Below are positions 1 to 64,000 of a stretch of DNA of 64,000 nt, piece by piece (position 1 is the stretch's first letter; every line of letters starts with the position of its first letter). The stretch lies in NCBI GenBank assembly GCA_902614395.1, contig CACMKW010000002.1, positions 3,356-67,355 on the forward strand, in the 5' to 3' direction. A program made the position numbers and the translations under genes. Below the pieces are notes generated by a model that ran no database searches, was not told where the DNA came from, and worked only from the letters and a program-made list of their open reading frames with translations. Source of the stretch: an uncultured Alphaproteobacteria bacterium (GTDB taxonomy: Bacteria > Pseudomonadota > Alphaproteobacteria > HIMB59 > GCA-002718135).

Positions 1-257
1 ATCCAGTTGAAGAATTTGTTTATTCTATTATGATGTGGTCATCTAAATCATTTAAAAAAAATTATAATAAATCTAAAGGATCTATCATTCATGGTAAATT
101 TAAAACTTTTGAGGTTTCACAATATTCTGGGTTAATTGTTAAAAATAAGTACGATTTAGAGGTCATTGAAAGTATTATTAAGAATAAAAATAAGAAAGTT
201 AATAAAGTTAAGTATGATAAATTAATAAAATCATTTAATGTACAAAATAAAAAATAA
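1..257 (+). CDS. 3' end of an unidentified CDS that begins upstream of the window
   Basis: The frame of the listed 30..257 ORF stays open back to base 3 (PVEEFVYSIMMW...), so the ATG at 30 is probably internal. Lys/Asn-rich tail with no motif I recognise. Confidence 0.3.
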   Translation, partial: PVEEFVYSIMMWSSKSFKKNYNKSKGSIIHGKFKTFEVSQYSGLIVKNKYDLEVIESIIKNKNKKVNKVKYDKLIKSFNVQNKK

Positions 258-1320
258 TCTCACAAAACTTAAAAGAATTTCAAAAAAACATGATTTTTAT
301 TTAAACCCTAATGGGATTTACTTAAATAGAAACGAGAGGATAATTCAATTCTCAAATCAAATTCTTAAAAAAATAAGAAATAGTATTACAAGTGAAAGTC
401 TATCTCTTTATCCAGATTTCAATTTATTTTATAAAAAAATCTCAAATTGGCTTAATGTAAAAGAATCAGAAATTTTTTTAAATGAAGGTGTCTCAGGTCT
501 AGTAAAAACTTTATTTGAAACTTTTTGTGATCAAGGTAAATCAAATGTAATCATTCCATTTCCAACATTTGCAATGTACGAAATATTTGCAAAAATTTAT
601 AAGGTTAAAATTAAAAAATTAAAATATGATAAAAAATTTAAAATAAATTTAGATGATATATTTAGAGTAGCAGATAAAAACACATCTTTAATAATTTTAC
701 CTAATCCAAATGTTCCAATTGAGGGGTTTTTAGATTTAACTAAAATTAAAAAAATTCTTAATTTTTGTAAAAAAAATAAGATAATGCTAGTAATTGATGA
801 GGTTTATTATCCTTTCTCTAAATCAACATCAATTGAACTTTTTAGTAAATATAAAAGTCATTTTATTATATTGAGATCTTTTTCAAAGGCATTTGGTTTA
901 GCAGGTATAAGGTTAGGATATGCAATTGGATCCAAAAAAAATATAAAATATTTATCTAAAGTAAGGGGGGGGTATGAAACTAACAACTTATCTGTATTAG
1001 CAGCTTCTGTGCTAATAGATAATTATCATCAAGTAATAAAATATGTTGATGATATTAAGAATGGTATGAAATTTTTTCAAAAAAAATTAAAAAAAATTGG
1101 GATACCATATGTTGGGGGTAATCATGGTAATTATATTTTTGTAAGCTTAAAAAATAAGACTGAAGCTTCTAAAATATATAACGAGTTAAAATATTATAAA
1201 ATTTACGTACGCAGTGGTTGGCCAAAACCTTATGATAATGGCTTACTAATAAGTGGTTCAAATATAAAAATAATGAAAGATGTAAGTAAAGTTTTTGAAA
1301 ATTTTTTTTATAATGAGTAA
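238..1320 (+). CDS. Class I/II (HisC/CobD-like) PLP-dependent aminotransferase
   Basis: 360 aa. PNPNVP substrate/PLP loop and the PLP-lysine context SFSKAFGLAGIRLGY are typical of fold-type I histidinol-phosphate-aminotransferase-like enzymes. Confidence 0.8.
   Translation: MYKIKNNLTKLKRISKKHDFYLNPNGIYLNRNERIIQFSNQILKKIRNSITSESLSLYPDFNLFYKKISNWLNVKESEIFLNEGVSGLVKTLFETFCDQGKSNVIIPFPTFAMYEIFAKIYKVKIKKLKYDKKFKINLDDIFRVADKNTSLIILPNPNVPIEGFLDLTKIKKILNFCKKNKIMLVIDEVYYPFSKSTSIELFSKYKSHFIILRSFSKAFGLAGIRLGYAIGSKKNIKYLSKVRGGYETNNLSVLAASVLIDNYHQVIKYVDDIKNGMKFFQKKLKKIGIPYVGGNHGNYIFVSLKNKTEASKIYNELKYYKIYVRSGWPKPYDNGLLISGSNIKIMKDVSKVFENFFYNE
965..972 (+). repeat. G8 homopolymer inside the aminotransferase CDS (codons AGG GGG GGG, protein RGG)
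   Basis: Read directly: gtaaGGGGGGGGtat. It is the longest G/C run I found in the window; other G or C runs reach 6 at most. Confidence 0.9.
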
Positions 1321-2425
1321 TATTGATTTTGATGTTACAATAGTTGGTGGTGGTGTAATCGGACTCTCAATTAGTTATCACATTTCAAAGCTCATTCCTA
1401 ATATAAAAATTTTGCTTCTTGAAAAAGAAAAAAGAATTGGTTTAATAAATTCATCCAGAAATACCGAAGTAATTCATGCAGGTATATATTATCAAAAAGA
1501 CTCAATGAAATCTATTTTTTGTAAAGAAGGAAAAAATAAAATTTATAAATTTTGTGAAAAATATAAAATTAAATCAAAAAAAATTGGTAAACTATTTATA
1601 GATAATTCAAATAATTCAATTGAAAATCTTCTGATGATTCAAAAACAAGCTAAATCAAATGGTTTAAATGATTTATTTTTTATAGATAAAAAAAACCTTA
1701 GAGAAATTGAGCCTAACCTAAATACAAATTTAGCACTTTGCTCTCCCTCTTCAGGTATTTTTGATACTTATGATTTTATTAGCAAACTTGAAGCATTGTC
1801 TTTGAACAGAGACGTTACAATTGTAAATGAATGTATTTTTACTAATGCAATTAGAGAGGATAGATTTTGGAAGATTTGTATTAATCATGATCAAAATAAC
1901 CACATCAAAACAAAAATCTTAATAAATTCTGCAGGATTACAATCTTTAGATATAAGTAAAAAAATATTTAATATAAATTTTGACTTAATTAAAAACTATA
2001 CCAAAGGCTGTTATCTAAGATATAAAGGTGTCTCACCTTTCAATCACATAATTTATCCCTCTTTAAAACCTGGAATCATAGAAGAAAGAGTCGACGCAAC
2101 TCCTGATATAAATGGTGGTTTAAGATTTGGTCCATCAGCCGAAAGTTCCAACGACAACATAAATTTCGAAACCAATAAAGAAATTTTAGATAAATTTTAT
2201 ACTAAAATTAAAGAATATTTTCCATTAGTAATAAAAAACAAATTAATTTTTGATACTGTTGGTATAAGACCAAAAGTATCAAGTAAAAAAAGCAAACTAC
2301 CATTAGATTTTAAAATAACATGTGGTAATAACTTTGTTGATCTAGTTAATATTGAATCTCCTGGACTTACATCCTCTTTAGCTATTGGTTCATATATTGC
2401 TAATCATGTGAAAGAAGTAATTTAA
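1313..2425 (+). CDS. FAD-dependent oxidoreductase, L-2-hydroxyglutarate oxidase (LhgO)/DAO-like
   Basis: N-terminal dinucleotide fold DVTIVGGGVIGLSISY and C-terminal ESPGLTSSLAIG. Start placed at ATG 1313 (MSNIDF...), 8 nt overlap with the upstream stop; the track start at 1295 adds only MKIFFI. Confidence 0.8.
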   Translation: MSNIDFDVTIVGGGVIGLSISYHISKLIPNIKILLLEKEKRIGLINSSRNTEVIHAGIYYQKDSMKSIFCKEGKNKIYKFCEKYKIKSKKIGKLFIDNSNNSIENLLMIQKQAKSNGLNDLFFIDKKNLREIEPNLNTNLALCSPSSGIFDTYDFISKLEALSLNRDVTIVNECIFTNAIREDRFWKICINHDQNNHIKTKILINSAGLQSLDISKKIFNINFDLIKNYTKGCYLRYKGVSPFNHIIYPSLKPGIIEERVDATPDINGGLRFGPSAESSNDNINFETNKEILDKFYTKIKEYFPLVIKNKLIFDTVGIRPKVSSKKSKLPLDFKITCGNNFVDLVNIESPGLTSSLAIGSYIANHVKEVI

Positions 2426-3196
2426 ATGATTAATTTAAAAAAAATTAAAAACAAATCAATCTCCGACATATTCAATTTCATTTCATATAAAATTGATTAT
2501 TTCTTAACATATCCAAAAAAAGGCTTTACCAGAAACCATGTTGATAATTTTATGTATAAAAATTTTAGTAAGATTGAATCCGATTTGAAAGTTTTAGATG
2601 TAGGAGCTGGGAATAAACCATATCAAAAATATTTTAATAAATGTCATTATGATACATGTGAGTCATCTGAAGTTTTAAGTCAAATCGGTTATATTGGTAA
2701 GATGAATCATTCTTTTTATTGTGATATTACAAAGTCAATTCCAAGAAATGATAATTATTATGATATCATAATATGTAATGAAGTCTTTGAACATATCAGC
2801 GAGCCTTCAGATGCGCTAAAAGAAATTTACAGAGTTTTAAAACCAAGTGGTAAACTTTTTTTAACTGTTCCTCAATGTCATGGATTACATCAAGAACCTC
2901 ACAATTACTTCAATTATTTATCCTATGGTTTAGAGTATTTACTAAAAAAAAATAAGTTTACTTCCTGCAAAGTATTTCCATTAGGAGGTGTTTATCATTT
3001 ACTTGGAAAAGTAATTCAAAATTCTTTAAATATTTTATTTCAAAAAATTAATTTTAAATTAAGAATTATATTATATCCAATAGAATTAATTATTAAGTTA
3101 GTATTTTTTATTATTTACATTTTTTTATTTTATGTAGATAAAATTGATACCCAAAGAAAATGGACAATAAACTATGGATGTATTGCGACTAAATAA
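2426..3196 (+). CDS. Class I SAM-dependent methyltransferase with a hydrophobic C-terminal tail
   Basis: Motif I VLDVGAGNKPY, post-I acidic residue, LKPSGKLFLTVP motif. The last 50 aa or so are hydrophobic (LRIILYPIELIIKLVFFIIYIFLFY). Confidence 0.8.
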   Translation: MINLKKIKNKSISDIFNFISYKIDYFLTYPKKGFTRNHVDNFMYKNFSKIESDLKVLDVGAGNKPYQKYFNKCHYDTCESSEVLSQIGYIGKMNHSFYCDITKSIPRNDNYYDIIICNEVFEHISEPSDALKEIYRVLKPSGKLFLTVPQCHGLHQEPHNYFNYLSYGLEYLLKKNKFTSCKVFPLGGVYHLLGKVIQNSLNILFQKINFKLRIILYPIELIIKLVFFIIYIFLFYVDKIDTQRKWTINYGCIATK

Positions 3197-3785
3197 TAAA
3201 TTTTTTTACGTTTTTATTAATTTTAATCTGAACAATTACTTACCTAAAGTTGCAATATATAATATTTATAAAATTCAAAACACTCAATATTCAAATTATG
3301 ACCCACAAAAAAATAAAAATCCTATCCTAAATTTAAATTCTTTTAATATTAATAAATTTATAAATGAATTAAATTTTAATATTACTAAAAAAAAACAATT
3401 TATAGATAATATAAACAATAATCTTAATTGTTGTGTAGTTTTGAATAAGAAAGATATAATTCATGAAAATTGGTTCTCTTTATCTTTAATTTCCAATAAA
3501 AATTTTGAAACGTGGTGTGATTTTATTAATTGGAAGTTAGAATCTACATGTGGCAATGCAAGAACTATTGAAATGTTTAAATCAAAAGGTTTTTACTCAG
3601 CAAGTTTATCTAAAATATTTAAATTTTTGATTTCAAAAGGAAAAATAAATACATATTTGTCAGTAAAAAAAAATAATAAAATAGGTAATTTATCTTTGAT
3701 AAAATTTAATCCATCAATTATAGGTATAGGTTATAAAATAAATTTTCTTTTTATTAAGATTTATTTTCTAAAAAAAATAATTTAA
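3174..3785 (+). CDS. Hypothetical protein (weak GNAT-like C-terminal motif)
   Basis: 203 aa ORF in operon context. Low-complexity Asn-rich N-terminal half. GNARTIEMFKSKGFY resembles the N..A...Y.K.GF end of acetyltransferase motif A/B, but this is weak. Confidence 0.4.
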   Translation: MDVLRLNNKFFYVFINFNLNNYLPKVAIYNIYKIQNTQYSNYDPQKNKNPILNLNSFNINKFINELNFNITKKKQFIDNINNNLNCCVVLNKKDIIHENWFSLSLISNKNFETWCDFINWKLESTCGNARTIEMFKSKGFYSASLSKIFKFLISKGKINTYLSVKKNNKIGNLSLIKFNPSIIGIGYKINFLFIKIYFLKKII

Positions 3786-3786
3786 A

Positions 3787-4827
3787 ATGAAAAAAATTAA
3801 GTATTCAGATCTTTTATCATTTTCAAAAAAAATTTTAATTAAATCAAATTTTGATAATAAATCTGCTAAAATTTTAGCTGAATGTCTATGTCAAACTTCA
3901 TTAAGGGGTGTAGACTCTCATGGCATCAGACTTTTAAATCATTATGTTAAGTCTACTATTGCAGGCAATAAAAATGCTAAACCAAAATTCAAAATTTACA
4001 AAAAATTCCCATCAGTTTCTTTACTAGATGCAGACAAAGGATTAGGTCACATAGCAGGATTTAAAGCAATAGAAATAGGTATTAAAGACTGTAAAAAATA
4101 TGGTCTGTCTATGGTTTCTGTTAAAAACTCAAAACATCCAGGCGCTTTAGCGAGTATAGCCATACCTGCTGCAAAAAAAGGATATGCGGTACTTGCTTTC
4201 ACTAATAGCGACTCTCTAATGCTTTCATTTAATGGTAAGAAAGCTCTTTTGGGCACAAACCCTATTTGTTTTGCTTGTCCAAATGGTGAAAATGAACCCT
4301 TTTGTCTTGACATGTCTACTACAACTTATACCTATAATAAATTACTTGTAATAAAAAAAAATAATAAAAAACTTCCTGATAACTTTGCAGCAGATAAAAA
4401 TGGAAATGTAACCTTAAATCCTAATATTGCTAAATCACTTCTTCCATTAGGAGGCTATAAAGGTTTTGGTTTGTCTATAATGGTTGAAATTTTAACAGCA
4501 GTGTTAGCAAATAGCTCTTTAGATTTTGAAATACCAGGAATGTATTCAAAATCAAAAAAGAAAAGGGATATATCACAAACTTACATAATTTTTAAAATTG
4601 AGTCTGTTACAACAAAAAACAAATTTATTAAAAGTTTAAAAAAATTATCTTCTAAAATTAGATCTGATAAAAAAGGAAAAAAGTCAGCAGTTATGCCTAA
4701 TGATCCAGAAAATAAATTTCTCAAAGAAAGAATCAAATACGGTATTCCTTTATCTAATGAAGTTTATAAAGATTTGATGATGTTATCAAAAAAAAATTCT
4801 GTGAAATTGATAGTTTATAATGGATGA
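3787..4827 (+). CDS. Ldh_2 family (malate/L-lactate/sulfolactate/diketogulonate-type) NAD(P)H oxidoreductase
   Basis: 346 aa. LRGVDSHGIRLLNHYV, the SKHPGALA segment and GTNPICFACP match my memory of the Ldh_2 (AllD/ComC/DlgD) family. Confidence 0.8.
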   Translation: MKKIKYSDLLSFSKKILIKSNFDNKSAKILAECLCQTSLRGVDSHGIRLLNHYVKSTIAGNKNAKPKFKIYKKFPSVSLLDADKGLGHIAGFKAIEIGIKDCKKYGLSMVSVKNSKHPGALASIAIPAAKKGYAVLAFTNSDSLMLSFNGKKALLGTNPICFACPNGENEPFCLDMSTTTYTYNKLLVIKKNNKKLPDNFAADKNGNVTLNPNIAKSLLPLGGYKGFGLSIMVEILTAVLANSSLDFEIPGMYSKSKKKRDISQTYIIFKIESVTTKNKFIKSLKKLSSKIRSDKKGKKSAVMPNDPENKFLKERIKYGIPLSNEVYKDLMMLSKKNSVKLIVYNG

Positions 4828-6565
4828 TATTATAGTTGTTGCAAACTTTGACGATGCAAATTTTATTTTAAAAAACTATTCAAATTCACAATATATATTA
4901 ACTTTAACACCTGATATTTATAACTATTTACAAAATAAAAATCTAAAACTGATTGATGTATTTAAAATTAATTATGATAAAATTCATTCTGAAACTATTC
5001 AAAAAACTTTTGTAATTGATAAGTTAATTGAAAAAAAATTAGCAGAGATAAAACTAAGACTTTCAACAAAAGAATATATAAAATTTCAAATCAATGTTTT
5101 CATGTCATCTTTTATTTATCTATCAACATTCATTAAAACTTATAAACAAATTACTATTATTGATGTGAATAAATTTAGAAAAATAAATAATATACATGAT
5201 GAAATTGAAATGATTTTTAATAAAATGTTAAAATTAAGAGGTTTTAGCTATTATTTTCCAACTCAGAGCTCCTATAAAAAAGCAAGTAATTATCTAATTA
5301 AATTAAATAATAATATTTTAAAATATTTTTTTTATAAAAAAAATATTATTTTTTCTTCTGGTGATGAATATGGAATGAATATCTTAAACAAAAAATTACT
5401 AAAGTGTAATAACAATTCACGAATAATCAAATTAGAAAGTTTAGATTCTAAATATTATCTAAAAATCATAATTAATTTATTAAAATTAATTTTCTTAAAA
5501 AAAAAATTTTCAGTATTTCCAATTAATGAATATCAAAAAAATTATATTAATGTAATTAACTCCATTTTTCTAGATTTACAAAATAATGAATTAAAATCTG
5601 CTAAAAATTTAATGATTCCAATATTAGTTGAAGGAGTAAATTATATTGAGAATAATACTAATTATTTTTCTATTTATTTTAGCAAAATCAATATTAATTT
5701 TTTTTTTGCTCATCAAATTAAAATGTCAAATTCATTAATTCTTGCTGAAATTGCAAAGTCAAAGAATGCGAAAACTTTTTTAATATCTCATGGAATACAT
5801 TCGTATTCTAAAAATGCAAATACTCACATCGCACTAAGTGCAAATGCAAGAGGTATGATTGTAAGTTCTCTAGCAAATTTTTCAATAATTCAATCAAAAA
5901 TTTCAAAAAAAGCATTTGATGCATATAACTCAAAAAATATTTCAATTAATTCCTTACCTTTAATGTGGGGAAACAAGAATATTAAAAAGGATAATTATAA
6001 CTTCATCGATAGACAAAAAAAAGTAATCCTCCACGCTAGTACCTTTAAATCATTTAATGTAAGACCATGGATATATGAGTCAACATTTGAGTATATTAAT
6101 GGTTTGAATAAACTAATATCAAAAATTAGAAATTTAAAAGACATTACATTGATAATTAGACTAAGACCAACATCGGAGTGTAGTTATGAAACTCTAGAAA
6201 ACTTAATATCAAAAAGTAGTAATGTATTTTTAAAAAAAGACGGTGATTTTATGGATGATCTTAAAAAAGCATCTTTACTAATAAGCTATTCTTCAACAAC
6301 AATTGAAGAAGCTCTACATGAAAGAGTGCCAGTAGCAATTTATGCAAACTCTATAAGATTTAATCATTTTGAGTGTATAAGTGAAGATATTGATAGTAAA
6401 AGATCAGCAGTTTATAATTTATCTGATCAAAATATGGAAAAAGAATTAAAAAAAATAATCAAGGATCATTTCAATAAACCTTTAACTGATGATGAATTAA
6501 AAAATTATATCTGGACTAAAGAAGACCTAGAACTAACATCTTATAACAAATTAAACTCTTTTTAA
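4820..6565 (+). CDS. Orphan 581-aa protein, C-terminal half resembles a GT-B / capsule-type glycosyl- or phospho-transferase
   Basis: No family motif recognised in the N-terminal half. The C-terminal half has an alternating beta-alpha pattern: KKVILHASTF ... ITLIIRLRPT ... ASLLISYSSTTIEEALHERVPVAIY, like the nucleotide-sugar-binding Rossmann half of TagF/KpsS/sialyltransferase-like enzymes. Confidence 0.5.
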   Translation: MDDIIVVANFDDANFILKNYSNSQYILTLTPDIYNYLQNKNLKLIDVFKINYDKIHSETIQKTFVIDKLIEKKLAEIKLRLSTKEYIKFQINVFMSSFIYLSTFIKTYKQITIIDVNKFRKINNIHDEIEMIFNKMLKLRGFSYYFPTQSSYKKASNYLIKLNNNILKYFFYKKNIIFSSGDEYGMNILNKKLLKCNNNSRIIKLESLDSKYYLKIIINLLKLIFLKKKFSVFPINEYQKNYINVINSIFLDLQNNELKSAKNLMIPILVEGVNYIENNTNYFSIYFSKININFFFAHQIKMSNSLILAEIAKSKNAKTFLISHGIHSYSKNANTHIALSANARGMIVSSLANFSIIQSKISKKAFDAYNSKNISINSLPLMWGNKNIKKDNYNFIDRQKKVILHASTFKSFNVRPWIYESTFEYINGLNKLISKIRNLKDITLIIRLRPTSECSYETLENLISKSSNVFLKKDGDFMDDLKKASLLISYSSTTIEEALHERVPVAIYANSIRFNHFECISEDIDSKRSAVYNLSDQNMEKELKKIIKDHFNKPLTDDELKNYIWTKEDLELTSYNKLNSF

Positions 6566-8316
6566 TGATATTCATAAATAATGTCTCTAAATTTGAAGAA
6601 AATTTAAATGATAAGAAATTTGCCTATCTCTATTCTGAAGATACAAAAAATGATTTGAAAATTGATAATATCAAAAATAAATTAATTCATATAAATCTTA
6701 ATTATGAAATCAACTTTAATGAAATAAGTATCTTTAATAATTATTTTTCAACTATTTCTAAAATAAATAATAATTTTCTTTATTGGTCTTCTGAATTAAG
6801 TTCAAAAAATCGATTTACAACAAAAATATCTCAAAATTTTTTTAAACACTATTTCTTGGTTAAAGAGCTCTTAAAAATTAAAGAAAGCAATATTCTAATT
6901 TTAACTGATGATTATAATATAATACAGACTATAACTTTGAATTTTGAAGACAGATTTATATTTAACGAAAATAAATTTAATTTGAAAAAATATCTAAAAG
7001 AAAAAACAAAGTATTTTTTAAAATTTAAAAAAATATTTTCAGAATTAATATTATTGGCAAATTTAATATTTAAATCAATTATCTCAAGAATTATTTTGAA
7101 TAGAATTGATTTTAAAAATAAATCTTATTTAATTAAAACACACACTTACTATAATCAAATAAATAAATTAAATGTGACTGATATTTTTTTTGGTGACCTA
7201 GAAAAAAATTTTAATAAAAGTTATTTCAAGTTAGCACATTTCCAAAATGATTATTTCAAAACACTTAAATTTATAAGTAAAAATAAATATAATATTTATC
7301 CATTTGAATATTTTATTAGCACATATCAGTTATTATATTTATTTATAAAAAAATATTTCTTTAAGATTAAAATTTTTGAATCTATAAAAAATACAATTAA
7401 GCTTGATCATATATTTATTCATGAAATTCAAAAATCAGGAATTTCACTCAATCATTTATCTTTTTATATCGTTGCAAAAAATTTGTCTAAGATCACAAAT
7501 ATTGAAAAATTATATTTAACTTATGAAAACATTGCATGGGAAAATTCTTTTATCTTTGGTCTTAAAAAATTTATGCCAAACATAAAAATTGTAGGTTATC
7601 AACATACTGTTGTTCCTCAAGCTTCTGTTGGAATGTTTATTAGCTCTCAAGATAATAAAGTAAAACCATTGCCTGATTTAATTTTGACTAATGGATCTGT
7701 GACAAAAAAGATAATAAACCAATATTCTAAATATCCAACTGGATTGGTAGATTCGTCATGCGCTCTTAGATTTAATAATCATTACCATTACTCACTTAAA
7801 AGAAAAAAAATATCAAATATTTTAGTAGTTCTTGAAGGCATTCCAGAAGTGTATAAATTAGTTAATTATATATTAAATTTCTCATTGAATAAAAACTTTA
7901 ATATTACTATCCGCACTCATCCTGTTTTACCTTGGAAAGTGATAAAAAAATTACTTAATTTATCTTCTACGTCTGATAACATTATCATATCTGAAAATAA
8001 ATCACTTCATCATGATTTTAAAAGATCAGATATTTGTATTTATTGGGGAAGCGCAGTATGTTTGGATGCTATAAAATATGGATTGCCAGTTGTGCATTTT
8101 GATGAGGGTAAATACTTAAGTTATGATCCATTGTTTGAATTAAATCAATTCAAATGGATAATTAAACGTACTAATGATCTTGAAATTATTATAAAAAAAA
8201 TCGATAACTTAAAAGCTTCTGAATTTGAAAATAAAAGAAAAAACGCTCAAGATTATGTAGATAAATATTTACATTCTATTAATCAAGAAGATATAAATAA
8301 ATTTTTAATAAAATGA
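6565..8316 (+). CDS. Orphan 583-aa protein, same architecture as the preceding gene (distant paralog, GT-B-like C-terminal half)
   Basis: ILVVLEGIPE ... NITIRTHPVLPW ... SDICIYWGSAVCLDAIKYGLPVVHF parallels the upstream protein segment by segment. Its start overlaps the upstream stop (ATGA-type junction). Confidence 0.5.
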   Translation: MIFINNVSKFEENLNDKKFAYLYSEDTKNDLKIDNIKNKLIHINLNYEINFNEISIFNNYFSTISKINNNFLYWSSELSSKNRFTTKISQNFFKHYFLVKELLKIKESNILILTDDYNIIQTITLNFEDRFIFNENKFNLKKYLKEKTKYFLKFKKIFSELILLANLIFKSIISRIILNRIDFKNKSYLIKTHTYYNQINKLNVTDIFFGDLEKNFNKSYFKLAHFQNDYFKTLKFISKNKYNIYPFEYFISTYQLLYLFIKKYFFKIKIFESIKNTIKLDHIFIHEIQKSGISLNHLSFYIVAKNLSKITNIEKLYLTYENIAWENSFIFGLKKFMPNIKIVGYQHTVVPQASVGMFISSQDNKVKPLPDLILTNGSVTKKIINQYSKYPTGLVDSSCALRFNNHYHYSLKRKKISNILVVLEGIPEVYKLVNYILNFSLNKNFNITIRTHPVLPWKVIKKLLNLSSTSDNIIISENKSLHHDFKRSDICIYWGSAVCLDAIKYGLPVVHFDEGKYLSYDPLFELNQFKWIIKRTNDLEIIIKKIDNLKASEFENKRKNAQDYVDKYLHSINQEDINKFLIK

Positions 8317-9308
8317 AAAGATATAAATGCGCCATTATTGGTTACGGATATATGGGGAAAATCCGTCATAATGTAGTTAATAAAATTCCAAAACTTGATC
8401 TAAAATATATCATTGATGAAAATATAAATATTATTCCAAATAGCTATAAATACATAAAACTTAATAGTTATAAAGAATTAGACTTTGATAAGATTGATAT
8501 AATTTTTGTGTGTACCCCAAATAACATAAGTCCACTAATTATAAAAAAGGCATTAAAGTTTAATAAAAAAATTTTTTGTGAAAAACCTCCTGCAAGAAAT
8601 TTAAGAGATGTTGCAAATATAAGAAAATTAAAAAATTCCTCAACAAATTTAATGTTTGGTTTTAATCATCGCTTTCATCCAGCTATTGAAAAAGCAAAAA
8701 AACTTATTGACTCTAAAAAATTTGGTAAAGTTATTTCTCTTAGAGGTGTTTATGGTAAATCAGGTGGTATAAATTTTAAAAAATCATGGAGAAATAATAT
8801 TAAAATTTCAGGTGGCGGTATTCTTTTAGATCAAGGAATACATATGATAGATATCTTTAGGTTTTTCTGTGGTAATTTTGAAAAGATAAAATCCTTTCAA
8901 TCAAATATTTTTTGGAAATTTGATATTGAAGATAATGCATTTTTGATTTTAAAAAATAAAAATAATCAATTAGCAAGCTTGCATTCTTCATCGACATTAT
9001 GGAGACACACATTTAGAATAGATGTAACTTTGGAAAAAGGTTATTTTCTAGTTGAGGGTCTATTATCTAAAACAGGAAGTTATGGGCAAGAAAAAATTAC
9101 ATATGCACCTAGACAATTTGAAAATATTTCAAAAGCAATTGGTAACCCAACTGAAACAGTGGTTTACTATGATACTGATAATTCATGGCTTAACGAAGTA
9201 AAAGCTTTTTTAAAATTTATTGAAAATAAATCAAAAATTAAAATAAATAATATTGATGATGCTTATTCTGCTATGCAAATAGTAGATAAAGCATATAAGC
9301 AGGATTAA
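8313..9308 (+). CDS. Gfo/Idh/MocA family NAD(P)-dependent oxidoreductase
   Basis: N-terminal Rossmann CAIIGYGYMGKIRH and the family EKP motif (IFCEKPPA). 331 aa. Confidence 0.8.
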   Translation: MKRYKCAIIGYGYMGKIRHNVVNKIPKLDLKYIIDENINIIPNSYKYIKLNSYKELDFDKIDIIFVCTPNNISPLIIKKALKFNKKIFCEKPPARNLRDVANIRKLKNSSTNLMFGFNHRFHPAIEKAKKLIDSKKFGKVISLRGVYGKSGGINFKKSWRNNIKISGGGILLDQGIHMIDIFRFFCGNFEKIKSFQSNIFWKFDIEDNAFLILKNKNNQLASLHSSSTLWRHTFRIDVTLEKGYFLVEGLLSKTGSYGQEKITYAPRQFENISKAIGNPTETVVYYDTDNSWLNEVKAFLKFIENKSKIKINNIDDAYSAMQIVDKAYKQD

Positions 9309-9310
9309 TT

Positions 9311-9922
9311 ATGAAAAAAAAATATGTTGAAAGATATTTGGAGGAAGTTGCAAAAATTGCCAAAACAATTGACAAAAATAAAATTAATAAAGTTATAAAC
9401 AGATTAGTTAAACTAAGAAAAGAAAATGGAAGAGTTTTTTTTATTGGTGTTGGGGGCAGTGCTTCTAATTGCTCTCATGCTGTAAATGATTTTAGAAAGA
9501 TAGCTCAAATAGAATCTTACACACCTGTTGATAATGTTGCAGAATTAACAGCAAGGACAAATGATGAGGGTTGGGATACTGTGTTTTCAGCTTGGTTAGA
9601 GAGAAGTAGAGTTAATAAAAAAGATTTATTATTTGTTTTAAGTGTTGGTGGTGGTAATATTAAAAAAAATGTTAGTGTGAATTTAATTCATGCTATTAAT
9701 TATTCAATTAAGAAAAGATGTGATGTAGCTGGTATAATAGGTAGAGATGGTGGTTACGTTAATAAGAAAAGTAATTTATGTATACTTGTACCCTCCCAAT
9801 CAAACGATACAATTACTCCTCTTGCAGAATCTTGGCAATCTATAGTTTGGCATTTAATAGTTAGCGATCCAAGAATAATTAAATATTCTAATAAATGGGA
9901 ATTTCTTGATAAAATGAAATAA
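9311..9922 (+). CDS. SIS-domain sugar-phosphate isomerase (GmhA/phosphoheptose isomerase-like)
   Basis: GRVFFIGVGGSASNCSHAVNDFRK matches the GmhA-type G.GGS...A.H pattern. About 200 aa, typical for single-SIS isomerases. Confidence 0.75.
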   Translation: MKKKYVERYLEEVAKIAKTIDKNKINKVINRLVKLRKENGRVFFIGVGGSASNCSHAVNDFRKIAQIESYTPVDNVAELTARTNDEGWDTVFSAWLERSRVNKKDLLFVLSVGGGNIKKNVSVNLIHAINYSIKKRCDVAGIIGRDGGYVNKKSNLCILVPSQSNDTITPLAESWQSIVWHLIVSDPRIIKYSNKWEFLDKMK

Positions 9923-10674
9923 TGTTACTTTTAAAAAGGATTTTAAATAAAATAAAAAAAATCAATAAAAAACTTAAGAGAGTTTTCACTAATAAAATTT
10001 ATTACAATAATAGCTCTTTTAAACTGAGAGCAAATAACTGGATAACAAAATATAGATTTGATACATTTGAAAATAAAGAACCAGAAACTCTTAAATGGAT
10101 AGATAATAATTTAAGAGAAAATGATGTTTTTTTTGATGTAGGAGCAAATATTGGAATTTATTCTTTATATGCTGCCTCAAAAAAATTTAATAATTCTAAA
10201 ATTTATAGTTTTGAGCCAGAATATTCTAATTTAAATGAATTGAAGTTTAATGTTTTAAACAATGGTTTTACAAATAACATAAATATTTTTTCAATTGCTT
10301 TTGGGGAATTTAGCCATCTTTCTTTTTTGCAGATAAATGATATAACTCCCGGTGCAGCATTACACTATTTAAGTAATTCTAATGCTCCTTTATCTAGTAT
10401 TTCCGAGGGAGTTTTTGTGATGAAAATTGATGAGTTTTGTAATCAGCAAAATATTTTTCCTAATCTTATTAAAGTAGATATAGATGGAAATGAGGATAAA
10501 TTTTTAAATGGAGCTACAAATTTGCTTAAAAATAAAAATTTAAGATCGATAATAATTGAACTTGATGATAAACAAAACAGAGACAAATGTATCAGTATAA
10601 TTAAAAAAAATGGGTTTGATTTAATTGATAATTATAAAAGTAACCAATCTTTTATTTTTTCTAAAAAGAAATGA
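9922..10674 (+). CDS. FkbM family methyltransferase
   Basis: FFDVGANIGIYSLYAA (motif I), FEPE, and LIKVDIDGNEDKFLNG, typical of FkbM-type O-methyltransferases. Confidence 0.8.
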   Translation: MLLLKRILNKIKKINKKLKRVFTNKIYYNNSSFKLRANNWITKYRFDTFENKEPETLKWIDNNLRENDVFFDVGANIGIYSLYAASKKFNNSKIYSFEPEYSNLNELKFNVLNNGFTNNINIFSIAFGEFSHLSFLQINDITPGAALHYLSNSNAPLSSISEGVFVMKIDEFCNQQNIFPNLIKVDIDGNEDKFLNGATNLLKNKNLRSIIIELDDKQNRDKCISIIKKNGFDLIDNYKSNQSFIFSKKK

Positions 10675-10736
10675 ATTTAACAAACAATATAAAAAATGTT
10701 TAGATTAATTTATCCATAAGTTGTAATACCTATATT

Positions 10737-11495
10737 ATGAAATTAAATAATAAATTTAAAAATTTAAATAAAATCTATGGAGGTTGGTTATCCATAAACA
10801 ATTTTCAACTATGTGATATTTTATCTAACATGCAAATTGATTTTTTAGGTGTTGATTTGGAGCATACTCCTACTTCAATAGATCAATTTTTAAAATTTGT
10901 AACTATTTGTCATTCAAAAAAAATTAGTTGTTTGCCAAGAATTCCTGATTTAGATAATGCATTAATAAAGAGATTATTAGATTCAGGAGCAGATGGTGTT
11001 ATAGCTCCAAGTATAGAAAATGTTGAACAGATTGAATTTTTAGAAAATTCAATTTTTTATCCTCCTAATGGCTCCAGAGGATATGGAGTATCCAAAGCTT
11101 CTAATTATGGCTTAGCTTTTAATAAATATGTAAAAAATTGGAATAAAAATGCCGTATTAATTATTCAGATTGAATCTATTAAAGCTATAAAAAACTTGGA
11201 GTCTTTAATATCAAAAAAATGTGTGAGTGGAGTAATGATTGGACCTTATGATATTTCAGGTTCTTTAGGTATTCCAGGAGAATTAAGTCACCCAGAGGTA
11301 CTGAATGCTTGTAAAGAAATATTATCAATCTGCAAGAAATATAAAAAATCATGTGGAATACATGATACTGATCCAAATTCTAAGTCTTTAAAATTGCTAG
11401 ATAAAAATGGATATAATTTCATTGTTATTGGTTCAGATATTTTTTTATTAACCAAATGGGTTAATAGCATGAACAAACTATTAAATGAAAAGTGA
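10737..11495 (+). CDS. HpcH/HpaI family class II (pyruvate-dependent) aldolase
   Basis: 252 aa. LGVDLEHTP, IQIESIKAIKNLESL and MIGPYDISGSLG correspond to the metal/pyruvate-binding segments of HpaI/GarL/RhmA-type 2-keto-3-deoxy-acid aldolases. Confidence 0.8.
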   Translation: MKLNNKFKNLNKIYGGWLSINNFQLCDILSNMQIDFLGVDLEHTPTSIDQFLKFVTICHSKKISCLPRIPDLDNALIKRLLDSGADGVIAPSIENVEQIEFLENSIFYPPNGSRGYGVSKASNYGLAFNKYVKNWNKNAVLIIQIESIKAIKNLESLISKKCVSGVMIGPYDISGSLGIPGELSHPEVLNACKEILSICKKYKKSCGIHDTDPNSKSLKLLDKNGYNFIVIGSDIFLLTKWVNSMNKLLNEK

Positions 11496-12271
11496 ATAAA
11501 AACAACTATATAAAAAACTATTTTGATTTTTCTAATAAAACAGTTGTAATCACAGGAGGTTCTGGACATCTTTGTGGTGAGATGGCAACAACTTTTCTTA
11601 AACTTGGATCAACAGTATTTATATTAGATAAAAATATAAAAAAAATAGACAAAAAAAAATTTATAATTTTTAGAAATAAGATATTTTTTAAGAAAATTGA
11701 TTTAATTAATAAAAGTCAAATTAAAACTTCTCTAAAGTATATTTTAAATAAATCTAATAAGATTGATATTTTAATTAATGGAGCTGGAGCAAATTCCCCA
11801 AAAAGTTTTTTTGATATTACTGAAAAAGATTGGCAATTCGTAATTGATAGCCAACTAAAATCAACATTTTTATCTTGTCAAATTTTTGGTAAACAAATGA
11901 TAAAGCAAAAACATGGCAGTATATTAAATATAAGCTCAGCTTCTGCAGGCCCTCCATTATCAAAAGCATTTGCGTATTCTGCTGCAAAATCTGGAATAAA
12001 AAATTTAACACAAAATTTAGCTAGAGAGTGGGCTACTAAAGGTGTAAGAGTAAATGCTTTAAGGCCAGGTTTCTTTCCAACACGATGGAGTATGGAAAAT
12101 TTTATTGATAAACAAAGAAAAGAAAAAATTTTTCAACATACGCCTATGAAAAGATTTGGAAATCCGAAAGAATTGATCACCGCAGTATTGTTTATTTGTT
12201 CAGATAAATCAACTTTTCTTACTGGTAGTGAGATTGCTGTTGACGGAGGATTTGGAGCTATGACTATATGA
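11492..12271 (+). CDS. SDR family oxidoreductase
   Basis: VVITGGSGHLCGEMA cofactor motif, NGAG, catalytic YSAAKSG. GTG start in a GTGA overlap with the upstream stop. Confidence 0.85.
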   Translation: MNKNNYIKNYFDFSNKTVVITGGSGHLCGEMATTFLKLGSTVFILDKNIKKIDKKKFIIFRNKIFFKKIDLINKSQIKTSLKYILNKSNKIDILINGAGANSPKSFFDITEKDWQFVIDSQLKSTFLSCQIFGKQMIKQKHGSILNISSASAGPPLSKAFAYSAAKSGIKNLTQNLAREWATKGVRVNALRPGFFPTRWSMENFIDKQRKEKIFQHTPMKRFGNPKELITAVLFICSDKSTFLTGSEIAVDGGFGAMTI

Positions 12272-13023
12272 ATCAAGATAAAAGAGTAGTTTTGATAACT
12301 GGAGGATCTTCGGGAATTGGTTTCGAGATAGCTATTAAATATTTTGAAAATGATTGGAATGTTGTAATTTTAGGAAGAAAAAAATATAATTATTTTCCAA
12401 AATCAAAAAAATTTAAATTTGTAAAAGGCGATGTAATCAGTGAGAATTCTCATTTATTAACTGCAAAATCAGCTATTAAATTTTTTAACAGACTTGATTG
12501 TTATATAAATTGCGCAGGTATTTCTGAGTGGAAATCTATAGATAACGTAAATAGAAAATTTTGGGATAAAATAATTAATACTAATCTTTTAGGTACTATG
12601 TGGGGATGCAAAACTGCCTCAAATTTTCTTTCTAAAAATGGGTCAATTATTAACATTTCAAGTATTGCTGGGAAAAGAGGAAGTGCAAACAATTCTGTCT
12701 ATTGCGCATCTAAATTTGGAGTAAATGGAATAACGCAATCATTATCTAAAGAATTGGGTATAAAAAAAATAAGAGTTAATTCTGTTTGCCCTGTATATAT
12801 TAAAACAAAAGGTCTTGAAAACGCATTGAGACATAAAGTTTCTCCAACCAATGGTAAAAAAATCGATTCGTATTTAGAAAAATTTATAAGACAAAATTCA
12901 TCTCTTAAAAGTTTACCAACTAGTGAAGATGTCGCAAATTTTTGTTATTTCTTATCATCAGATAAAGCTAAATCAATTACCGGACAATGTTTAAATATTG
13001 ACTCCGGCGTCTTTCCTCAATGA
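12268..13023 (+). CDS. SDR family oxidoreductase (classical, FabG-like)
   Basis: VVLITGGSSGIGFE, NCAG, catalytic YCASKFG. 4-nt overlap with the upstream gene. Confidence 0.85.
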   Translation: MNQDKRVVLITGGSSGIGFEIAIKYFENDWNVVILGRKKYNYFPKSKKFKFVKGDVISENSHLLTAKSAIKFFNRLDCYINCAGISEWKSIDNVNRKFWDKIINTNLLGTMWGCKTASNFLSKNGSIINISSIAGKRGSANNSVYCASKFGVNGITQSLSKELGIKKIRVNSVCPVYIKTKGLENALRHKVSPTNGKKIDSYLEKFIRQNSSLKSLPTSEDVANFCYFLSSDKAKSITGQCLNIDSGVFPQ

Positions 13024-13793
13024 AGAAAGAAAAAATAGTAGCTATAATTCCATCAAGAATGGCATCAACTAGATTACCTGGAAAGCCATTATTGAAAATT
13101 TATAACTTAGAATTAATAGAGCACGTAAGAAGAAGAGCCTTGTTAAGTAAATTTTTTGATGAAGTATATGTTGCCACTTGTGATAGGGAAATTGCAAGTA
13201 TCGTTAAACAAAATAATGGTAAGGTAATCATGACATCAGACAAACATTTTGATTGCAATGAAAGAATATTAGAGGCTTCAAAAAAAATTAATGCAAAATT
13301 TATTGTAAATGTTCAGGGTGATGAAATACTAGTTCATCCTAAAAACTTAGATATGATATGCAAAACAATTGTAAAAGATAAGAAATCTATGTATTGGAAT
13401 GCGATTTCTAAAATAGAAGACAAAAAAGATTTAATAAACGATACAGTAGTTAAATGTTATATTTCAAAAAATAAAAATATATTATTCTGCTCAAGAAAAG
13501 AGGAAATTATAAAAAGAATAGATCCAAATATTCCAATTATGAAATTATTAGGACTTCAAGCTTTTAAAAAATCAGCTTTAAAAATTTATTCTAAGAACAA
13601 CATTACACCGTTAGAGAAAAATTTTTCAATTGGTCAAATGAGAATTTTAGAAAATAATCATAATTTAAAGTCTATTAATATAAAAAATGGATATAGGGGG
13701 ATTGATAAAAAAAGAGATATAATATATGCTAAAAACATATTAACTAGAGATAAAGAGCAAATAAAGATTTTAAATAAAATTATAAATCATTAA
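13020..13793 (+). CDS. KdsB-like cytidylyltransferase (CMP-3-deoxy-ulosonate synthetase family)
   Basis: IVAIIPSRMASTRLPGKPL and VNVQGDE closely follow the KdsB signature (IIPAR.ASTRLPGKPL / NVQGDEP), not the NeuA one. Confidence 0.8.
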   Translation: MKKEKIVAIIPSRMASTRLPGKPLLKIYNLELIEHVRRRALLSKFFDEVYVATCDREIASIVKQNNGKVIMTSDKHFDCNERILEASKKINAKFIVNVQGDEILVHPKNLDMICKTIVKDKKSMYWNAISKIEDKKDLINDTVVKCYISKNKNILFCSRKEEIIKRIDPNIPIMKLLGLQAFKKSALKIYSKNNITPLEKNFSIGQMRILENNHNLKSINIKNGYRGIDKKRDIIYAKNILTRDKEQIKILNKIINH

Positions 13794-13813
13794 TAAAATA
13801 AAATAAGTATTTT

Positions 13814-14494
13814 ATGGCAATTTTTTTAGACACAGGGAAAGTAGACGAAATCAAAAAGTACCATGATTATGGTATAATAAGAGGTGTGACTACCAATCCT
13901 TCTATACTAATAAAAGAGGGATTAGGAACAAATTTACAAGAATTAAAAAAAAAATTTATTGAAATTGCTGATTTGATAAATCCGCTTCCTTTATCTTTAG
14001 AAGTTACTTCAAATGAAACTTCTGAAATGTTTGAACAAGCAGAATTATTTGCAGGATGGGCTGATAATATTAACGTAAAAATCACAATTCACGGTCCTAA
14101 TGGTGAATTGAATAATTTAAAAGTTATAAATCAATTAGAAAACAAAAAAAATATCAGAGTAAATGTTACCGCTATGATGAGTGCACAGCAATGTTATCTT
14201 GCAGCTCAAGCTGGTGCAACTTATGTGTCTATTTTTGGAGGTAGAATTAATAATATGGGTTATGATTCAAATAAGGAAATATATATTTTAAGAAATTTAT
14301 TGGATAAATTTAATCTTAATTCTAAAATTATAGTTGGTTCTACTAGAGAAATTATTAATATAACTCAATGGCTAAATGCAGGTGCACATATAGTAACTTG
14401 TCATCCTAATTTTCTAGAGGGAATGCTGATCCATCCATATACAAAAGAAACTGTACAAATGTTTCTAAATGATGGAAATAAAATTAAAAAATAA
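13814..14494 (+). CDS. Short (type 3B) transaldolase / fructose-6-phosphate aldolase family protein
   Basis: 226 aa. FLDTG ... GVTTNPSIL N-terminus, the Schiff-base lysine region NVKIT, and the size fit FSA/TalC-type enzymes. Confidence 0.85.
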   Translation: MAIFLDTGKVDEIKKYHDYGIIRGVTTNPSILIKEGLGTNLQELKKKFIEIADLINPLPLSLEVTSNETSEMFEQAELFAGWADNINVKITIHGPNGELNNLKVINQLENKKNIRVNVTAMMSAQQCYLAAQAGATYVSIFGGRINNMGYDSNKEIYILRNLLDKFNLNSKIIVGSTREIINITQWLNAGAHIVTCHPNFLEGMLIHPYTKETVQMFLNDGNKIKK

Positions 14495-15436
14495 ATGATA
14501 AAAAAAAAAGTTTTAATTACAGGTGGTGCTGGTTTCGTTGGGTCACATCTTTGTGAAAGATTGTTAAAAAAAGGATACTTTGTTTATTGCCTTGATAATT
14601 TAGTTACTGGTAAGCTTCAAAATATTAATCATTTGATAAAACAACCAAACTTCGAATTAATACAAAAAAACATTAATGAGCCAATTAATTTAAAGGTTGA
14701 AGAAATTTACAACTTAGCTTCTCCCGCATCACCAAAGCATTATCAATTAGATCCTGTAGAAACTGTAAAGACAAATGTTCAAGGAGTTTTAAATTTATTA
14801 GAATTATCTAAAAGATATAATTCAAAAATTTTACAGGCATCAACTTCAGAGATTTATGGAGATCCTCTTGAGCATCCACAAAATGAAACTTATTGGGGGA
14901 ATGTTAACCCTATAGGTCCACGGAGTTGTTATGATGAAGGAAAAAGATGCGCAGAAACTCTCTTTTTTGATTTTCACAGACAGCATAAATTAAGAATAAA
15001 AGTTATGAGGATTTTTAATACATATGGTCCAAGAATGAATTTAGATGATGGAAGAGTGGTAAGTAATTTTATCATCCAAGCAATTAATAATGAAAATATT
15101 ACTATATATGGTGATGGAACTCACACACGAAGTTTTTGTTTTGTAGACGATTTAATTAATGGGATGATTTCTTTCTTTGATTGTGATGACAATTTTACTG
15201 GTCCTGTTAATGTAGGTAATCCAGAAGAGTACTCGATATTAGAGCTTGCTAGAAAAATAATTGATCTAACAAATTCAAAAAGTAAAATAGTTTTTTTAAA
15301 GTTACCAGATGATGATCCAAAAAAAAGAAAACCAAATATAAGTTTAGCTAAAGCAAAATTTAATTGGGAACCAACTACAAATTTAGAAAGTGGTCTTATT
15401 AAAACAATTCAATATTTTAGCAAAATTTTAAAATGA
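14495..15436 (+). CDS. UDP-glucuronate decarboxylase (UDP-xylose synthase, UXS/ArnA-C-domain-like)
   Basis: VLITGGAGFVGSHLCERL, QASTSEIYGDPLEHPQNETYWGNVNPIGPRSCYDEGKRCAETL and RIFNTYGPRM...DGRVVSNFI match the UXS consensus nearly residue for residue. Confidence 0.9.
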   Translation: MIKKKVLITGGAGFVGSHLCERLLKKGYFVYCLDNLVTGKLQNINHLIKQPNFELIQKNINEPINLKVEEIYNLASPASPKHYQLDPVETVKTNVQGVLNLLELSKRYNSKILQASTSEIYGDPLEHPQNETYWGNVNPIGPRSCYDEGKRCAETLFFDFHRQHKLRIKVMRIFNTYGPRMNLDDGRVVSNFIIQAINNENITIYGDGTHTRSFCFVDDLINGMISFFDCDDNFTGPVNVGNPEEYSILELARKIIDLTNSKSKIVFLKLPDDDPKKRKPNISLAKAKFNWEPTTNLESGLIKTIQYFSKILK

Positions 15437-16122
15437 AACTAAGTATAGTAATACCATGCTTTAATGAAGAAAATACAATTATAGATATATTAAAGCTAGT
15501 TAAAAAAAATCCTTATAAAGATATTGAAATTATAGTAGTGGATGATTTTTCTAAGGATAACACAAGGAAGATCCTCTCAGAAAATCGACAATATTATGAT
15601 GTCTTAGAATTACACGATCAAAATAGAGGTAAAGGTTCAGCTATAAGGACAGGTTTAAATAGAGTTTCTGGAGAAATAGTTTTAATTCAAGACGCAGATT
15701 TAGAATACGATCCTAACGAATATCTAGATCTATTGGGGCCAATTTTAAACAATAAAGCCGATGTTGTTTATGGATCAAGATTTCAGGGAGGTAAACCACA
15801 TAGAATTTTATATTTTTGGCATACTATAGGAAATAAATTTCTTACATTATTCTCAAATATGTTTACAAATTTGAATTTAACGGACATGGAATGCTGTTAT
15901 AAAGTATTTAGATCAGACATAATAAAAAAAATTAAATTAAAAGAAAATAGATTTGGTTTTGAACCTGAAGTTACAGCTAAAATAGCTAAGTTGAATTGCA
16001 GAATATATGAGGTTGGAGTTTCTTACTATGGCAGGACTTATAAAGAGGGTAAAAAAATAGGATGGAAAGATGGTATAAGTGCAATTATTTGTATAATTAA
16101 ATATGGAATATTTAGTAAATAA
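15433..16122 (+). CDS. GT2 polyprenyl-phosphate glycosyltransferase (DPM1/ArnC-like)
   Basis: LSIVIPCFNEE, VVDDFSKDNT, QDADLEYDP and GSRF are characteristic of the lipid-phosphate sugar synthase subgroup of GT2. Confidence 0.8.
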   Translation: MKLSIVIPCFNEENTIIDILKLVKKNPYKDIEIIVVDDFSKDNTRKILSENRQYYDVLELHDQNRGKGSAIRTGLNRVSGEIVLIQDADLEYDPNEYLDLLGPILNNKADVVYGSRFQGGKPHRILYFWHTIGNKFLTLFSNMFTNLNLTDMECCYKVFRSDIIKKIKLKENRFGFEPEVTAKIAKLNCRIYEVGVSYYGRTYKEGKKIGWKDGISAIICIIKYGIFSK

Positions 16123-17677
16123 AAAATTTTTTACACTTTTTTTTATACTAATTATGTTTTTCTTAATTTATTTTTTTCAAAATACAACAAACTATACAAA
16201 TTTTAAATTAAATTGGGATGAAGTAGATTATGCAAATGTAGCTTCTAAAGGAATAATAAATAATTATATTGATAGAGATAGTATAAGTTTTAAGACTTTT
16301 ACAGCAATTGGATTATCAAAATTTAAAAATAAAGAAGTATTTGTAGATAAAAATTTAACAGTATTAGAACATAATGATAATTTTAACTTAAGACATTTTC
16401 ATCCACCACTTCCAGTTTATTATTGGTCAATATTCACAAATGATAAAAATACTAATGAAATAAATGCTAGAAATCTTAGATTTAGTAATTTACTTTTATA
16501 CTTTGTTATATTTGTTTTTTTTACAATTTTTATTCATCTAAATTCTATAAATATAAAAAATTATTTTCTATCAACAAGTCTTTTATTTTTTTACTTAACT
16601 AATATTAATGTAATCGAATCATTTTTAAATTTACATTTTCATAATTTTTTTTCAATTATTTTTTTTTATCATATTTATTCAGTCATAATATATTTTAATG
16701 AAAAAAATGATGTATACTCAAGAGCAAATTTTACTTTTTCTATTTCACTTTTAATAATCACATTGGAAACATTTCCTATTGTATTAATAACAACAATTTT
16801 AATTTATTTATTATTTCCAATTAAGAATAAGAAAAAAATAAATTTATTTGAATTGATTAAAAATTTTGTTACTGCAATATTTATTGCTATAATTTTATTC
16901 CCATCCTCAATTGTTAAACTTACTTACCTAAAAACTTTTTTAATGTATTTTTATAGAATTTTTGCAAAAAATAATGAGGAATATAGTGAGATTAATTATT
17001 TGGATAATTGGAAAAATTTTTTCTTTGATAATCTTCTTGTTTTATTGGTAATAATTTTTGTTCTATCATTTTATCTTCTTAGAAATAAAATTGATAAAAA
17101 ATACTTAATATACTTCTTTTATATATTTGCTTACTCAATAATTATGACACCATTTATTTTATCATATACATATGTTTTTCCAGTTATTTTTATTTTTATT
17201 TGTTTAACCATCCAAATAATTAATAAAACAAAATTAAACAGTTATGAATTTGTATTATTATTATCTATTTTTGCGATTACAATATCTATAAATATTTTAG
17301 CAATTAATAGTAAAAATTATTACACTAACTTTCAGCTTTATAATAATAAAATTGATACTATTATTTCTGAATATTTAATTGATAAAAAAAATAAAAATAT
17401 ACTAATAGATGGCGCTCATATCTTTAATTATTATTCTGAAAATACGAATTTTATAAATCTAAATATAATGTCTTTAAGTAATCCTAGTTTTTATATAAGA
17501 AAAAATTACAAAAACATAAAAATTAATGAAAAAATTAAAAATAATTATTTTGATATGATTATTATTCAATCAAACAGAAGTTATACTGATGAAAAGATCA
17601 AGTTTCTTTATGACAGTGGTTACAAATCATTAGATAATTATGAAGGATATAATATATATAAATTAGATAATGGATAA
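16103..17677 (+). CDS. Polytopic membrane protein, probable GT-C glycosyltransferase (PMT/ArnT-like)
   Basis: 524 aa with 10 or more hydrophobic segments. The first loop after TM1 carries WDEVDYANV, resembling the DE(V)HF acidic motif of PMT/ArnT enzymes. The soluble C-terminal domain and the position directly after a lipid-P-sugar synthase also fit. Confidence 0.55.
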   Translation: MEYLVNKKFFTLFFILIMFFLIYFFQNTTNYTNFKLNWDEVDYANVASKGIINNYIDRDSISFKTFTAIGLSKFKNKEVFVDKNLTVLEHNDNFNLRHFHPPLPVYYWSIFTNDKNTNEINARNLRFSNLLLYFVIFVFFTIFIHLNSINIKNYFLSTSLLFFYLTNINVIESFLNLHFHNFFSIIFFYHIYSVIIYFNEKNDVYSRANFTFSISLLIITLETFPIVLITTILIYLLFPIKNKKKINLFELIKNFVTAIFIAIILFPSSIVKLTYLKTFLMYFYRIFAKNNEEYSEINYLDNWKNFFFDNLLVLLVIIFVLSFYLLRNKIDKKYLIYFFYIFAYSIIMTPFILSYTYVFPVIFIFICLTIQIINKTKLNSYEFVLLLSIFAITISINILAINSKNYYTNFQLYNNKIDTIISEYLIDKKNKNILIDGAHIFNYYSENTNFINLNIMSLSNPSFYIRKNYKNIKINEKIKNNYFDMIIIQSNRSYTDEKIKFLYDSGYKSLDNYEGYNIYKLDNG

Positions 17678-18503
17678 AAAAATTAATTTCTCTATTAATA
17701 TATGCTGTTTAAATTCAGAAAAATATTTAAATGAAACTATTCAAAGTGTTATTAATCAGTCGTATAAAAATTGGGAATTAATACTTGTTGATAATGGCTC
17801 AGATGATAATACTCATAATATTATAAATAATTATGTCAAAAAATATAAAAATATAAAAAGTTTTAATGAAAATAAAAAAGGTCTTTCTAACGCTAGAAAT
17901 TTAGCTGTTAAAAATTCTTCTTATGAATGGATAGTTTTATTAGACCACGATGACATAATGCATAAAGACAGACTTAAAATTCATTGCAATGATATAAGAA
18001 ATAATATTAACAAAATGTTTTTCTTTGGAGATGCAATGTTCTTCGATAATAATAATACGAAATTATATTCTCGTTTTGATATTGCTAGAAAAAAAGATAA
18101 CTTTGACCCTGTAAGATTAAATTTAAATAAAGTTGATGGGTATATAAACTTAACAAAATATGGATGTTTTATTGTTTCATCGACTGTTTGTTTTAATAAA
18201 AATATAATTAAAAAAATAGGGTGGTTTAATAACAAATACAAGTTTATATTAGATTATATTTTTTTTTTAAATGTTTCGAAGTTTTATGATTTCTATTGCT
18301 CTAATAAAATAATTTCAAGATGTAGAATACATGATGATCAATCAACTAACAAGTTAAAGAAAATATATTTTATTGAACTTAATAATTTATATTTTAGTTT
18401 TTATTTTAATACCAAAATATCATATTCAATTAAAATAAGTATTTTTATTAAGAATTTAAGATTAATATTTTCATATATAAAAACAAATACATTGTATATG
18501 TAA
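17670..18503 (+). CDS. GT2 family glycosyltransferase
   Basis: NQSYKNWELILVDNGSDDNT and LLDHDD (DxD). Confidence 0.85.
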   Translation: MDKKINFSINICCLNSEKYLNETIQSVINQSYKNWELILVDNGSDDNTHNIINNYVKKYKNIKSFNENKKGLSNARNLAVKNSSYEWIVLLDHDDIMHKDRLKIHCNDIRNNINKMFFFGDAMFFDNNNTKLYSRFDIARKKDNFDPVRLNLNKVDGYINLTKYGCFIVSSTVCFNKNIIKKIGWFNNKYKFILDYIFFLNVSKFYDFYCSNKIISRCRIHDDQSTNKLKKIYFIELNNLYFSFYFNTKISYSIKISIFIKNLRLIFSYIKTNTLYM

Positions 18504-18535
18504 ATTGTTTGATTAGTAGAATAAATTTTAATTAA

Positions 18536-20038
18536 ATGAAATCAATAAATAATCAAAATACAATTAACTTATTCTTTATTTTTATTTTTAATATTATATT
18601 TCATTTTATTCCATTTGAAAGATCAATTATTTCACCTGATACGTTTTCTTTTTTTAGTAATGAAAAACTTGGCATATTAAATTTTTTATATAATCCAGAT
18701 AGACCCATTGAATTTATTATTCATGAGTTAGAATATTATTTTTTAAACTATAATTTTAATTATCATTTTTATTATTTAATTTTTTCAACAATATTCTTAA
18801 ATGTAATTATTTATTTTTTTTTTGAAAATTTCTTTAAAAAAGATCAATCACTTTTATTATCTTTGCTATTTTCAATATTGCCTTTTAAAATAGAGATATA
18901 TCACTCTTCTATATATGCTTGGATAAATATTATAGAATCTATCTATATTTTAAGTATTCTACTATTTATTAAATATACAAAAAATAAAGTAAATTTATTT
19001 TATATTATTTCAATTTTTTTATTTTTTATTTCTGTATTGGGTCGTGAAAGTGGTATTTTTTTACCCATAGCATTATTTATATTTATTATATTATTTATAA
19101 AACCAATTAATATTTTTAGTTCATTTATTTTAATCATTCCTTATATTTCAATCATTCTATTTAGTTTTATACTAAGAATTACAGGTGGTTTTTTTCATAC
19201 AGATAATATGGGAAGAAATATTGATATTCAAAATATACCCTCAGGTTTCTATGATATTTTTAATATTTTTTTAGGTAGATATTTGTTTAAAAATATTATT
19301 TATGGATTGTATCAATTTATTAATATTCCTTATTTCTTAATATTAATTTTTTTACTAATAAATATATTAATAATTATATTGTTCTCATTTAAATATTTAA
19401 AATTAAACTCATTAAAAATAGATTTTAACAAAAAAATTTTTATGTTTTTTTTATCAATATTTATTTTATCTTTAATACCTAACCTTATTGCAGGTAGCAT
19501 TGGTGGAAGAAATACAATCATTGCTTCACTTTTTATTTCTTTAGTTTTTCTTTACTTAATTAAATATCTAAATAAATATATTAGTATAATAATAATTTTT
19601 ATAACAATTATTATAAATCAAGGTAATGCATATACACATGTACTTTCATTAAGATTGGCTTCAAGTGTATACAGTTACCTTGATGCAAATCAAAAAATTT
19701 TAAATAATTATGATAATATTGTTATTGATACTAATGATTTTTCAAAAAATATAGAATTTACATTAGTGACAAATAAATACAATGTATTGAATACATATTA
19801 TGGTGCACAAACATTTGAAGATTGGGGTTTAGACGCAATGGTTAATTTAAATCTTGATCAAAAAAATACTTATATTTCTTCTGGAGGTATTAAAAAAACT
19901 GATACTTTTCATAAAATATTAATTTATCAAAAAATCGGTTATAATAAATTTACTGAAAAAGAAATACTTTTGCCCGTTGATAATACATTTATAATAAATT
20001 ATGAGAAAGTTTTTAAAAATAATTTAGAAAAAAGGTAA
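18536..20038 (+). CDS. Polytopic membrane protein (second GT-C-like candidate, or polymerase/ligase-like)
   Basis: 500 aa, about 11 hydrophobic segments followed by a C-terminal soluble domain of about 130 aa. No diagnostic motif recognised. Confidence 0.45.
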   Translation: MKSINNQNTINLFFIFIFNIIFHFIPFERSIISPDTFSFFSNEKLGILNFLYNPDRPIEFIIHELEYYFLNYNFNYHFYYLIFSTIFLNVIIYFFFENFFKKDQSLLLSLLFSILPFKIEIYHSSIYAWINIIESIYILSILLFIKYTKNKVNLFYIISIFLFFISVLGRESGIFLPIALFIFIILFIKPINIFSSFILIIPYISIILFSFILRITGGFFHTDNMGRNIDIQNIPSGFYDIFNIFLGRYLFKNIIYGLYQFINIPYFLILIFLLINILIIILFSFKYLKLNSLKIDFNKKIFMFFLSIFILSLIPNLIAGSIGGRNTIIASLFISLVFLYLIKYLNKYISIIIIFITIIINQGNAYTHVLSLRLASSVYSYLDANQKILNNYDNIVIDTNDFSKNIEFTLVTNKYNVLNTYYGAQTFEDWGLDAMVNLNLDQKNTYISSGGIKKTDTFHKILIYQKIGYNKFTEKEILLPVDNTFIINYEKVFKNNLEKR

Positions 20039-20046
20039 TTACTTAA

Positions 20047-21036
20047 ATGATTAATGATAAGTTTTTAAAAGATAATTATATTTATTATGCTGATGTTGGT
20101 GCAAAAGGAGGCGCTAATCCAAAATGGATTAATGAAACTAAATATTTCTTTTCTATATTATTTGAGCCTAATCCTTCATCATATAAAAAACTTTTAGAAA
20201 ATAAAAAATCTAATGAAATAATTCTAAATACTGCACTTTCAGATAAAAAAGAAAATATTTCGTTGAACATTTGTAAAAGTGATGGTGCGTCATCTATATT
20301 TTATCCAAATTATGATTTATTAAATTTATATTATAATTCAGATAGGTTTAAAATTAAAAATACATCTACAATAAAGGCTGATACTCTTGATAATCAATTA
20401 AAAATAAATCAAATTGAAGATATTGATTTTTTAAAAATTGATGTTCAAGGTTATGAATTAAATGTTTTAAAAGGGTCTATAAATTCATTAAAATCTATAA
20501 TTGGATTAGAAATTGAATGTGAGATTTCAGAGATGTATCTTAATCAACCTTTATTTGATCATGTATTTCAATTTGTTAAAAAATATGAATTTCAATTATT
20601 TGACTTAAAGCGGTATTATTGGAAGAGGAAAATTGGAAAAGAAAGTAACCATAAAAAAGGACAAATTATATTTGTTGATACTCTTTTTTTAAAACAACCT
20701 GAATATATTATAAAAGAACATAGTAATGATACTAAAAAATTAATAAAGGCATTTTATATATATTTGTATTATGGCTATTCAGATCTTTCATTAATATTAT
20801 TGAATTACTTTCAAAATAATAAAATTATTAATAATGATCAAATTAATATTTTAAAAGTTAATTTAATTAATGCTAACAAAAATTACTTTACTTTACCTAA
20901 TTTTTTTGGAAAAAATTTATTTAAAAAAATATTTAAAACTTTGTTTATGATATTTTCTGATAAAAATTATTATCTCAAAACTCTTGAGTGGAAAAAAAAC
21001 CATTTTTTAGGTAATGATCATGATTTAGGAAATTAA
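20047..21036 (+). CDS. FkbM family methyltransferase
   Basis: ADVGAKGG, LFEPNP and FLKIDVQGYELNVLKG. Confidence 0.75.
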   Translation: MINDKFLKDNYIYYADVGAKGGANPKWINETKYFFSILFEPNPSSYKKLLENKKSNEIILNTALSDKKENISLNICKSDGASSIFYPNYDLLNLYYNSDRFKIKNTSTIKADTLDNQLKINQIEDIDFLKIDVQGYELNVLKGSINSLKSIIGLEIECEISEMYLNQPLFDHVFQFVKKYEFQLFDLKRYYWKRKIGKESNHKKGQIIFVDTLFLKQPEYIIKEHSNDTKKLIKAFYIYLYYGYSDLSLILLNYFQNNKIINNDQINILKVNLINANKNYFTLPNFFGKNLFKKIFKTLFMIFSDKNYYLKTLEWKKNHFLGNDHDLGN

Positions 21037-21043
21037 TTTAAAA

Positions 21044-21931
21044 GTGAATAAAGAAATCCAAATTTCTATAATTATTCCAACTTATAATAGAAAAGAAAAA
21101 GTATGTAATCTAATTAATAGCTTATTACTTCAAATTAATAAAAATTTTGAAATTATAATTGTAGATGATGGAAGTACTGATAACACTTATGATGCATTAC
21201 GTGTTTATAGTAATCATAATAATATTTCATCCTATAGGATTTTAAATTCTGAGAGAGGAGCAGCAAGGAATTATGGTGCATCTTTAGCAAGAGGAAAATA
21301 TCTAAATTTTTTTGATTCGGATGATATAGCGTTAGAAAATCATACTAAGATTGCTTCATCTAAAATATTAGAATTAAATAATCCTCCATTATTTAATCTT
21401 TCATACGCTTATAAGTTTGATAATAAAATTAAAAACATAATTCTATCTGGCAAAATTAATAATAAAATTTTTTCTAACAATATAGTTAGCTGCAATGGTA
21501 TATTTATTAGAAAAGATATATTTGAAAAAAATAAATTTTCTGAAAATAGAGACTTATCTGGATCAGAAGATTGGCATCTCTGGATAAGATTAGCTAGTCA
21601 ATATGAAATTTTTTCTTTTAAAGAAATTACGACTTATATAATTGATAATGAAAACCGAAGTATGAAAACACAATCACTTAAGCAAGTAAAAAAAAGGATA
21701 GATATATTATTAAAATATGTAAATAATGATTTAAAAAAAAATATTAAATTTATAAATTTATGTAAAATTAATTCCGAATTGTATTCATTTATATCGATGA
21801 CAGCAAGTTTTTACAAAAATGAAAAATTGATATCTTTTAAATATCTAGTTAAAGCAATTTTTTCTTATCCATTGATTTTATTTAGTAGACGATCAATAGT
21901 TTTATATTATAGATTATTTTTTAGATGGTAA
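21044..21931 (+). CDS. GT2 family glycosyltransferase
   Basis: ISIIIPTYNRKE, IIIVDDGSTDNT, FFDSDD. GTG start. Confidence 0.85.
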   Translation: MNKEIQISIIIPTYNRKEKVCNLINSLLLQINKNFEIIIVDDGSTDNTYDALRVYSNHNNISSYRILNSERGAARNYGASLARGKYLNFFDSDDIALENHTKIASSKILELNNPPLFNLSYAYKFDNKIKNIILSGKINNKIFSNNIVSCNGIFIRKDIFEKNKFSENRDLSGSEDWHLWIRLASQYEIFSFKEITTYIIDNENRSMKTQSLKQVKKRIDILLKYVNNDLKKNIKFINLCKINSELYSFISMTASFYKNEKLISFKYLVKAIFSYPLILFSRRSIVLYYRLFFRW

Positions 21932-22842
21932 ATATTTTATTCACAGGAGGTGCAGGTTTTATTGGTAGCTCAATTATTGATAAGCTTAATAAGAAAAAAT
22001 ATAATATTTATGTAGTTGATAACTTGTTAACTGGTAAATATAAAAATATTCCTCTAGGTAAAAGGGTAAAATTCTTAAAAATAAATGTTAATGATAAAAA
22101 AAAACTAATCAAATCAACGAATAAATTATCTATTGATTATATTTTTCATTTTGCTGCTTGTGTTGGCGTCAAAAGAACATTAAAAAATCCACTTAAAGTA
22201 TTAGAAGATATTGATGGATTTAAAAATATTTTATATTTAGCAAGATTTAAAAAAGTAAAAAGAGTATTTTTTTCATCATCATCAGAGGTGTATGGGGAAG
22301 GACAAGGATTAGCACAGAATGAAGAAAAAACACCTCTAAATTCAAGACTTCCTTATGCTATTGTCAAAAATGTGGGTGAGTCTTTTTTTAAAACATATAA
22401 AAACGAATATAATATAAATTATACAATTTTTCGTTTGTTTAATACCTATGGCCCTAAACAATCTAGTGATTTTGTTGTTTCACAATTTTTAAAAAATGCT
22501 CTAAAAAATAAAGATATAAATATTTATGGTAATGGACAACAAAGTAGAACCTTTTGTTATATTGATGATACAGTAGAAGCAATTATAAATTGTTTTGAAA
22601 AAAATTATTTTATAAACAGTACAGTAAATATTGGTAATAATAAAGTTACTAAAATTATTGATTTGGCAAAAATAATAAAAAAAATAACTAGATCAAATTC
22701 AAAAATTAAAAAAATAGAACCTTTAAAGGAAGGAGATATGTTGAGAAGAAAACCAGATATAAAAAAAATGAAATCAGTTTTAAACAGAAGATTTACATCT
22801 CTTGAAAAAGGACTTTATAGTATATTAAAAGAATATGAATAA
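21925..22842 (+). CDS. NAD-dependent nucleotide-sugar epimerase/dehydratase (extended SDR)
   Basis: ILFTGGAGFIGSS, SSSSEVYG, catalytic YAIVKNVGE, RLFNTYGP. Confidence 0.85.
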   Translation: MVNILFTGGAGFIGSSIIDKLNKKKYNIYVVDNLLTGKYKNIPLGKRVKFLKINVNDKKKLIKSTNKLSIDYIFHFAACVGVKRTLKNPLKVLEDIDGFKNILYLARFKKVKRVFFSSSSEVYGEGQGLAQNEEKTPLNSRLPYAIVKNVGESFFKTYKNEYNINYTIFRLFNTYGPKQSSDFVVSQFLKNALKNKDINIYGNGQQSRTFCYIDDTVEAIINCFEKNYFINSTVNIGNNKVTKIIDLAKIIKKITRSNSKIKKIEPLKEGDMLRRKPDIKKMKSVLNRRFTSLEKGLYSILKEYE

Positions 22843-23788
22843 ATTTAATAAATATAAAATAAGAATTATAATTCCAGTTTTTAATGATAATATTTCTTTA
22901 AATATTTTAATAAAAAATATTTATGAACAGGCTGATAAACACGATTATTTTTTTGAAATATTAATTATAGATGATAATTCTAATAAAGAAATTTTTATAA
23001 AATCTGCATCTTCATACAATGACAGGTTGCATATAAATATATTAAAAAATAAACAAAATTTAGGACATCAAAAGTCTATTTTTATGGGCTTAAATTATAC
23101 TCTAACAAATCCAATTGATAAAATCATAGTTATGGATTCTGATGGAGAAGATAATCCTAGCTATTTGCACAAACTTATAGAAGAAAATTTAAATATAAAA
23201 TCAAATATTGTAGCTAAACGTATAAAAAGAAAAGAGAGCTTAATTTTTATTTTGTTTTATTCAATATATAAATTGATATTTTCCATGTTAACAGGTTATA
23301 ATTTAAATTTTGGAAATTTTTCAATTATTAATTTCGATTCTGTTCAAAAAATTTTAAATGTAGAAAATAATTTCAATCATTACTCAGCTTCACTTTTAAA
23401 AGTAGATAAAAATATACACAAAATACCGATTCCAAAAAATAATAGATATGAAGGTAAATCAAAAATGAGTTTTATTAGATTAATTACCCATGGTTTAGAT
23501 GCAATATCTATTTTCAGAAAAGAAGCGATTATAAGAGTTATAATCTTTTCTATAATAAGTGAAATAATATTGTTATTAATTGCTCTAATTATTTTTTATA
23601 TGAGATTTTTTAGTAGTTTATTAATAACTGGACAAACAACTACAGTACTTTTCTTTTTGATAGTCATAGGTTTTGTGTTTATTGTTTTATGTTTAATGCT
23701 TTCACTTTCTTTAAACTTTAATATTAATCCAGATATAAATAATAAAATATATAAAAATTATTTAGATAAGATAAAGAAGGTAATTTAA
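22835..23788 (+). CDS. GT2 polyprenyl-phosphate glycosyltransferase with two C-terminal TM helices (GtrB/ArnC-like)
   Basis: IIIPVFNDN, ILIIDDNSNKE, VMDSDGEDNP, then the hydrophobic segments VIIFSIISEIILLLIALIIFY and TTTVLFFLIVIGFVFIVLCLMLSL. Confidence 0.8.
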   Translation: MNKFNKYKIRIIIPVFNDNISLNILIKNIYEQADKHDYFFEILIIDDNSNKEIFIKSASSYNDRLHINILKNKQNLGHQKSIFMGLNYTLTNPIDKIIVMDSDGEDNPSYLHKLIEENLNIKSNIVAKRIKRKESLIFILFYSIYKLIFSMLTGYNLNFGNFSIINFDSVQKILNVENNFNHYSASLLKVDKNIHKIPIPKNNRYEGKSKMSFIRLITHGLDAISIFRKEAIIRVIIFSIISEIILLLIALIIFYMRFFSSLLITGQTTTVLFFLIVIGFVFIVLCLMLSLSLNFNINPDINNKIYKNYLDKIKKVI

Positions 23789-24666
23789 ATTTTAGTTTGA
23801 AAAATATTATTTTTTCTATCATTATTTATTAATTTAAACTTATTATTCTTTAAAAGTTTTACAATACTTTTATTTGAAATTGGTTTATCATATTTTGCAA
23901 ATAATCCATCAAGTGTATCTAAGACTGACCATTTTTCATGCATTTTTTTTGATAATTCTAATTTTCCTTCATAACTCCATATCGGAATAAAAATATCAGA
24001 AATAAAATATGAATTTAAAAATAATCTTCTAACAAAATTTTTTACTTTTAAAAGCCAACTTATGTTTTTAATTAAAAATTTTTTTACACTTTCGTAAGTA
24101 AAAAAAAATTTAAATAAAGGTCGCCAGATTAAGTATTTGGGGTGAAAATATCCTAATTTTGGCATTTTATATACATCAAAAAAAACAAATCCCTTAGGAT
24201 CAACAAAAGAGTGGATTTTTTTGATAGTTTCTTTTGGGTTTGGTGTATGTTGTATCACACCTCTACAAATAACGATATCAAACTTAGTTTTAAAATCCAG
24301 ATTCATCAAATCAGATTTAATTAAAATTAAATTTTTATTTTTCTTTGACACATTGTAAAATATAGCTGAGGATAGATCAACAGATACACATAATTTACTA
24401 GATTTCACTAAGTACTCTGTAAATCTCCCAGCACCACATCCTATTTCTAAAATAGTTTTGTCGTTAAGTATACTCATTTGATTAAATAAAATTCTATTTA
24501 AAAACTTAAATGATATGTTATTTTTATTTAAACTATCAATTTGAACATTTTGAAAATCTTTCCATTGCTTTCCAAAATTTGACGTATAATTGTCACTCTT
24601 ATCAAAAATATATACACCTTCTTTAAGTATAAAATTTTTTTTAGAAAATAAATTATTAATCTCCAT
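23785..24666 (-). CDS. Class I SAM-dependent methyltransferase
   Basis: ILEIGCGAGRFTEYL motif I and DIVICRGVIQH. It is the only minus-strand gene in the island, and its stop overlaps the upstream gene's stop (TTAA). Confidence 0.75.
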   Translation of the reverse strand: MEINNLFSKKNFILKEGVYIFDKSDNYTSNFGKQWKDFQNVQIDSLNKNNISFKFLNRILFNQMSILNDKTILEIGCGAGRFTEYLVKSSKLCVSVDLSSAIFYNVSKKNKNLILIKSDLMNLDFKTKFDIVICRGVIQHTPNPKETIKKIHSFVDPKGFVFFDVYKMPKLGYFHPKYLIWRPLFKFFFTYESVKKFLIKNISWLLKVKNFVRRLFLNSYFISDIFIPIWSYEGKLELSKKMHEKWSVLDTLDGLFAKYDKPISNKSIVKLLKNNKFKLINNDRKNNIFQTKI

Positions 24667-24714
24667 TTTATTGATAGATAGTATATAATTAATAAATCTA
24701 ATAATAGTAATAAA

Positions 24715-26685
24715 ATGTGTGGAATTTTCGGAATTATTTTTAAAAATAAAAATTTATATAATCAAAATAATCTTGTCAATTCACTTAATTTATTAAAAAA
24801 TAGAGGCCCAGACTCACAAAATTATATAGAATACGAAAATAGTAATTATAAATATTTTTTTGGTCACACAAGATTATCTATTTTAGATACATCATCTTCA
24901 GGTAATCAACCTATGTATTCAAATTCAAAAAGATATTTAATAATATTTAATGGAGAAATTTATAATCATTTAGAAATAAGAAATTTGATAAATAAAAAAA
25001 TAAAGATTTTTTGGAAATCTAATTCAGATACTGAAACATTAATTAATTTCATAGAAAATTTTGAAATAGATTATGTACTTAAAAATATTTCTGGCATGTT
25101 TGCATTTGTTGTTTATGATTTTAAAGATGACAAATTATATCTTGCAAGGGATATTGCTGGTGAAAAACCATTATATATAACGGGTAACGAAGAATATTTA
25201 GCTTTTTCATCAGATTTAAAACCTTTTAAAAATTTAAATTTTTATAAAAAGGATATAAATAAAATTGCTTTAAAAAGTTACTTAAAATATAATTATATTC
25301 CTGCACCAATTACTATATTTGAAAATACTTTCAAAATTAAAAGTGCATCAGTAATAGACATAAATTTAAAGAAATATAATTTTAAAACTATTCAATCATA
25401 TCAAAGTATTTTAGATGATAAACACATCAAAACTAAAAAATGGTGGACTTTAAACACTGCTTCAAAACAAAAAATAGAAATAAATAATCAAAAACAAATT
25501 TTTGATAAAATTGAAAATCTATTAGAAAAATCAACTAAAGAGCAATTAATATCTGATGTGCCTATTGGAGTTTTTCTTTCAGGAGGAGTTGACTCATCTC
25601 TTATATTATCTCAAATTGTTAAAAATAAATCAAATGTAGATACATTCAATATAGGATTTGATTTTAAAGAATATGATGAGTCTGAAGATGCAAATAAAAT
25701 TGCAAGAATATTTAAAACTAATCATAATCATTATGTATGTAACAAAAATGAAGCAATTAGTATGATTGACAAAATTAATGATGCATTTTCAGAACCATTT
25801 GCTGACTCATCTCAAATTCCAACAATGCTAGTTTCACAAATTGCGAGAAAAAAAGTTAAAGTTATTTTAGGTGGAGATGGGGGTGATGAAATATTTGGCG
25901 GTTATAACAGATACCTTTTGGCTAATAAGTATTGGAAATATTTAAAGTATTTTCCAAAACCATTTAATTTAATATTTAGGGCTCACAAAATACTTCCAAA
26001 AAATTTAATTTTTAAAATATTTGATAATTATTTCAATCTTAGTAGTTTTTCCAAAAATAAAATTAGTTCCTATAATAAGATTTTAAATAAAATAGAAAAA
26101 ATACATAGTAGACAGTCATTTTACGAAAATTTAATTGAAGAATGGTCAGATGAAAATATTTTAAATGAAAAAATTTCTGATGAAAAAAATCATATTGGTA
26201 TGTATTCAGATAAAAATTTAAATTTTGAAGAATGGATGATGAGTATTGATTTCAATACTTACCTTCCTGATGACATACTATGTAAAGTTGACAGATCTTC
26301 CATGTTATTTTCTTTAGAAGCTAGATCGCCATTTTTAAATAAAGATTTAATTGAATTTGTATATAACCTTCCTTTCGAATTTAAAATAAATAATCAGGTA
26401 ACAAAATGGTCTTCAAAAAAAATATTAGAGAAATATTTACCTAAAGAATTAATTTATAAGTCAAAACAAGGATTTGGTGTACCACTTGCAGAATGGTTTA
26501 GAAATGAATTAAAAGATTACGTTTATGATAATTTATCTAAAAATAGTTGTGATAAACATAATTTATTTAATTATAAAGTTATTCAACAAACCCTAGATAA
26601 TCATTATAATAAAAATATTAATTCTGAATTTAAAATTTGGTCTCTAATTCAATTTAATAGTTGGTACAATAAATTTATCCATTAA
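24715..26685 (+). CDS. asnB: Asparagine synthase (glutamine-hydrolysing) family amidotransferase, glycan-cluster paralog (WbpS-like)
   Basis: N-terminal nucleophile MCGIFGI, the RGPD segment, and the PP-loop FLSGGVDSS. 656 aa. Confidence 0.9.
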   Translation: MCGIFGIIFKNKNLYNQNNLVNSLNLLKNRGPDSQNYIEYENSNYKYFFGHTRLSILDTSSSGNQPMYSNSKRYLIIFNGEIYNHLEIRNLINKKIKIFWKSNSDTETLINFIENFEIDYVLKNISGMFAFVVYDFKDDKLYLARDIAGEKPLYITGNEEYLAFSSDLKPFKNLNFYKKDINKIALKSYLKYNYIPAPITIFENTFKIKSASVIDINLKKYNFKTIQSYQSILDDKHIKTKKWWTLNTASKQKIEINNQKQIFDKIENLLEKSTKEQLISDVPIGVFLSGGVDSSLILSQIVKNKSNVDTFNIGFDFKEYDESEDANKIARIFKTNHNHYVCNKNEAISMIDKINDAFSEPFADSSQIPTMLVSQIARKKVKVILGGDGGDEIFGGYNRYLLANKYWKYLKYFPKPFNLIFRAHKILPKNLIFKIFDNYFNLSSFSKNKISSYNKILNKIEKIHSRQSFYENLIEEWSDENILNEKISDEKNHIGMYSDKNLNFEEWMMSIDFNTYLPDDILCKVDRSSMLFSLEARSPFLNKDLIEFVYNLPFEFKINNQVTKWSSKKILEKYLPKELIYKSKQGFGVPLAEWFRNELKDYVYDNLSKNSCDKHNLFNYKVIQQTLDNHYNKNINSEFKIWSLIQFNSWYNKFIH

Positions 26686-27878
26686 TGAGTTACCCAAAAA
26701 AAATTATTTATATTACATATGATAGCGTTTTAGAGCCATTAGGACAGTCACAAGTTTTAAAATATATTTCAAAATCTAATTATAATAAAAACATTTTATT
26801 GCTTAGTTTTGAAAAAGAAAAAAATTTCTTTAATAAAAAAAATCTTAAATATACAAAAGATATTATCAATGATGCAAATATTAAATGGGAATATTTTTTT
26901 TATAGTAATAAATTTTGGATTTTATCTAAAATAATTGATGTTTTGAAAATAATTTTTTTTATTTTTAAAAAAAAAATAAAACATAAGGTAAAAGTAATTC
27001 ACGCAAGAAGTTATTTGCCAGGATTTGCTGTCTACATAAGTAAATTTTTTATTAATACAAAATTTATCTTTGATATGCGTGGATTTTGGATAGATGAAAG
27101 ATTTGAATGGAGTATTTGGTCAAATAAAAATATATTTAATTTTAAAATTTTAAAACAAATTGAAAAAAAAATTATTAAATCTTCAACTAAAATCGTTGTT
27201 TTGTCAAAAGATGCAAAAGAAATACTAACTAATAAATTTAAATACGATTTAAAAAATATAAGTGTAATCCCCACATGTGCGGATGAAAATCAATTCAATA
27301 TATCAAAAAAAAAATATTGGCGTAATGAACTTAATATTTGTCATTTAGGTACTATTGGTACAAGATATAATATCGATCTAACTCTTAAGTTTTATAAATT
27401 ACTAAATAAACATATAAAAACAAAAATATTATTTATTAATGATAAAGAAAAAACATTTATTAAAAATAATTGTGAAAAATATAGAATAAATAAAACGAAT
27501 TATGAAATAAAAAATATAAAATATTATGATGTTCATAATACTATAAATAATTTTGATTTTTCAGTTTTTTTCCCAAAAAAAGGATATTTTATTAATGGTT
27601 TTTTTCCAACAAAAATTGCAGAGTCATTATTATCAGGTGTTCCAATTATTACATCAAAAATTAATAATGATCTTGATAAAAGAATATCAAAAAATAATAT
27701 AGGTATTCAAATTGATCAAATAAATGAAGAAAATATTATACGAATAATGGATAATATAAATAATTTCAAAAAAAATAATTACAAAATCAAATTAAGAGAT
27801 TACGCTCTCAAGAATTTATCATTAGTTTTTGCAAAGTCTAAATATGATATAATTTATAATTTATTGTTAGAGAAATGA
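26685..27878 (+). CDS. GT-B fold glycosyltransferase (GT4-like)
   Basis: 397 aa. IIYITYDSVLEPLGQSQVL N-terminus and the C-terminal FPTKIAESLLSGVPIITS acceptor/donor loop pattern of group-1 glycosyltransferases. Confidence 0.65.
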   Translation: MSYPKKIIYITYDSVLEPLGQSQVLKYISKSNYNKNILLLSFEKEKNFFNKKNLKYTKDIINDANIKWEYFFYSNKFWILSKIIDVLKIIFFIFKKKIKHKVKVIHARSYLPGFAVYISKFFINTKFIFDMRGFWIDERFEWSIWSNKNIFNFKILKQIEKKIIKSSTKIVVLSKDAKEILTNKFKYDLKNISVIPTCADENQFNISKKKYWRNELNICHLGTIGTRYNIDLTLKFYKLLNKHIKTKILFINDKEKTFIKNNCEKYRINKTNYEIKNIKYYDVHNTINNFDFSVFFPKKGYFINGFFPTKIAESLLSGVPIITSKINNDLDKRISKNNIGIQIDQINEENIIRIMDNINNFKKNNYKIKLRDYALKNLSLVFAKSKYDIIYNLLLEK

Positions 27879-30178
27879 ATAATATAAATATAAGTTTGGT
27901 TATTCCTTGTTATGAGAATTTTAATTCTTTTAAAAAGTCATTTTCTTCAGCTATTAATCAAAAATCTAAACCAGAACAAATAATAATTATTGACTCATCT
28001 AATAGTGATAATATTCGTGAATACATTCAAAAAAATAATTATGACAATTTATCAATTGAAATTATATATCATCATGAAAAAAATTTATATCCAGGAAAAG
28101 CAAGAAATATTGGAGTTAAAATTTCGCAATGTAATTGGATTGCATTTTTAGATTCTAAAACAATTGCTAGTGAAAATTGGTTATCAGAGTACAAAAAACT
28201 AATTTTAAAAAATAATTATGATGTAATATTTGGATCCACAATGTTTGTGAGTAAAAAAGAAAATAAAATATCAACTCTTTTCTTAAATGCTACTTATGGA
28301 AATAAACCACATTGTACAGTGCCAGGAACATTAATAAAAAAAAATTACTTTGAACAAAATAAGTTTTTAGAAAATTTTAGATCTGGAGAAGATGTATTGT
28401 GGAGAAAAAAAATAATAAATAATCATTTAATTAATAAATTAATATTAGATAAAAAATTCTACGTCACATATGATCAAATTTCTAATAAATTCTCAGAGAA
28501 TATATATAAACATTTTATTTATTCGATCTACTCTTCAACTATTGCTATTAAAAATAACATTAAGGATATTTATTTGTCTATTTTTTTAATATTAACTGCA
28601 CTCATTATCCCCAAATGGAATGTTTTAATTGAAGGCTGGGATACAAATCCATTGTATATCCCAAATATAACAAAATTATATATTCTTACATTAGTATCAA
28701 TATTAATAATTTATGTTCTTTTTAAAAATATTTTAAATTTTAAAATTTTTAAAGAAAATTTTTTAATAAAAATAATTTTAGCTATTTTATTTATTTTTTT
28801 TTCCATATTTATAATTAGATGGAATGAGGAATATTCTCTTAGATATTATAATGCAATTTTTAAATTACCTCATATCACAAAAATATATTTATTTTCGATT
28901 GTACTTATTTCAATAATTTATAGAGGTATCTATGTTCCATTAGTAAACAATGTCAAATTAAGTAAACTTATGTATTTTGAATGGATCAAAATTGGTATCT
29001 TTGGCTTGTGTATTGATATTGTAAAAAGCCCTGGCTTAATTTTTGGATCAATAATTTCAGTTTTTAAGCTAGAATTTTTATTTAATTTAAAAGAAAAGAA
29101 TCTTGAAAAAAAAATGCTTGTTGTTTGTCCATTTCCTCATGATGTTCAAGCTGGTCAAAGATTAAAATACGAACAACATTTAAAATTCTTTTATTTAAAT
29201 GGATATAGCATTACACTTTCATCCTTCATTTCAAAAAAAACATGGAATATAATCTATAAAAAAGGATTTTATTTTAGAAAATCATTTGCACTGATTAAAG
29301 GGTATTTATTAAGATTATTAGGATTATTATCATTAAGAAAGTATGATGCTGTTTATATATTTATGTGGGTTGTGCCTTATACATCCGGCATAGTTGAAAA
29401 TATTTATCGTAAAGTAGCAAAAAAAATAATCTACGATATGGAAGATAATATTTTAATTATTCCAAAAAATGAAATAAACCCAATAACTTCTTCATTTAAA
29501 TCTGTGAAAAAATATCAATATTTAATTTCTTCTGCTGATCAAGTAATTGTATCATCTAAATACATGGAAGAAATTTGTAATAAATTAAACAATAAAAATA
29601 ATGCAAATTACATTTGTGCCTCAATAAACTTAAATAGATATAATCCAATAACTAAAAAAAATAAACCTACTATTAATATCGGTTGGACAGGTACGTTTAG
29701 TACAAAAAAATATCTCAAAATTATTGAACCTGTGATTCAGGAAATTTCAAAGATAAGAAATATAAATTTTATTGTAATTGGTGATTTTGATTACTATCTC
29801 GAAGGTGTAAAAGTTCAAAATATTATTTGGAATAAATCAACGGAAATTGATGACTTGAATAAAATAGATATAGGAATTTATCCTTTATTTAAAGATGAGT
29901 GGGTTTTGGGTAAAAGTGGTTTAAAAGCATTACAATATATGGCACTAGGTATACCAACTGTAGCTACAAATTATGGAAATATAAAAAATATCATTACGAA
30001 TAATTTAAATGGTTATTTGGTAAATAGCAGAGAAGAATGGATAACAAAATTGACAGAGTTATGCGACGATGTTGACTTAAGGAATTATGTTGGTAATAAT
30101 GGTAGAAAACATGTAGAAAAATTTTATTCAGTTGATGTAATCAGCAAAAAATATCTAGATGTAATAAATAATTTGTAA
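27875..30178 (+). CDS. Fusion protein: N-terminal GT2, central multi-TM region, C-terminal GT4 (GT-B)
   Basis: ISLVIPCYENF ... IIIIDSSNSDN ... AFLDSKT (GT2). About 170 aa of hydrophobic helices (aa 230-400 approx). C-terminal GKSGLKALQYMALGIPTVATNYGNIKNIITNNLNGYLV (GT4 nucleotide-sugar half). Confidence 0.75.
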   Translation: MNNINISLVIPCYENFNSFKKSFSSAINQKSKPEQIIIIDSSNSDNIREYIQKNNYDNLSIEIIYHHEKNLYPGKARNIGVKISQCNWIAFLDSKTIASENWLSEYKKLILKNNYDVIFGSTMFVSKKENKISTLFLNATYGNKPHCTVPGTLIKKNYFEQNKFLENFRSGEDVLWRKKIINNHLINKLILDKKFYVTYDQISNKFSENIYKHFIYSIYSSTIAIKNNIKDIYLSIFLILTALIIPKWNVLIEGWDTNPLYIPNITKLYILTLVSILIIYVLFKNILNFKIFKENFLIKIILAILFIFFSIFIIRWNEEYSLRYYNAIFKLPHITKIYLFSIVLISIIYRGIYVPLVNNVKLSKLMYFEWIKIGIFGLCIDIVKSPGLIFGSIISVFKLEFLFNLKEKNLEKKMLVVCPFPHDVQAGQRLKYEQHLKFFYLNGYSITLSSFISKKTWNIIYKKGFYFRKSFALIKGYLLRLLGLLSLRKYDAVYIFMWVVPYTSGIVENIYRKVAKKIIYDMEDNILIIPKNEINPITSSFKSVKKYQYLISSADQVIVSSKYMEEICNKLNNKNNANYICASINLNRYNPITKKNKPTINIGWTGTFSTKKYLKIIEPVIQEISKIRNINFIVIGDFDYYLEGVKVQNIIWNKSTEIDDLNKIDIGIYPLFKDEWVLGKSGLKALQYMALGIPTVATNYGNIKNIITNNLNGYLVNSREEWITKLTELCDDVDLRNYVGNNGRKHVEKFYSVDVISKKYLDVINNL

Positions 30179-30186
30179 TAGCTTAT

Positions 30187-31077
30187 ATGAAAAAAATTTA
30201 TCTAGCAGGAAGTGGCGGTATGTTAGGTGAAGCCTTTTATGATTTATTTAGTAAAGATTATAAAGTTTTAGCTTCAGACATAGATGTTAACGAGGATTGG
30301 TTGCATTTTCTTGATTTTAGAAATTTTGAAAAATATCATCAAGATGTATATAATTTTAAACCTGATTATCTTTTTCACTTAGGTGCTATTACAAGTTTAG
30401 AAGAATGTGATTTAGATGAAGATAAAGCTTATTCAACTAATACAATTGGTCCAGAAAACGCAACTATAATAGCAAATCAATTGGATATCCCTATAATTTA
30501 TATAAGCACTGCAGGAATTTTTGATGGAAAAAAAGATTTATATGATGACTGGGATATTCCAAATCCGCTTGGTCATTATGCAAGAAGTAAATACAACGGT
30601 GAGCTGTATGTTGAGCAAAATGCAAAAAAATATTTAATTTTAAGAGCGGGTTGGATGATGGGAGGAGGTCCAAAAAAAGATAAAAAATTTATTAATAAAA
30701 TTTATAAACAAATAATTCAAAATAAAAATACCATTAATATAGTAAATGATAAGTTAGGTACTCCAACTTATACAATAGATTTTGCTAAAAATACTAAATT
30801 ATTACTCGAAAAAAATATTTGGGGAAAATATAATTTAGTCTGTGAAGGAGTTTCAAGTAGATTAGAAGTTGCAAAAGAAATTTTGAAAATAATGAATATA
30901 TCAGACAAAATAAATTTAAATGAAGTCGACTCATCTTTTTTTCAAAAAGAATATTTTTCTCCAAGACCTCCTTCGGAGAGATTAATTAATAAAAAATTAA
31001 ACTTGAGAAATTTAAATATAATGAGAGATTGGAAAATCTGTTTGAATGAATATCTAAATTTGAGATTTTTGAAATAA
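30187..31077 (+). CDS. RmlD-family NDP-4-keto-6-deoxyhexose reductase paralog
   Basis: KIYLAGSGGMLGEAF, ISTAGIFDG and catalytic YARSKYNGE follow the RmlD substrate-binding-domain pattern, but the protein differs strongly from the rmlD at 32650. Confidence 0.7.
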   Translation: MKKIYLAGSGGMLGEAFYDLFSKDYKVLASDIDVNEDWLHFLDFRNFEKYHQDVYNFKPDYLFHLGAITSLEECDLDEDKAYSTNTIGPENATIIANQLDIPIIYISTAGIFDGKKDLYDDWDIPNPLGHYARSKYNGELYVEQNAKKYLILRAGWMMGGGPKKDKKFINKIYKQIIQNKNTINIVNDKLGTPTYTIDFAKNTKLLLEKNIWGKYNLVCEGVSSRLEVAKEILKIMNISDKINLNEVDSSFFQKEYFSPRPPSERLINKKLNLRNLNIMRDWKICLNEYLNLRFLK

Positions 31078-31088
31078 TATTATTAATT

Positions 31089-31646
31089 ATGCTAAATATT
31101 AAGACATATTTTGATGGCTCTATTAAATTAATAAATTCTCAATTGTTCAAAGATAGCAGAGGTTTTTTTACTGAATCTTATAATTATAATTTTTTTAGAA
31201 AAAACTTCAAAGTATCGGATAGATTTGTTCAGGATAATATATCTTTTTCAAGAAAAAAAAACACAATCAGAGGAATGCATTTACAATTGCCGCCTTTTTC
31301 TCAGTCAAAATTAGTCAGTGTGTTGAGTGGTTCCATATTAGATTATTTTGTTGATATGCGAAAAAGTTCGAAAACTTTTGGTTTATATGGATATGTTCAT
31401 TTAAATTCAAAAAAAAATCAATATTTATATATAAAAAAAGGATTTGCACATGGTTTTAAAACTTTAGAAGATAATACAACTGTTTTTTATAAAGTATCAA
31501 ATTATTATTCAAAAAAACACGAAATAACTCTAAATTTCAAAGATAAGCATATTAATATAGATTGGCAATTAAATAATTCAAAACCAAATCTTTCTAAAAA
31601 AGATTTACAAGCTGATAATTTTGATAAAATAATTAAATTTTTATGA
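31089..31646 (+). CDS. rmlC: dTDP-4-dehydrorhamnose 3,5-epimerase
   Basis: DSRGFFTESY, RGMHLQ, GFAHGF. 185 aa. Confidence 0.85.
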   Translation: MLNIKTYFDGSIKLINSQLFKDSRGFFTESYNYNFFRKNFKVSDRFVQDNISFSRKKNTIRGMHLQLPPFSQSKLVSVLSGSILDYFVDMRKSSKTFGLYGYVHLNSKKNQYLYIKKGFAHGFKTLEDNTTVFYKVSNYYSKKHEITLNFKDKHINIDWQLNNSKPNLSKKDLQADNFDKIIKFL

Positions 31647-32653
31647 GAATAATTGTTACAGGAGGATCAGGTTTTATTGGGTCACACTTAGTCCGTTTAT
31701 TAATTAAAAAAAAACATATAGTATTAAATATTGATAAACTATCAAAATTTTCTGTTAATGAATCACTTGATGATTTAAAAAAAAACAAAAAATATAACTT
31801 TAAAAAAATTGACCTTCAAAATTATTCAAAATTAAGCACGGCAATAAATAATTTTAAACCAAATATAATATATAATTTGGCTGCTGAGTCACATGTTGAT
31901 AGATCTATAACTAACCCAATAAATTTTGTAAAATCTAATATAAATTCAACAATTAATTTATTAGAGGCTGCTAATAAGTATCTTGATAAAAATACTAAAA
32001 TTAAAAAAAATTTCAAATTAATTCATGTTTCTACAGATGAAATATATGGCTCATTAAATTCTAAAGAAAAAAAATTCACAGAAAAGTCAAAAATTGAACC
32101 TAGCTCACCATATGCAGCATCAAAAGCTTCTACTGATTTATTAGTCAAAGCTTGGAATAAAACTTATAAATTACCAATAATAATTACAAACTGTAGTAAT
32201 AATTTTGGCCCTTGGCAATACCCTGAAAAGTTAATTCCAGTTATTATTTCTAAAATATTAAAAAAACAAACCATTCCAATATATGGAAACGGCAAAAATA
32301 TTAGAGACTGGATATATGTTTTAGACCATGTTGATTGTTTATACACAATATTAAAAAAAGGTAAAATTGGTGAAACATATAATATAGGAACTAACAATGA
32401 GCTAGAAAACATTAATTTATGCAGAATGATTTGTTTAAAAATAAACAAATTAAAGAAAAATAAATTCAATAATCTTAAACTAATTAATTTTGTAGATGAT
32501 CGCAAAGGTCATGATCTAAGGTATGCAATAAATAATAATAAAATAAAAAAAACACTTGGTTTTAGATCAAAATATAAATTTGAAAACGCATTAGACAGTA
32601 CAGTAAAATGGTATTTAAACAATTCAAATTGGCTAAAGAATAAAACTAAATGA
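31643..32653 (+). CDS. rmlB: dTDP-glucose 4,6-dehydratase
   Basis: IIVTGGSGFIGSH, AAESHVDRSI, VSTDEIYG, YAASKAS, NNFGPWQYPEKLIP. Confidence 0.9.
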   Translation: MRIIVTGGSGFIGSHLVRLLIKKKHIVLNIDKLSKFSVNESLDDLKKNKKYNFKKIDLQNYSKLSTAINNFKPNIIYNLAAESHVDRSITNPINFVKSNINSTINLLEAANKYLDKNTKIKKNFKLIHVSTDEIYGSLNSKEKKFTEKSKIEPSSPYAASKASTDLLVKAWNKTYKLPIIITNCSNNFGPWQYPEKLIPVIISKILKKQTIPIYGNGKNIRDWIYVLDHVDCLYTILKKGKIGETYNIGTNNELENINLCRMICLKINKLKKNKFNNLKLINFVDDRKGHDLRYAINNNKIKKTLGFRSKYKFENALDSTVKWYLNNSNWLKNKTK

Positions 32654-33531
32654 AAGTATTAATTCTGGGATCAAGAGGGCAATTAGGAAAAATATTATAT
32701 AATTATTTATTAAAAAAAAAATTTTTTATAGTAAATAGTTTATCAAGAAAAAATTTTGATTTAACAAATAAAATAAAATTAACAAAATATATCACTCAAA
32801 TTAATCCAGATGTTGTAATTAATTGTGTAGCATATACAGATGTTGAAAATGCAGAAATAAATAAAAAAAAATGTTTTTTAATTAATTCAAAATTTACAAG
32901 TGTCTTATCAGATTTGTGTATTAAAAATAATTGTTTTCTAATACATTTTTCTACAGATTTCGTTTTTAATGGCAAAAAAGGCAATTACAAAGAGTCTAAT
33001 AAAGTTTCATCTATAAATTATTATGGTCATACTAAAATATTAGGAGAAAATAATATAAAAAAAAAATTAAAAAAATATATTATTATAAGGACCTCCTGGT
33101 TGTATAGTAACTCTAAAAATAATTTCTTTACAAAAATTATAACAAAAATAAAAAATAAAGAAGATATTCAAGTAGTAAACGATCAGTTTGGTTTTCCAAC
33201 TTCATGCTATGACTTAGCTAAAGTTACTATTAAAATAATTACAATATTTAAAAATAATAATAAAATTAAAACTGGCGTTTATCATTATTCAAATTATGGA
33301 ATTAAAGAAATCTCATGGTTTGATTTTGCTAAAAAAATAAATTATTATTATTGCAAAAAGACTAATAATTTCTCTAAAATTATTAGTGTGTCTTCTAAAA
33401 AGTTTAAAACTATTGCAAAAAGACCAGCAAATTCTTCTCTAAATATTGATAAAATATGCAATACATTTAATATCAAAAAGAAAAAGTGGGATATGGAACT
33501 AAAAAAAATTATTAGAGGTGAGAGAATTTAA
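32650..33531 (+). CDS. rmlD: dTDP-4-dehydrorhamnose reductase
   Basis: VLILGSRGQLG, NCVAYTDVENAE, FSTDFVFNG, YGHTKILGE. Confidence 0.85.
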   Translation: MKVLILGSRGQLGKILYNYLLKKKFFIVNSLSRKNFDLTNKIKLTKYITQINPDVVINCVAYTDVENAEINKKKCFLINSKFTSVLSDLCIKNNCFLIHFSTDFVFNGKKGNYKESNKVSSINYYGHTKILGENNIKKKLKKYIIIRTSWLYSNSKNNFFTKIITKIKNKEDIQVVNDQFGFPTSCYDLAKVTIKIITIFKNNNKIKTGVYHYSNYGIKEISWFDFAKKINYYYCKKTNNFSKIISVSSKKFKTIAKRPANSSLNIDKICNTFNIKKKKWDMELKKIIRGERI

Positions 33532-34382
33532 TGAAAGGAATAATATTATCTGGAGGTGATGGTAAAAGATTGTATCCAATAACAAAATCTATCACCAAGC
33601 AATTATTACCTATTTATGATAAACCTATGATTTACTATCCATTATCTACTCTTATGGAATTCCAGATTAGGGATATTTTAATTATTGTTAAACCAAGTGA
33701 TCTAAAATTATTTAAAAATTTATTAGGTAACGGTAGTAAATTTGGAATTAAAATTAATTATAAAATTCAAAAAAAACCTGCTGGTATAGCTGAGTCTTTT
33801 TTAATTGGTGAAAAGTTTATAAATAAAAGTAATGTATGCTTGATTTTAGGAGATAATATTTTTCATGGGATACCATACAAAGAAATTTTACCACAAAACT
33901 CAAACTTTAATGGAGCAAAAATAATACTCTATAAAGTTCAAGATCCCGATAGGTATGGTGTAGCTAAATTTAATAAAAAAAATAAAATTGTTAAAATAAT
34001 TGAGAAGCCAAAAAAATTTATATCAAATTATGCAGTAACAGGAATTTATTTTTATGATAACAAAGTTATAAACTTTGCAAAAAAATTAAATCCTTCAAAT
34101 AGAAATGAATTAGAAATAACTGATATTAACAACTATTATTTAAAAGAAAGTAATTTAAAATATTTTAAAATTAAACCAGGTGGAGTGTGGCTTGATGCGG
34201 GTACTGAAAAGTCTCTTTTGCAATCATCACTCTTTATTCAAACAATGCAAGAAAGACAAAATATTCAAATTTCTTCGCCAGAAATTATTGCATATAATAA
34301 TGGATGGATTTCCAAAAAAAAATTAATTAGCTCAGTTACAGATATTAATAATTCATACACTAGTTTTATAAAAAATTCTTAA
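33531..34382 (+). CDS. rmlA: Glucose-1-phosphate thymidylyltransferase
   Basis: KGIILSGGDGKRLYPITKSITKQLLPIYDKPMIYYPLSTL, LGDNIF, YGV..F ... EKP. Confidence 0.9.
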   Translation: MKGIILSGGDGKRLYPITKSITKQLLPIYDKPMIYYPLSTLMEFQIRDILIIVKPSDLKLFKNLLGNGSKFGIKINYKIQKKPAGIAESFLIGEKFINKSNVCLILGDNIFHGIPYKEILPQNSNFNGAKIILYKVQDPDRYGVAKFNKKNKIVKIIEKPKKFISNYAVTGIYFYDNKVINFAKKLNPSNRNELEITDINNYYLKESNLKYFKIKPGGVWLDAGTEKSLLQSSLFIQTMQERQNIQISSPEIIAYNNGWISKKKLISSVTDINNSYTSFIKNS

Positions 34383-34386
34383 TCAA

Positions 34387-35460
34387 ATGTTAATTTACAT
34401 TTTGACTTTACTAATACCCTCATTATTCTATGGTTTTAATCTTAAGTTAGAAAGTAAATTTTATCATATTTTGATATATTTATTTTTATTTTATTTAATA
34501 TGTTTGGTAGGTTTACGTCATCATACTGGCGGAGATTGGTCTGCTCAAATTTACGAATATTACAGAGCTCAAGTTGGATTTAATATTTATACATTAGATT
34601 TTAGAGGTGACTTTTTATTTAGCTATTTAAACTATTTAGTTTCAAACTTTTATGGAAGTATTTACATTCTCAATGTTTTTTTGGCATCTCTATTAGTTTT
34701 ATCAGTTTATTTATATTCATCTTTATTAAGTCAAAGATTTATTACTTTATTAATTTCTTTCCCATATATATTTGTAGTAGTTGGAATGGGCTTTAATAGA
34801 CAAGGTATGGCTTTGTCACTAGTCTTAATTGGACTTTATTATTTACAAAAAAATAAATATTTTATTTATATTTTATATTCTGCATTTTCAATATTTTCTC
34901 ATAAATCTGCAATAATAATTTTAGCAATAAATCTTTTTAAATTTAATAAATATTTTTTTCTTAGAATAATTTTTTCCATTTTGATTGCTGTGTTGATTAT
35001 TTATTTTGTTAAAGATGATTTATCTAGATTATACTATTATTATTTAGGAGGAGGTGTTCACCTTGATTCTAAAGGTTCAGTTTTTAGAAATTCCTTCAAT
35101 ACAATACCAGTATTAATATTTATTATTTTTTATAAAAGTTTTTTAAAAATAATGAAAGAAGAAGAAAAACAAATTTATCTGTTTTTTTCTTTTTATCAAT
35201 TAATTTTATTAGTTATGTCTTTTTATATTTCAACATTCGCAGATAGAATGACTATATATTCTTTACCTTTACAGTTATTTATTTTTAGTAATTTACATTC
35301 TATATTTCATCCAAAATATAAAGTATTAATAAATGTAATAATATTATCCATGTATAATTGTTATTTCTTTATTTGGATTTTTTTAGGGCAATACAGTAAG
35401 GTTTGGTTTCCTTATAGAAATATTATAATTGAATATATTTTTAATTTTCCTGTAAGATGA
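34387..35460 (+). CDS. EpsG family / Wzy-like polysaccharide polymerase (membrane)
   Basis: 357 aa with about 10 TM segments. GLRHHTGGDWSAQIYEYY resembles the EpsG G.D...Y loop after TM2. Confidence 0.6.
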   Translation: MLIYILTLLIPSLFYGFNLKLESKFYHILIYLFLFYLICLVGLRHHTGGDWSAQIYEYYRAQVGFNIYTLDFRGDFLFSYLNYLVSNFYGSIYILNVFLASLLVLSVYLYSSLLSQRFITLLISFPYIFVVVGMGFNRQGMALSLVLIGLYYLQKNKYFIYILYSAFSIFSHKSAIIILAINLFKFNKYFFLRIIFSILIAVLIIYFVKDDLSRLYYYYLGGGVHLDSKGSVFRNSFNTIPVLIFIIFYKSFLKIMKEEEKQIYLFFSFYQLILLVMSFYISTFADRMTIYSLPLQLFIFSNLHSIFHPKYKVLINVIILSMYNCYFFIWIFLGQYSKVWFPYRNIIIEYIFNFPVR

Positions 35461-36554
35461 AAAAAATATTAATAGTAAGTAATTCAATATGGAATGTAGA
35501 GAATTTTAGAAGAAGTCTTATAAATAAATTTTTAGATTTAAATTATAAGATTGATATAATTGTTCCTTTTGATAAAAAATATTTAAACACAATTGCACAT
35601 AAAAATATAAAAATTATATATATTGATTTTAAATCCAAATCATATTTTATTTTTCTAGATTTTTTATTTATCTACAAACTTTCTAGATATATAAAAAAAA
35701 ATAATCCTCATTATGTACTTTCATTTACTGTAAAACCAAATCTAATATGTGGATTTCTATCAAGATTTTATAATTATAAAAGTATCTGCAATATAACTGG
35801 TTTAGGAACTTTATTTCTTCGTGGTAATTTTATAAAAAAATTATCTTTACTTTTATATAAAATTTGTCTTAAAAAAGTAAATCATGTTTTATTTCATAAT
35901 ATTAATGACAAAAAAATATTTATAAAAAATTTGATCGTTAATGATTATAATTCTTCAACAATACCAGGGTCTGGAGTAAATTTAAATTACTTTCATTATG
36001 ATAAAAAAAAATATTTTAAAAATAAAGAAATTGTTTTTTTATATCTAGGTAGAATAATGAAAGATAAGGGTATTAATGAGTATATTAAAGCTATTGAAAC
36101 ATTAAAAACATTAAAATTAAATGTTAAATTTATTTTTGCAGGAGCCATTGATAATAAAAATAAAAACTTAAATAATAAATTTAACCAATTAATTAAAAAT
36201 AATAATATTATATTTTATAAGGATATATTAGATGTTAGAAATCTACTTAAAGTTTCTGATTGTATAGTATTACCTTCATACAGAGAAGGTTTATCTAAAA
36301 GTTTACTTGAGGCTTCTGCAATAGGTAGACCAATGTTAGTTAGCGATGTTCCTGGATGCAATGACATTGTTGATGATGGAGTAAATGGTTTTTTATTTAA
36401 ATCTAAAAACTATAAATCATTGCAAAACTGTTTGATAAAATTTATAAATTTACCAGAAGAAGAAAAAAACTTAATGGCAAAAAATTCATATATGAAATCG
36501 GTTAATTTTGATGAAAAAATTATAATTGATAAATATTTAAATTTAATGAATTGA
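35457..36554 (+). CDS. GT4 family glycosyltransferase
   Basis: PSYREGLSKSLLEASAIGRPMLVSDVPGCNDIVDDGVNGFL contains the E(x7)E motif. Confidence 0.85.
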   Translation: MKKILIVSNSIWNVENFRRSLINKFLDLNYKIDIIVPFDKKYLNTIAHKNIKIIYIDFKSKSYFIFLDFLFIYKLSRYIKKNNPHYVLSFTVKPNLICGFLSRFYNYKSICNITGLGTLFLRGNFIKKLSLLLYKICLKKVNHVLFHNINDKKIFIKNLIVNDYNSSTIPGSGVNLNYFHYDKKKYFKNKEIVFLYLGRIMKDKGINEYIKAIETLKTLKLNVKFIFAGAIDNKNKNLNNKFNQLIKNNNIIFYKDILDVRNLLKVSDCIVLPSYREGLSKSLLEASAIGRPMLVSDVPGCNDIVDDGVNGFLFKSKNYKSLQNCLIKFINLPEEEKNLMAKNSYMKSVNFDEKIIIDKYLNLMN

Positions 36555-36555
36555 T

Positions 36556-37779
36556 ATGAAGATAGCAATTATAGGTCTAGGATATGTTGGACTCCCTTTG
36601 TTAATCGAATTCTCAAAAAAATACAATGTTTTGGGATATGAAAAAAATAAAAAAAGAGTTTATGAATTAAAAAATAATATTGATTCAAATAATGAATTAA
36701 ATGCTAAGCAATTAAATTTAATTAAAAAAATTAATATAACCAATAATATCAATCATTTATCTGATATTAATATATTTATAGTAACAGTTCCAACACCTGT
36801 TAATAAAAAAAATATACCTGATTTAAAACCTTTGAAAAATGTCTGTCTTAATATTTCTAAATTTCTTAAAATCAATGACGTGGTTATTTTTGAATCTACA
36901 GTATATCCAGGTCTCACTGAGGATTTTTGTGTAAAATGGCTTAAAACTTATAATAATCTAATTTATAACAAAGACTTTTTTTGTGGTTATTCCCCTGAAA
37001 GAATCAACCCGGGTGATAAATCAAAAACCCTTACAAAAATAAAAAAAATTACCTCAGGTTCTAATCCTAAAACATCAAACTTAGTAAATAAGTTATATAA
37101 AAGTATTATAAAAGCTGGAACACATCAAGTCTCATCTATTAAAGTTGCTGAAGCTGCAAAAATAATTGAAAATTGTCAAAGAGATGTAAATATTGCATTT
37201 ATGAATGAACTTGAAAATATATTTGATAATCTAGGCTTAGATACTAAAGAAATACTTGAGGCAGCTAATACAAAATGGAATTTTTTAAATTTTAAACCAG
37301 GACTTGTAGGTGGGCATTGCGTTAGTGTAGATCCATATTATTTAATTTATAAATCTACTATTAAAAAATATAATCCTAAACTTTTAGCCTTAGCAAGAAA
37401 TATTAATGAAAAAATTCCAAACAAAATTACTTCTAAAGTAAGAAATTTACTTAATGATAATAAAAATAAAAAAATTTTAATTTTAGGTTTTTCTTTTAAA
37501 GAAAATTGCAATGATATTAGAAATACTAAAGTATTTAATATCTATAAATTATTAAATAAAACATTTAAAACAATATATATTTATGATCCACTAGTTAATA
37601 TAAAAGAAGTTAAGGAATTATACAACATTAGTATGATAACTAAATTAAAAAAAAATTATTATGACCTTGTTCTTATAACTGTTAAGCATGATATTTTTAA
37701 AATTTTTACTAGGAAAAAATTAAAAATCTACTTAAAAGGTAAAAAAATAATTTACGATTATATTAATCTACTCAAATAG
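36556..37779 (+). CDS. Nucleotide-sugar 6-dehydrogenase, TviB/WbpO/Cap5O-like (UDP-N-acetylhexosamine type)
   Basis: KIAIIGLGYVGLPL, YSPERINPGD, catalytic-Cys segment GLVGGHCVSVDPYYL (GGHC type, not the GFGGSC of classical Ugd). Confidence 0.85.
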   Translation: MKIAIIGLGYVGLPLLIEFSKKYNVLGYEKNKKRVYELKNNIDSNNELNAKQLNLIKKINITNNINHLSDINIFIVTVPTPVNKKNIPDLKPLKNVCLNISKFLKINDVVIFESTVYPGLTEDFCVKWLKTYNNLIYNKDFFCGYSPERINPGDKSKTLTKIKKITSGSNPKTSNLVNKLYKSIIKAGTHQVSSIKVAEAAKIIENCQRDVNIAFMNELENIFDNLGLDTKEILEAANTKWNFLNFKPGLVGGHCVSVDPYYLIYKSTIKKYNPKLLALARNINEKIPNKITSKVRNLLNDNKNKKILILGFSFKENCNDIRNTKVFNIYKLLNKTFKTIYIYDPLVNIKEVKELYNISMITKLKKNYYDLVLITVKHDIFKIFTRKKLKIYLKGKKIIYDYINLLK

Positions 37780-39019
37780 ATCTTAATGCTTTAAGTAATA
37801 GATTGGTTTCATTTAGCGAATTGTAATGAGTCATACTTATACGAACTACTCCATCATTTGTGTCAATACCCAAATCTCTTAAACAGCGCCAAGCATAAAA
37901 ATTATCATTTCTTGTAGCAATCTTTTTTGATACAAGCTTTTTACTAATTTCTTTAGAGCTAATTTCTTTAGAGTAAAAAGATATTGTTGGTGCTCTATTT
38001 TTATCTTTTATATTATTCTTGCCAATTAGTTTAAATTTATTATTTTTAGATAAATATTCTAAAACTGGATTAGCAATAGTTTCTTCATGATAGGAAATAA
38101 GCGAGTTAATTTTTTTAATTTTTTCTAATAAATTTTTTTCTTTTTTTGAAAAATGATGATTATATAAATTATCAAAATATTCATATATACCAACCAATGA
38201 TACTAATTCTTCATGATTTGGACCTCCAGGATTAATAGTATATGGATATTTACCATCTAAAAATTCATGGTTTTGATTTGGTAGAGTTTTTAATAATTTT
38301 TCTTTACCGTATAATAAAGCTAAATGAGGTCCATAGGTTTTGTAGAGACTAAAAGTATAAAAATCAACATCTAGTTCTTTTACATCAGGAAAACCATGTG
38401 GAGCATACGATACCCCATCACCAATTACTATTGTGCCATGATTATGTGCTAAGTCTGAAATTTCTCTTAAATTATTAACTGATCCAACAATATTTGAACA
38501 ATGAGTTACTGCTAGTATTTTAGTTTTATCACTAATAATTTTTTTTAATTCATCAATTTCTAGTTCATGATTTTTAGGATTAAACTTCCATTCAATTATT
38601 TTTGCACCAAATTCTTCAAGTTTTCTCCATGGACTAATATTTGCTTCATGATCCTGGTTTGTAACTATAACTTCATCACCAACATTTATAAATTTTCTAA
38701 GAGCATTAGATAACACGTACAAATTTATCGATGTAGATCCACCTATTAAAATTTCATTCTCCTGCGCATTGATCATATTTGCAAAAAGTTTTATGGCTCT
38801 ATCCATATTTTCTCCTGCTATTTTAGACATTGGATATTCAGCATAGGGTTGAACTTTAGTAGAAATCATAAAATTTTTTAAATTATCAATAACATTTTGC
38901 GGAACATAACTTCCTCCTGCATTTTCAAAAAATGACCAATCTTTTGAAAGAGGATCTTTGAATGCTGGAAACTGTGATCTTACGAATTCTATATCAAGTT
39001 TAATATTTTCTAGTGTCAA
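37772..39019 (-). CDS. Class V aminotransferase-fold PLP enzyme (cysteine-desulfurase/SufS-like fold, function unknown)
   Basis: AVTHCSNIVG and the PLP-lysine context FSLYKTYGPH. 415 aa. Its 3' end overlaps the convergent dehydrogenase gene by 8 nt. Confidence 0.8.
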   Translation of the reverse strand: MTLENIKLDIEFVRSQFPAFKDPLSKDWSFFENAGGSYVPQNVIDNLKNFMISTKVQPYAEYPMSKIAGENMDRAIKLFANMINAQENEILIGGSTSINLYVLSNALRKFINVGDEVIVTNQDHEANISPWRKLEEFGAKIIEWKFNPKNHELEIDELKKIISDKTKILAVTHCSNIVGSVNNLREISDLAHNHGTIVIGDGVSYAPHGFPDVKELDVDFYTFSLYKTYGPHLALLYGKEKLLKTLPNQNHEFLDGKYPYTINPGGPNHEELVSLVGIYEYFDNLYNHHFSKKEKNLLEKIKKINSLISYHEETIANPVLEYLSKNNKFKLIGKNNIKDKNRAPTISFYSKEISSKEISKKLVSKKIATRNDNFYAWRCLRDLGIDTNDGVVRISMTHYNSLNETNLLLKALRSI

Positions 39020-39097
39020 TTTTTCCTCTTCTTGTATATTCTTTTAATCTAATATAGAAAAAAATAAATGTATAATTAATTTAAAACCTTATTATTC

Positions 39098-40528
39098 ATG
39101 ATTGATAAACGAAAATTTTATATAAATGGTACTTGGATTAATCCAATTATAAAGAATGATTTTGAGGTTATTAATCCCTCTAATGAACAACCGTACGCAA
39201 CTATTTCTTTAGGATCTAAAAAAGATGTAGATATAGCAGTAAATACTGCAAAAAAAGCATTTATTATGTGGAGTCAGTTAGATAAAAAAGAAAAAATTAG
39301 TTTACTAGAAAATCTACTTAAGATTTATAAAAGTAGATGGGATGAAATAACTCAAACAATGTCTGAGGAAATGGGAGCACCATTAGACTGGTCATCTTCT
39401 GCCCAAACTTCTTCAGGAGCAGATCATATTGACGATTTTATTTTAAGATTAAAAAATTTTGAATTTGAAAAAAGATTTAATAAAAATTCTAATAATTATA
39501 TAGTTTATGAACCAATTGGAGTATGTGGTCTTATTACTCCATGGAATTGGCCTATAAATCAAATCACATTAAAAGTAATTCCTGCCTTAGCAACTGGCTG
39601 TACAATGATATTAAAACCTTCAGAAATTGCACCTATGTCAGGGATCATTTTTGCGGAAATAATACATGAAGCAGGTTTTCCTCCAGGTGTTTTTAATTTA
39701 GTTAATGGTGATGGAGATGGTGTAGGCACGGATTTATCATCTCATAAAGATATTGATATGATATCTTTTACTGGATCAACAAGAGCAGGAAAACTTATTT
39801 CTAAAAACGCGGCAGATACTATAAAAAGAGTTTGCTTAGAACTAGGAGGTAAGGGGGGTAATATTGTTTTTAGTGATTCACATCCAGAAGCAGTAAGAGA
39901 AGGTGTAAGGAATATAATGAGTAATTCTGGTCAATCTTGTGATGCGCCAACAAGAATGCTAGTTGAAAAATCAATCTATAAAAGAGCAATAGAAGAGGCG
40001 GCTGATGAGGCAAGTAAAATCAAAGTTGATATTGCTTCTAAGAATGGAAATCATATTGGTCCAGTTATTTCTAAAACACAATATGATAAAATTATTGATC
40101 TAATTAATAGTGGAATAAATGAGGGCGCTACTCTCGTTGCTGGAGGTCCTGAAAAACCAAATGGTTTAGAAAAAGGTTATTTTGTTAAACCAACAATTTT
40201 TACAGATGTAACTAATGATATGAGAATTGCAAAAGAAGAGATTTTTGGACCAGTACTCTCTATAATTCCATTTGAAGATGAAGATGAAGCTATATCGATT
40301 GTTAACGATACATCCTATGGTTTAGGAAACTACGTGCAAACTCAAGATATAGAAAAGGCAAAAAGAGTTGCAAGAAAATTTAGATCTGGAGGTGTTTATA
40401 TAAATGGAAATAGCGCTGATCCAGGAACTCCCTTTGGTGGTTATAGACAATCAGGCAATGGAAGAGAGGGGGGTGATTGGGGTCTAGAAGAATATTTAGA
40501 AATTAAAACTATCTGCGGATGGGAATGA
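39098..40528 (+). CDS. NAD(P)+ aldehyde dehydrogenase
   Basis: FTGSTRAGK, ELGGKG, catalytic GQSCDA, EEIFGPV. Confidence 0.9.
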   Translation: MIDKRKFYINGTWINPIIKNDFEVINPSNEQPYATISLGSKKDVDIAVNTAKKAFIMWSQLDKKEKISLLENLLKIYKSRWDEITQTMSEEMGAPLDWSSSAQTSSGADHIDDFILRLKNFEFEKRFNKNSNNYIVYEPIGVCGLITPWNWPINQITLKVIPALATGCTMILKPSEIAPMSGIIFAEIIHEAGFPPGVFNLVNGDGDGVGTDLSSHKDIDMISFTGSTRAGKLISKNAADTIKRVCLELGGKGGNIVFSDSHPEAVREGVRNIMSNSGQSCDAPTRMLVEKSIYKRAIEEAADEASKIKVDIASKNGNHIGPVISKTQYDKIIDLINSGINEGATLVAGGPEKPNGLEKGYFVKPTIFTDVTNDMRIAKEEIFGPVLSIIPFEDEDEAISIVNDTSYGLGNYVQTQDIEKAKRVARKFRSGGVYINGNSADPGTPFGGYRQSGNGREGGDWGLEEYLEIKTICGWE

Positions 40529-40529
40529 T

Positions 40530-41669
40530 CTAAACTTTAATATTATTAAAATAATTTAATCTTCCTATTATTTCATCTCTTTCAATATAATATCCTTGAA
40601 GATGTCTATTTCCAGAGTTTGGATCAAATTCAGTCCTACCATGTAATACTCTTCTATTGTTAAAACAAAATATATCACCTGCCTTTAATCTAAAATCAAT
40701 TTTAAATTTTTTGTTTTGAAGCAGTGATGCAAAATATTGGTAGGCATCATAAAATTTTTTCATTTTTTTTGGATCAACATCAACTGCTCCCATTGCAGCC
40801 ATACTAAATCTGATATCATTGAAATCATTATCTTTTGTAAGTGTTATTATTGGTGAATGAAGAATTCTGACAGCTTTTTGAGTATAATCAGTATCTTTGA
40901 ATTTAACGTGAGTTTTTGTTAAAATATTAAAAACATCTTTTTCATTTTTTTTTAAATAATTTGCAACTGCAAAACCATCTACAACAGATGATAATCCACC
41001 ATTAGCTTCATTTACTAAGCAATGGAGAAACTGATAACCAGGAGCATATTCAAAATAAGGTAAGTCGGTGTGATTTCTTAATGCATCTGCCGTATAAGCG
41101 GTGTTATTTGGCTTTGGAATGTTAATTACTTCAAATGGTGTACCAAAAAATGTTTCTCTATGATGGCTTATTCTATTTAATATTTTGAATGCTGATTTTT
41201 TGCTAGTTGGTGCATTTTTGATTAATGCAAAACCATAAGTATGAAGTAAATTTAACCATTTACTTAAATTTTTGTCATTTTTTATTACACTATTATGATC
41301 AACAATAATTTTCTTTAAATTTTTTTTTAATTTACCATCCCAAAAAACATAAGGTGATTTATATTTTCGATTATTTATTTCGGTATAACAATGATCTCTT
41401 AACCATTTTAAATTGAACTTGCTATTATGATCACCTTCACTCCAATCAATGTTGAGTTTATTTTTTTCAATTTTATACTTTTTAGGAAATATATTTTTAC
41501 TAACAGTTAAAATATTAAAGACTCGCATATTTGCAGTAGGATGTATTGCTGTTGGACAATTATCTCTTAACCACATAAAATGGAATTTACTTTCAAAATT
41601 ATCTTTCCACAAAATACTTAAATGGTCATTCTTTTTTTCTAATTTTTTTACATGATATTTACTACTCAT
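40530..41669 (-). CDS. Gamma-butyrobetaine/trimethyllysine dioxygenase-like Fe(II)/2-oxoglutarate oxygenase (DUF971 + TauD fold)
   Basis: N-terminal LSILWKDNFESKFHFMWLRDNC and NIDWSEGDHNSKFNLKWLRDHC (DUF971 pattern). HxD facial-triad segment NHTDLPYFEYAPGYQFLHC and C-terminal NRRVLHGR. Confidence 0.8.
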   Translation of the reverse strand: MSSKYHVKKLEKKNDHLSILWKDNFESKFHFMWLRDNCPTAIHPTANMRVFNILTVSKNIFPKKYKIEKNKLNIDWSEGDHNSKFNLKWLRDHCYTEINNRKYKSPYVFWDGKLKKNLKKIIVDHNSVIKNDKNLSKWLNLLHTYGFALIKNAPTSKKSAFKILNRISHHRETFFGTPFEVINIPKPNNTAYTADALRNHTDLPYFEYAPGYQFLHCLVNEANGGLSSVVDGFAVANYLKKNEKDVFNILTKTHVKFKDTDYTQKAVRILHSPIITLTKDNDFNDIRFSMAAMGAVDVDPKKMKKFYDAYQYFASLLQNKKFKIDFRLKAGDIFCFNNRRVLHGRTEFDPNSGNRHLQGYYIERDEIIGRLNYFNNIKV

Positions 41670-41719
41670 TTTTAAATATTTATATCTGAATAATTTATCT
41701 TAGTATATTAAACAAATTA

Positions 41720-42580
41720 ATGAAATCGAAAAATAATAATCTCTTGGGAATTTCTTTCATGTTATTTTCCATGTTTTGTCTCAGTATAAATGATATCACG
41801 TATAAATATTTAAGCTTTCATTTTCCTGTATGGGAATCAATATTCTTCAGAGCACTAAGTGGAAGTATCATTTCAACTTTTTCAGCAATGTATTTTGGAT
41901 TTGATAAGTTAAAAACTAAAAAACCAGTTGGGCATGCTATCCGAGCTCTTTCTGCTTCTGGTTGTGTTGTATTCTATATTTACGGAATTAATTATTTAAT
42001 GTTATCTGAAAATATTGCTATTGCACATTCTGCTCCCATTATTGCCGCTTTTCTTGCTGTACCAATACTTGGCGAGAGAATTGGGATTTTTAGAACAACT
42101 GCAATATTAATTGGTTTTATTGGTGTGTTAATTATTGTTAAGCCTGGTACTGACTTGTTCAAATTAGAATCACTCTATCCTCTAATATCTGCAGCTTTTA
42201 TGGCTTCTGTTTATTTATCAACTAGATCAGTAATGAGTACTGATTCCAGTGTTGCAATTGTTTTTTATTACTCTTTTGCATTATTAATCACGTCAATAAT
42301 ATTTTTCCCTGATAATTTTATTATGCCAAATGGAATTCAATTAATTTTTGCTATGAGTTTAGGTGTGATGGGATCACTAGGACATTTATTTATGTCTCAA
42401 GCATTTAAATACGCAGATGTTGCAATTACTTCACCCTTTGAATACTCATCTTTTATATTTGTAGGAATTATGGGATATTTAATTTATTCTGAGGTTCCAA
42501 CTTTGAGTATTTATTTAGGGGGGACAATAATTATTAGTACTGGAATATTTATAGCTTACAGAGAAAGAAAAAATAGCTAA
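41720..42580 (+). CDS. DMT superfamily (EamA-type) transporter
   Basis: 286 aa, 10 hydrophobic segments arranged as two EamA repeats. Confidence 0.85.
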   Translation: MKSKNNNLLGISFMLFSMFCLSINDITYKYLSFHFPVWESIFFRALSGSIISTFSAMYFGFDKLKTKKPVGHAIRALSASGCVVFYIYGINYLMLSENIAIAHSAPIIAAFLAVPILGERIGIFRTTAILIGFIGVLIIVKPGTDLFKLESLYPLISAAFMASVYLSTRSVMSTDSSVAIVFYYSFALLITSIIFFPDNFIMPNGIQLIFAMSLGVMGSLGHLFMSQAFKYADVAITSPFEYSSFIFVGIMGYLIYSEVPTLSIYLGGTIIISTGIFIAYRERKNS

Positions 42581-42581
42581 A

Positions 42582-43907
42582 TTAAAAAATTATTTCTTTT
42601 AAATTTTTCTTCTTATATTTTTGATTTCTTATTTTATTTAAAATATTTTTTTTACCTCCACACATTAAAAATTTATTATTAATATCTTCGTCTCTTAAGG
42701 GGGTTTTTTTCCCTCCTTTAATATGTGATATTTTTTCAATCAATATACTTCCATCATTCATTATTACTTTAATTATATCAGGATACTTAGGATCATAATC
42801 TTCAAAATTATTTGGCACTTTATACGTGACTAGTTTAATTATTTTAACCATATTTAAACTTTTTTTATTTTTGGAAATATTTAAACTACTTAAATCAAAT
42901 TTACCATTAATCAGAGCAGTTGCTAAACAATAACTCAATGAAAATCTAGCTTCAGTAGAATTTTTAGGTATATGAAATTTTGATACTCTGAACCAAGGTT
43001 CTGGAAACTCAATTGTAATTGATTTAATATTTTTTTTTATAAAAATTTTTTTATTTAAAATTAATCCTCCTTGTATTACTCTTTGTGAATAACTACAAAC
43101 TGGCCAAAACTTAATGAAATTCGGAAATTTAATTATTGCATTTCCTAAATCTGATCTTTTAAAATTATTATTTAATTTTTTAGAAAATTTACTACCATAT
43201 AATTCAATAAATCCTCTCTCAATATTCCAAATATCTTGATTAGCTGTCCCTCCATTTTTTGCAAGTAAGGCTGACTGTACACCTGCTTGGGCGGCAAAAC
43301 CTATATGAAACGCTTTTGTATCTTTTCCGAATTGTTGTTTTAAGCCAGATGAAAAACTTGTGGCAATAGAAATTGCATTTGCCATTTGATCTGCATTTAA
43401 TTTTAACACTTTAGATACTGCTGCAGCAGTTCCAAGCACTCCTATTGTATTTGCTGAATGCCATCCTTTATAATAATGATCATAGCTAAGTGCTTGTCCT
43501 AATTTTATTATTAATTCATATCCTACTACCCATCCTTGATATATTTCTTCAATTGAAATGTTTTTCATTTGAGCGATAGATATAAGAGCTGAAAAAATAG
43601 GGGCACTAGGATGAGATCCAGCTACGTATTCGTAATCATCAAAGTCTGTCGACGCTGATCTTACTCCATGTAAAAAACTTGCAGCAGAAATAGATAATTT
43701 TTTTCCACCTCCAAAAACTTTTATTTTTCCTAAATTATTATTTTCTAAACAATATTTTAAAGCAACCTTTGATTGTTTTTCTTTAACACCTGATAATATA
43801 CAAGCTAGGCTATCTATGAATGCATTTTCTGCTCTTTTATAAGTTACCTTATTTATTCTAATTTTTTTTTGTGATGCCCAATTACAAAATTTTTTATGAA
43901 AACTCAT
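42582..43907 (-). CDS. MmgE/PrpD family protein (2-methylcitrate dehydratase / cis-aconitate decarboxylase superfamily)
   Basis: 441 aa. IDSLACILSG, SHPSAPIFSALI and GWHSANTIGVLG segments as in PrpD-family proteins. Confidence 0.8.
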   Translation of the reverse strand: MSFHKKFCNWASQKKIRINKVTYKRAENAFIDSLACILSGVKEKQSKVALKYCLENNNLGKIKVFGGGKKLSISAASFLHGVRSASTDFDDYEYVAGSHPSAPIFSALISIAQMKNISIEEIYQGWVVGYELIIKLGQALSYDHYYKGWHSANTIGVLGTAAAVSKVLKLNADQMANAISIATSFSSGLKQQFGKDTKAFHIGFAAQAGVQSALLAKNGGTANQDIWNIERGFIELYGSKFSKKLNNNFKRSDLGNAIIKFPNFIKFWPVCSYSQRVIQGGLILNKKIFIKKNIKSITIEFPEPWFRVSKFHIPKNSTEARFSLSYCLATALINGKFDLSSLNISKNKKSLNMVKIIKLVTYKVPNNFEDYDPKYPDIIKVIMNDGSILIEKISHIKGGKKTPLRDEDINNKFLMCGGKKNILNKIRNQKYKKKNLKEIIF

Positions 43908-44722
43908 TTTTGAAATTTTGTAATCATTGTGATTTCTTCTTTTTCATTGAGTATTCTTCCAATAATTTCATCTTTTGGATTTCTGCCAATTTCTACAAAT
44001 AAATTATTATTATATACAAGAGGCGCTGTAGCCCTATACTCAAAAGAATTAAAATCAATATCGTTTTTTCTTGCAAGATTTAAAAGATAAGTTGCTTGAA
44101 GAGGTGCATGGACTAATAATCCATTATGACCCTCAAAATTTTTTGTATAATCGTTATCATAATGAATCTTATGTCCATTAAAAGTTAAAGCAGAATATCT
44201 AAACAGCAAAGTTGATGAACTAAAAATTTCTACTTTATCAATTAATTTTAATTCGTCTTTTATTTTAGGAGTAATGGAGTTTTTATTTATTTTTTCTCTA
44301 TAAACAGCAGTTTGATCTTCTGATATTATTAATTTATTTTTATTTAAATATTCATGATTAATATTAACAAAACATAAATTACCTGATCTACCTTCTTTAA
44401 ATTCAATACTTGAAATGGTTGAATTTTTTTTAATTTCAGATCCAATTTCAAATTCATCAAATATTTTTATTTTACCACCAGCCCACATTCTAATTTTATA
44501 AGGTAACTCAGGTAAGAAAATTCCTAATTTTGTATTTCCATCTTTGTCTAGATCATTTAGTGAAGCTATATCTGGGCATAAACATAAAAAAATTCCCTCA
44601 GGAACGGTTTGATCACTTAAACAGTTTTGATCGATTGTTTTTTTTAAATGATCAACTAATCGAGGAGTAATAATATCACTTCTTGAAATTTTCTTTCCAA
44701 TCCAATCTTTGTAATTATTCAT
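43904..44722 (-). CDS. MaoC/hotdog-fold (R)-hydratase-like protein (HTD2 / mesaconyl-CoA hydratase-like)
   Basis: FNGHKIHYDNDYTKNFEGHNGLLVHAPLQATYLL is the hydratase-2 motif region. 4-nt overlap with the prpD-family gene. Confidence 0.65.
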   Translation of the reverse strand: MNNYKDWIGKKISRSDIITPRLVDHLKKTIDQNCLSDQTVPEGIFLCLCPDIASLNDLDKDGNTKLGIFLPELPYKIRMWAGGKIKIFDEFEIGSEIKKNSTISSIEFKEGRSGNLCFVNINHEYLNKNKLIISEDQTAVYREKINKNSITPKIKDELKLIDKVEIFSSSTLLFRYSALTFNGHKIHYDNDYTKNFEGHNGLLVHAPLQATYLLNLARKNDIDFNSFEYRATAPLVYNNNLFVEIGRNPKDEIIGRILNEKEEITMITKFQK

Positions 44723-44782
44723 ATTTAATATACTCGAGTTTACTTATAAATTAATAATTAGTATAATTTATATTTTTAAAAA

Positions 44783-46420
44783 ATGAAAAAAACATTTGAC
44801 TACATAATAGCAGGAGGAGGTTCTGCTGGCTGTACATTAGCCTCAAGATTATCTGAAAATAAGGATATAAAAGTCTTACTAATAGAAGCAGGGGGGTCAG
44901 GAAAAAGTTTATTCACTCAAATGCCCGGTGGTAACGGATACATTTTTGGAAACCCTAAATTTGATTGGGGTTTTGAGTCAATACCTCAACCTTCTTTAAA
45001 TAATAGAAAAATTTTATACCCTAGAGGTAAAGGGCTAGGAGGATCTTCTCTTTTAAACGGTATGATTTACATGAGAGGCGCTCCAGGTGATTTTAATCGG
45101 TGGAGACAAAAGGGCTTAGAGGGTTGGTCATATAATGATGTATTACCATATTTCAAAAGATCTGCCTCAGCTTTTCATAGAGAAAAAAATGAATATCACT
45201 CACATTCAGGTCCTTTAAAACTTACACCAGCTGGTAATTACAATTCTATCGATAAAGCATTTATTGATGCATGTGTTGAAGCTGGGGCAGAAATTAATAA
45301 TGATTTTTACAATGGCAATCTAAATGGAGTAGGCCGATATGATGTTAAAGTATGGAAGGGAAAAAGACAATCATCAGCAGAAGCTTATTTGAAATTTAAA
45401 CCTAGCAATTTAACAATTTATAAAAATACATCTGTAATAAAAATTTTAATTGAGAAAAATAAAGCTAAAGGATTACTTTTATCAAATGGTGAAGTTTATG
45501 CATCATCAGAGGTAATATTATCTTTAGGAGCATTCGGTAGTCCCAAATGTTTAATGTTGTCAGGAATTGGTCCAGAAGAACATTTAAAAGAAAAAAATAT
45601 AGAATTATTAATTAACTTACCTGGAGTAGGTAAAAACCTTCACGATCATCCTGTTATGCCAATGAATTGGGCTTTTCAAAACAACAATTTAAGTTTCTCT
45701 AAATATCAAAGAATCGATAGAGCTATTATTGTGGGTTTAAAATATATTTTATTTAAACAGGGATTAGCCTCAGCTCCTTTTTGGTCAACAAATCTATTTC
45801 ATGCAATAAGAGAAAAAGAAATGCCTGAAATACAAGTGTTCATGACACCTATGTGTTTTAAAGAAGAAAAAGATAACTGGTCTATGAGTTTAGATAATTT
45901 GCTAAATTTTGGTTCATTATTTTTTTCTAGAGGTAAAAAAGCTTTTCCAGGATTACACTTTCAAATTAATTTACTAAGACCAAAGAGCACAGGAAGTGTA
46001 AAACTTAAAAGCTCAAATCCAAATGATGAACTTAATATAAATCCAAATTGGTTCATCGATCCATCTGATATGGAAGACATGATAGAAGGGATGAAGCATA
46101 CAAGAGAAGTATTGTCAAAACCCAGTTTAGCTAAAATTGTTTCGGAAGAATTACTTCCAGGAAAAAAAATCAAAAGTGACCAAGATTTAAAAGAGTCAGT
46201 TCGAAATCATGTACAAACAGGTCATCATCCTGCATCTACTTGCGCAATGGGTTCAAGTAATAACAATATGGCTGTACTTGATAATCAGCTTAAAGTTAGA
46301 GGAATAGACAATCTGAGAGTAGTAGATGCTTCTTCTTTTCCAGATATGATAAGTGGAAATATAAATGCATCTGTAATTATGTTAGCAGAAAAAGCATCAG
46401 ATATGATATTAAAAAATTAA
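44783..46420 (+). CDS. GMC family FAD oxidoreductase (choline dehydrogenase-like)
   Basis: FDYIIAGGGSAGCTLASRLSE, GGSSLLNGMIYMRG, active-site region HHPASTCAMG. Confidence 0.9.
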   Translation: MKKTFDYIIAGGGSAGCTLASRLSENKDIKVLLIEAGGSGKSLFTQMPGGNGYIFGNPKFDWGFESIPQPSLNNRKILYPRGKGLGGSSLLNGMIYMRGAPGDFNRWRQKGLEGWSYNDVLPYFKRSASAFHREKNEYHSHSGPLKLTPAGNYNSIDKAFIDACVEAGAEINNDFYNGNLNGVGRYDVKVWKGKRQSSAEAYLKFKPSNLTIYKNTSVIKILIEKNKAKGLLLSNGEVYASSEVILSLGAFGSPKCLMLSGIGPEEHLKEKNIELLINLPGVGKNLHDHPVMPMNWAFQNNNLSFSKYQRIDRAIIVGLKYILFKQGLASAPFWSTNLFHAIREKEMPEIQVFMTPMCFKEEKDNWSMSLDNLLNFGSLFFSRGKKAFPGLHFQINLLRPKSTGSVKLKSSNPNDELNINPNWFIDPSDMEDMIEGMKHTREVLSKPSLAKIVSEELLPGKKIKSDQDLKESVRNHVQTGHHPASTCAMGSSNNNMAVLDNQLKVRGIDNLRVVDASSFPDMISGNINASVIMLAEKASDMILKN

Positions 46421-46469
46421 TTAATCACAAATAAGTTGACCAATGAAAATATTTAAGTTTAAATAAATT

Positions 46470-47942
46470 ATGTCTGAAATTCAAACCTACAAATTTTATG
46501 CAGGAAATAAATGGCATGACCCTTCTTCTGAAAAATATTTTGAAAGTGAGGATCCATCTATAGGTAAAGTATGGGCAAGGGTCCCTGAATGTAATGAAAA
46601 AGATATTAATCTTGCAGTATCATCTGCTAAACATGCTTATTATGATGGTCCTTATGGTAAAATGCATCCAGCAGAAAGAGGGAGAACTTTAACTAGAATT
46701 GGAGATATTATTGCTAAAAATGCAGAACGCATTGGACAGATAGAAACTAAAGACAACGGCAAACTACCAAAAAATATCACTCCTTCTTTAACCAGCTGGC
46801 AGACTGAGAGTTTTTATTATTATGCAGGCATGTGTGACAAGTATGAAGGTAGATTGATACCTTCAGAGGTTCCAAATATGCATAATTATTTAAAATGGGA
46901 ACCATTTGGAGTTGTTGCACTTATTCTTCCTTGGAACTCACCAATTGGAACATTGATCTGGAAATTAGCGCCGGCAATAGCTGCAGGCAATACAGTTGTA
47001 ATTAAACCATCAGAAAGAGCATCGTGCTCTACATTAGAGTTAATGAAAATTCTAGAAGAAGCCGATCTTCCAGAAGGTTTGATTAATGTTGTTACTGGTT
47101 TTGGTCCTACCACTGGTGCACCTCTTATTGAACACCAAGATGTTAGAATGATAAGTTTTACAGGTGGAACAAAAGGGGGAAGTGCAGCGAGTTTAAGTGC
47201 ATCCAAAAATGTTAAACCCATTATTATGGAGTTAGGTGGTAAATCACCACAAATTATATTCAAAGATGCTGATTTAACTTTATCAGTTAATGGAGTTGTG
47301 TCGGGCATATTTCCAGTTTCAGGCCATAGTTGTATTTCAGGATCAAGGATACTAGTGCATAAAGATATAAAAGATAAATTTACTCATAATTTATTAGAAG
47401 TTGTTAAAAAGGCTAAAGTTGGTCACCCAAATGATACTGCAACACAAATAGGGCCAATAGCAAATAAAGAGCAATATGATTTTATTTTATCTAAAATAGA
47501 AGCGGCCGAAAAAAGAGGTTTAAAATTATTAATTGATGGAAGAAAAGAACAAAAATCTGAAGGGTACTATATTGGACCAACTATTTTTGATAATGTTCCA
47601 AATGAAGACGATTTAGCTCAAAATGAAGTATTTGGACCTGTAGCCTCAATACAAACTTGGGAGGATGAAGATGAAGTAATTAAAATTGCAAACGATACTA
47701 TTTATGGACTTGCAGCAGGAATTTGGACTAATGATACTAATAAAGCTATACGTTTAGCGGATAAGATAGAAGCTGGAACTGTTTATATAAATAATTATTT
47801 TAATGCTTCTACCCAATCACCAGTTGGAGGTTTCAAGCAATCAGGATACGGTCGTGAAAATGGATGGGAGGGAATGCAAAGTTATATGCAGACCAAATCT
47901 ACATGGTTAGCAACTAATCCCTCCCAACCAGATCCATTTTAA
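46470..47942 (+). CDS. NAD(P)+ aldehyde dehydrogenase
   Basis: FTGGTKGG, ELGGKSP, catalytic SGHSCISGSR, NEVFGPV. Confidence 0.9.
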   Translation: MSEIQTYKFYAGNKWHDPSSEKYFESEDPSIGKVWARVPECNEKDINLAVSSAKHAYYDGPYGKMHPAERGRTLTRIGDIIAKNAERIGQIETKDNGKLPKNITPSLTSWQTESFYYYAGMCDKYEGRLIPSEVPNMHNYLKWEPFGVVALILPWNSPIGTLIWKLAPAIAAGNTVVIKPSERASCSTLELMKILEEADLPEGLINVVTGFGPTTGAPLIEHQDVRMISFTGGTKGGSAASLSASKNVKPIIMELGGKSPQIIFKDADLTLSVNGVVSGIFPVSGHSCISGSRILVHKDIKDKFTHNLLEVVKKAKVGHPNDTATQIGPIANKEQYDFILSKIEAAEKRGLKLLIDGRKEQKSEGYYIGPTIFDNVPNEDDLAQNEVFGPVASIQTWEDEDEVIKIANDTIYGLAAGIWTNDTNKAIRLADKIEAGTVYINNYFNASTQSPVGGFKQSGYGRENGWEGMQSYMQTKSTWLATNPSQPDPF

Positions 47943-47943
47943 A

Positions 47944-48879
47944 ATGAGTTTAAAAAATCGCCATGAATGGAATTGGCAACCAACTTTACCAATTAAATTA
48001 TCGCCAATATTAGATTGGCCTCCAAATTTTTTTTTGCTTTTCAAATGGCTAGCTTCTTATTGGCTTCACATTAGTTCAATTATAATTGAAGTTTTACTTG
48101 CTTTATTTATATTCTATTTGTTTCACCCATCTGCTGAAGAAATGAAAAATTTTTCTTTTTCGTGGATTTCACAGTTATGGATTAGAAATTGTATTTTAAT
48201 CACTCTTGTTGCTGGTTCTCTACATTTTTGGTTTTATTACTTAAAAGGACAAAGTAAAAAACTTAAATTTGAAAAAAAATTTATAGATGAAAAAGTAAAA
48301 AAATTTACTTTCAATAATCAACTTTTTGATAATATTTTTTGGACAATTATAAGTGGTGTTACTATCTGGACAATATTTGAAAGTCTTTATTTTTGGGCAG
48401 CAAGTAATGATATTGTTCCTATCATGTTTTGGCATGATAACCCTTTTTGGTATGGAATATTTTTTATTTTAATTCCTATTTGGTCAAGTGCGCATTTTTA
48501 TATTATTCATCGATTATTACATTTTACTTTTCTCTATAAAACTGTTCACAATTTACATCATAGAAATATAAGTCCAGGACCTTGGAGTGGTATATCTATG
48601 CATCCTATCGAACATATTTTATACTTTTCAACTGTAGTTATACATTTTGTTGTTCCATCAAGTCCAATACATGTACTTTTTCATTTTTATCAACAAGGAT
48701 TAAATCCAGCTTTTAGTCATTCAGGTTTTGATAGTATCGTGATCAAAGATAAAAAAAGATTAAAAGCAGGTGATTTCTTTCACCAACTTCACCACCGATA
48801 CTTTAATTGTAATTATGGAACTGTAGAAATGCCTTGGGATAGATTTTTTGGAACCTTTAATGATGGTACAAAAAAATAA
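47944..48879 (+). CDS. Fatty acid hydroxylase / sterol desaturase superfamily membrane di-iron oxygenase
   Basis: Histidine boxes HRLLH, HNLHHRN and HQLHHRY, plus 4-5 TM segments. Confidence 0.8.
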   Translation: MSLKNRHEWNWQPTLPIKLSPILDWPPNFFLLFKWLASYWLHISSIIIEVLLALFIFYLFHPSAEEMKNFSFSWISQLWIRNCILITLVAGSLHFWFYYLKGQSKKLKFEKKFIDEKVKKFTFNNQLFDNIFWTIISGVTIWTIFESLYFWAASNDIVPIMFWHDNPFWYGIFFILIPIWSSAHFYIIHRLLHFTFLYKTVHNLHHRNISPGPWSGISMHPIEHILYFSTVVIHFVVPSSPIHVLFHFYQQGLNPAFSHSGFDSIVIKDKKRLKAGDFFHQLHHRYFNCNYGTVEMPWDRFFGTFNDGTKK

Positions 48880-48883
48880 GAAA

Positions 48884-49675
48884 TTATTCTTTCCAATTTG
48901 GTTCTCGTTTTTCTAAAAAGGCATCAATGCCTTCCTTAGAATCATCATGTAACATATTTTCTGTCATTACTTTTGAAGTAAAAGTATAGGCGTCTTCTAA
49001 ATTCATTTCTTTTTGTTTGTAAAAAGCTTCTTTACCAATTTTTATAGTATTAGAAGATTTAGAAGATATTTTTTTAGCAATTTGAAATACATTTTCTTTT
49101 AAACTTTCTTCTTCAAAGACATCATTTATTAAACCAATCCTTAATGCTTTATTTGCATCTATAAGATCTCCAGTGAGAAGCATTTCCATTGCTTGCTTTT
49201 TACCTACAGTTCTTGATAATGGAACCATTGGTGTAGAACAAAATAATCCAATATTAACACCAGGAGTTGCATATTTTGCTCTACTACTTGAGTAAGCTAA
49301 ATCACAGCTAGAAATTAACTGACAGCCTGCTGCAGTAGCGATACCATCAACCATAGCTATAACTGGTTTATTATTTTTATTAATTTTCAGCATAAGTTGA
49401 GAGCACATTTGAAATATTTTTTTAAAATAGCTTTCACCTTTATCATTTTGCAATCTTTGTGAATTTAAATCTTTTAAATTATGTCCTGCACAAAAAATAT
49501 TACCTTTTGATGATAAAATAATTACTTTTACTTCATTATCTTTATCAGCAATGTCTAGAGCTGATGTTAATTCATTGATCATCTTTTCGCTTAAAGTATT
49601 TTGGTTTTTCTGGTCATTAAGAATAATATAAAAAATATTATTATTTTTTTCAGTTAAAATTAGATTAAAATTCAT
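48884..49675 (-). CDS. Enoyl-CoA hydratase/isomerase (crotonase) family protein
   Basis: FCAGHNLKDL oxyanion-hole segment and DGIATAAGCQLISSCDL. Confidence 0.85.
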   Translation of the reverse strand: MNFNLILTEKNNNIFYIILNDQKNQNTLSEKMINELTSALDIADKDNEVKVIILSSKGNIFCAGHNLKDLNSQRLQNDKGESYFKKIFQMCSQLMLKINKNNKPVIAMVDGIATAAGCQLISSCDLAYSSSRAKYATPGVNIGLFCSTPMVPLSRTVGKKQAMEMLLTGDLIDANKALRIGLINDVFEEESLKENVFQIAKKISSKSSNTIKIGKEAFYKQKEMNLEDAYTFTSKVMTENMLHDDSKEGIDAFLEKREPNWKE

Positions 49676-50122
49676 TTAATTAATTTGAATTTCAACATCT
49701 TTAGACAGGGAATTAGCGATAAAACAATACTTATGTGATCTCTCTTTCATCTTTTTCATTTCTTCATCAGAAATATTAAAGTTATCTTCGAATACTATAG
49801 TTGGATTTAGCTCTATTTTGTTGACGTACATTCTTCCCTCTGCATTTTTTCCTAAATACGAAATTGCTTTATCTTTGTAATTAATAACTGGCCATTTCAT
49901 TTTTGCAGCTAAAGCTAAAAACGTCATCATAAAACAACTACTTACAGCTGCAGCTAGTTTTTGCTCTGGATTAATATTAGTTTCGCTTCCTCCATAATCT
50001 GGAGATGATCCTGCATCAATAGATACATTTTTGTTAAGCATTACTGTGTGATCAGTTAAGTATTTTCCAAATTCGAGTTTTTGATTTCCTAATTCCCACT
50101 TTAATTCGATTGAATGACTCAT
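49676..50122 (-). CDS. OsmC/Ohr family protein
   Basis: NPEQKLAAAVSSCFMMTFLALA and HKYCFIANS carry the two family cysteines. Start placed at ATG 50122 (MSHSIELK), 1 nt after the upstream stop; the track's longer ORF would overlap the upstream gene. Confidence 0.8.
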   Translation of the reverse strand: MSHSIELKWELGNQKLEFGKYLTDHTVMLNKNVSIDAGSSPDYGGSETNINPEQKLAAAVSSCFMMTFLALAAKMKWPVINYKDKAISYLGKNAEGRMYVNKIELNPTIVFEDNFNISDEEMKKMKERSHKYCFIANSLSKDVEIQIN

Positions 50123-50123
50123 T

Positions 50124-51245
50124 TTAAGAATAATTAAAAGGTAGTGAGCACACTTTACCTTTTCTCTCAATATTGTCTGGTGTTAATACGATAACATCCT
50201 GCCCATCATTCCAATAATCTCTATCAACCATTGATAGCCCAATATTAGTTTTTAAAAATGGTGAATAAATACCAGAAGTAATATTACCAATTTGAAATCT
50301 ATTTTTTGAGTATAAAGGAAAAGGTATTGTGCATGGGGGAGTCGGGGACCCATCAAAGGTAATTCCTTTTATTTTTTTTTCTATTCCATTTTTTAATATT
50401 TTTTTTAGTGCATTTTTTCCAATGAAATCATGAGATAAATTGTTACAATAATTATCAAATCCACATTCAATTGGATTATTTTCTAAAGTAAATTCATTAC
50501 CATATGATAATAAACCACCTTCTATTCTATCAATTAAATTTGGACATCCTGGAGAAATATTAAAATCTTTTCCTGCTTCCCAAATAGTTTCCCAAAGTTT
50601 TTTTCCTAAACTAAAACCTTTAAGATAAATCTCAAAACCATCTTGTTTGCTATATCCTGATCTTGCAATTATCTGCTTTGTTCCTTCAAATTCAAAAAAA
50701 GAAAAATGAAAGAATTTTAGTTTTTTAATTTTTTCTCCAAATATTGTTGACATTAATTCTTCAGATTTTGGACCTTGAATTGCTAGAGGGTAAATATCTG
50801 GCTCTATAATATTAACTTCAAAATTTCTACCTACAGCTAATCCTTTTGCCCAAAGAAGAACATCTGAGTCTGCAACTGATAGCCAATATTTATTTTCACT
50901 TAACTTTAAAAGTACAGGATCATTTATCATCCCTGCATTTTCATCAATCATTGGATAATAGTAACATTTACCAATAGGCATATCTTTTATTGATCTTGGA
51001 GACATGAGTTGTATTAATTTTGTAGCATCTTCTCCTATTATTTGAACCTGTCGTTGACATGAAACATCCCAAATTTGAGTATTTTTAGATAAGTGCCAAT
51101 AATCTTCTTCTACTGTCGCTTTAAATGATTTTGGAAGAAGCATATGATTAACTACAGTAAAACCACTTACGCCAGCCTCAATTACTTTCTCGGTATAGGG
51201 AGTCCTCCTAATACGTCTGGACATGTTTAATCCTGAATTACTCAT
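50124..51245 (-). CDS. Aminomethyltransferase (GcvT) family protein, DmdA-like (stand-alone THF-dependent demethylase type)
   Basis: SRRIRRTPYT ... NHMLLP ... IWDVSCQRQVQI ... IQGPKS ... ARSGYSKQDGFEIYL ... RIEGGLLSYG. Start placed at ATG 51245 (MSNSGLN), 1 nt after the upstream stop. Confidence 0.85.
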   Translation of the reverse strand: MSNSGLNMSRRIRRTPYTEKVIEAGVSGFTVVNHMLLPKSFKATVEEDYWHLSKNTQIWDVSCQRQVQIIGEDATKLIQLMSPRSIKDMPIGKCYYYPMIDENAGMINDPVLLKLSENKYWLSVADSDVLLWAKGLAVGRNFEVNIIEPDIYPLAIQGPKSEELMSTIFGEKIKKLKFFHFSFFEFEGTKQIIARSGYSKQDGFEIYLKGFSLGKKLWETIWEAGKDFNISPGCPNLIDRIEGGLLSYGNEFTLENNPIECGFDNYCNNLSHDFIGKNALKKILKNGIEKKIKGITFDGSPTPPCTIPFPLYSKNRFQIGNITSGIYSPFLKTNIGLSMVDRDYWNDGQDVIVLTPDNIERKGKVCSLPFNYS

Positions 51246-51246
51246 T

Positions 51247-51582
51247 TTATTTTGACCACCATATTGAGTATCCATTTGGAGAAACAATTAAAGGTATGTG
51301 ATATTTTTTAAGAGGATCTTTCATTTTAAATTTAACACTGATTGAATTAATTATTTCACTAGTATTTCTAAAATATTTACCAGAATTAATTATCATTTCA
51401 TAATCACTTTCACAATCTTCTTTCGTTAAATCAAATTCTTTAAGCATTCTTCCAGAACTATCTGTTTTATCTTCTAGAAATACGACTTTGTTATTATTAT
51501 TTACTTTATAAATAACAATTTCTACATCACTTGCATGCGTACCATCTATTGAGTTTAGTAAATGTGTAGAAAAAATTGCCAT
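51247..51582 (-). CDS. Transthyretin-like / 5-hydroxyisourate-hydrolase-fold protein with atypical C-terminus
   Basis: 111 aa. STHLLNSIDGTHA and YHIPLIVSPNGYS follow the HIUase pattern, but the protein ends ...YSIWWSK rather than the ...YSTYRGS I recall for HIU hydrolases. Confidence 0.75.
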   Translation of the reverse strand: MAIFSTHLLNSIDGTHASDVEIVIYKVNNNNKVVFLEDKTDSSGRMLKEFDLTKEDCESDYEMIINSGKYFRNTSEIINSISVKFKMKDPLKKYHIPLIVSPNGYSIWWSK

Positions 51583-51585
51583 AAC

Positions 51586-53328
51586 CTACTCTATAGACGC
51601 TTTATCTCTTTTATCACTAACTGCAGCAACTATTGGACTTATAACACCTTTAGCCTTAACATTTACACATGCAGTTTTACCACTTTCTAACGCTCTTTTT
51701 AAAGCAGGGCCTAAATCTTCTCTTTTAGTAACTAATTCGCCATGTCCTCCAAAGCCCTCAAAAATTGAATGAAATGGAATATCTCTAAAATCAGTTGCAA
51801 AGTGTTTCCCACTTTCAAACAACCTTTCTTGTTGTTGAGAAATACAGTCAAGACCTCCATTGTTATCGATAACTACAACAATAGGTTTTTTTTCTTGAAA
51901 TGCAGCTTCAATTGATAATCCGCCAGATAAAAATGCACCATCTCCACTTATTAAAACAACATTAGATTTAGGATTAAGATTTTTCGCTGATACTGCAAAA
52001 GGAACTCCAACACCTAACATACTAAAAGTGCCTGGATGTAATATTCCTCCAAGTTTTTTGCCTTTTGATCCAGCAATATTAATTGCAATCTCAGACCAGA
52101 AATGTGTGTTTCCACCATCAATAACTAACCAATCATTTTCAGTTAATACTTCTTGAACATCTAAAGCTAACTGAAGAGGATGAATTTTTCCACCTTCTTT
52201 TTTAGCCTCTTCAGTTTCTTTATTTAAATCATCTAATGTTTTATCAATCCAATTTTTTTTCTCTTTTTTATTCTTATCAAACCATTCATTATTTAATTTC
52301 CATTTATTAATTTTTTTTAATTCTACGAGTTTATCCAAAAAGACTCCAGGATCACAAAGTAAATTAATATCTGCAGCTCTATTTAATTCTATTTCTTCAT
52401 GTGATCCATTAATACAAACAAGCTTTGTACTTTTTGGAAAAAGTGGAGGATTACCAAAATTCATTTGATTATCAAGACGTGCACCAATCATAAGAACCAA
52501 ATCTGATTCATTAAGAGCCTTTTTTGATGGAGGATATTGATGAATATCTGCAAGACCCATATATGTATCTGCCTCTTCACCTAAAAGTTTTTGGTGGTAT
52601 GGTATATTAAATATTGGAATATTTAATTCAAACCCAGCTTGCTCTAATTTTTTTTCTGCATTGGACCACCAAACACCATGCCCTCCAATAAAAACAGGTT
52701 TTTGAGCACTAATTGCAAGATCAAATATCTCATTTAAACTCTCAGGATCGGGCCAAGCTTTGGCTAAAGGTTTTTTTTGTTGAGTAAATGGTCTTTCTTC
52801 TAAACCTGCATCATCTTCAAATGATGAAAACATTATATCTACTGGCACACTTAAATGTACTGCACCTGGATAACCATTTGTTGCAATTCTATAAGCTTTA
52901 TCTACGAACTCTCTTATTCTATTGCCATCTGTTATACTGGCACTGTATTTTGTTAAAGGTGCTGCAATAGATACATCATCTATTTCCTTAAAACCGCCTG
53001 CTCCTTGTCTTTTTAAGCTACTAGATCCAGTAATAAAAATAACAGGTGATCTTTCACCCCAAGCTTCCATCATTGAGGGTACTGCATTTGCAAAACCTTC
53101 TGGTCCCACAATGCAAACAGATGGTTTCCTTGATATTCTTGTGTGACCATCTGCTAAATGACCAGCAATTTGTTCATGAGGACAATTAATTACATTAATT
53201 TGACACTCCATAAATCCTTCAAGTGCTGGATTACAAAAACCTCCTGAAAGTGTAAAAACATTATCAATACCTTTGTCTTTAAGAGCTCTTGCAACTAATG
53301 CTCCACCTCTAATCTTTTTATCTCCCAT
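51586..53328 (-). CDS. Thiamine-diphosphate-dependent enzyme (acetolactate synthase / oxalyl-CoA decarboxylase / 2-hydroxyacyl-CoA lyase-like)
   Basis: N-terminal GGALVARALKDKGIDNVFTLSGG, GPEGFANAVP, GGFKEID, and ThDP motif GDGAF...(x)...NNGG. Confidence 0.85.
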   Translation of the reverse strand: MGDKKIRGGALVARALKDKGIDNVFTLSGGFCNPALEGFMECQINVINCPHEQIAGHLADGHTRISRKPSVCIVGPEGFANAVPSMMEAWGERSPVIFITGSSSLKRQGAGGFKEIDDVSIAAPLTKYSASITDGNRIREFVDKAYRIATNGYPGAVHLSVPVDIMFSSFEDDAGLEERPFTQQKKPLAKAWPDPESLNEIFDLAISAQKPVFIGGHGVWWSNAEKKLEQAGFELNIPIFNIPYHQKLLGEEADTYMGLADIHQYPPSKKALNESDLVLMIGARLDNQMNFGNPPLFPKSTKLVCINGSHEEIELNRAADINLLCDPGVFLDKLVELKKINKWKLNNEWFDKNKKEKKNWIDKTLDDLNKETEEAKKEGGKIHPLQLALDVQEVLTENDWLVIDGGNTHFWSEIAINIAGSKGKKLGGILHPGTFSMLGVGVPFAVSAKNLNPKSNVVLISGDGAFLSGGLSIEAAFQEKKPIVVVIDNNGGLDCISQQQERLFESGKHFATDFRDIPFHSIFEGFGGHGELVTKREDLGPALKRALESGKTACVNVKAKGVISPIVAAVSDKRDKASIE

Positions 53329-53329
53329 C

Positions 53330-54493
53330 TTAATACTTTATATCCTTAAAAAATTTCTCTGCTATAATTTTTTTATCAACTTCATTTATATCGGTTAATC
53401 CCACTAAGCCAAGATTTGTACTTAACTCTTCTTTAATAAGGTTAATGATTCTTCTAAGACCTCTTGCACCATCTGCTCCAATAGCATACATTAAAGGTCT
53501 GCCAAACATCACAAAGTTAGCTCCCAGAGCTAATGCTCGTAAAATATCACTACCACTTCTAATGCCACTATCAAAAAGTATTGGAAAATCATCTCCCAAA
53601 GCTTTTCGTATTAATGGCAAAGCATTAATAGAAGCAGTAGCACTATCTAATTGCCTTCCACCATGATTTGATACTTGAATTGCATCAACACCAGCCTCTT
53701 TAATTTTCAAAGCATCTTCAGAATTCATTACGCCTTTGATTATTAATTTTCCTTTCCAAGCGTCTCGAACTCTTTTTAGAGTACTCCAATCAGTTGCTCC
53801 TCTACTTTCTTTTCGTCTAAAAATTTGATCACCACTTTTAGAGGTAATATAATTCATTGGTTGTGGAGCGCCTTTAAACAAAGTTGTTAAACTCCATTGA
53901 GGATGTAGTGCAAAATCTAAAAATTGTTTTGGACCAATTTTAAATGGATAACCAAAGCCATTTCTATCATCTCTAGCTCTTCTTGAAAGAATTGGAACAT
54001 CAACAGTGAGGATCAAAACCTTGTATCCAATACTTTCTGCTCTTTTCAATAATTCCATAATAAATTCTTCACTTTGAAAAATATATATTTGCATCCACGA
54101 ATGACCTTTTGAAAAAGTAAACATATCTTCTAGTGTAGTACTAGAAGCCATTGAAACACATGTTGGAATATTATTATACGCACTTTCTTTTGCTATCATT
54201 TTATCTGCATCAGGCCATGAAAGATTTGTCATTCCCATTGGAGCAAATCCAAATGGATAATCAAAATGAAAATCAAATATTTTTTTTCTTAAATTTCTAT
54301 TCTCAACATTTCTAAAAACCTTAGGCTCAAGTCTAATTTGATCTAATGCAGTACTATTAATTTCTGCAAGTTTATCATCTCCTGATGCTCCATCAATAAA
54401 ATCAAAGACTAATTTTGGTAATCTTTTTTTAGATAATCTTATTGCATCATCAATTGTGTGAATTTTTGTGCTGGGTTTAATGAGATCATTCAT
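53330..54493 (-). CDS. FMN-dependent alpha-hydroxy acid oxidase/dehydrogenase (LldD/glycolate oxidase family)
   Basis: GVDAIQVSNHGGRQLD and DSGIRSGSDILRALALGANFVMFGRP. Confidence 0.9.
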   Translation of the reverse strand: MNDLIKPSTKIHTIDDAIRLSKKRLPKLVFDFIDGASGDDKLAEINSTALDQIRLEPKVFRNVENRNLRKKIFDFHFDYPFGFAPMGMTNLSWPDADKMIAKESAYNNIPTCVSMASSTTLEDMFTFSKGHSWMQIYIFQSEEFIMELLKRAESIGYKVLILTVDVPILSRRARDDRNGFGYPFKIGPKQFLDFALHPQWSLTTLFKGAPQPMNYITSKSGDQIFRRKESRGATDWSTLKRVRDAWKGKLIIKGVMNSEDALKIKEAGVDAIQVSNHGGRQLDSATASINALPLIRKALGDDFPILFDSGIRSGSDILRALALGANFVMFGRPLMYAIGADGARGLRRIINLIKEELSTNLGLVGLTDINEVDKKIIAEKFFKDIKY

Positions 54494-54541
54494 TTTAATA
54501 TTTGTATTCTAATATAATTTATAATTCTATTACAAAATATA

Positions 54542-55771
54542 TTAGTTTTTTGAAATACCCTTCCAAGGTATTGGACTGGGTGGAATATCTTCTTTTAAAC
54601 CTCTCTGTATTTCACCTTTCTCATCATACATTGGTAAAGTGCAGATTTCACCTTTTTGCAAACTACCATCATCACAGCTGACATCTACTATTGTGCCTGG
54701 TCCAAATTCTACATGGTTCATATGAACTATAGCAACACCACAAACTTGAAATGGCGACCATGTACTTGAAGTTACAATGCCTACTTTTCTATTATTAATA
54801 GAAATTTCAGAATCAACTAAAGCAAAACTATTTTCTACTCTCATACCCCAAGTTAAACAATCTTTACTGGCATTAAGTAAATATTCTCTTCCAATGAAAT
54901 CTCCTTTATTAAAATCTATAAATTTTCCTAATCCAACAGCAAATGGAGATCTATCCCTCGTAAAATCTCTCCCTGCAGACAAAAGGCCTGCCTCAATTCT
55001 TCTACATCTAAATCCTGGTGATGCTGTTAAGATCATTCCCATTTCTTCACCTTTACTTAATATTAAGTCCCCAATTTTTTTTGAATCATTTTGTGGTCTT
55101 AAATAAATTTCCCAACCTAGTTCATTTGTAAACCCTGTTCTACTTATAATTACTTTTTCTGAAGCAATTGAAGTTTCAATCCAATCAAAGTAATTAAAAT
55201 TATTTTTTAATGGTTGATCAATTAGTTTTTCTAACAGTTTTAGAGATTTAGGTCCTTGTATTTGGCTTACCCAAACATTTGGATCTTTAATTTCAATATC
55301 TAAATTTTTCGAATGAGCTTTGTACCAACTATATAAATGTCCATCACCTTGAGCAAACCAAAATTTATTTTTTTCTAATCTTAATAACAATCCATCTGAA
55401 ATCATTCCTCCATCATGGTAGCATGCAAATTGATAGGAGCATCTTCCAATTTTTACTTTTGAAATATCTCTAGGAAATATTTGTTGAAGTAAATTTTCAG
55501 CATCCGGACCAGAGATTTCGTATGGATGTTCACCCGTATGACGTAAGATTATTTCTTGTCTAGCTTTCCAATACATTTCATCTGCTGTAGCATGAGACAA
55601 TTTTTCAAGTGTAAATCTTCCATCAGCGTAGTTAGTATATTCTGGGTTGAGTGGTAACTCCTGATAAGTAAGAGGATGTATTTTCATGGGTCTAGCCAAA
55701 TCCAGAGATCTGCCACTTTCTTTAATAACTGGCTTTACAACAAATCTGTAATTACTAACTAAATCTCCCAT
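54542..55771 (-). CDS. Aminomethyltransferase (GcvT) family protein, second divergent paralog
   Basis: EISGPDAENLLQQIFPRD, IQGPKSLKLLEKL, SRTGFTNELGWEIYL, RIEAGLLSAG. Confidence 0.85.
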   Translation of the reverse strand: MGDLVSNYRFVVKPVIKESGRSLDLARPMKIHPLTYQELPLNPEYTNYADGRFTLEKLSHATADEMYWKARQEIILRHTGEHPYEISGPDAENLLQQIFPRDISKVKIGRCSYQFACYHDGGMISDGLLLRLEKNKFWFAQGDGHLYSWYKAHSKNLDIEIKDPNVWVSQIQGPKSLKLLEKLIDQPLKNNFNYFDWIETSIASEKVIISRTGFTNELGWEIYLRPQNDSKKIGDLILSKGEEMGMILTASPGFRCRRIEAGLLSAGRDFTRDRSPFAVGLGKFIDFNKGDFIGREYLLNASKDCLTWGMRVENSFALVDSEISINNRKVGIVTSSTWSPFQVCGVAIVHMNHVEFGPGTIVDVSCDDGSLQKGEICTLPMYDEKGEIQRGLKEDIPPSPIPWKGISKN

Positions 55772-55812
55772 AAAATATATTCAACTTATCACAAAATAAT
55801 TAAAAAAAAATT

Positions 55813-56736
55813 TTAAAATAAATTCTTAATAGCTTCAATATGTCGTGGCTTTACTTCACAGCATCCACCAACTAGAGTAACACCTTCATTTAAAGATTTT
55901 AAAACAAACTTTTTATATTTATCTTCTCCAAATTGTTCTTTCCTAGTGCCAAGTAACTCAACGGGATCAATATAATCATAATGTCCTTCAAAACCCTCTG
56001 AATTGAATTTTTCTTTACTACTAGTAGGCAGTTCTTTAAATAAATTCATCTTATAACCAAAAGGAAGCTTTTGTTTATTAAATATAGGAATACTCAAATT
56101 AACAATTTCAGGTGATACGCAGGCTGATACTATGCCGCAACAATTAAATTTTTGTATAGTTTCAAAAAGTTCTTCAAGACTTTCTCCAGATGGTAATTTT
56201 CCATCATAACGTAAGTGCACACCTACAAGAACTTGTTTATTAAATTCTTTTGTAGCTTCTAAAGCAATTTTTATTTCTTTGATGGAACACAAAACATCTA
56301 AGTAAAATATATCGACGTAATCTTTTAATATTATTGCAATTTCATGAAAATAATTAAACATGGTTTCATCGGTTTCAAAATGTATTGGGGAATATGTATT
56401 ACCTTGATTTGGCAATGAGCCTGCAATAATAACTTTTTTTTTACTTTCATTTTTTGCTTTTAATGCAAGTGCTCCAGCAGATCTTATTCCAAATTCAAAT
56501 TTATCAAGTAAATTATATTTTTTTAGTAGCCTTCTTCTAACACTAAAATTTGAAGTGACTATTAATTGTGATCCCGCATTTATAAAATTTTTATGCATTT
56601 CTACGACCATTGGGTGATTATTTTCATTTAATAAAGCTTGTGCTGACCAAAGATCACCTGTTGTCTCCAAACCCATTTCCATTAAAGTTTGACCGGAACC
56701 TCCATCAAAGAGGTATTTCTTATTTTTTAAAAACAT
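55813..56736 (-). CDS. Homocysteine S-methyltransferase domain protein (BHMT/MmuM-like)
   Basis: FDGGSGQTLMEMG N-terminus. Zn-ligand cysteines in SACVSPE and VGGCCEVKPRHI. Confidence 0.8.
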   Translation of the reverse strand: MFLKNKKYLFDGGSGQTLMEMGLETTGDLWSAQALLNENNHPMVVEMHKNFINAGSQLIVTSNFSVRRRLLKKYNLLDKFEFGIRSAGALALKAKNESKKKVIIAGSLPNQGNTYSPIHFETDETMFNYFHEIAIILKDYVDIFYLDVLCSIKEIKIALEATKEFNKQVLVGVHLRYDGKLPSGESLEELFETIQKFNCCGIVSACVSPEIVNLSIPIFNKQKLPFGYKMNLFKELPTSSKEKFNSEGFEGHYDYIDPVELLGTRKEQFGEDKYKKFVLKSLNEGVTLVGGCCEVKPRHIEAIKNLF

Positions 56737-56761
56737 TTTTTTGGGAGATTAGTTGAAGTAA

Positions 56762-56785
56762 TGTGGCGCATTTGAATGCGCCACA
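56762..56785 (-). terminator. GC-rich stem-loop between the binding-protein gene and downstream enzyme genes (attenuator / mRNA 3'-end stabiliser candidate)
   Basis: tgtggcgca-tttgaa-tgcgccaca is a perfect inverted repeat of 9-11 bp, 16 nt downstream of the SBP stop. No clear U-tract follows on the minus strand, so it is not a textbook intrinsic terminator. Confidence 0.4.
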
Positions 56786-56800
56786 AAGAAAATTAAAATT

Positions 56801-58429
56801 TTATGCAAACCACCAACGTTCAGAAAGTTTGTTACCGTCACTTTCCCAGTTACCAGCAACATCTTCACCGTGAGCAAGTTTTTTAGAACCAGCACCAACG
56901 TATTGGTTAAATGCATAAACAATTGCACCACCATCGTAGTTACAAAGAGCTTGTGCTTCCCAGTACATTGATTTTCTTTTTTCTGCATCAAGTTCTGATC
57001 TAGCAGATCTAACAAGTTCATTGAAACGAACAGTTGAATCAGTTTGAACTAGATTACCCCAAGCAGCTTCGTTCCATTCTGTGTCATCTGTGAATGCAGC
57101 AGACCACATCATATCTTCTGTAGGTCTTCCACCCCAAGAACTCATACTGAAACCCTTAGTGTTCCATACGTTACTCCAGTAACCATCTTCAGGTTCTTTT
57201 TTAACTCGAAGATCGATACCACATTCTTGAGCAGATGCTGCTATCAAGTTAGTTGCATCTGTACATCCTGCATAAGGAACTTCAGAAGTACTAATTTCAA
57301 TTGGTCCACTTACTCCAGATTTTTTCCAGTGATAAGCAGCTTTATCAGCATCGAACTCTCTCTGCTCTAAAGCGCTATTATGGTATGGGTGAGCAGTAGA
57401 GATCGGATGATCATTACCAACAGTTCCATATCCAAGCATAATCTTATCAACAATTTCCTGTCTTTTAATTGCAAACTTCATTGCCATACGCACATCAAAG
57501 TTATCAAACGGTGGAACGTTCAATCTCATTGGAGCTGTATAGTGAGCGTAACCAGAAGCTGCTGTAATTTCTACACTAGGATTTCTAGTCAATAGATTAG
57601 CAGTTCTAAGATCAACACCATTCATCCAGTCAATTTCACCGTTTAATAATGCTGCTTGTCTAGTAGCAGGATCATTAATACCAATTACTTCAACTGAATC
57701 AAAGTGTGCAACACTATCACCTTTGAAATAATTTGGATTTCTTTTTCCAAATTTTGCACCAACACCAGGATTGAATTCATCCATAATATATGGACCAGTT
57801 CCGATCGTTGATTGAGCATCAACAACTCCATCTTTTGTTGGTTTGATCATAATGTGATAGTCAGTAGTTATTGCAGGCCAATCGGCATTTGCACCTTTTA
57901 GCTTAAAAATAACTCTGTCATTTCCATCAGCAGAAACTGTTTCAATTTGAGATAACAGTCCACCTGCTGCCGAAGCAGTATCTGGATTCATATGATACTG
58001 ATAGTTGAGCACAACATCTTCTGCTGTCATTGATTTACCATTATGGAATTCAACTCCTTTGCGAAGATTATATACCCAAGTTTGAGCATCATCTGATTCA
58101 ATTGACTCAGCAAGCTCTCCAACAATTGTGTGATCTGAATCAACAACAGTTAGACAGTTCTGATATGACCAAGCAGTAGCTTGCATAAATGAACTCTGAT
58201 AAGTTGCTGGATCAAGAGTATCAGTTGCATCTGCTGCACTATTACCCCATCTTAAATGTCCACCTTTTTTTGGTGTAGCTGCAACTGCTTTATCTGCTAA
58301 TGATAATGCAATTGGGAGCGTGACCCCAGTAGCAAGGACAGACATCATGAACTGTCTTCTATCAATAAGCCCTTTTGTTAGCTTTGAAGACTGTTCTTCA
58401 ATGTATTTGTCTATTTTCTTATTTTTCAT
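56801..58429 (-). CDS. ABC transporter substrate-binding protein, family 5 (peptide/opine/nickel type), twin-arginine signal
   Basis: Start placed at ATG 58429 (MKNKKIDKY), preceded by AGGGAGGA 4-5 nt upstream. DRRQFMMSVLATG...ADKAVA is a Tat-like signal. The mature part has the SBP_5 layout. Confidence 0.9.
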   Translation of the reverse strand: MKNKKIDKYIEEQSSKLTKGLIDRRQFMMSVLATGVTLPIALSLADKAVAATPKKGGHLRWGNSAADATDTLDPATYQSSFMQATAWSYQNCLTVVDSDHTIVGELAESIESDDAQTWVYNLRKGVEFHNGKSMTAEDVVLNYQYHMNPDTASAAGGLLSQIETVSADGNDRVIFKLKGANADWPAITTDYHIMIKPTKDGVVDAQSTIGTGPYIMDEFNPGVGAKFGKRNPNYFKGDSVAHFDSVEVIGINDPATRQAALLNGEIDWMNGVDLRTANLLTRNPSVEITAASGYAHYTAPMRLNVPPFDNFDVRMAMKFAIKRQEIVDKIMLGYGTVGNDHPISTAHPYHNSALEQREFDADKAAYHWKKSGVSGPIEISTSEVPYAGCTDATNLIAASAQECGIDLRVKKEPEDGYWSNVWNTKGFSMSSWGGRPTEDMMWSAAFTDDTEWNEAAWGNLVQTDSTVRFNELVRSARSELDAEKRKSMYWEAQALCNYDGGAIVYAFNQYVGAGSKKLAHGEDVAGNWESDGNKLSERWWFA

Positions 58430-58446
58430 TTGTCCTCCCTTATAAT

Positions 58447-58488
58447 TGAACAAAAACCTAAGATTTTTGTTCATAATTTCTAGAAATT
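58447..58488. promoter_or_regulatory. Two adjacent symmetric elements in the divergent control region (candidate operators or 5'-UTR hairpin)
   Basis: TGAACAAAAA-7 nt-TTTTTGTTCA (58447-58473), followed directly by the perfect 14-bp palindrome AATTTCTAGAAATT (58475-58488). They lie 18-60 nt upstream of the SBP start. Confidence 0.3.
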
Positions 58489-58663
58489 TAACAAAAAACA
58501 AACTTAAGTTAATATATAAAAACATATATAACGTTTTAATTCAACGTATAAATTATTAATTTTAGCTTACATGTTGACCTAATTTAGACAAAACTTTAAG
58601 AATTAAGATTGTATCTTTAAGGAGGGTAATATTAGTAGAATTCATCCAATATTTAGAACAATT

Positions 58664-59629
58664 TTGTTAAGGCTTAGCCTTGGTCTCGTTACGGTTTTTG
58701 CATTTTCGGTAATAATATTTAGTACATTCTCTTTTTTACCGGGAGACTTTGCCACAGAAATATTAGGTCAAAGTGCAACAAAATCTGCAGTAAAAGCCCT
58801 AAGAGCAGAATTGGGTTTAGATAAACCTCCGGTAACAAGATATTTTGATTGGTTAGGAAATGTTTTTCAAGGAGATTTTGGTAGTTCTTTCTCTGGAAGA
58901 TCTAAAGTTCAAGGGGATCAAGGTGATAGGTCTAGAGAAGTTGTTGGTTTAATTGTCCCTAGATTAAAGAATACATTATTTTTAACAGGGGTTGCCGCCA
59001 TGTTGGCTATTCCTCTATCTTTAATCTTAGGTATCTCAGCAGCATTATACAGAAACTCTTATTATGATAGGTCAGCAACTGGAGTTAGCTTAGTAACCGT
59101 ATCTTCACCAGAATTTTTTACAGCCTATATTTTTATTCTTTTACTAGCGACACTGTTCCCAGTTTTTCCAACTATTTCTAATGTGGATGAAGCTTCAACT
59201 TTGGCTGAAAGATTTTACAGGACTGCTCTTCCAGTTTTTACTTTGACATTAATTACTATGGGTCACATGATGAGAATGACAAGGTCAGCTATTATAAATA
59301 TCTTATCTAGTGAATATATTGAAATGGCAAAATTATCGGGAGCTTCTAGATACGAGGTAATTGTTAAACACGCACTTCCAAATGCTTGGGCACCTATTTC
59401 TCAAGTAATTGCAATAAACTTAGCTTATATGTTGATTGGTTCAGTTGTTGTTGAATATGTTTTTAACTATCAAGGTATTGGTAGGTTGATGGTCGGATCA
59501 GTCTATAATCGAGATTTACCGGTTGTTCAAGCTTGTGCATTAATTTTTGCATCAACATATGTAATATTAAATTTAATTGCTGACTTGATCGGAATTATTT
59601 CTAACCCAAGGTTGCTATATCCAAAATGA
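58664..59629 (+). CDS. ABC transporter permease (DppB/OppB-like)
   Basis: PGDF...LGLDKP N-terminal region and an EAA-loop-type segment (SEYIEMAKLSGASRYEVIVKHALPNA). The listed start is TTG; the frame is open from 58607, and an SD-preceded ATT at 58631 may be the true start (see findings). Confidence 0.9.
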   Translation: MLRLSLGLVTVFAFSVIIFSTFSFLPGDFATEILGQSATKSAVKALRAELGLDKPPVTRYFDWLGNVFQGDFGSSFSGRSKVQGDQGDRSREVVGLIVPRLKNTLFLTGVAAMLAIPLSLILGISAALYRNSYYDRSATGVSLVTVSSPEFFTAYIFILLLATLFPVFPTISNVDEASTLAERFYRTALPVFTLTLITMGHMMRMTRSAIINILSSEYIEMAKLSGASRYEVIVKHALPNAWAPISQVIAINLAYMLIGSVVVEYVFNYQGIGRLMVGSVYNRDLPVVQACALIFASTYVILNLIADLIGIISNPRLLYPK

Positions 59630-60546
59630 GCGAAAATTTATCTTATTCTGCAAAAAGTGAAGTTGCAAATTTAATTAAAAGAAGAACTAGATTAGAAAGA
59701 TTAAAAATTGCCTTATCAAAAGCTCCAATCTCAGCTTGGTTTGGTATGATTGTACTATTTATATATTTTTTTGCTGCAATATTTGCTCCCTTAATTGCTC
59801 CACATGGAGAAGCAGAAATATTCCCAGTAGCTTATGCTCCTTGGGGTGATGGCCATATATTTGGTACTGATCAAATTGGGAGAGATATTTTTTCTCGCAT
59901 TATCTATGCTGCAAGAAATACAATTGGTATTTGTTTATTGGCTACTTTTATTGCTTTAGGAATTGGAACAGTATTTGGAATTATAGCTGCTCTGGATAGA
60001 AGATATTTAGATCAGCTATTGAGTAGAATAGTAGACACGCTTATGGCTATACCTGTAATGATTTTTACTTTTATACTTTTATCAGTTTTTGGACCTACTA
60101 ATTTTAATTTAATTGTCATTTTAGGAATTTTGGAGTCAACTAGATTTTTTAGAATATCAAGATCAGTTGCTGTTGGTCAAGTTGTTCTAGAATATGTAGA
60201 GGTCGCGAGATTAAGAGGTGAAAATTTATCATATATTATTTTCAGAGAAATACTTCCTAATATAGCTTCACCTTTGATTATTGAGTTTGGTTTAAGGTTC
60301 ATATTTATAATTTTTACAATATCTAGTTTAAGTTTTTTAGGAATTGGCATTCAACCCCCTTCAGCAGATTGGGCATCAATGGTGAGGGAAAATGCAATAC
60401 TTATTCAATATGCGCAATATGATATAACAGCAGGTTTAACACCATTAATTCCAGCTGCTGCAATTGCTTTACTTTGTGTATCAATTAATTTTGTTGTTGA
60501 TTGGTATCTTTACATTACTAGCGGATTAAAAGATGACGTTAAATAA
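59626..60546 (+). CDS. ABC transporter permease (DppC/OppC-like)
   Basis: GTDQIGRDIFSRIIYAARN and EYVEVARLRGENLSYIIFREILPN. 4-nt overlap with the upstream permease. Confidence 0.9.
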   Translation: MSENLSYSAKSEVANLIKRRTRLERLKIALSKAPISAWFGMIVLFIYFFAAIFAPLIAPHGEAEIFPVAYAPWGDGHIFGTDQIGRDIFSRIIYAARNTIGICLLATFIALGIGTVFGIIAALDRRYLDQLLSRIVDTLMAIPVMIFTFILLSVFGPTNFNLIVILGILESTRFFRISRSVAVGQVVLEYVEVARLRGENLSYIIFREILPNIASPLIIEFGLRFIFIIFTISSLSFLGIGIQPPSADWASMVRENAILIQYAQYDITAGLTPLIPAAAIALLCVSINFVVDWYLYITSGLKDDVK

Positions 60547-62146
60547 ATCAAAAGAACTCCTGCTTGAAATGAAAAATATCCATATTGATGGATTTTCAGA
60601 TGAGAGATGGCATAAAATTTTAAAAGGTGTAGATTTGACTTTACACAGAGGAGAAATACTAGGATTAATTGGAGAGAGTGGAGCCGGAAAATCTACTATG
60701 GGTAAAGCTGCAATGGGCTATACCCAACCAGGTTGTAAGATTGTAAAGGGAGAAATTAATTTTAATGGAATAGACCTTGCTAAACTAACTGAATTTGAAA
60801 AGAGAAAAATTTGGGGAACTAAAATATCTTATGTTGCTCAATCAGCAGCAGCATCTTTTAATCCTGCTCATAGATTAATGGACCAAACAATAAGTGCTGC
60901 TAATAGATTAAAGATAAATCCAACGGATGTATTAAAAAAAGATGCAGTTCAACTTTATGAATCACTACAGCTTCCAGATGCTGAAAATATAGGAGATAGA
61001 TACCCGCATCAAGTATCTGGAGGACAACTACAAAGAATAATGACTGCAATGGCTATGTCCCCAAGACCAGAGTTAATTATATTTGATGAGCCCACAACAG
61101 CTTTAGATGTAACAACTCAAGTTGAAGTATTATCTGCTATGAGATCTATAGTAGATAAATTTAATACAGCAGCAATATATATTACTCATGATTTAGCCGT
61201 AGTTGCGCAAATGGCTGATAGAATAAAAGTTTTGCGATACGGTGAAGAAGTTGAAGAAGCTGAAACAAGAGATATGCTATCAAACCCAAAAGAAGAATAC
61301 ACCAAATCTCTGTGGTCAGTAAGATCACTGATCAAGCCTGAAGAAACAAATAAAGATTATATGTTGTCTATTAAAAATATTGATGCAGCATATGGCTCAT
61401 CAAAGGTCTTACACAATGTTTCTATAAATATTCCTAAAGGTAAAACAGTAGCTATAGTTGGTGAAAGTGGATCAGGAAAATCAACAACAGCAAGAGTAAT
61501 TACAGGCTTACTTCCTCAATTAAAAGGAGAAATAATTTTTGATGGAAAAAAATTGTCTCCAAAACTTGAGCAAAGGTCAAAAGAAGAATTAAGAAGAATT
61601 CAAATAATTTTTCAAATGCCTGATACTGCAATGAACCCCCGTCAAACTGTTGATGAAATAATAGGAAGGCCAATAGAATTTTATCAAGGTATAAAAGGTA
61701 AAAAAAGAGAAGCAAAAGTTATTGAATTATTAAAAATGATTGAGCTAGATGAAAATTTTTTAGATAGATTACCATCCGAATTATCTGGAGGTCAAAAACA
61801 GAGAATATGCATTGCAAGAGCTTTAGCGGCTAACCCAGATTTAATTATTTGTGATGAAGTGACATCAGCACTAGATCAAATTGTTCAAGAAGGAATATTA
61901 AAATTACTCCAAAAATTACAAAAAGAGCTTGGTGTAACTTATATTTTTATTACTCATGATATAGCAACAGTTAAAGCAATCTCAGATGAAATAGTTGTTA
62001 TGTATCAAGGTGAGGTAGTGGAACAGGGTTTGAAAAGTAAAATTTTAAATCCACCATATCCTGATTATACAGAACTTTTATTGTCTTCAGTCCCAGAAAT
62101 GGATCCTGATTGGCTAACCAATCTTCTGAATAAAAGATCTTCCTAG
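60533..62146 (+). CDS. ABC transporter ATP-binding protein with two fused ATPase domains (DppD-DppF type)
   Basis: Two Walker A motifs (GESGAGKST, GESGSGKST), two signature motifs (VSGGQLQR, LSGGQKQR) and two Walker B motifs (LIIFDEPT, LIICDEVT). Confidence 0.9.
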   Translation: MTLNKSKELLLEMKNIHIDGFSDERWHKILKGVDLTLHRGEILGLIGESGAGKSTMGKAAMGYTQPGCKIVKGEINFNGIDLAKLTEFEKRKIWGTKISYVAQSAAASFNPAHRLMDQTISAANRLKINPTDVLKKDAVQLYESLQLPDAENIGDRYPHQVSGGQLQRIMTAMAMSPRPELIIFDEPTTALDVTTQVEVLSAMRSIVDKFNTAAIYITHDLAVVAQMADRIKVLRYGEEVEEAETRDMLSNPKEEYTKSLWSVRSLIKPEETNKDYMLSIKNIDAAYGSSKVLHNVSINIPKGKTVAIVGESGSGKSTTARVITGLLPQLKGEIIFDGKKLSPKLEQRSKEELRRIQIIFQMPDTAMNPRQTVDEIIGRPIEFYQGIKGKKREAKVIELLKMIELDENFLDRLPSELSGGQKQRICIARALAANPDLIICDEVTSALDQIVQEGILKLLQKLQKELGVTYIFITHDIATVKAISDEIVVMYQGEVVEQGLKSKILNPPYPDYTELLLSSVPEMDPDWLTNLLNKRSS

Positions 62147-62165
62147 TAAATCTATACTTTAAATA

Positions 62166-62432
62166 ATGAATATATTTAAATTTTTACTTAATTTTTTTTC
62201 TAGTAAAGAAAATAGAATAGATAATCTAGAAGCAAAAAATATAATGATAATTGAGAACAATTTTAATAAAGATAATTTAACTTTAGGTTCTATTTACAAA
62301 GTAAATCAAAATATAAAACTAAAAAATTTTAAAAATAAAATTCTTGAAGACAACTTAACAATAGTAGTTACTGACAATAAAGGTAAAACTATTGGATATA
62401 TTTCTAAAAAAGAGATAAATAATATTCAATAA
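62166..62432 (+). CDS. Small hypothetical protein (88 aa)
   Basis: The ORF fills the gap between the ATPase and the SDR exactly (its stop abuts the next ATG). No motif recognised. Confidence 0.35.
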   Translation: MNIFKFLLNFFSSKENRIDNLEAKNIMIIENNFNKDNLTLGSIYKVNQNIKLKNFKNKILEDNLTIVVTDNKGKTIGYISKKEINNIQ

Positions 62433-63215
62433 ATGAAAATTAATCTTAGTAAAAAAAAATATATTATTTCTGCTGGTGCAGATGGCTTAGGTTTTGCTAT
62501 AGCAAATAAAATAATCGGTTCAGGTGGAAAAGTTTATTTATCTGATATAAATAAATCAAAAATTGATAAAATAAATTTAAACAATAAATATCGTAATAAA
62601 ATATTTGCTAAACACTTAGACTGCACAAATCCAAAAGACATTAAAGAATATTTTAAATCTCTATCTAACTTAAAAAAAATAGATGGATTAATAAATAATA
62701 TAGGCATTGCAGGACCTACAAAGTATCTTCAAAATATTTCAATAGATGAATGGGATAACACGATTAAAACTAATTTAAGTTCACATTTTTATTTCACAAA
62801 ATTTGCTATTCCATTTTTAAAAAATGCTAAAAAAGGATCTATTATTAATTTATCTTCAACTGCAGGATTATATGGTTTTGCTCAACGTTCACCATATGCA
62901 TCAAGTAAATGGGCAGTAATTGGATTAACTAAAACATTAGCAGTTGAATTAGGAAAATTTAAAATACGTGTGAATGCAATTTGTCCTGGTTCTGTTAATG
63001 GCGATAGAATGGATAGAGTAATAAATGCAAAAGCTAAATTAATAAATTCTTCAAATAAAAAAGTAAGAAAAGAATTAGAGTCAATGGTTTCATTAAACAC
63101 ATTTGTAGAAAAAGAAGATATTGCATCAATGGCATTATTTTTATTGAGTGATGCTTCAGAAAATGTATCTGGTCAAATCATGACTATTGATGGAAATACT
63201 GAAAGAATGAATTAG
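62433..63215 (+). CDS. SDR family oxidoreductase
   Basis: IISAGADGLGFAIANKI, NNIGIAG, catalytic YASSKWAV. Confidence 0.85.
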   Translation: MKINLSKKKYIISAGADGLGFAIANKIIGSGGKVYLSDINKSKIDKINLNNKYRNKIFAKHLDCTNPKDIKEYFKSLSNLKKIDGLINNIGIAGPTKYLQNISIDEWDNTIKTNLSSHFYFTKFAIPFLKNAKKGSIINLSSTAGLYGFAQRSPYASSKWAVIGLTKTLAVELGKFKIRVNAICPGSVNGDRMDRVINAKAKLINSSNKKVRKELESMVSLNTFVEKEDIASMALFLLSDASENVSGQIMTIDGNTERMN

Positions 63216-64000
63216 TGGATAACAACGCTGACTACATCATTGTTGGAGCAGGGTCAGCAGGTTGTGTTTTAGCTAACAGATTGTCTTCACAATCAAAGAA
63301 TTCTGTAATTTTATTAGAAGCTGGCCCATCCAGTAAAACCTGGAAAGTTGATATGCCAAGCGCACTTCTATATGCAATGCATGACCCGAAATATAATTGG
63401 AAATATTATACTGAGCCTGAACCGTTTCTAAATAATAGATCTTTATATTGCCCAAGAGGTAAAATGATTGGAGGGTGTTCATCACATAATGGCATGGTTT
63501 TTGCAAGAGGTCATAAAGAGGATTTTGATAGATGGTCTTCAAGTGGTTTAACTGATTGGTCGTATGAAAAAGTTGTACCTTTTTTTAAAAAATTAGAAAC
63601 TTGGTCCCATGATAGTAATCAAAGAGGTAAAGAGGGGCCATTAAAAGTAAATAAATCAAACATAGATAAAAAATATCCTTTATTTAAAAAAGTTTTAGAA
63701 GCTGCACAAGAAGCTGGATATAAAATATTTAATGACTCTAATAATACTGATAATGAAGGTTTTGGAACTTTTGATGTAACAATAAACAACGGTGTCAGAC
63801 AAAGTGTTGCTAAGGCATATTTAGAACCTATCCAAAATAGAAAAAATCTTAGAATAATAAATAATATTGATGTGAAAAAAATTATTTTTAAAAATAAAAC
63901 TGCAACTGGTGTTGAAACAATTAAAAAAAATATAACAAATAAATATTTAGCAAATAAAGAAGTTATACTTTGTGCAGGTTCAATAAATTCTCCCAAAATT
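63215..64000 (+). CDS. GMC family FAD oxidoreductase (choline dehydrogenase-like), 5' part; continues beyond the window
   Basis: Not in the ORF track because no stop lies in the window. My translation from GTG 63215 gives VDNNADYIIVGAGSAGCVLANRLS...CPRGKMIGGCSSHNGMVFARG...VILCAGSINSPKI, open for all 262 codons to base 64000. The GTG overlaps the SDR TAG stop (TAGTG). Confidence 0.85.
   Translation, partial: MDNNADYIIVGAGSAGCVLANRLSSQSKNSVILLEAGPSSKTWKVDMPSALLYAMHDPKYNWKYYTEPEPFLNNRSLYCPRGKMIGGCSSHNGMVFARGHKEDFDRWSSSGLTDWSYEKVVPFFKKLETWSHDSNQRGKEGPLKVNKSNIDKKYPLFKKVLEAAQEAGYKIFNDSNNTDNEGFGTFDVTINNGVRQSVAKAYLEPIQNRKNLRIINNIDVKKIIFKNKTATGVETIKKNITNKYLANKEVILCAGSINSPKI

Follow-up and report, generated by a model that had tools for sequence, protein, structure and literature searches.

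SAR11 are the most abundant ocean bacteria, and their canonical DMSP demethylase gene, dmdA, sits in the block leuCDB-dmdC-dmdB-hydrolase-dmdA-asd-sdh. In the DHPS clusters of Roseobacter, the terminal alpha-hydroxy-acid oxidising (sulfolactate-dehydrogenase, SlcD) genes directly adjoin those of the ThDP-dependent sulfopyruvate decarboxylase ComDE. Our study revealed, within a 64-kb window (the whole stretch of DNA analysed), a locus away from canonical dmdA that joins a second DMSP-demethylase copy to a hydroxy-acid dehydrogenase, an orphan thiamine enzyme and further enzymes of methyl transfer. We tentatively suggest that it could be a catabolic module, specific to SAR11, by which a small onium osmolyte with methyl groups is broken down; the osmolyte would have, or yield, a 2-hydroxy-acid group, a sulfonium compound being likelier than an ammonium one. 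The substrate of the cluster is probably a methylated algal osmolyte.

Gene layout and conserved core

The locus comprises nine consecutive minus-strand genes, flanked by a divergent ABC importer and by a convergent gene pair (44783-47942) that lies outside the nine:

56801-58429 (alternative start 58525), minus: SBP5a, Tat-signal family-5 solute-binding protein (PF00496, 228 bits)
55813-56736, minus: HMT, homocysteine S-methyltransferase family enzyme (PF02574, S-methyl_trans, 138 bits)
54542-55771, minus: GcvT1, stand-alone aminomethyltransferase-family protein (Pfam GCV_T)
53330-54493, minus: FMN-dependent 2-hydroxy-acid dehydrogenase (FMN_dh, PF01070, 396 bits)
51586-53328, minus: three-domain ThDP enzyme (all three Pfam TPP_enzyme domains)
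51247-51582, minus: TTR, transthyretin/HIUase-fold protein (PF00576, 70 bits)
50124-51245, minus: DmdA2, the second GcvT paralog (Pfam GCV_T; DmdA equivalog NF009133)
49676-50122, minus: OsmC/Ohr-family thiol peroxidase-like protein (PF02566, 60 bits)
48884-49675, minus: crotonase-family enoyl-CoA hydratase, ECHDC3-like (PF00378, ECH_1, 203 bits)
58664-59629, plus: ABC permease 1, DppB/OppB type (BPD_transp_1 and BPD_transp_1_N), divergent from the SBP5a gene
59626-60546, plus: ABC permease 2, DppC/OppC type (BPD_transp_1 and OppC_N)
60533-62146, plus: fused double ATPase of the ABC importer (two ABC_tran domains and oligo_HPY)
44783-46420, plus: choline-dehydrogenase-like GMC oxidoreductase (NCBIfam choline dehydrogenase, 517 bits, cutoff 605)
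46470-47942, plus: betaine-aldehyde-dehydrogenase-like ALDH (NCBIfam BADH, 458 bits, cutoff 669)

The gene order given in the preliminary description agreed with the ORF listing, each of its family calls was matched by Pfam, and its gaps of 64, 41, 48, 1, 3, 1, 1 and 0 nt were reproduced exactly with its ATG starts. The divergent permeases and ATPase were likewise found (58664-62146), and a search of the whole 64-kb window yielded no homolog of DmdB or DmdC, as it had reported. These tight gaps carry no weight as a sign of linkage here, since 43 of the 46 co-directional junctions in the window are ≤64 nt (median 0 nt), and 87 % of genes in Pelagibacter genomes fall in such 'operons' (preprint 10.64898/2026.04.03.716430); genes in this genome are closely packed as a rule, and close packing is thus no evidence for a unit. 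The genome around the locus is low in GC and belongs to SAR11/Pelagibacteraceae.

Conservation was assessed on 80 loci retained from a scan of species-representative genomes, a collection in which relatives of the ThDP enzyme are encoded in at least 583 genomic stretches. These loci form two lineages with different flanking genes. The claim of nine genes as one conserved unit did not survive this survey: SAR11 lineages share only five of the genes, those for GcvT1, the FMN enzyme, the ThDP enzyme, TTR and DmdA2, whose order is kept in 80 of 80 loci wherever the contig reaches them, and HMT, OsmC, the crotonase and this transporter type are lineage-specific. The main rival explanation is that the cluster is a mosaic of unrelated functions, and adjacency is weak evidence here because conserved Pelagibacter blocks can mix such functions, sdh-asd-dmdA-leuBDC being an example. 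Pelagibacter gene order otherwise decays fast (Jaccard index of ~10 % at 85 % ANI; preprint 10.64898/2026.04.03.716430), and the persistence of the core order in 80 loci despite this decay counts for a module. Its apparent absence from several SAR11 strains in culture counts against one; the isolates HIMB1695 and HIMB1709 are examples of carriers.

Among the lineage-specific genes, osmC was found only in window-lineage loci (L007-L045); its product has two Cys residues, in SSCF and KYCF, and another osmC is co-located with bhmT in HTCC1062 (PMC5069961). The crotonase, whose family was earlier noted as that of DmdD, proved to be ECHDC3-like (NF006008, 370 bits, cutoff 313; best PDB match human ECHDC3, 2VX2, 234 bits); DmdD was absent when its PDB matches were taken down to E ≤ 1e-25. 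With the carnitinyl-CoA dehydratase encoded on pRL10 the crotonase shares 26 % identity, and Pelagibacter loci have a thiolase in its place. The GMC/ALDH pair adjoins the crotonase gene in all window-lineage loci that are long enough and may be functionally linked to the nine genes. Further onium-related genes lie around the locus, namely those for two BADH-like ALDHs, the choline-dehydrogenase-like GMC enzyme and a BBOX/TmpA-like dioxygenase, which counts for an onium substrate.

Methyl-transfer enzymes and transporter

DmdA2 scored 537 bits against the NCBI DmdA equivalog NF009133 (cutoff 410), with P. ubique DmdA (3TFH, 404 bits) as its best PDB match. Its identity to 118 canonical SAR11 DmdA sequences was 42.6-51.6 % (about 49 %), compared to ≥61 % within the DmdA2 group and ≥74 % within canonical DmdA. 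On sequence comparison, DmdA2 is a paralog of the biochemically validated DMSP demethylase, inside the DMSP-demethylase family; the earlier term 'DmdA-like' was right as to family but understated, although the protein remains distinct from canonical DmdA. The score above the cutoff and the identity of about 49 % point to a sulfonium methyl donor. DmdA2 may alternatively be simply another DMSP demethylase, unconnected with the hydroxy-acid enzymes beside which it is kept in the conserved core. In line with the preliminary description, neither GcvT paralog is an ordinary glycine-cleavage T protein (TIGR00528, cutoff 236 bits: GcvT1, 104 bits; DmdA2, 132 bits).

GcvT1 has an N-terminal extension of roughly 55 residues, is 62-66 % identical to its counterparts in Pelagibacter loci and best matches, among NCBIfam models, the Tdm C-domain (180 bits, cutoff 1100) and DmdA (175 bits, cutoff 410). 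Its homologs on Phaeobacter and Tritonibacter plasmids (56.6 %) adjoin the gene of a GlxA-family regulator and that of an ALDH, which shares 54-55 % identity with a second ALDH in the window. GbdR and CdhR, which regulate the catabolism of betaine and carnitine, are members of the GlxA family, and this context was counted for an onium substrate. HMT fell far below cutoff for MmuM, BHMT and YitJ; its GGCC motif aligns to MetH, an upstream Cys is legible, and its gene occurs in the window lineage and otherwise only in L046 and L047, at 47 % identity. We infer that HMT is a putative onium-compound:homocysteine methyltransferase making methionine. In vitro, the family member Bmt can use DMSP or betaine as the direct methyl donor for methionine (PMC12366255), and SAR11 lack MetE and MetH (PMC12478193), which together also favour an onium substrate.

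SBP5a carries a twin-arginine motif (DRRQFM) followed by a hydrophobic stretch and AVA; the motif is common to its four plasmid homologs, in keeping with the Tat export proposed earlier. All named NCBIfam equivalogs for nickel, glutathione, oligopeptide and dipeptide binders were far below cutoff. Orthologs of every transporter component occur on plasmids of Alphaproteobacteria: the binding protein is 42-51 % identical, permease 1 is 48-58 % identical to permeases adjoining the SBP homologs on Ruegeria, Mesorhizobium, Limimaricola and R. johnstonii plasmids, permease 2 is 46-59 % and the fused ATPase 55-71 % identical. Two of the four plasmid contexts examined are carnitine catabolic clusters, which contain the SBP5a homologs at 42-44 % identity; those at 48-51 % adjoin genes for an MttB-family methyltransferase or a Rieske protein. 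The carnitine contexts make a methylated hydroxy-acid ligand likelier than a peptide, and genomic context predicts that the ligand is likely an onium (carnitine-like) carboxylate. Against this, we know of no family-5 binding protein that binds an onium compound, and the conservation of the core does not extend to the transporter. At the same position, Pelagibacter loci have a different SBP5 (~30 % identical to SBP5a), whose Sec-type signal and adjoining S51 peptidase suggest dipeptides.

Hydroxy-acid dehydrogenase, ThDP enzyme and candidate pathway

Alignment to full-length mandelate dehydrogenase (MDH, 6BFG) revealed the long loop and HPQW motif of that type in the FMN enzyme, which we take to indicate a dehydrogenase that is associated with the membrane and linked to quinone, as opposed to an oxidase that forms H2O2. 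The former name 'FMN alpha-hydroxy-acid oxidase' is upheld as to family (FMN_dh, 396 bits), whereas loop and motif point to a dehydrogenase. LldD models were below cutoff. The His/Arg motif NHGGRQ and DF[IVL]DG were found in every one of 74 orthologs, and W.Q.Y is retained; MDH, LOX and SlcD-type proteins have Tyr at the Phe of the second motif. As judged from these residues, the enzyme is of mandelate-dehydrogenase/SlcD type, but the Tyr that binds the carboxylate is replaced by Phe throughout the orthologs.

Of all genes in the cluster, that of the ThDP enzyme is the best conserved, with 82-87 % identity between SAR11 lineages; its product has HEQ and GDG...NN motifs, yet all NCBIfam equivalogs were far below cutoff (best 273 bits versus 587). 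Its best PDB matches are 2-hydroxyacyl-CoA lyase and oxalyl-CoA decarboxylase (193 bits); being as close to CoA-dependent lyases as to decarboxylases, without a CoA ligase, counts against the proposed module. In a library of representatives clustered at 50 % identity, no more than two clusters from outside exceeded 34 % identity (48 and 36 %), both from organisms with 63-66 % GC; the latter relative sits in an OpuAC and GMC-oxidoreductase cluster, which counts for an onium substrate. TTR did not reach the HIUase equivalog (70.2 bits, cutoff 87.45) and ends in WWSK in the window (WW[SP]x in the family) as opposed to YRGS; all of 80 orthologs have His7, Gly-Arg45, YH.P and WW at the C-terminus, and plasmids carry only ordinary uraH/hiuH genes, ~33 % identical. 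The ThDP enzyme and TTR are, by these comparisons, orphan subfamilies, and no published characterization of either was found in the literature.

In the proposed module, the osmolyte would be taken up, in the window lineage, by the Tat-exported, carnitine-transporter-like system. Methyl groups would pass to homocysteine via HMT, yielding methionine, and to tetrahydrofolate via DmdA2 and GcvT1, as family membership suggests. The FMN enzyme, by family and catalytic residues, would oxidize a 2-hydroxy acid to the 2-oxo acid, which the ThDP enzyme, by analogy with SlcD-ComDE, may decarboxylate or cleave. TTR could be an accessory enzyme or subunit and, speculatively, the two conserved Trp residues at its C-terminus may touch the head group of the onium compound. 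GcvT1 and FMN_dh-ThDP-TTR-DmdA2 form the invariant core, with HMT, OsmC, crotonase and transporter type as lineage add-ons. The earlier proposal of a methylated (sulfonium or betaine) hydroxy-acid pathway is thus retained in part, with the methyl-transfer families, the carnitine-linked transporter and the SlcD-ComDE precedent in its favour, but not as a single nine-gene unit.

The leading named candidate, with which the locus is compatible, is 4-dimethylsulfonio-2-hydroxybutyrate (DMSHB). It might be converted via the 2-oxo acid to DMSP-aldehyde, then to DMSP by the adjacent BADH-like ALDH and to MMPA by DmdA2, a step order that parallels gene order; alternatively, demethylation would give methylthio-hydroxybutyrate, then the oxo acid, and transamination methionine. 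DMSHB-to-DMSP activity is widespread, and the responsible enzyme is still to be found in most organisms (PMC11306096).

Compared to described systems, the FMN and ThDP pair resembles SlcD-ComDE, the SlcD-type genes being the nearest homologs of the FMN gene (49.5 %), and these clusters give precedent for the earlier logic, in which a 2-hydroxy acid is turned into the 2-oxo acid and this is decarboxylated by a ThDP enzyme. The present FMN enzyme differs from SlcD-type proteins, MDH and LOX in its carboxylate-binding Phe, and DmdA2 lies in a hydroxy-acid/ThDP cluster, whereas the canonical demethylase gene adjoins dmdB and dmdC.

Organization of the cluster and its neighbours

ORF listing of the window confirmed nine consecutive minus-strand genes at 48884-58429, with gaps of 64, 41, 48, 1, 3, 1, 1 and 0 nt, and Pfam returned the families in the order given by the preliminary description (SBP_bac_5, S-methyl_trans, GCV_T, FMN_dh, three-domain ThDP, Transthyretin, GCV_T, OsmC and ECH_1). 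The twin-arginine signal in the binding protein and the divergent ABC genes were likewise upheld. The GC content of the window ranges from 18 to 35 %, and the closest relatives of its proteins are found in Pelagibacteraceae single-cell and isolate genomes. The features that concern us are as follows.

37772-39019, cysteine-desulfurase-like class-V aminotransferase between a polysaccharide island and the osmolyte genes (TIGR01976, 316 bits, cutoff 352)
39098-40528, BADH-like ALDH, tail-to-tail with the following gene, one base apart
40530-41669, minus strand, protein like gamma-butyrobetaine dioxygenase and 2-trimethylaminoethylphosphonate dioxygenase (TmpA) (322 bits against 415 and 287 against 400, respectively)
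42582-48879, PrpD/MmgE-family protein, 272-residue protein with a weak hotdog-dehydratase match, choline-dehydrogenase-like GMC enzyme, BADH-like ALDH and membrane fatty-acid-hydroxylase-family protein
48884-49675, minus strand, crotonase (ECH), preceded in the operon order by an OsmC gene
50124-51245, minus strand, DmdA2, the second stand-alone GcvT-fold protein, preceded by TTR, a transthyretin-like protein
51586-53328, minus strand, ThDP enzyme, preceded by the FMN dehydrogenase (FMN_dh) and GcvT1, the first GcvT-fold protein
55813-56736, minus strand, homocysteine S-methyltransferase-family protein (HMT)
56801-58429, minus strand, family-5 binding protein (SBP5a)
58664-62146, divergent from the nine genes, two ABC permeases and a fused ATPase

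The gap pattern, which had been offered as a sign of a single unit, proved uninformative. Across the 46 co-directional junctions in the window the median gap is 0 nt and 43 of the 46 are ≤64 nt, and a survey of 135 complete Pelagibacter genomes placed 87 % of genes in predicted 'operons' (10.64898/2026.04.03.716430). Because short gaps are usual across the window and Pelagibacter, the tight spacing in the cluster carries no weight, and co-transcription of the nine genes is putative. The same figures suit the main rival to the reading that we favour, namely that independent functions have been packed by genome streamlining and are adjacent by descent, which we regard as somewhat unlikely. The units of such a mosaic would be methyl-donor uptake and demethylation (ABC transporter, HMT and GcvT1), a hydroxy-acid or sulfolactate unit (FMN_dh, ThDP enzyme and TTR) and a second DMSP demethylase, DmdA2, which in the window lineage lies beside OsmC and a hydratase that might serve a DMSP/MMPA route. 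DmdD is absent in SAR11 (PMC5069961), so that an extra hydratase beside a dmdA copy would be understandable by itself. This rival also draws on the largest block conserved in Pelagibacter, which consists of sdh, asd, dmdA, leuBDC and ribosomal genes.

No Rfam element, including a SAM-V type riboswitch such as that upstream of bhmT/osmC in HTCC1062, reached the gathering threshold in the whole window, and none was found in 48.5-59 kb at E ≤ 1. A promoter and terminator scan was uninformative in this AT-rich DNA, with counts the same as in shuffled controls. Two ORFs of 109-140 residues lie antisense within the ALDH gene (46886-47308, minus strand) and the GcvT1 gene (54777-55106, plus strand) and are most likely chance ORFs.

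The window thus also holds a gamma-butyrobetaine-dioxygenase/TmpA-like gene, two BADH-like ALDHs and a choline-dehydrogenase-like GMC enzyme. These osmolyte genes start right at the border of a region (1-37800) of nearly all plus-strand genes, with 18-28 % GC, below the rest of the window, that encodes glycosyltransferases, an EpsG-type polymerase, asparagine synthase, UDP-glucose dehydrogenase, an aminotransferase and several ORFs without a Pfam match, and resembles the hypervariable islands of SAR11 for cell-surface polysaccharide. The membrane fatty-acid-hydroxylase-family gene is present in just some of the otherwise identical loci of the window lineage (e.g. L012, L018, L022 and L025).

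Conservation of the core across SAR11

Scanning one genome per species with the ThDP protein as query revealed at least 583 stretches that encode a relative, of which the best 80 loci were analysed. Among these 80, wherever the contig extends far enough, the invariant core is GcvT1 plus FMN_dh-ThDP-TTR-DmdA2; HMT, OsmC, the crotonase and the type of transporter are lineage-specific. In the window lineage (L007-L045) the order runs SDR, ABC genes, SBP5a, HMT, GcvT1, FMN_dh, ThDP, TTR, DmdA2, OsmC and ECH, then a convergent ALDH and GMC oxidoreductase. In other Pelagibacteraceae (L046-L086 except L067), one strand carries FadB, the ABC genes and another binding protein of family 5 (identity 30 %, Sec-type signal), and the opposite strand carries GcvT1, an S51 peptidase, FMN_dh, ThDP, TTR, DmdA2, a thiolase and often a class-IV aminotransferase.

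Gene order in Pelagibacter is lost rapidly between species (10.64898/2026.04.03.716430), so that a core kept while its flanks change carries some weight. Against a packing of independent functions stand the intact FMN_dh-ThDP-TTR-DmdA2 series, with GcvT1 always upstream in the best 80 of the at least 583 stretches although both flanks change, and the membership of all five core genes in orphan or paralogous families that occur exclusively or mainly in the same genomes. The FMN enzyme, TTR and the ThDP enzyme each also have invariant subfamily-specific features. The packing of independent functions is favoured by differences between lineages in HMT, OsmC, ECH, thiolase, S51 peptidase and type of transporter, and by conserved Pelagibacter blocks, which can combine unrelated functions (10.64898/2026.04.03.716430).

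A third arrangement of the module was seen in L067, an 8.9-kb MAG contig labelled Rhodobacterales, where a binding protein 51 % identical to SBP5a lies directly upstream of FMN_dh-ThDP-TTR-DmdA2, without GcvT1 between. The label is probably wrong, as the ThDP protein of L067 is 83 % identical to those of SAR11. Furthermore, five loci of the window lineage (L026, L030, L035, L039 and L040), compared with window positions 54542-56736, show HMT at 67-75 % and GcvT1 at 79-93 % identity, with SBP5a and ThDP at 96-100 %, a local patch that would fit recombination or allelic replacement around HMT.

Enzyme families and candidate substrates

We tentatively favour reading the cluster as a module for an onium 2-hydroxy acid, a reading that is possible, if somewhat short of probable. 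DmdA2 scored 537.4 bits against NF009133, the NCBIfam DmdA equivalog (cutoff 410), and the best match of known structure is P. ubique DmdA (3TFH, 404 bits); the copy in the module of a Pelagibacter isolate scored 397 bits against the 369-residue 3TFH. This membership points to a sulfonium methyl donor, and it also suits a packing of independent functions with DmdA2 as a DMSP demethylase. DmdA2 is nevertheless a paralog outside the clade of the validated enzymes SAR11_0246/3TFH: it is 42.6-51.6 % identical to 118 canonical SAR11 DmdA sequences, with all module copies ≤52 % by BLASTP, and forms its own clade (within-clade identity ≥61 %, against ≥74 % for canonical SAR11 DmdA). Genomes carry one to three dmdA copies (10.64898/2026.04.03.716430). 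The canonical SAR11 block runs leuCDB-dmdC-dmdB-hydrolase-dmdA-asd-sdh, the linkage to dmdB and dmdC being seen in L087, and tblastn of the 64-kb window found no homolog of DmdB or DmdC, as had been claimed from the sequence.

GcvT1 fell below the same DmdA cutoff (174.9 bits against 410) and below all curated cutoffs, its best partial matches being DmdA and the folate domain of TMAO demethylase. Neither paralog is a glycine-cleavage T protein, in line with the preliminary description, as TIGR00528 gave 104.5 bits for GcvT1 and 132.1 bits for DmdA2 against a cutoff of 235.85. Homologs of GcvT1 (56.6 % identity) on Phaeobacter and Tritonibacter plasmids adjoin a GlxA-family regulator gene and an ALDH 54-55 % identical to the window ALDH at 39098-40528. 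GcvT1 and this ALDH may belong together, since the relative of the latter sits beside the GcvT1 ortholog on those plasmids.

The FMN enzyme (PF01070, 396 bits) has NHGGRQ, with the catalytic His and Arg, in 74 of 74 orthologs, retains W.Q.Y and has the long loop of the mandelate dehydrogenase (MDH) type. The Tyr that binds the substrate carboxylate in this family (Tyr26 of MDH, Tyr24 of GOX) is Phe in all 74. In Roseobacter DHPS clusters its homologs (49.5 % identity) come last, right after the ThDP-dependent sulfopyruvate decarboxylase ComDE, in the position of SlcD in the published pathway (PMC11131964). By analogy, this offers a direct precedent for an FMN dehydrogenase and ThDP pair that would take a 2-hydroxy acid to a 2-oxo acid and on to decarboxylation.

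These homologs, the closest outside SAR11, raise the possibility of SlcD orthology for the FMN enzyme, with the ThDP enzyme as a non-orthologous substitute for ComDE that feeds Xsc, a special case of packed independent functions that we consider very unlikely. SAR11 expresses DHPS genes and has Xsc without ComDE (PMC11131964), which is in keeping with it. However, the Roseobacter SlcD-type proteins keep the usual Tyr where the module enzyme has an invariant Phe, and Xsc models score the ThDP enzyme no higher than many others. The window has no homolog of HpsN or ComDE, and its HpsO matches are weak SDRs (27-29 %). The SAR11 strains listed with a suggested DHPS pathway (PMC11131964) show SlcD matches of just 27-31 % and so manage without the module FMN gene. 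Matches in the same range were found in the cultured HIMB5, HIMB114, HIMB59 and P. giovannonii, which probably lack the module. It is present in the isolates HIMB1695, HIMB1709 and Uisw_090 and appears to be absent from those of the HTCC1062 type. A DHPS pathway in the window was rejected for want of HpsN and ComDE; the gene linkage expected of SlcD is missing, and Phe replaces Tyr.

The ThDP enzyme has the three-domain architecture and the ThDP-binding motifs, and among solved structures 2-hydroxyacyl-CoA lyases and oxalyl-CoA decarboxylases come closest to it. It fell below every equivalog cutoff for acetolactate synthase, oxalyl-CoA decarboxylase, 2-hydroxyacyl-CoA lyase and sulfoacetaldehyde acetyltransferase (best scores/cutoffs: PRK05858 273/587, HACL 241/600, OXC 204/557, Xsc 191/620 and ALS 231/538). 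A glyoxylate carboligase/glycolate route for the FMN and ThDP pair was rejected at about 98 bits against Gcl structures. Among 1.8 billion 50 %-identity representatives, just two outside clusters exceeded 34 % identity to it, both from high-GC organisms. The 36 %-identical relative sits in an OpuAC plus GMC-oxidoreductase cluster. The single 48 %-identical one, on metagenome contigs of 63 % GC (L004/L005), lies between an SDR and a 4HBT thioesterase, with a split transketolase-like pair after it and PrpD-like, ALDH and SDR genes upstream; near the window cluster, too, there are members of the PrpD, ALDH and SDR families. Between SAR11 lineages (51586-53328 against L046-L086) the enzyme is 82-87 % identical, compared with 48-74 % for its neighbours, an unusually strong constraint for an orphan protein.

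TTR scored 70.2 bits against TIGR02962 (5-hydroxyisourate hydrolase), below the cutoff of 87.45. It retains the His/Arg/His positions of that enzyme, and the family-defining YRGS is replaced at the C-terminus by WWSK in the window and by WW[SP]x in 80 of 80 orthologs. A true HIUase in purine catabolism was rejected on the score, the C-terminus and the lack of purine catabolic genes nearby, and any role for TTR in the module is putative. The crotonase (PF00378; NF006008, 370 bits, cutoff 313) had been linked to DmdD, a link that did not hold: it is ECHDC3-like (best PDB match 2VX2), and no chain named methylthioacryloyl-CoA hydratase was among the PDB matches at E ≤ 1e-25.

HMT matched PF02574 at 138 bits and fell below BHMT (NF005718, 82.6 bits against 338) and MmuM (NF007020, 89.2 bits against 215). 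Its GGCC motif aligns with MetH, and the upstream Cys is readable in the sequence. Enzymes of this family can draw a methyl group straight from DMSP or betaine (PMC12366255), and an HMT-type enzyme would supply methionine in SAR11, since MetE and MetH are absent there (PMC12478193). SBP5a gave ≤106 bits against the peptide, nickel and opine models OppA, DppA, NikA and GsiB (cutoffs 393-1098), and its best PDB match gave 86 bits. Predicting the ligand from conserved residues was abandoned because the invariant Trp residues of SBP5a are not diagnostic, being common to non-orthologous Pelagibacter SBP5.

Orthologs of the transporter occur on alphaproteobacterial plasmids (binding protein 42-51 %, permeases 46-59 %, ATPase 55-71 %). 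On R. johnstonii pRL10 and in Limimaricola it lies within carnitine catabolic clusters with BKACE and carnitine 3-dehydrogenase, pRL10 also having a GlxA regulator and carnitinyl-CoA dehydratase. In Ruegeria it adjoins hydantoinase genes, with a convergent MttB-family methyltransferase and a D-2-hydroxy-acid dehydrogenase close by. The contexts of relatives agree on the catabolism of small charged or methylated osmolytes, and those of three different genes each indicate this independently, which argues against a packing of unconnected functions.

The carnitine contexts bring in a special case of the favoured reading, a quaternary-ammonium hydroxy acid of the carnitine/gamma-butyrobetaine type, in which HMT would act at the quaternary nitrogen in the manner of BHMT, later C1 units would go to the GcvT proteins and the crotonase would be CaiD-like. 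We judge this very unlikely. Besides the transporter homologs, it draws on the gamma-butyrobetaine-dioxygenase/TmpA-like gene 7 kb off (322 bits, cutoff 415), on the GlxA-family regulator gene beside GcvT1 orthologs and on carnitine metabolism genes reported in offshore SAR11 genera (PMC12636525). The window, however, has no homolog of carnitine dehydrogenase or BKACE, so that a route by these two enzymes was rejected, the crotonase is just 26 % identical to carnitinyl-CoA dehydratase, and the similarity of DmdA2 to DmdA favours sulfur. Moreover, carnitine carries its hydroxy group at position 3 rather than 2, and we know of no GcvT-family enzyme that removes a methyl group directly from quaternary nitrogen.

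Among named compounds, 4-dimethylsulfonio-2-hydroxybutyrate (DMSHB) is the best fit as substrate, because it is a natural sulfonium 2-hydroxy acid that may be prominent in the sea, its decarboxylating enzyme has been identified only in the DsyD domain (PMC11306096), the genes FMN_dh, ThDP, (TTR), DmdA2, (OsmC) and ECH mirror the order of reactions, and a BADH-like ALDH is adjacent in all window-lineage loci long enough to show it. Imported DMSHB would be oxidized by the FMN enzyme to 4-dimethylsulfonio-2-oxobutyrate, which the ThDP enzyme would decarboxylate to DMSP-aldehyde; the ALDH would then yield DMSP, and DmdA2 would demethylate it to MMPA. Alternatively, demethylation of DMSHB would come first, and oxidation of the resulting methylthio-hydroxybutyrate, with transamination of the oxo acid, would give methionine; in many Pelagibacter loci the module is followed by a class-IV aminotransferase. 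SAR11 also needs reduced organic sulfur (PMC5069961). We nevertheless hold this form of the favoured reading to be unlikely: the ThDP enzyme does not belong to the 2-oxo-acid decarboxylase type and, among solved structures, is nearest to acyl-CoA lyases, Phe replaces the carboxylate Tyr in the FMN enzyme, the scheme leaves TTR and GcvT1 without a role, and in the literature searched DMSHB appeared together with SAR11 or Pelagibacter just in one general DMSP review. It is equally unlikely that FMN_dh-ThDP-TTR-DmdA2 with GcvT1 serves SAR11 as a hitherto undescribed pathway for DMSHB or another sulfonium 2-hydroxy acid. In a variant, an onium aldehyde or oxo acid might undergo an Xsc-like reaction on the ThDP enzyme, with release of DMS or trimethylamine.

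SAR11 consumes more DMSP and related algal osmolytes than any other group and relies on them as a source of reduced sulfur, C1 units and methionine. The module is widespread (at least 583 species-representative stretches with a ThDP relative), holds a dmdA paralog that gene-based surveys count as a DMSP demethylase, and includes three enzymes outside families with an assigned substrate. If it handles a compound other than DMSP, such as DMSHB or another sulfonium or betaine hydroxy acid, it would represent a new flux in the marine sulfur and carbon cycle, change the meaning of environmental dmdA counts and supply candidates for the missing DMSHB-decarboxylating step of DMSP metabolism. Were the DMSHB-type reading true, the long-sought DMSHB-to-DMSP ('DDC') chemistry would come from the FMN dehydrogenase together with the orphan ThDP enzyme, along a path that has no relation to DsyD, and a whole clade counted as dmdA in ocean surveys would belong here rather than to plain DMSP demethylation. 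If the functions are instead independent, the cluster would be a useful caution on reading operons in streamlined genomes.

Comparison with known systems

No description of the cluster, of the ThDP subfamily or of the WW-type transthyretin-like protein was found in the literature searched, and the homarine operon (homABCDER) consists of families unrelated to those of the window cluster. DMSP demethylation in Pelagibacter and Ruegeria (DmdA-DmdB-DmdC-DmdD/AcuH) shares with it a stand-alone GcvT-fold protein placed in the DmdA family by the equivalog model and, in the window lineage, a crotonase two genes downstream. However, DmdA2 is a paralog at 43-52 % to the canonical SAR11 enzyme, which sits at another locus with dmdB and dmdC; the window lacks DmdB and DmdC, its crotonase is ECHDC3-like, and the FMN, ThDP and TTR genes have no counterpart in that pathway.

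The sulfolactate branch of Roseobacter DHPS degradation (SlcD, ComDE and Xsc) likewise has an FMN SlcD-type gene abutting a ThDP gene, and the FMN enzymes are 49.5 % identical. In the window, by contrast, the ThDP partner has three domains and 580 residues and is not related to the split ComD/ComE; HpsN, HpsP and a TRAP transporter are missing, Phe replaces the carboxylate-binding Tyr and the pair is linked to methyltransferases. With HIUase and other transthyretin-related proteins, TTR shares the fold and the His/Arg/His positions, but it has the invariant WW[SP]x for YRGS, a sub-cutoff score and no purine catabolic genes nearby.

Glycine-betaine catabolism (BHMT and DMGDH/SARDH) and the SAR11 osmC-bhmT-ordL genes resemble the cluster in bringing together homocysteine methyltransferase-family, folate-binding GcvT-fold and OsmC-like genes and, as we infer for the window by analogy, in harvesting methyl groups for methionine and the C1 pool. 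They differ in that HMT reaches 83 bits against the BHMT cutoff of 338, the window GcvT proteins lack a flavoprotein fusion and no SAM-V riboswitch or other Rfam element was found. The carnitine clusters of Rhizobium johnstonii pRL10 and Limimaricola variabilis have an orthologous family-5 ABC importer (binding protein 42-44 %, ATPase 55-59 %), a crotonase-family gene in pRL10 and an onium hydroxy acid as substrate, as we propose for the window cluster. In place of carnitine 3-dehydrogenase, BKACE, acyl-CoA dehydrogenase and CoA ligase, however, the window has methyltransferases, an FMN dehydrogenase and a ThDP enzyme. A cluster for the demethylation and catabolism of osmolytes is of a familiar kind; the combination and three of the enzymes are unfamiliar.
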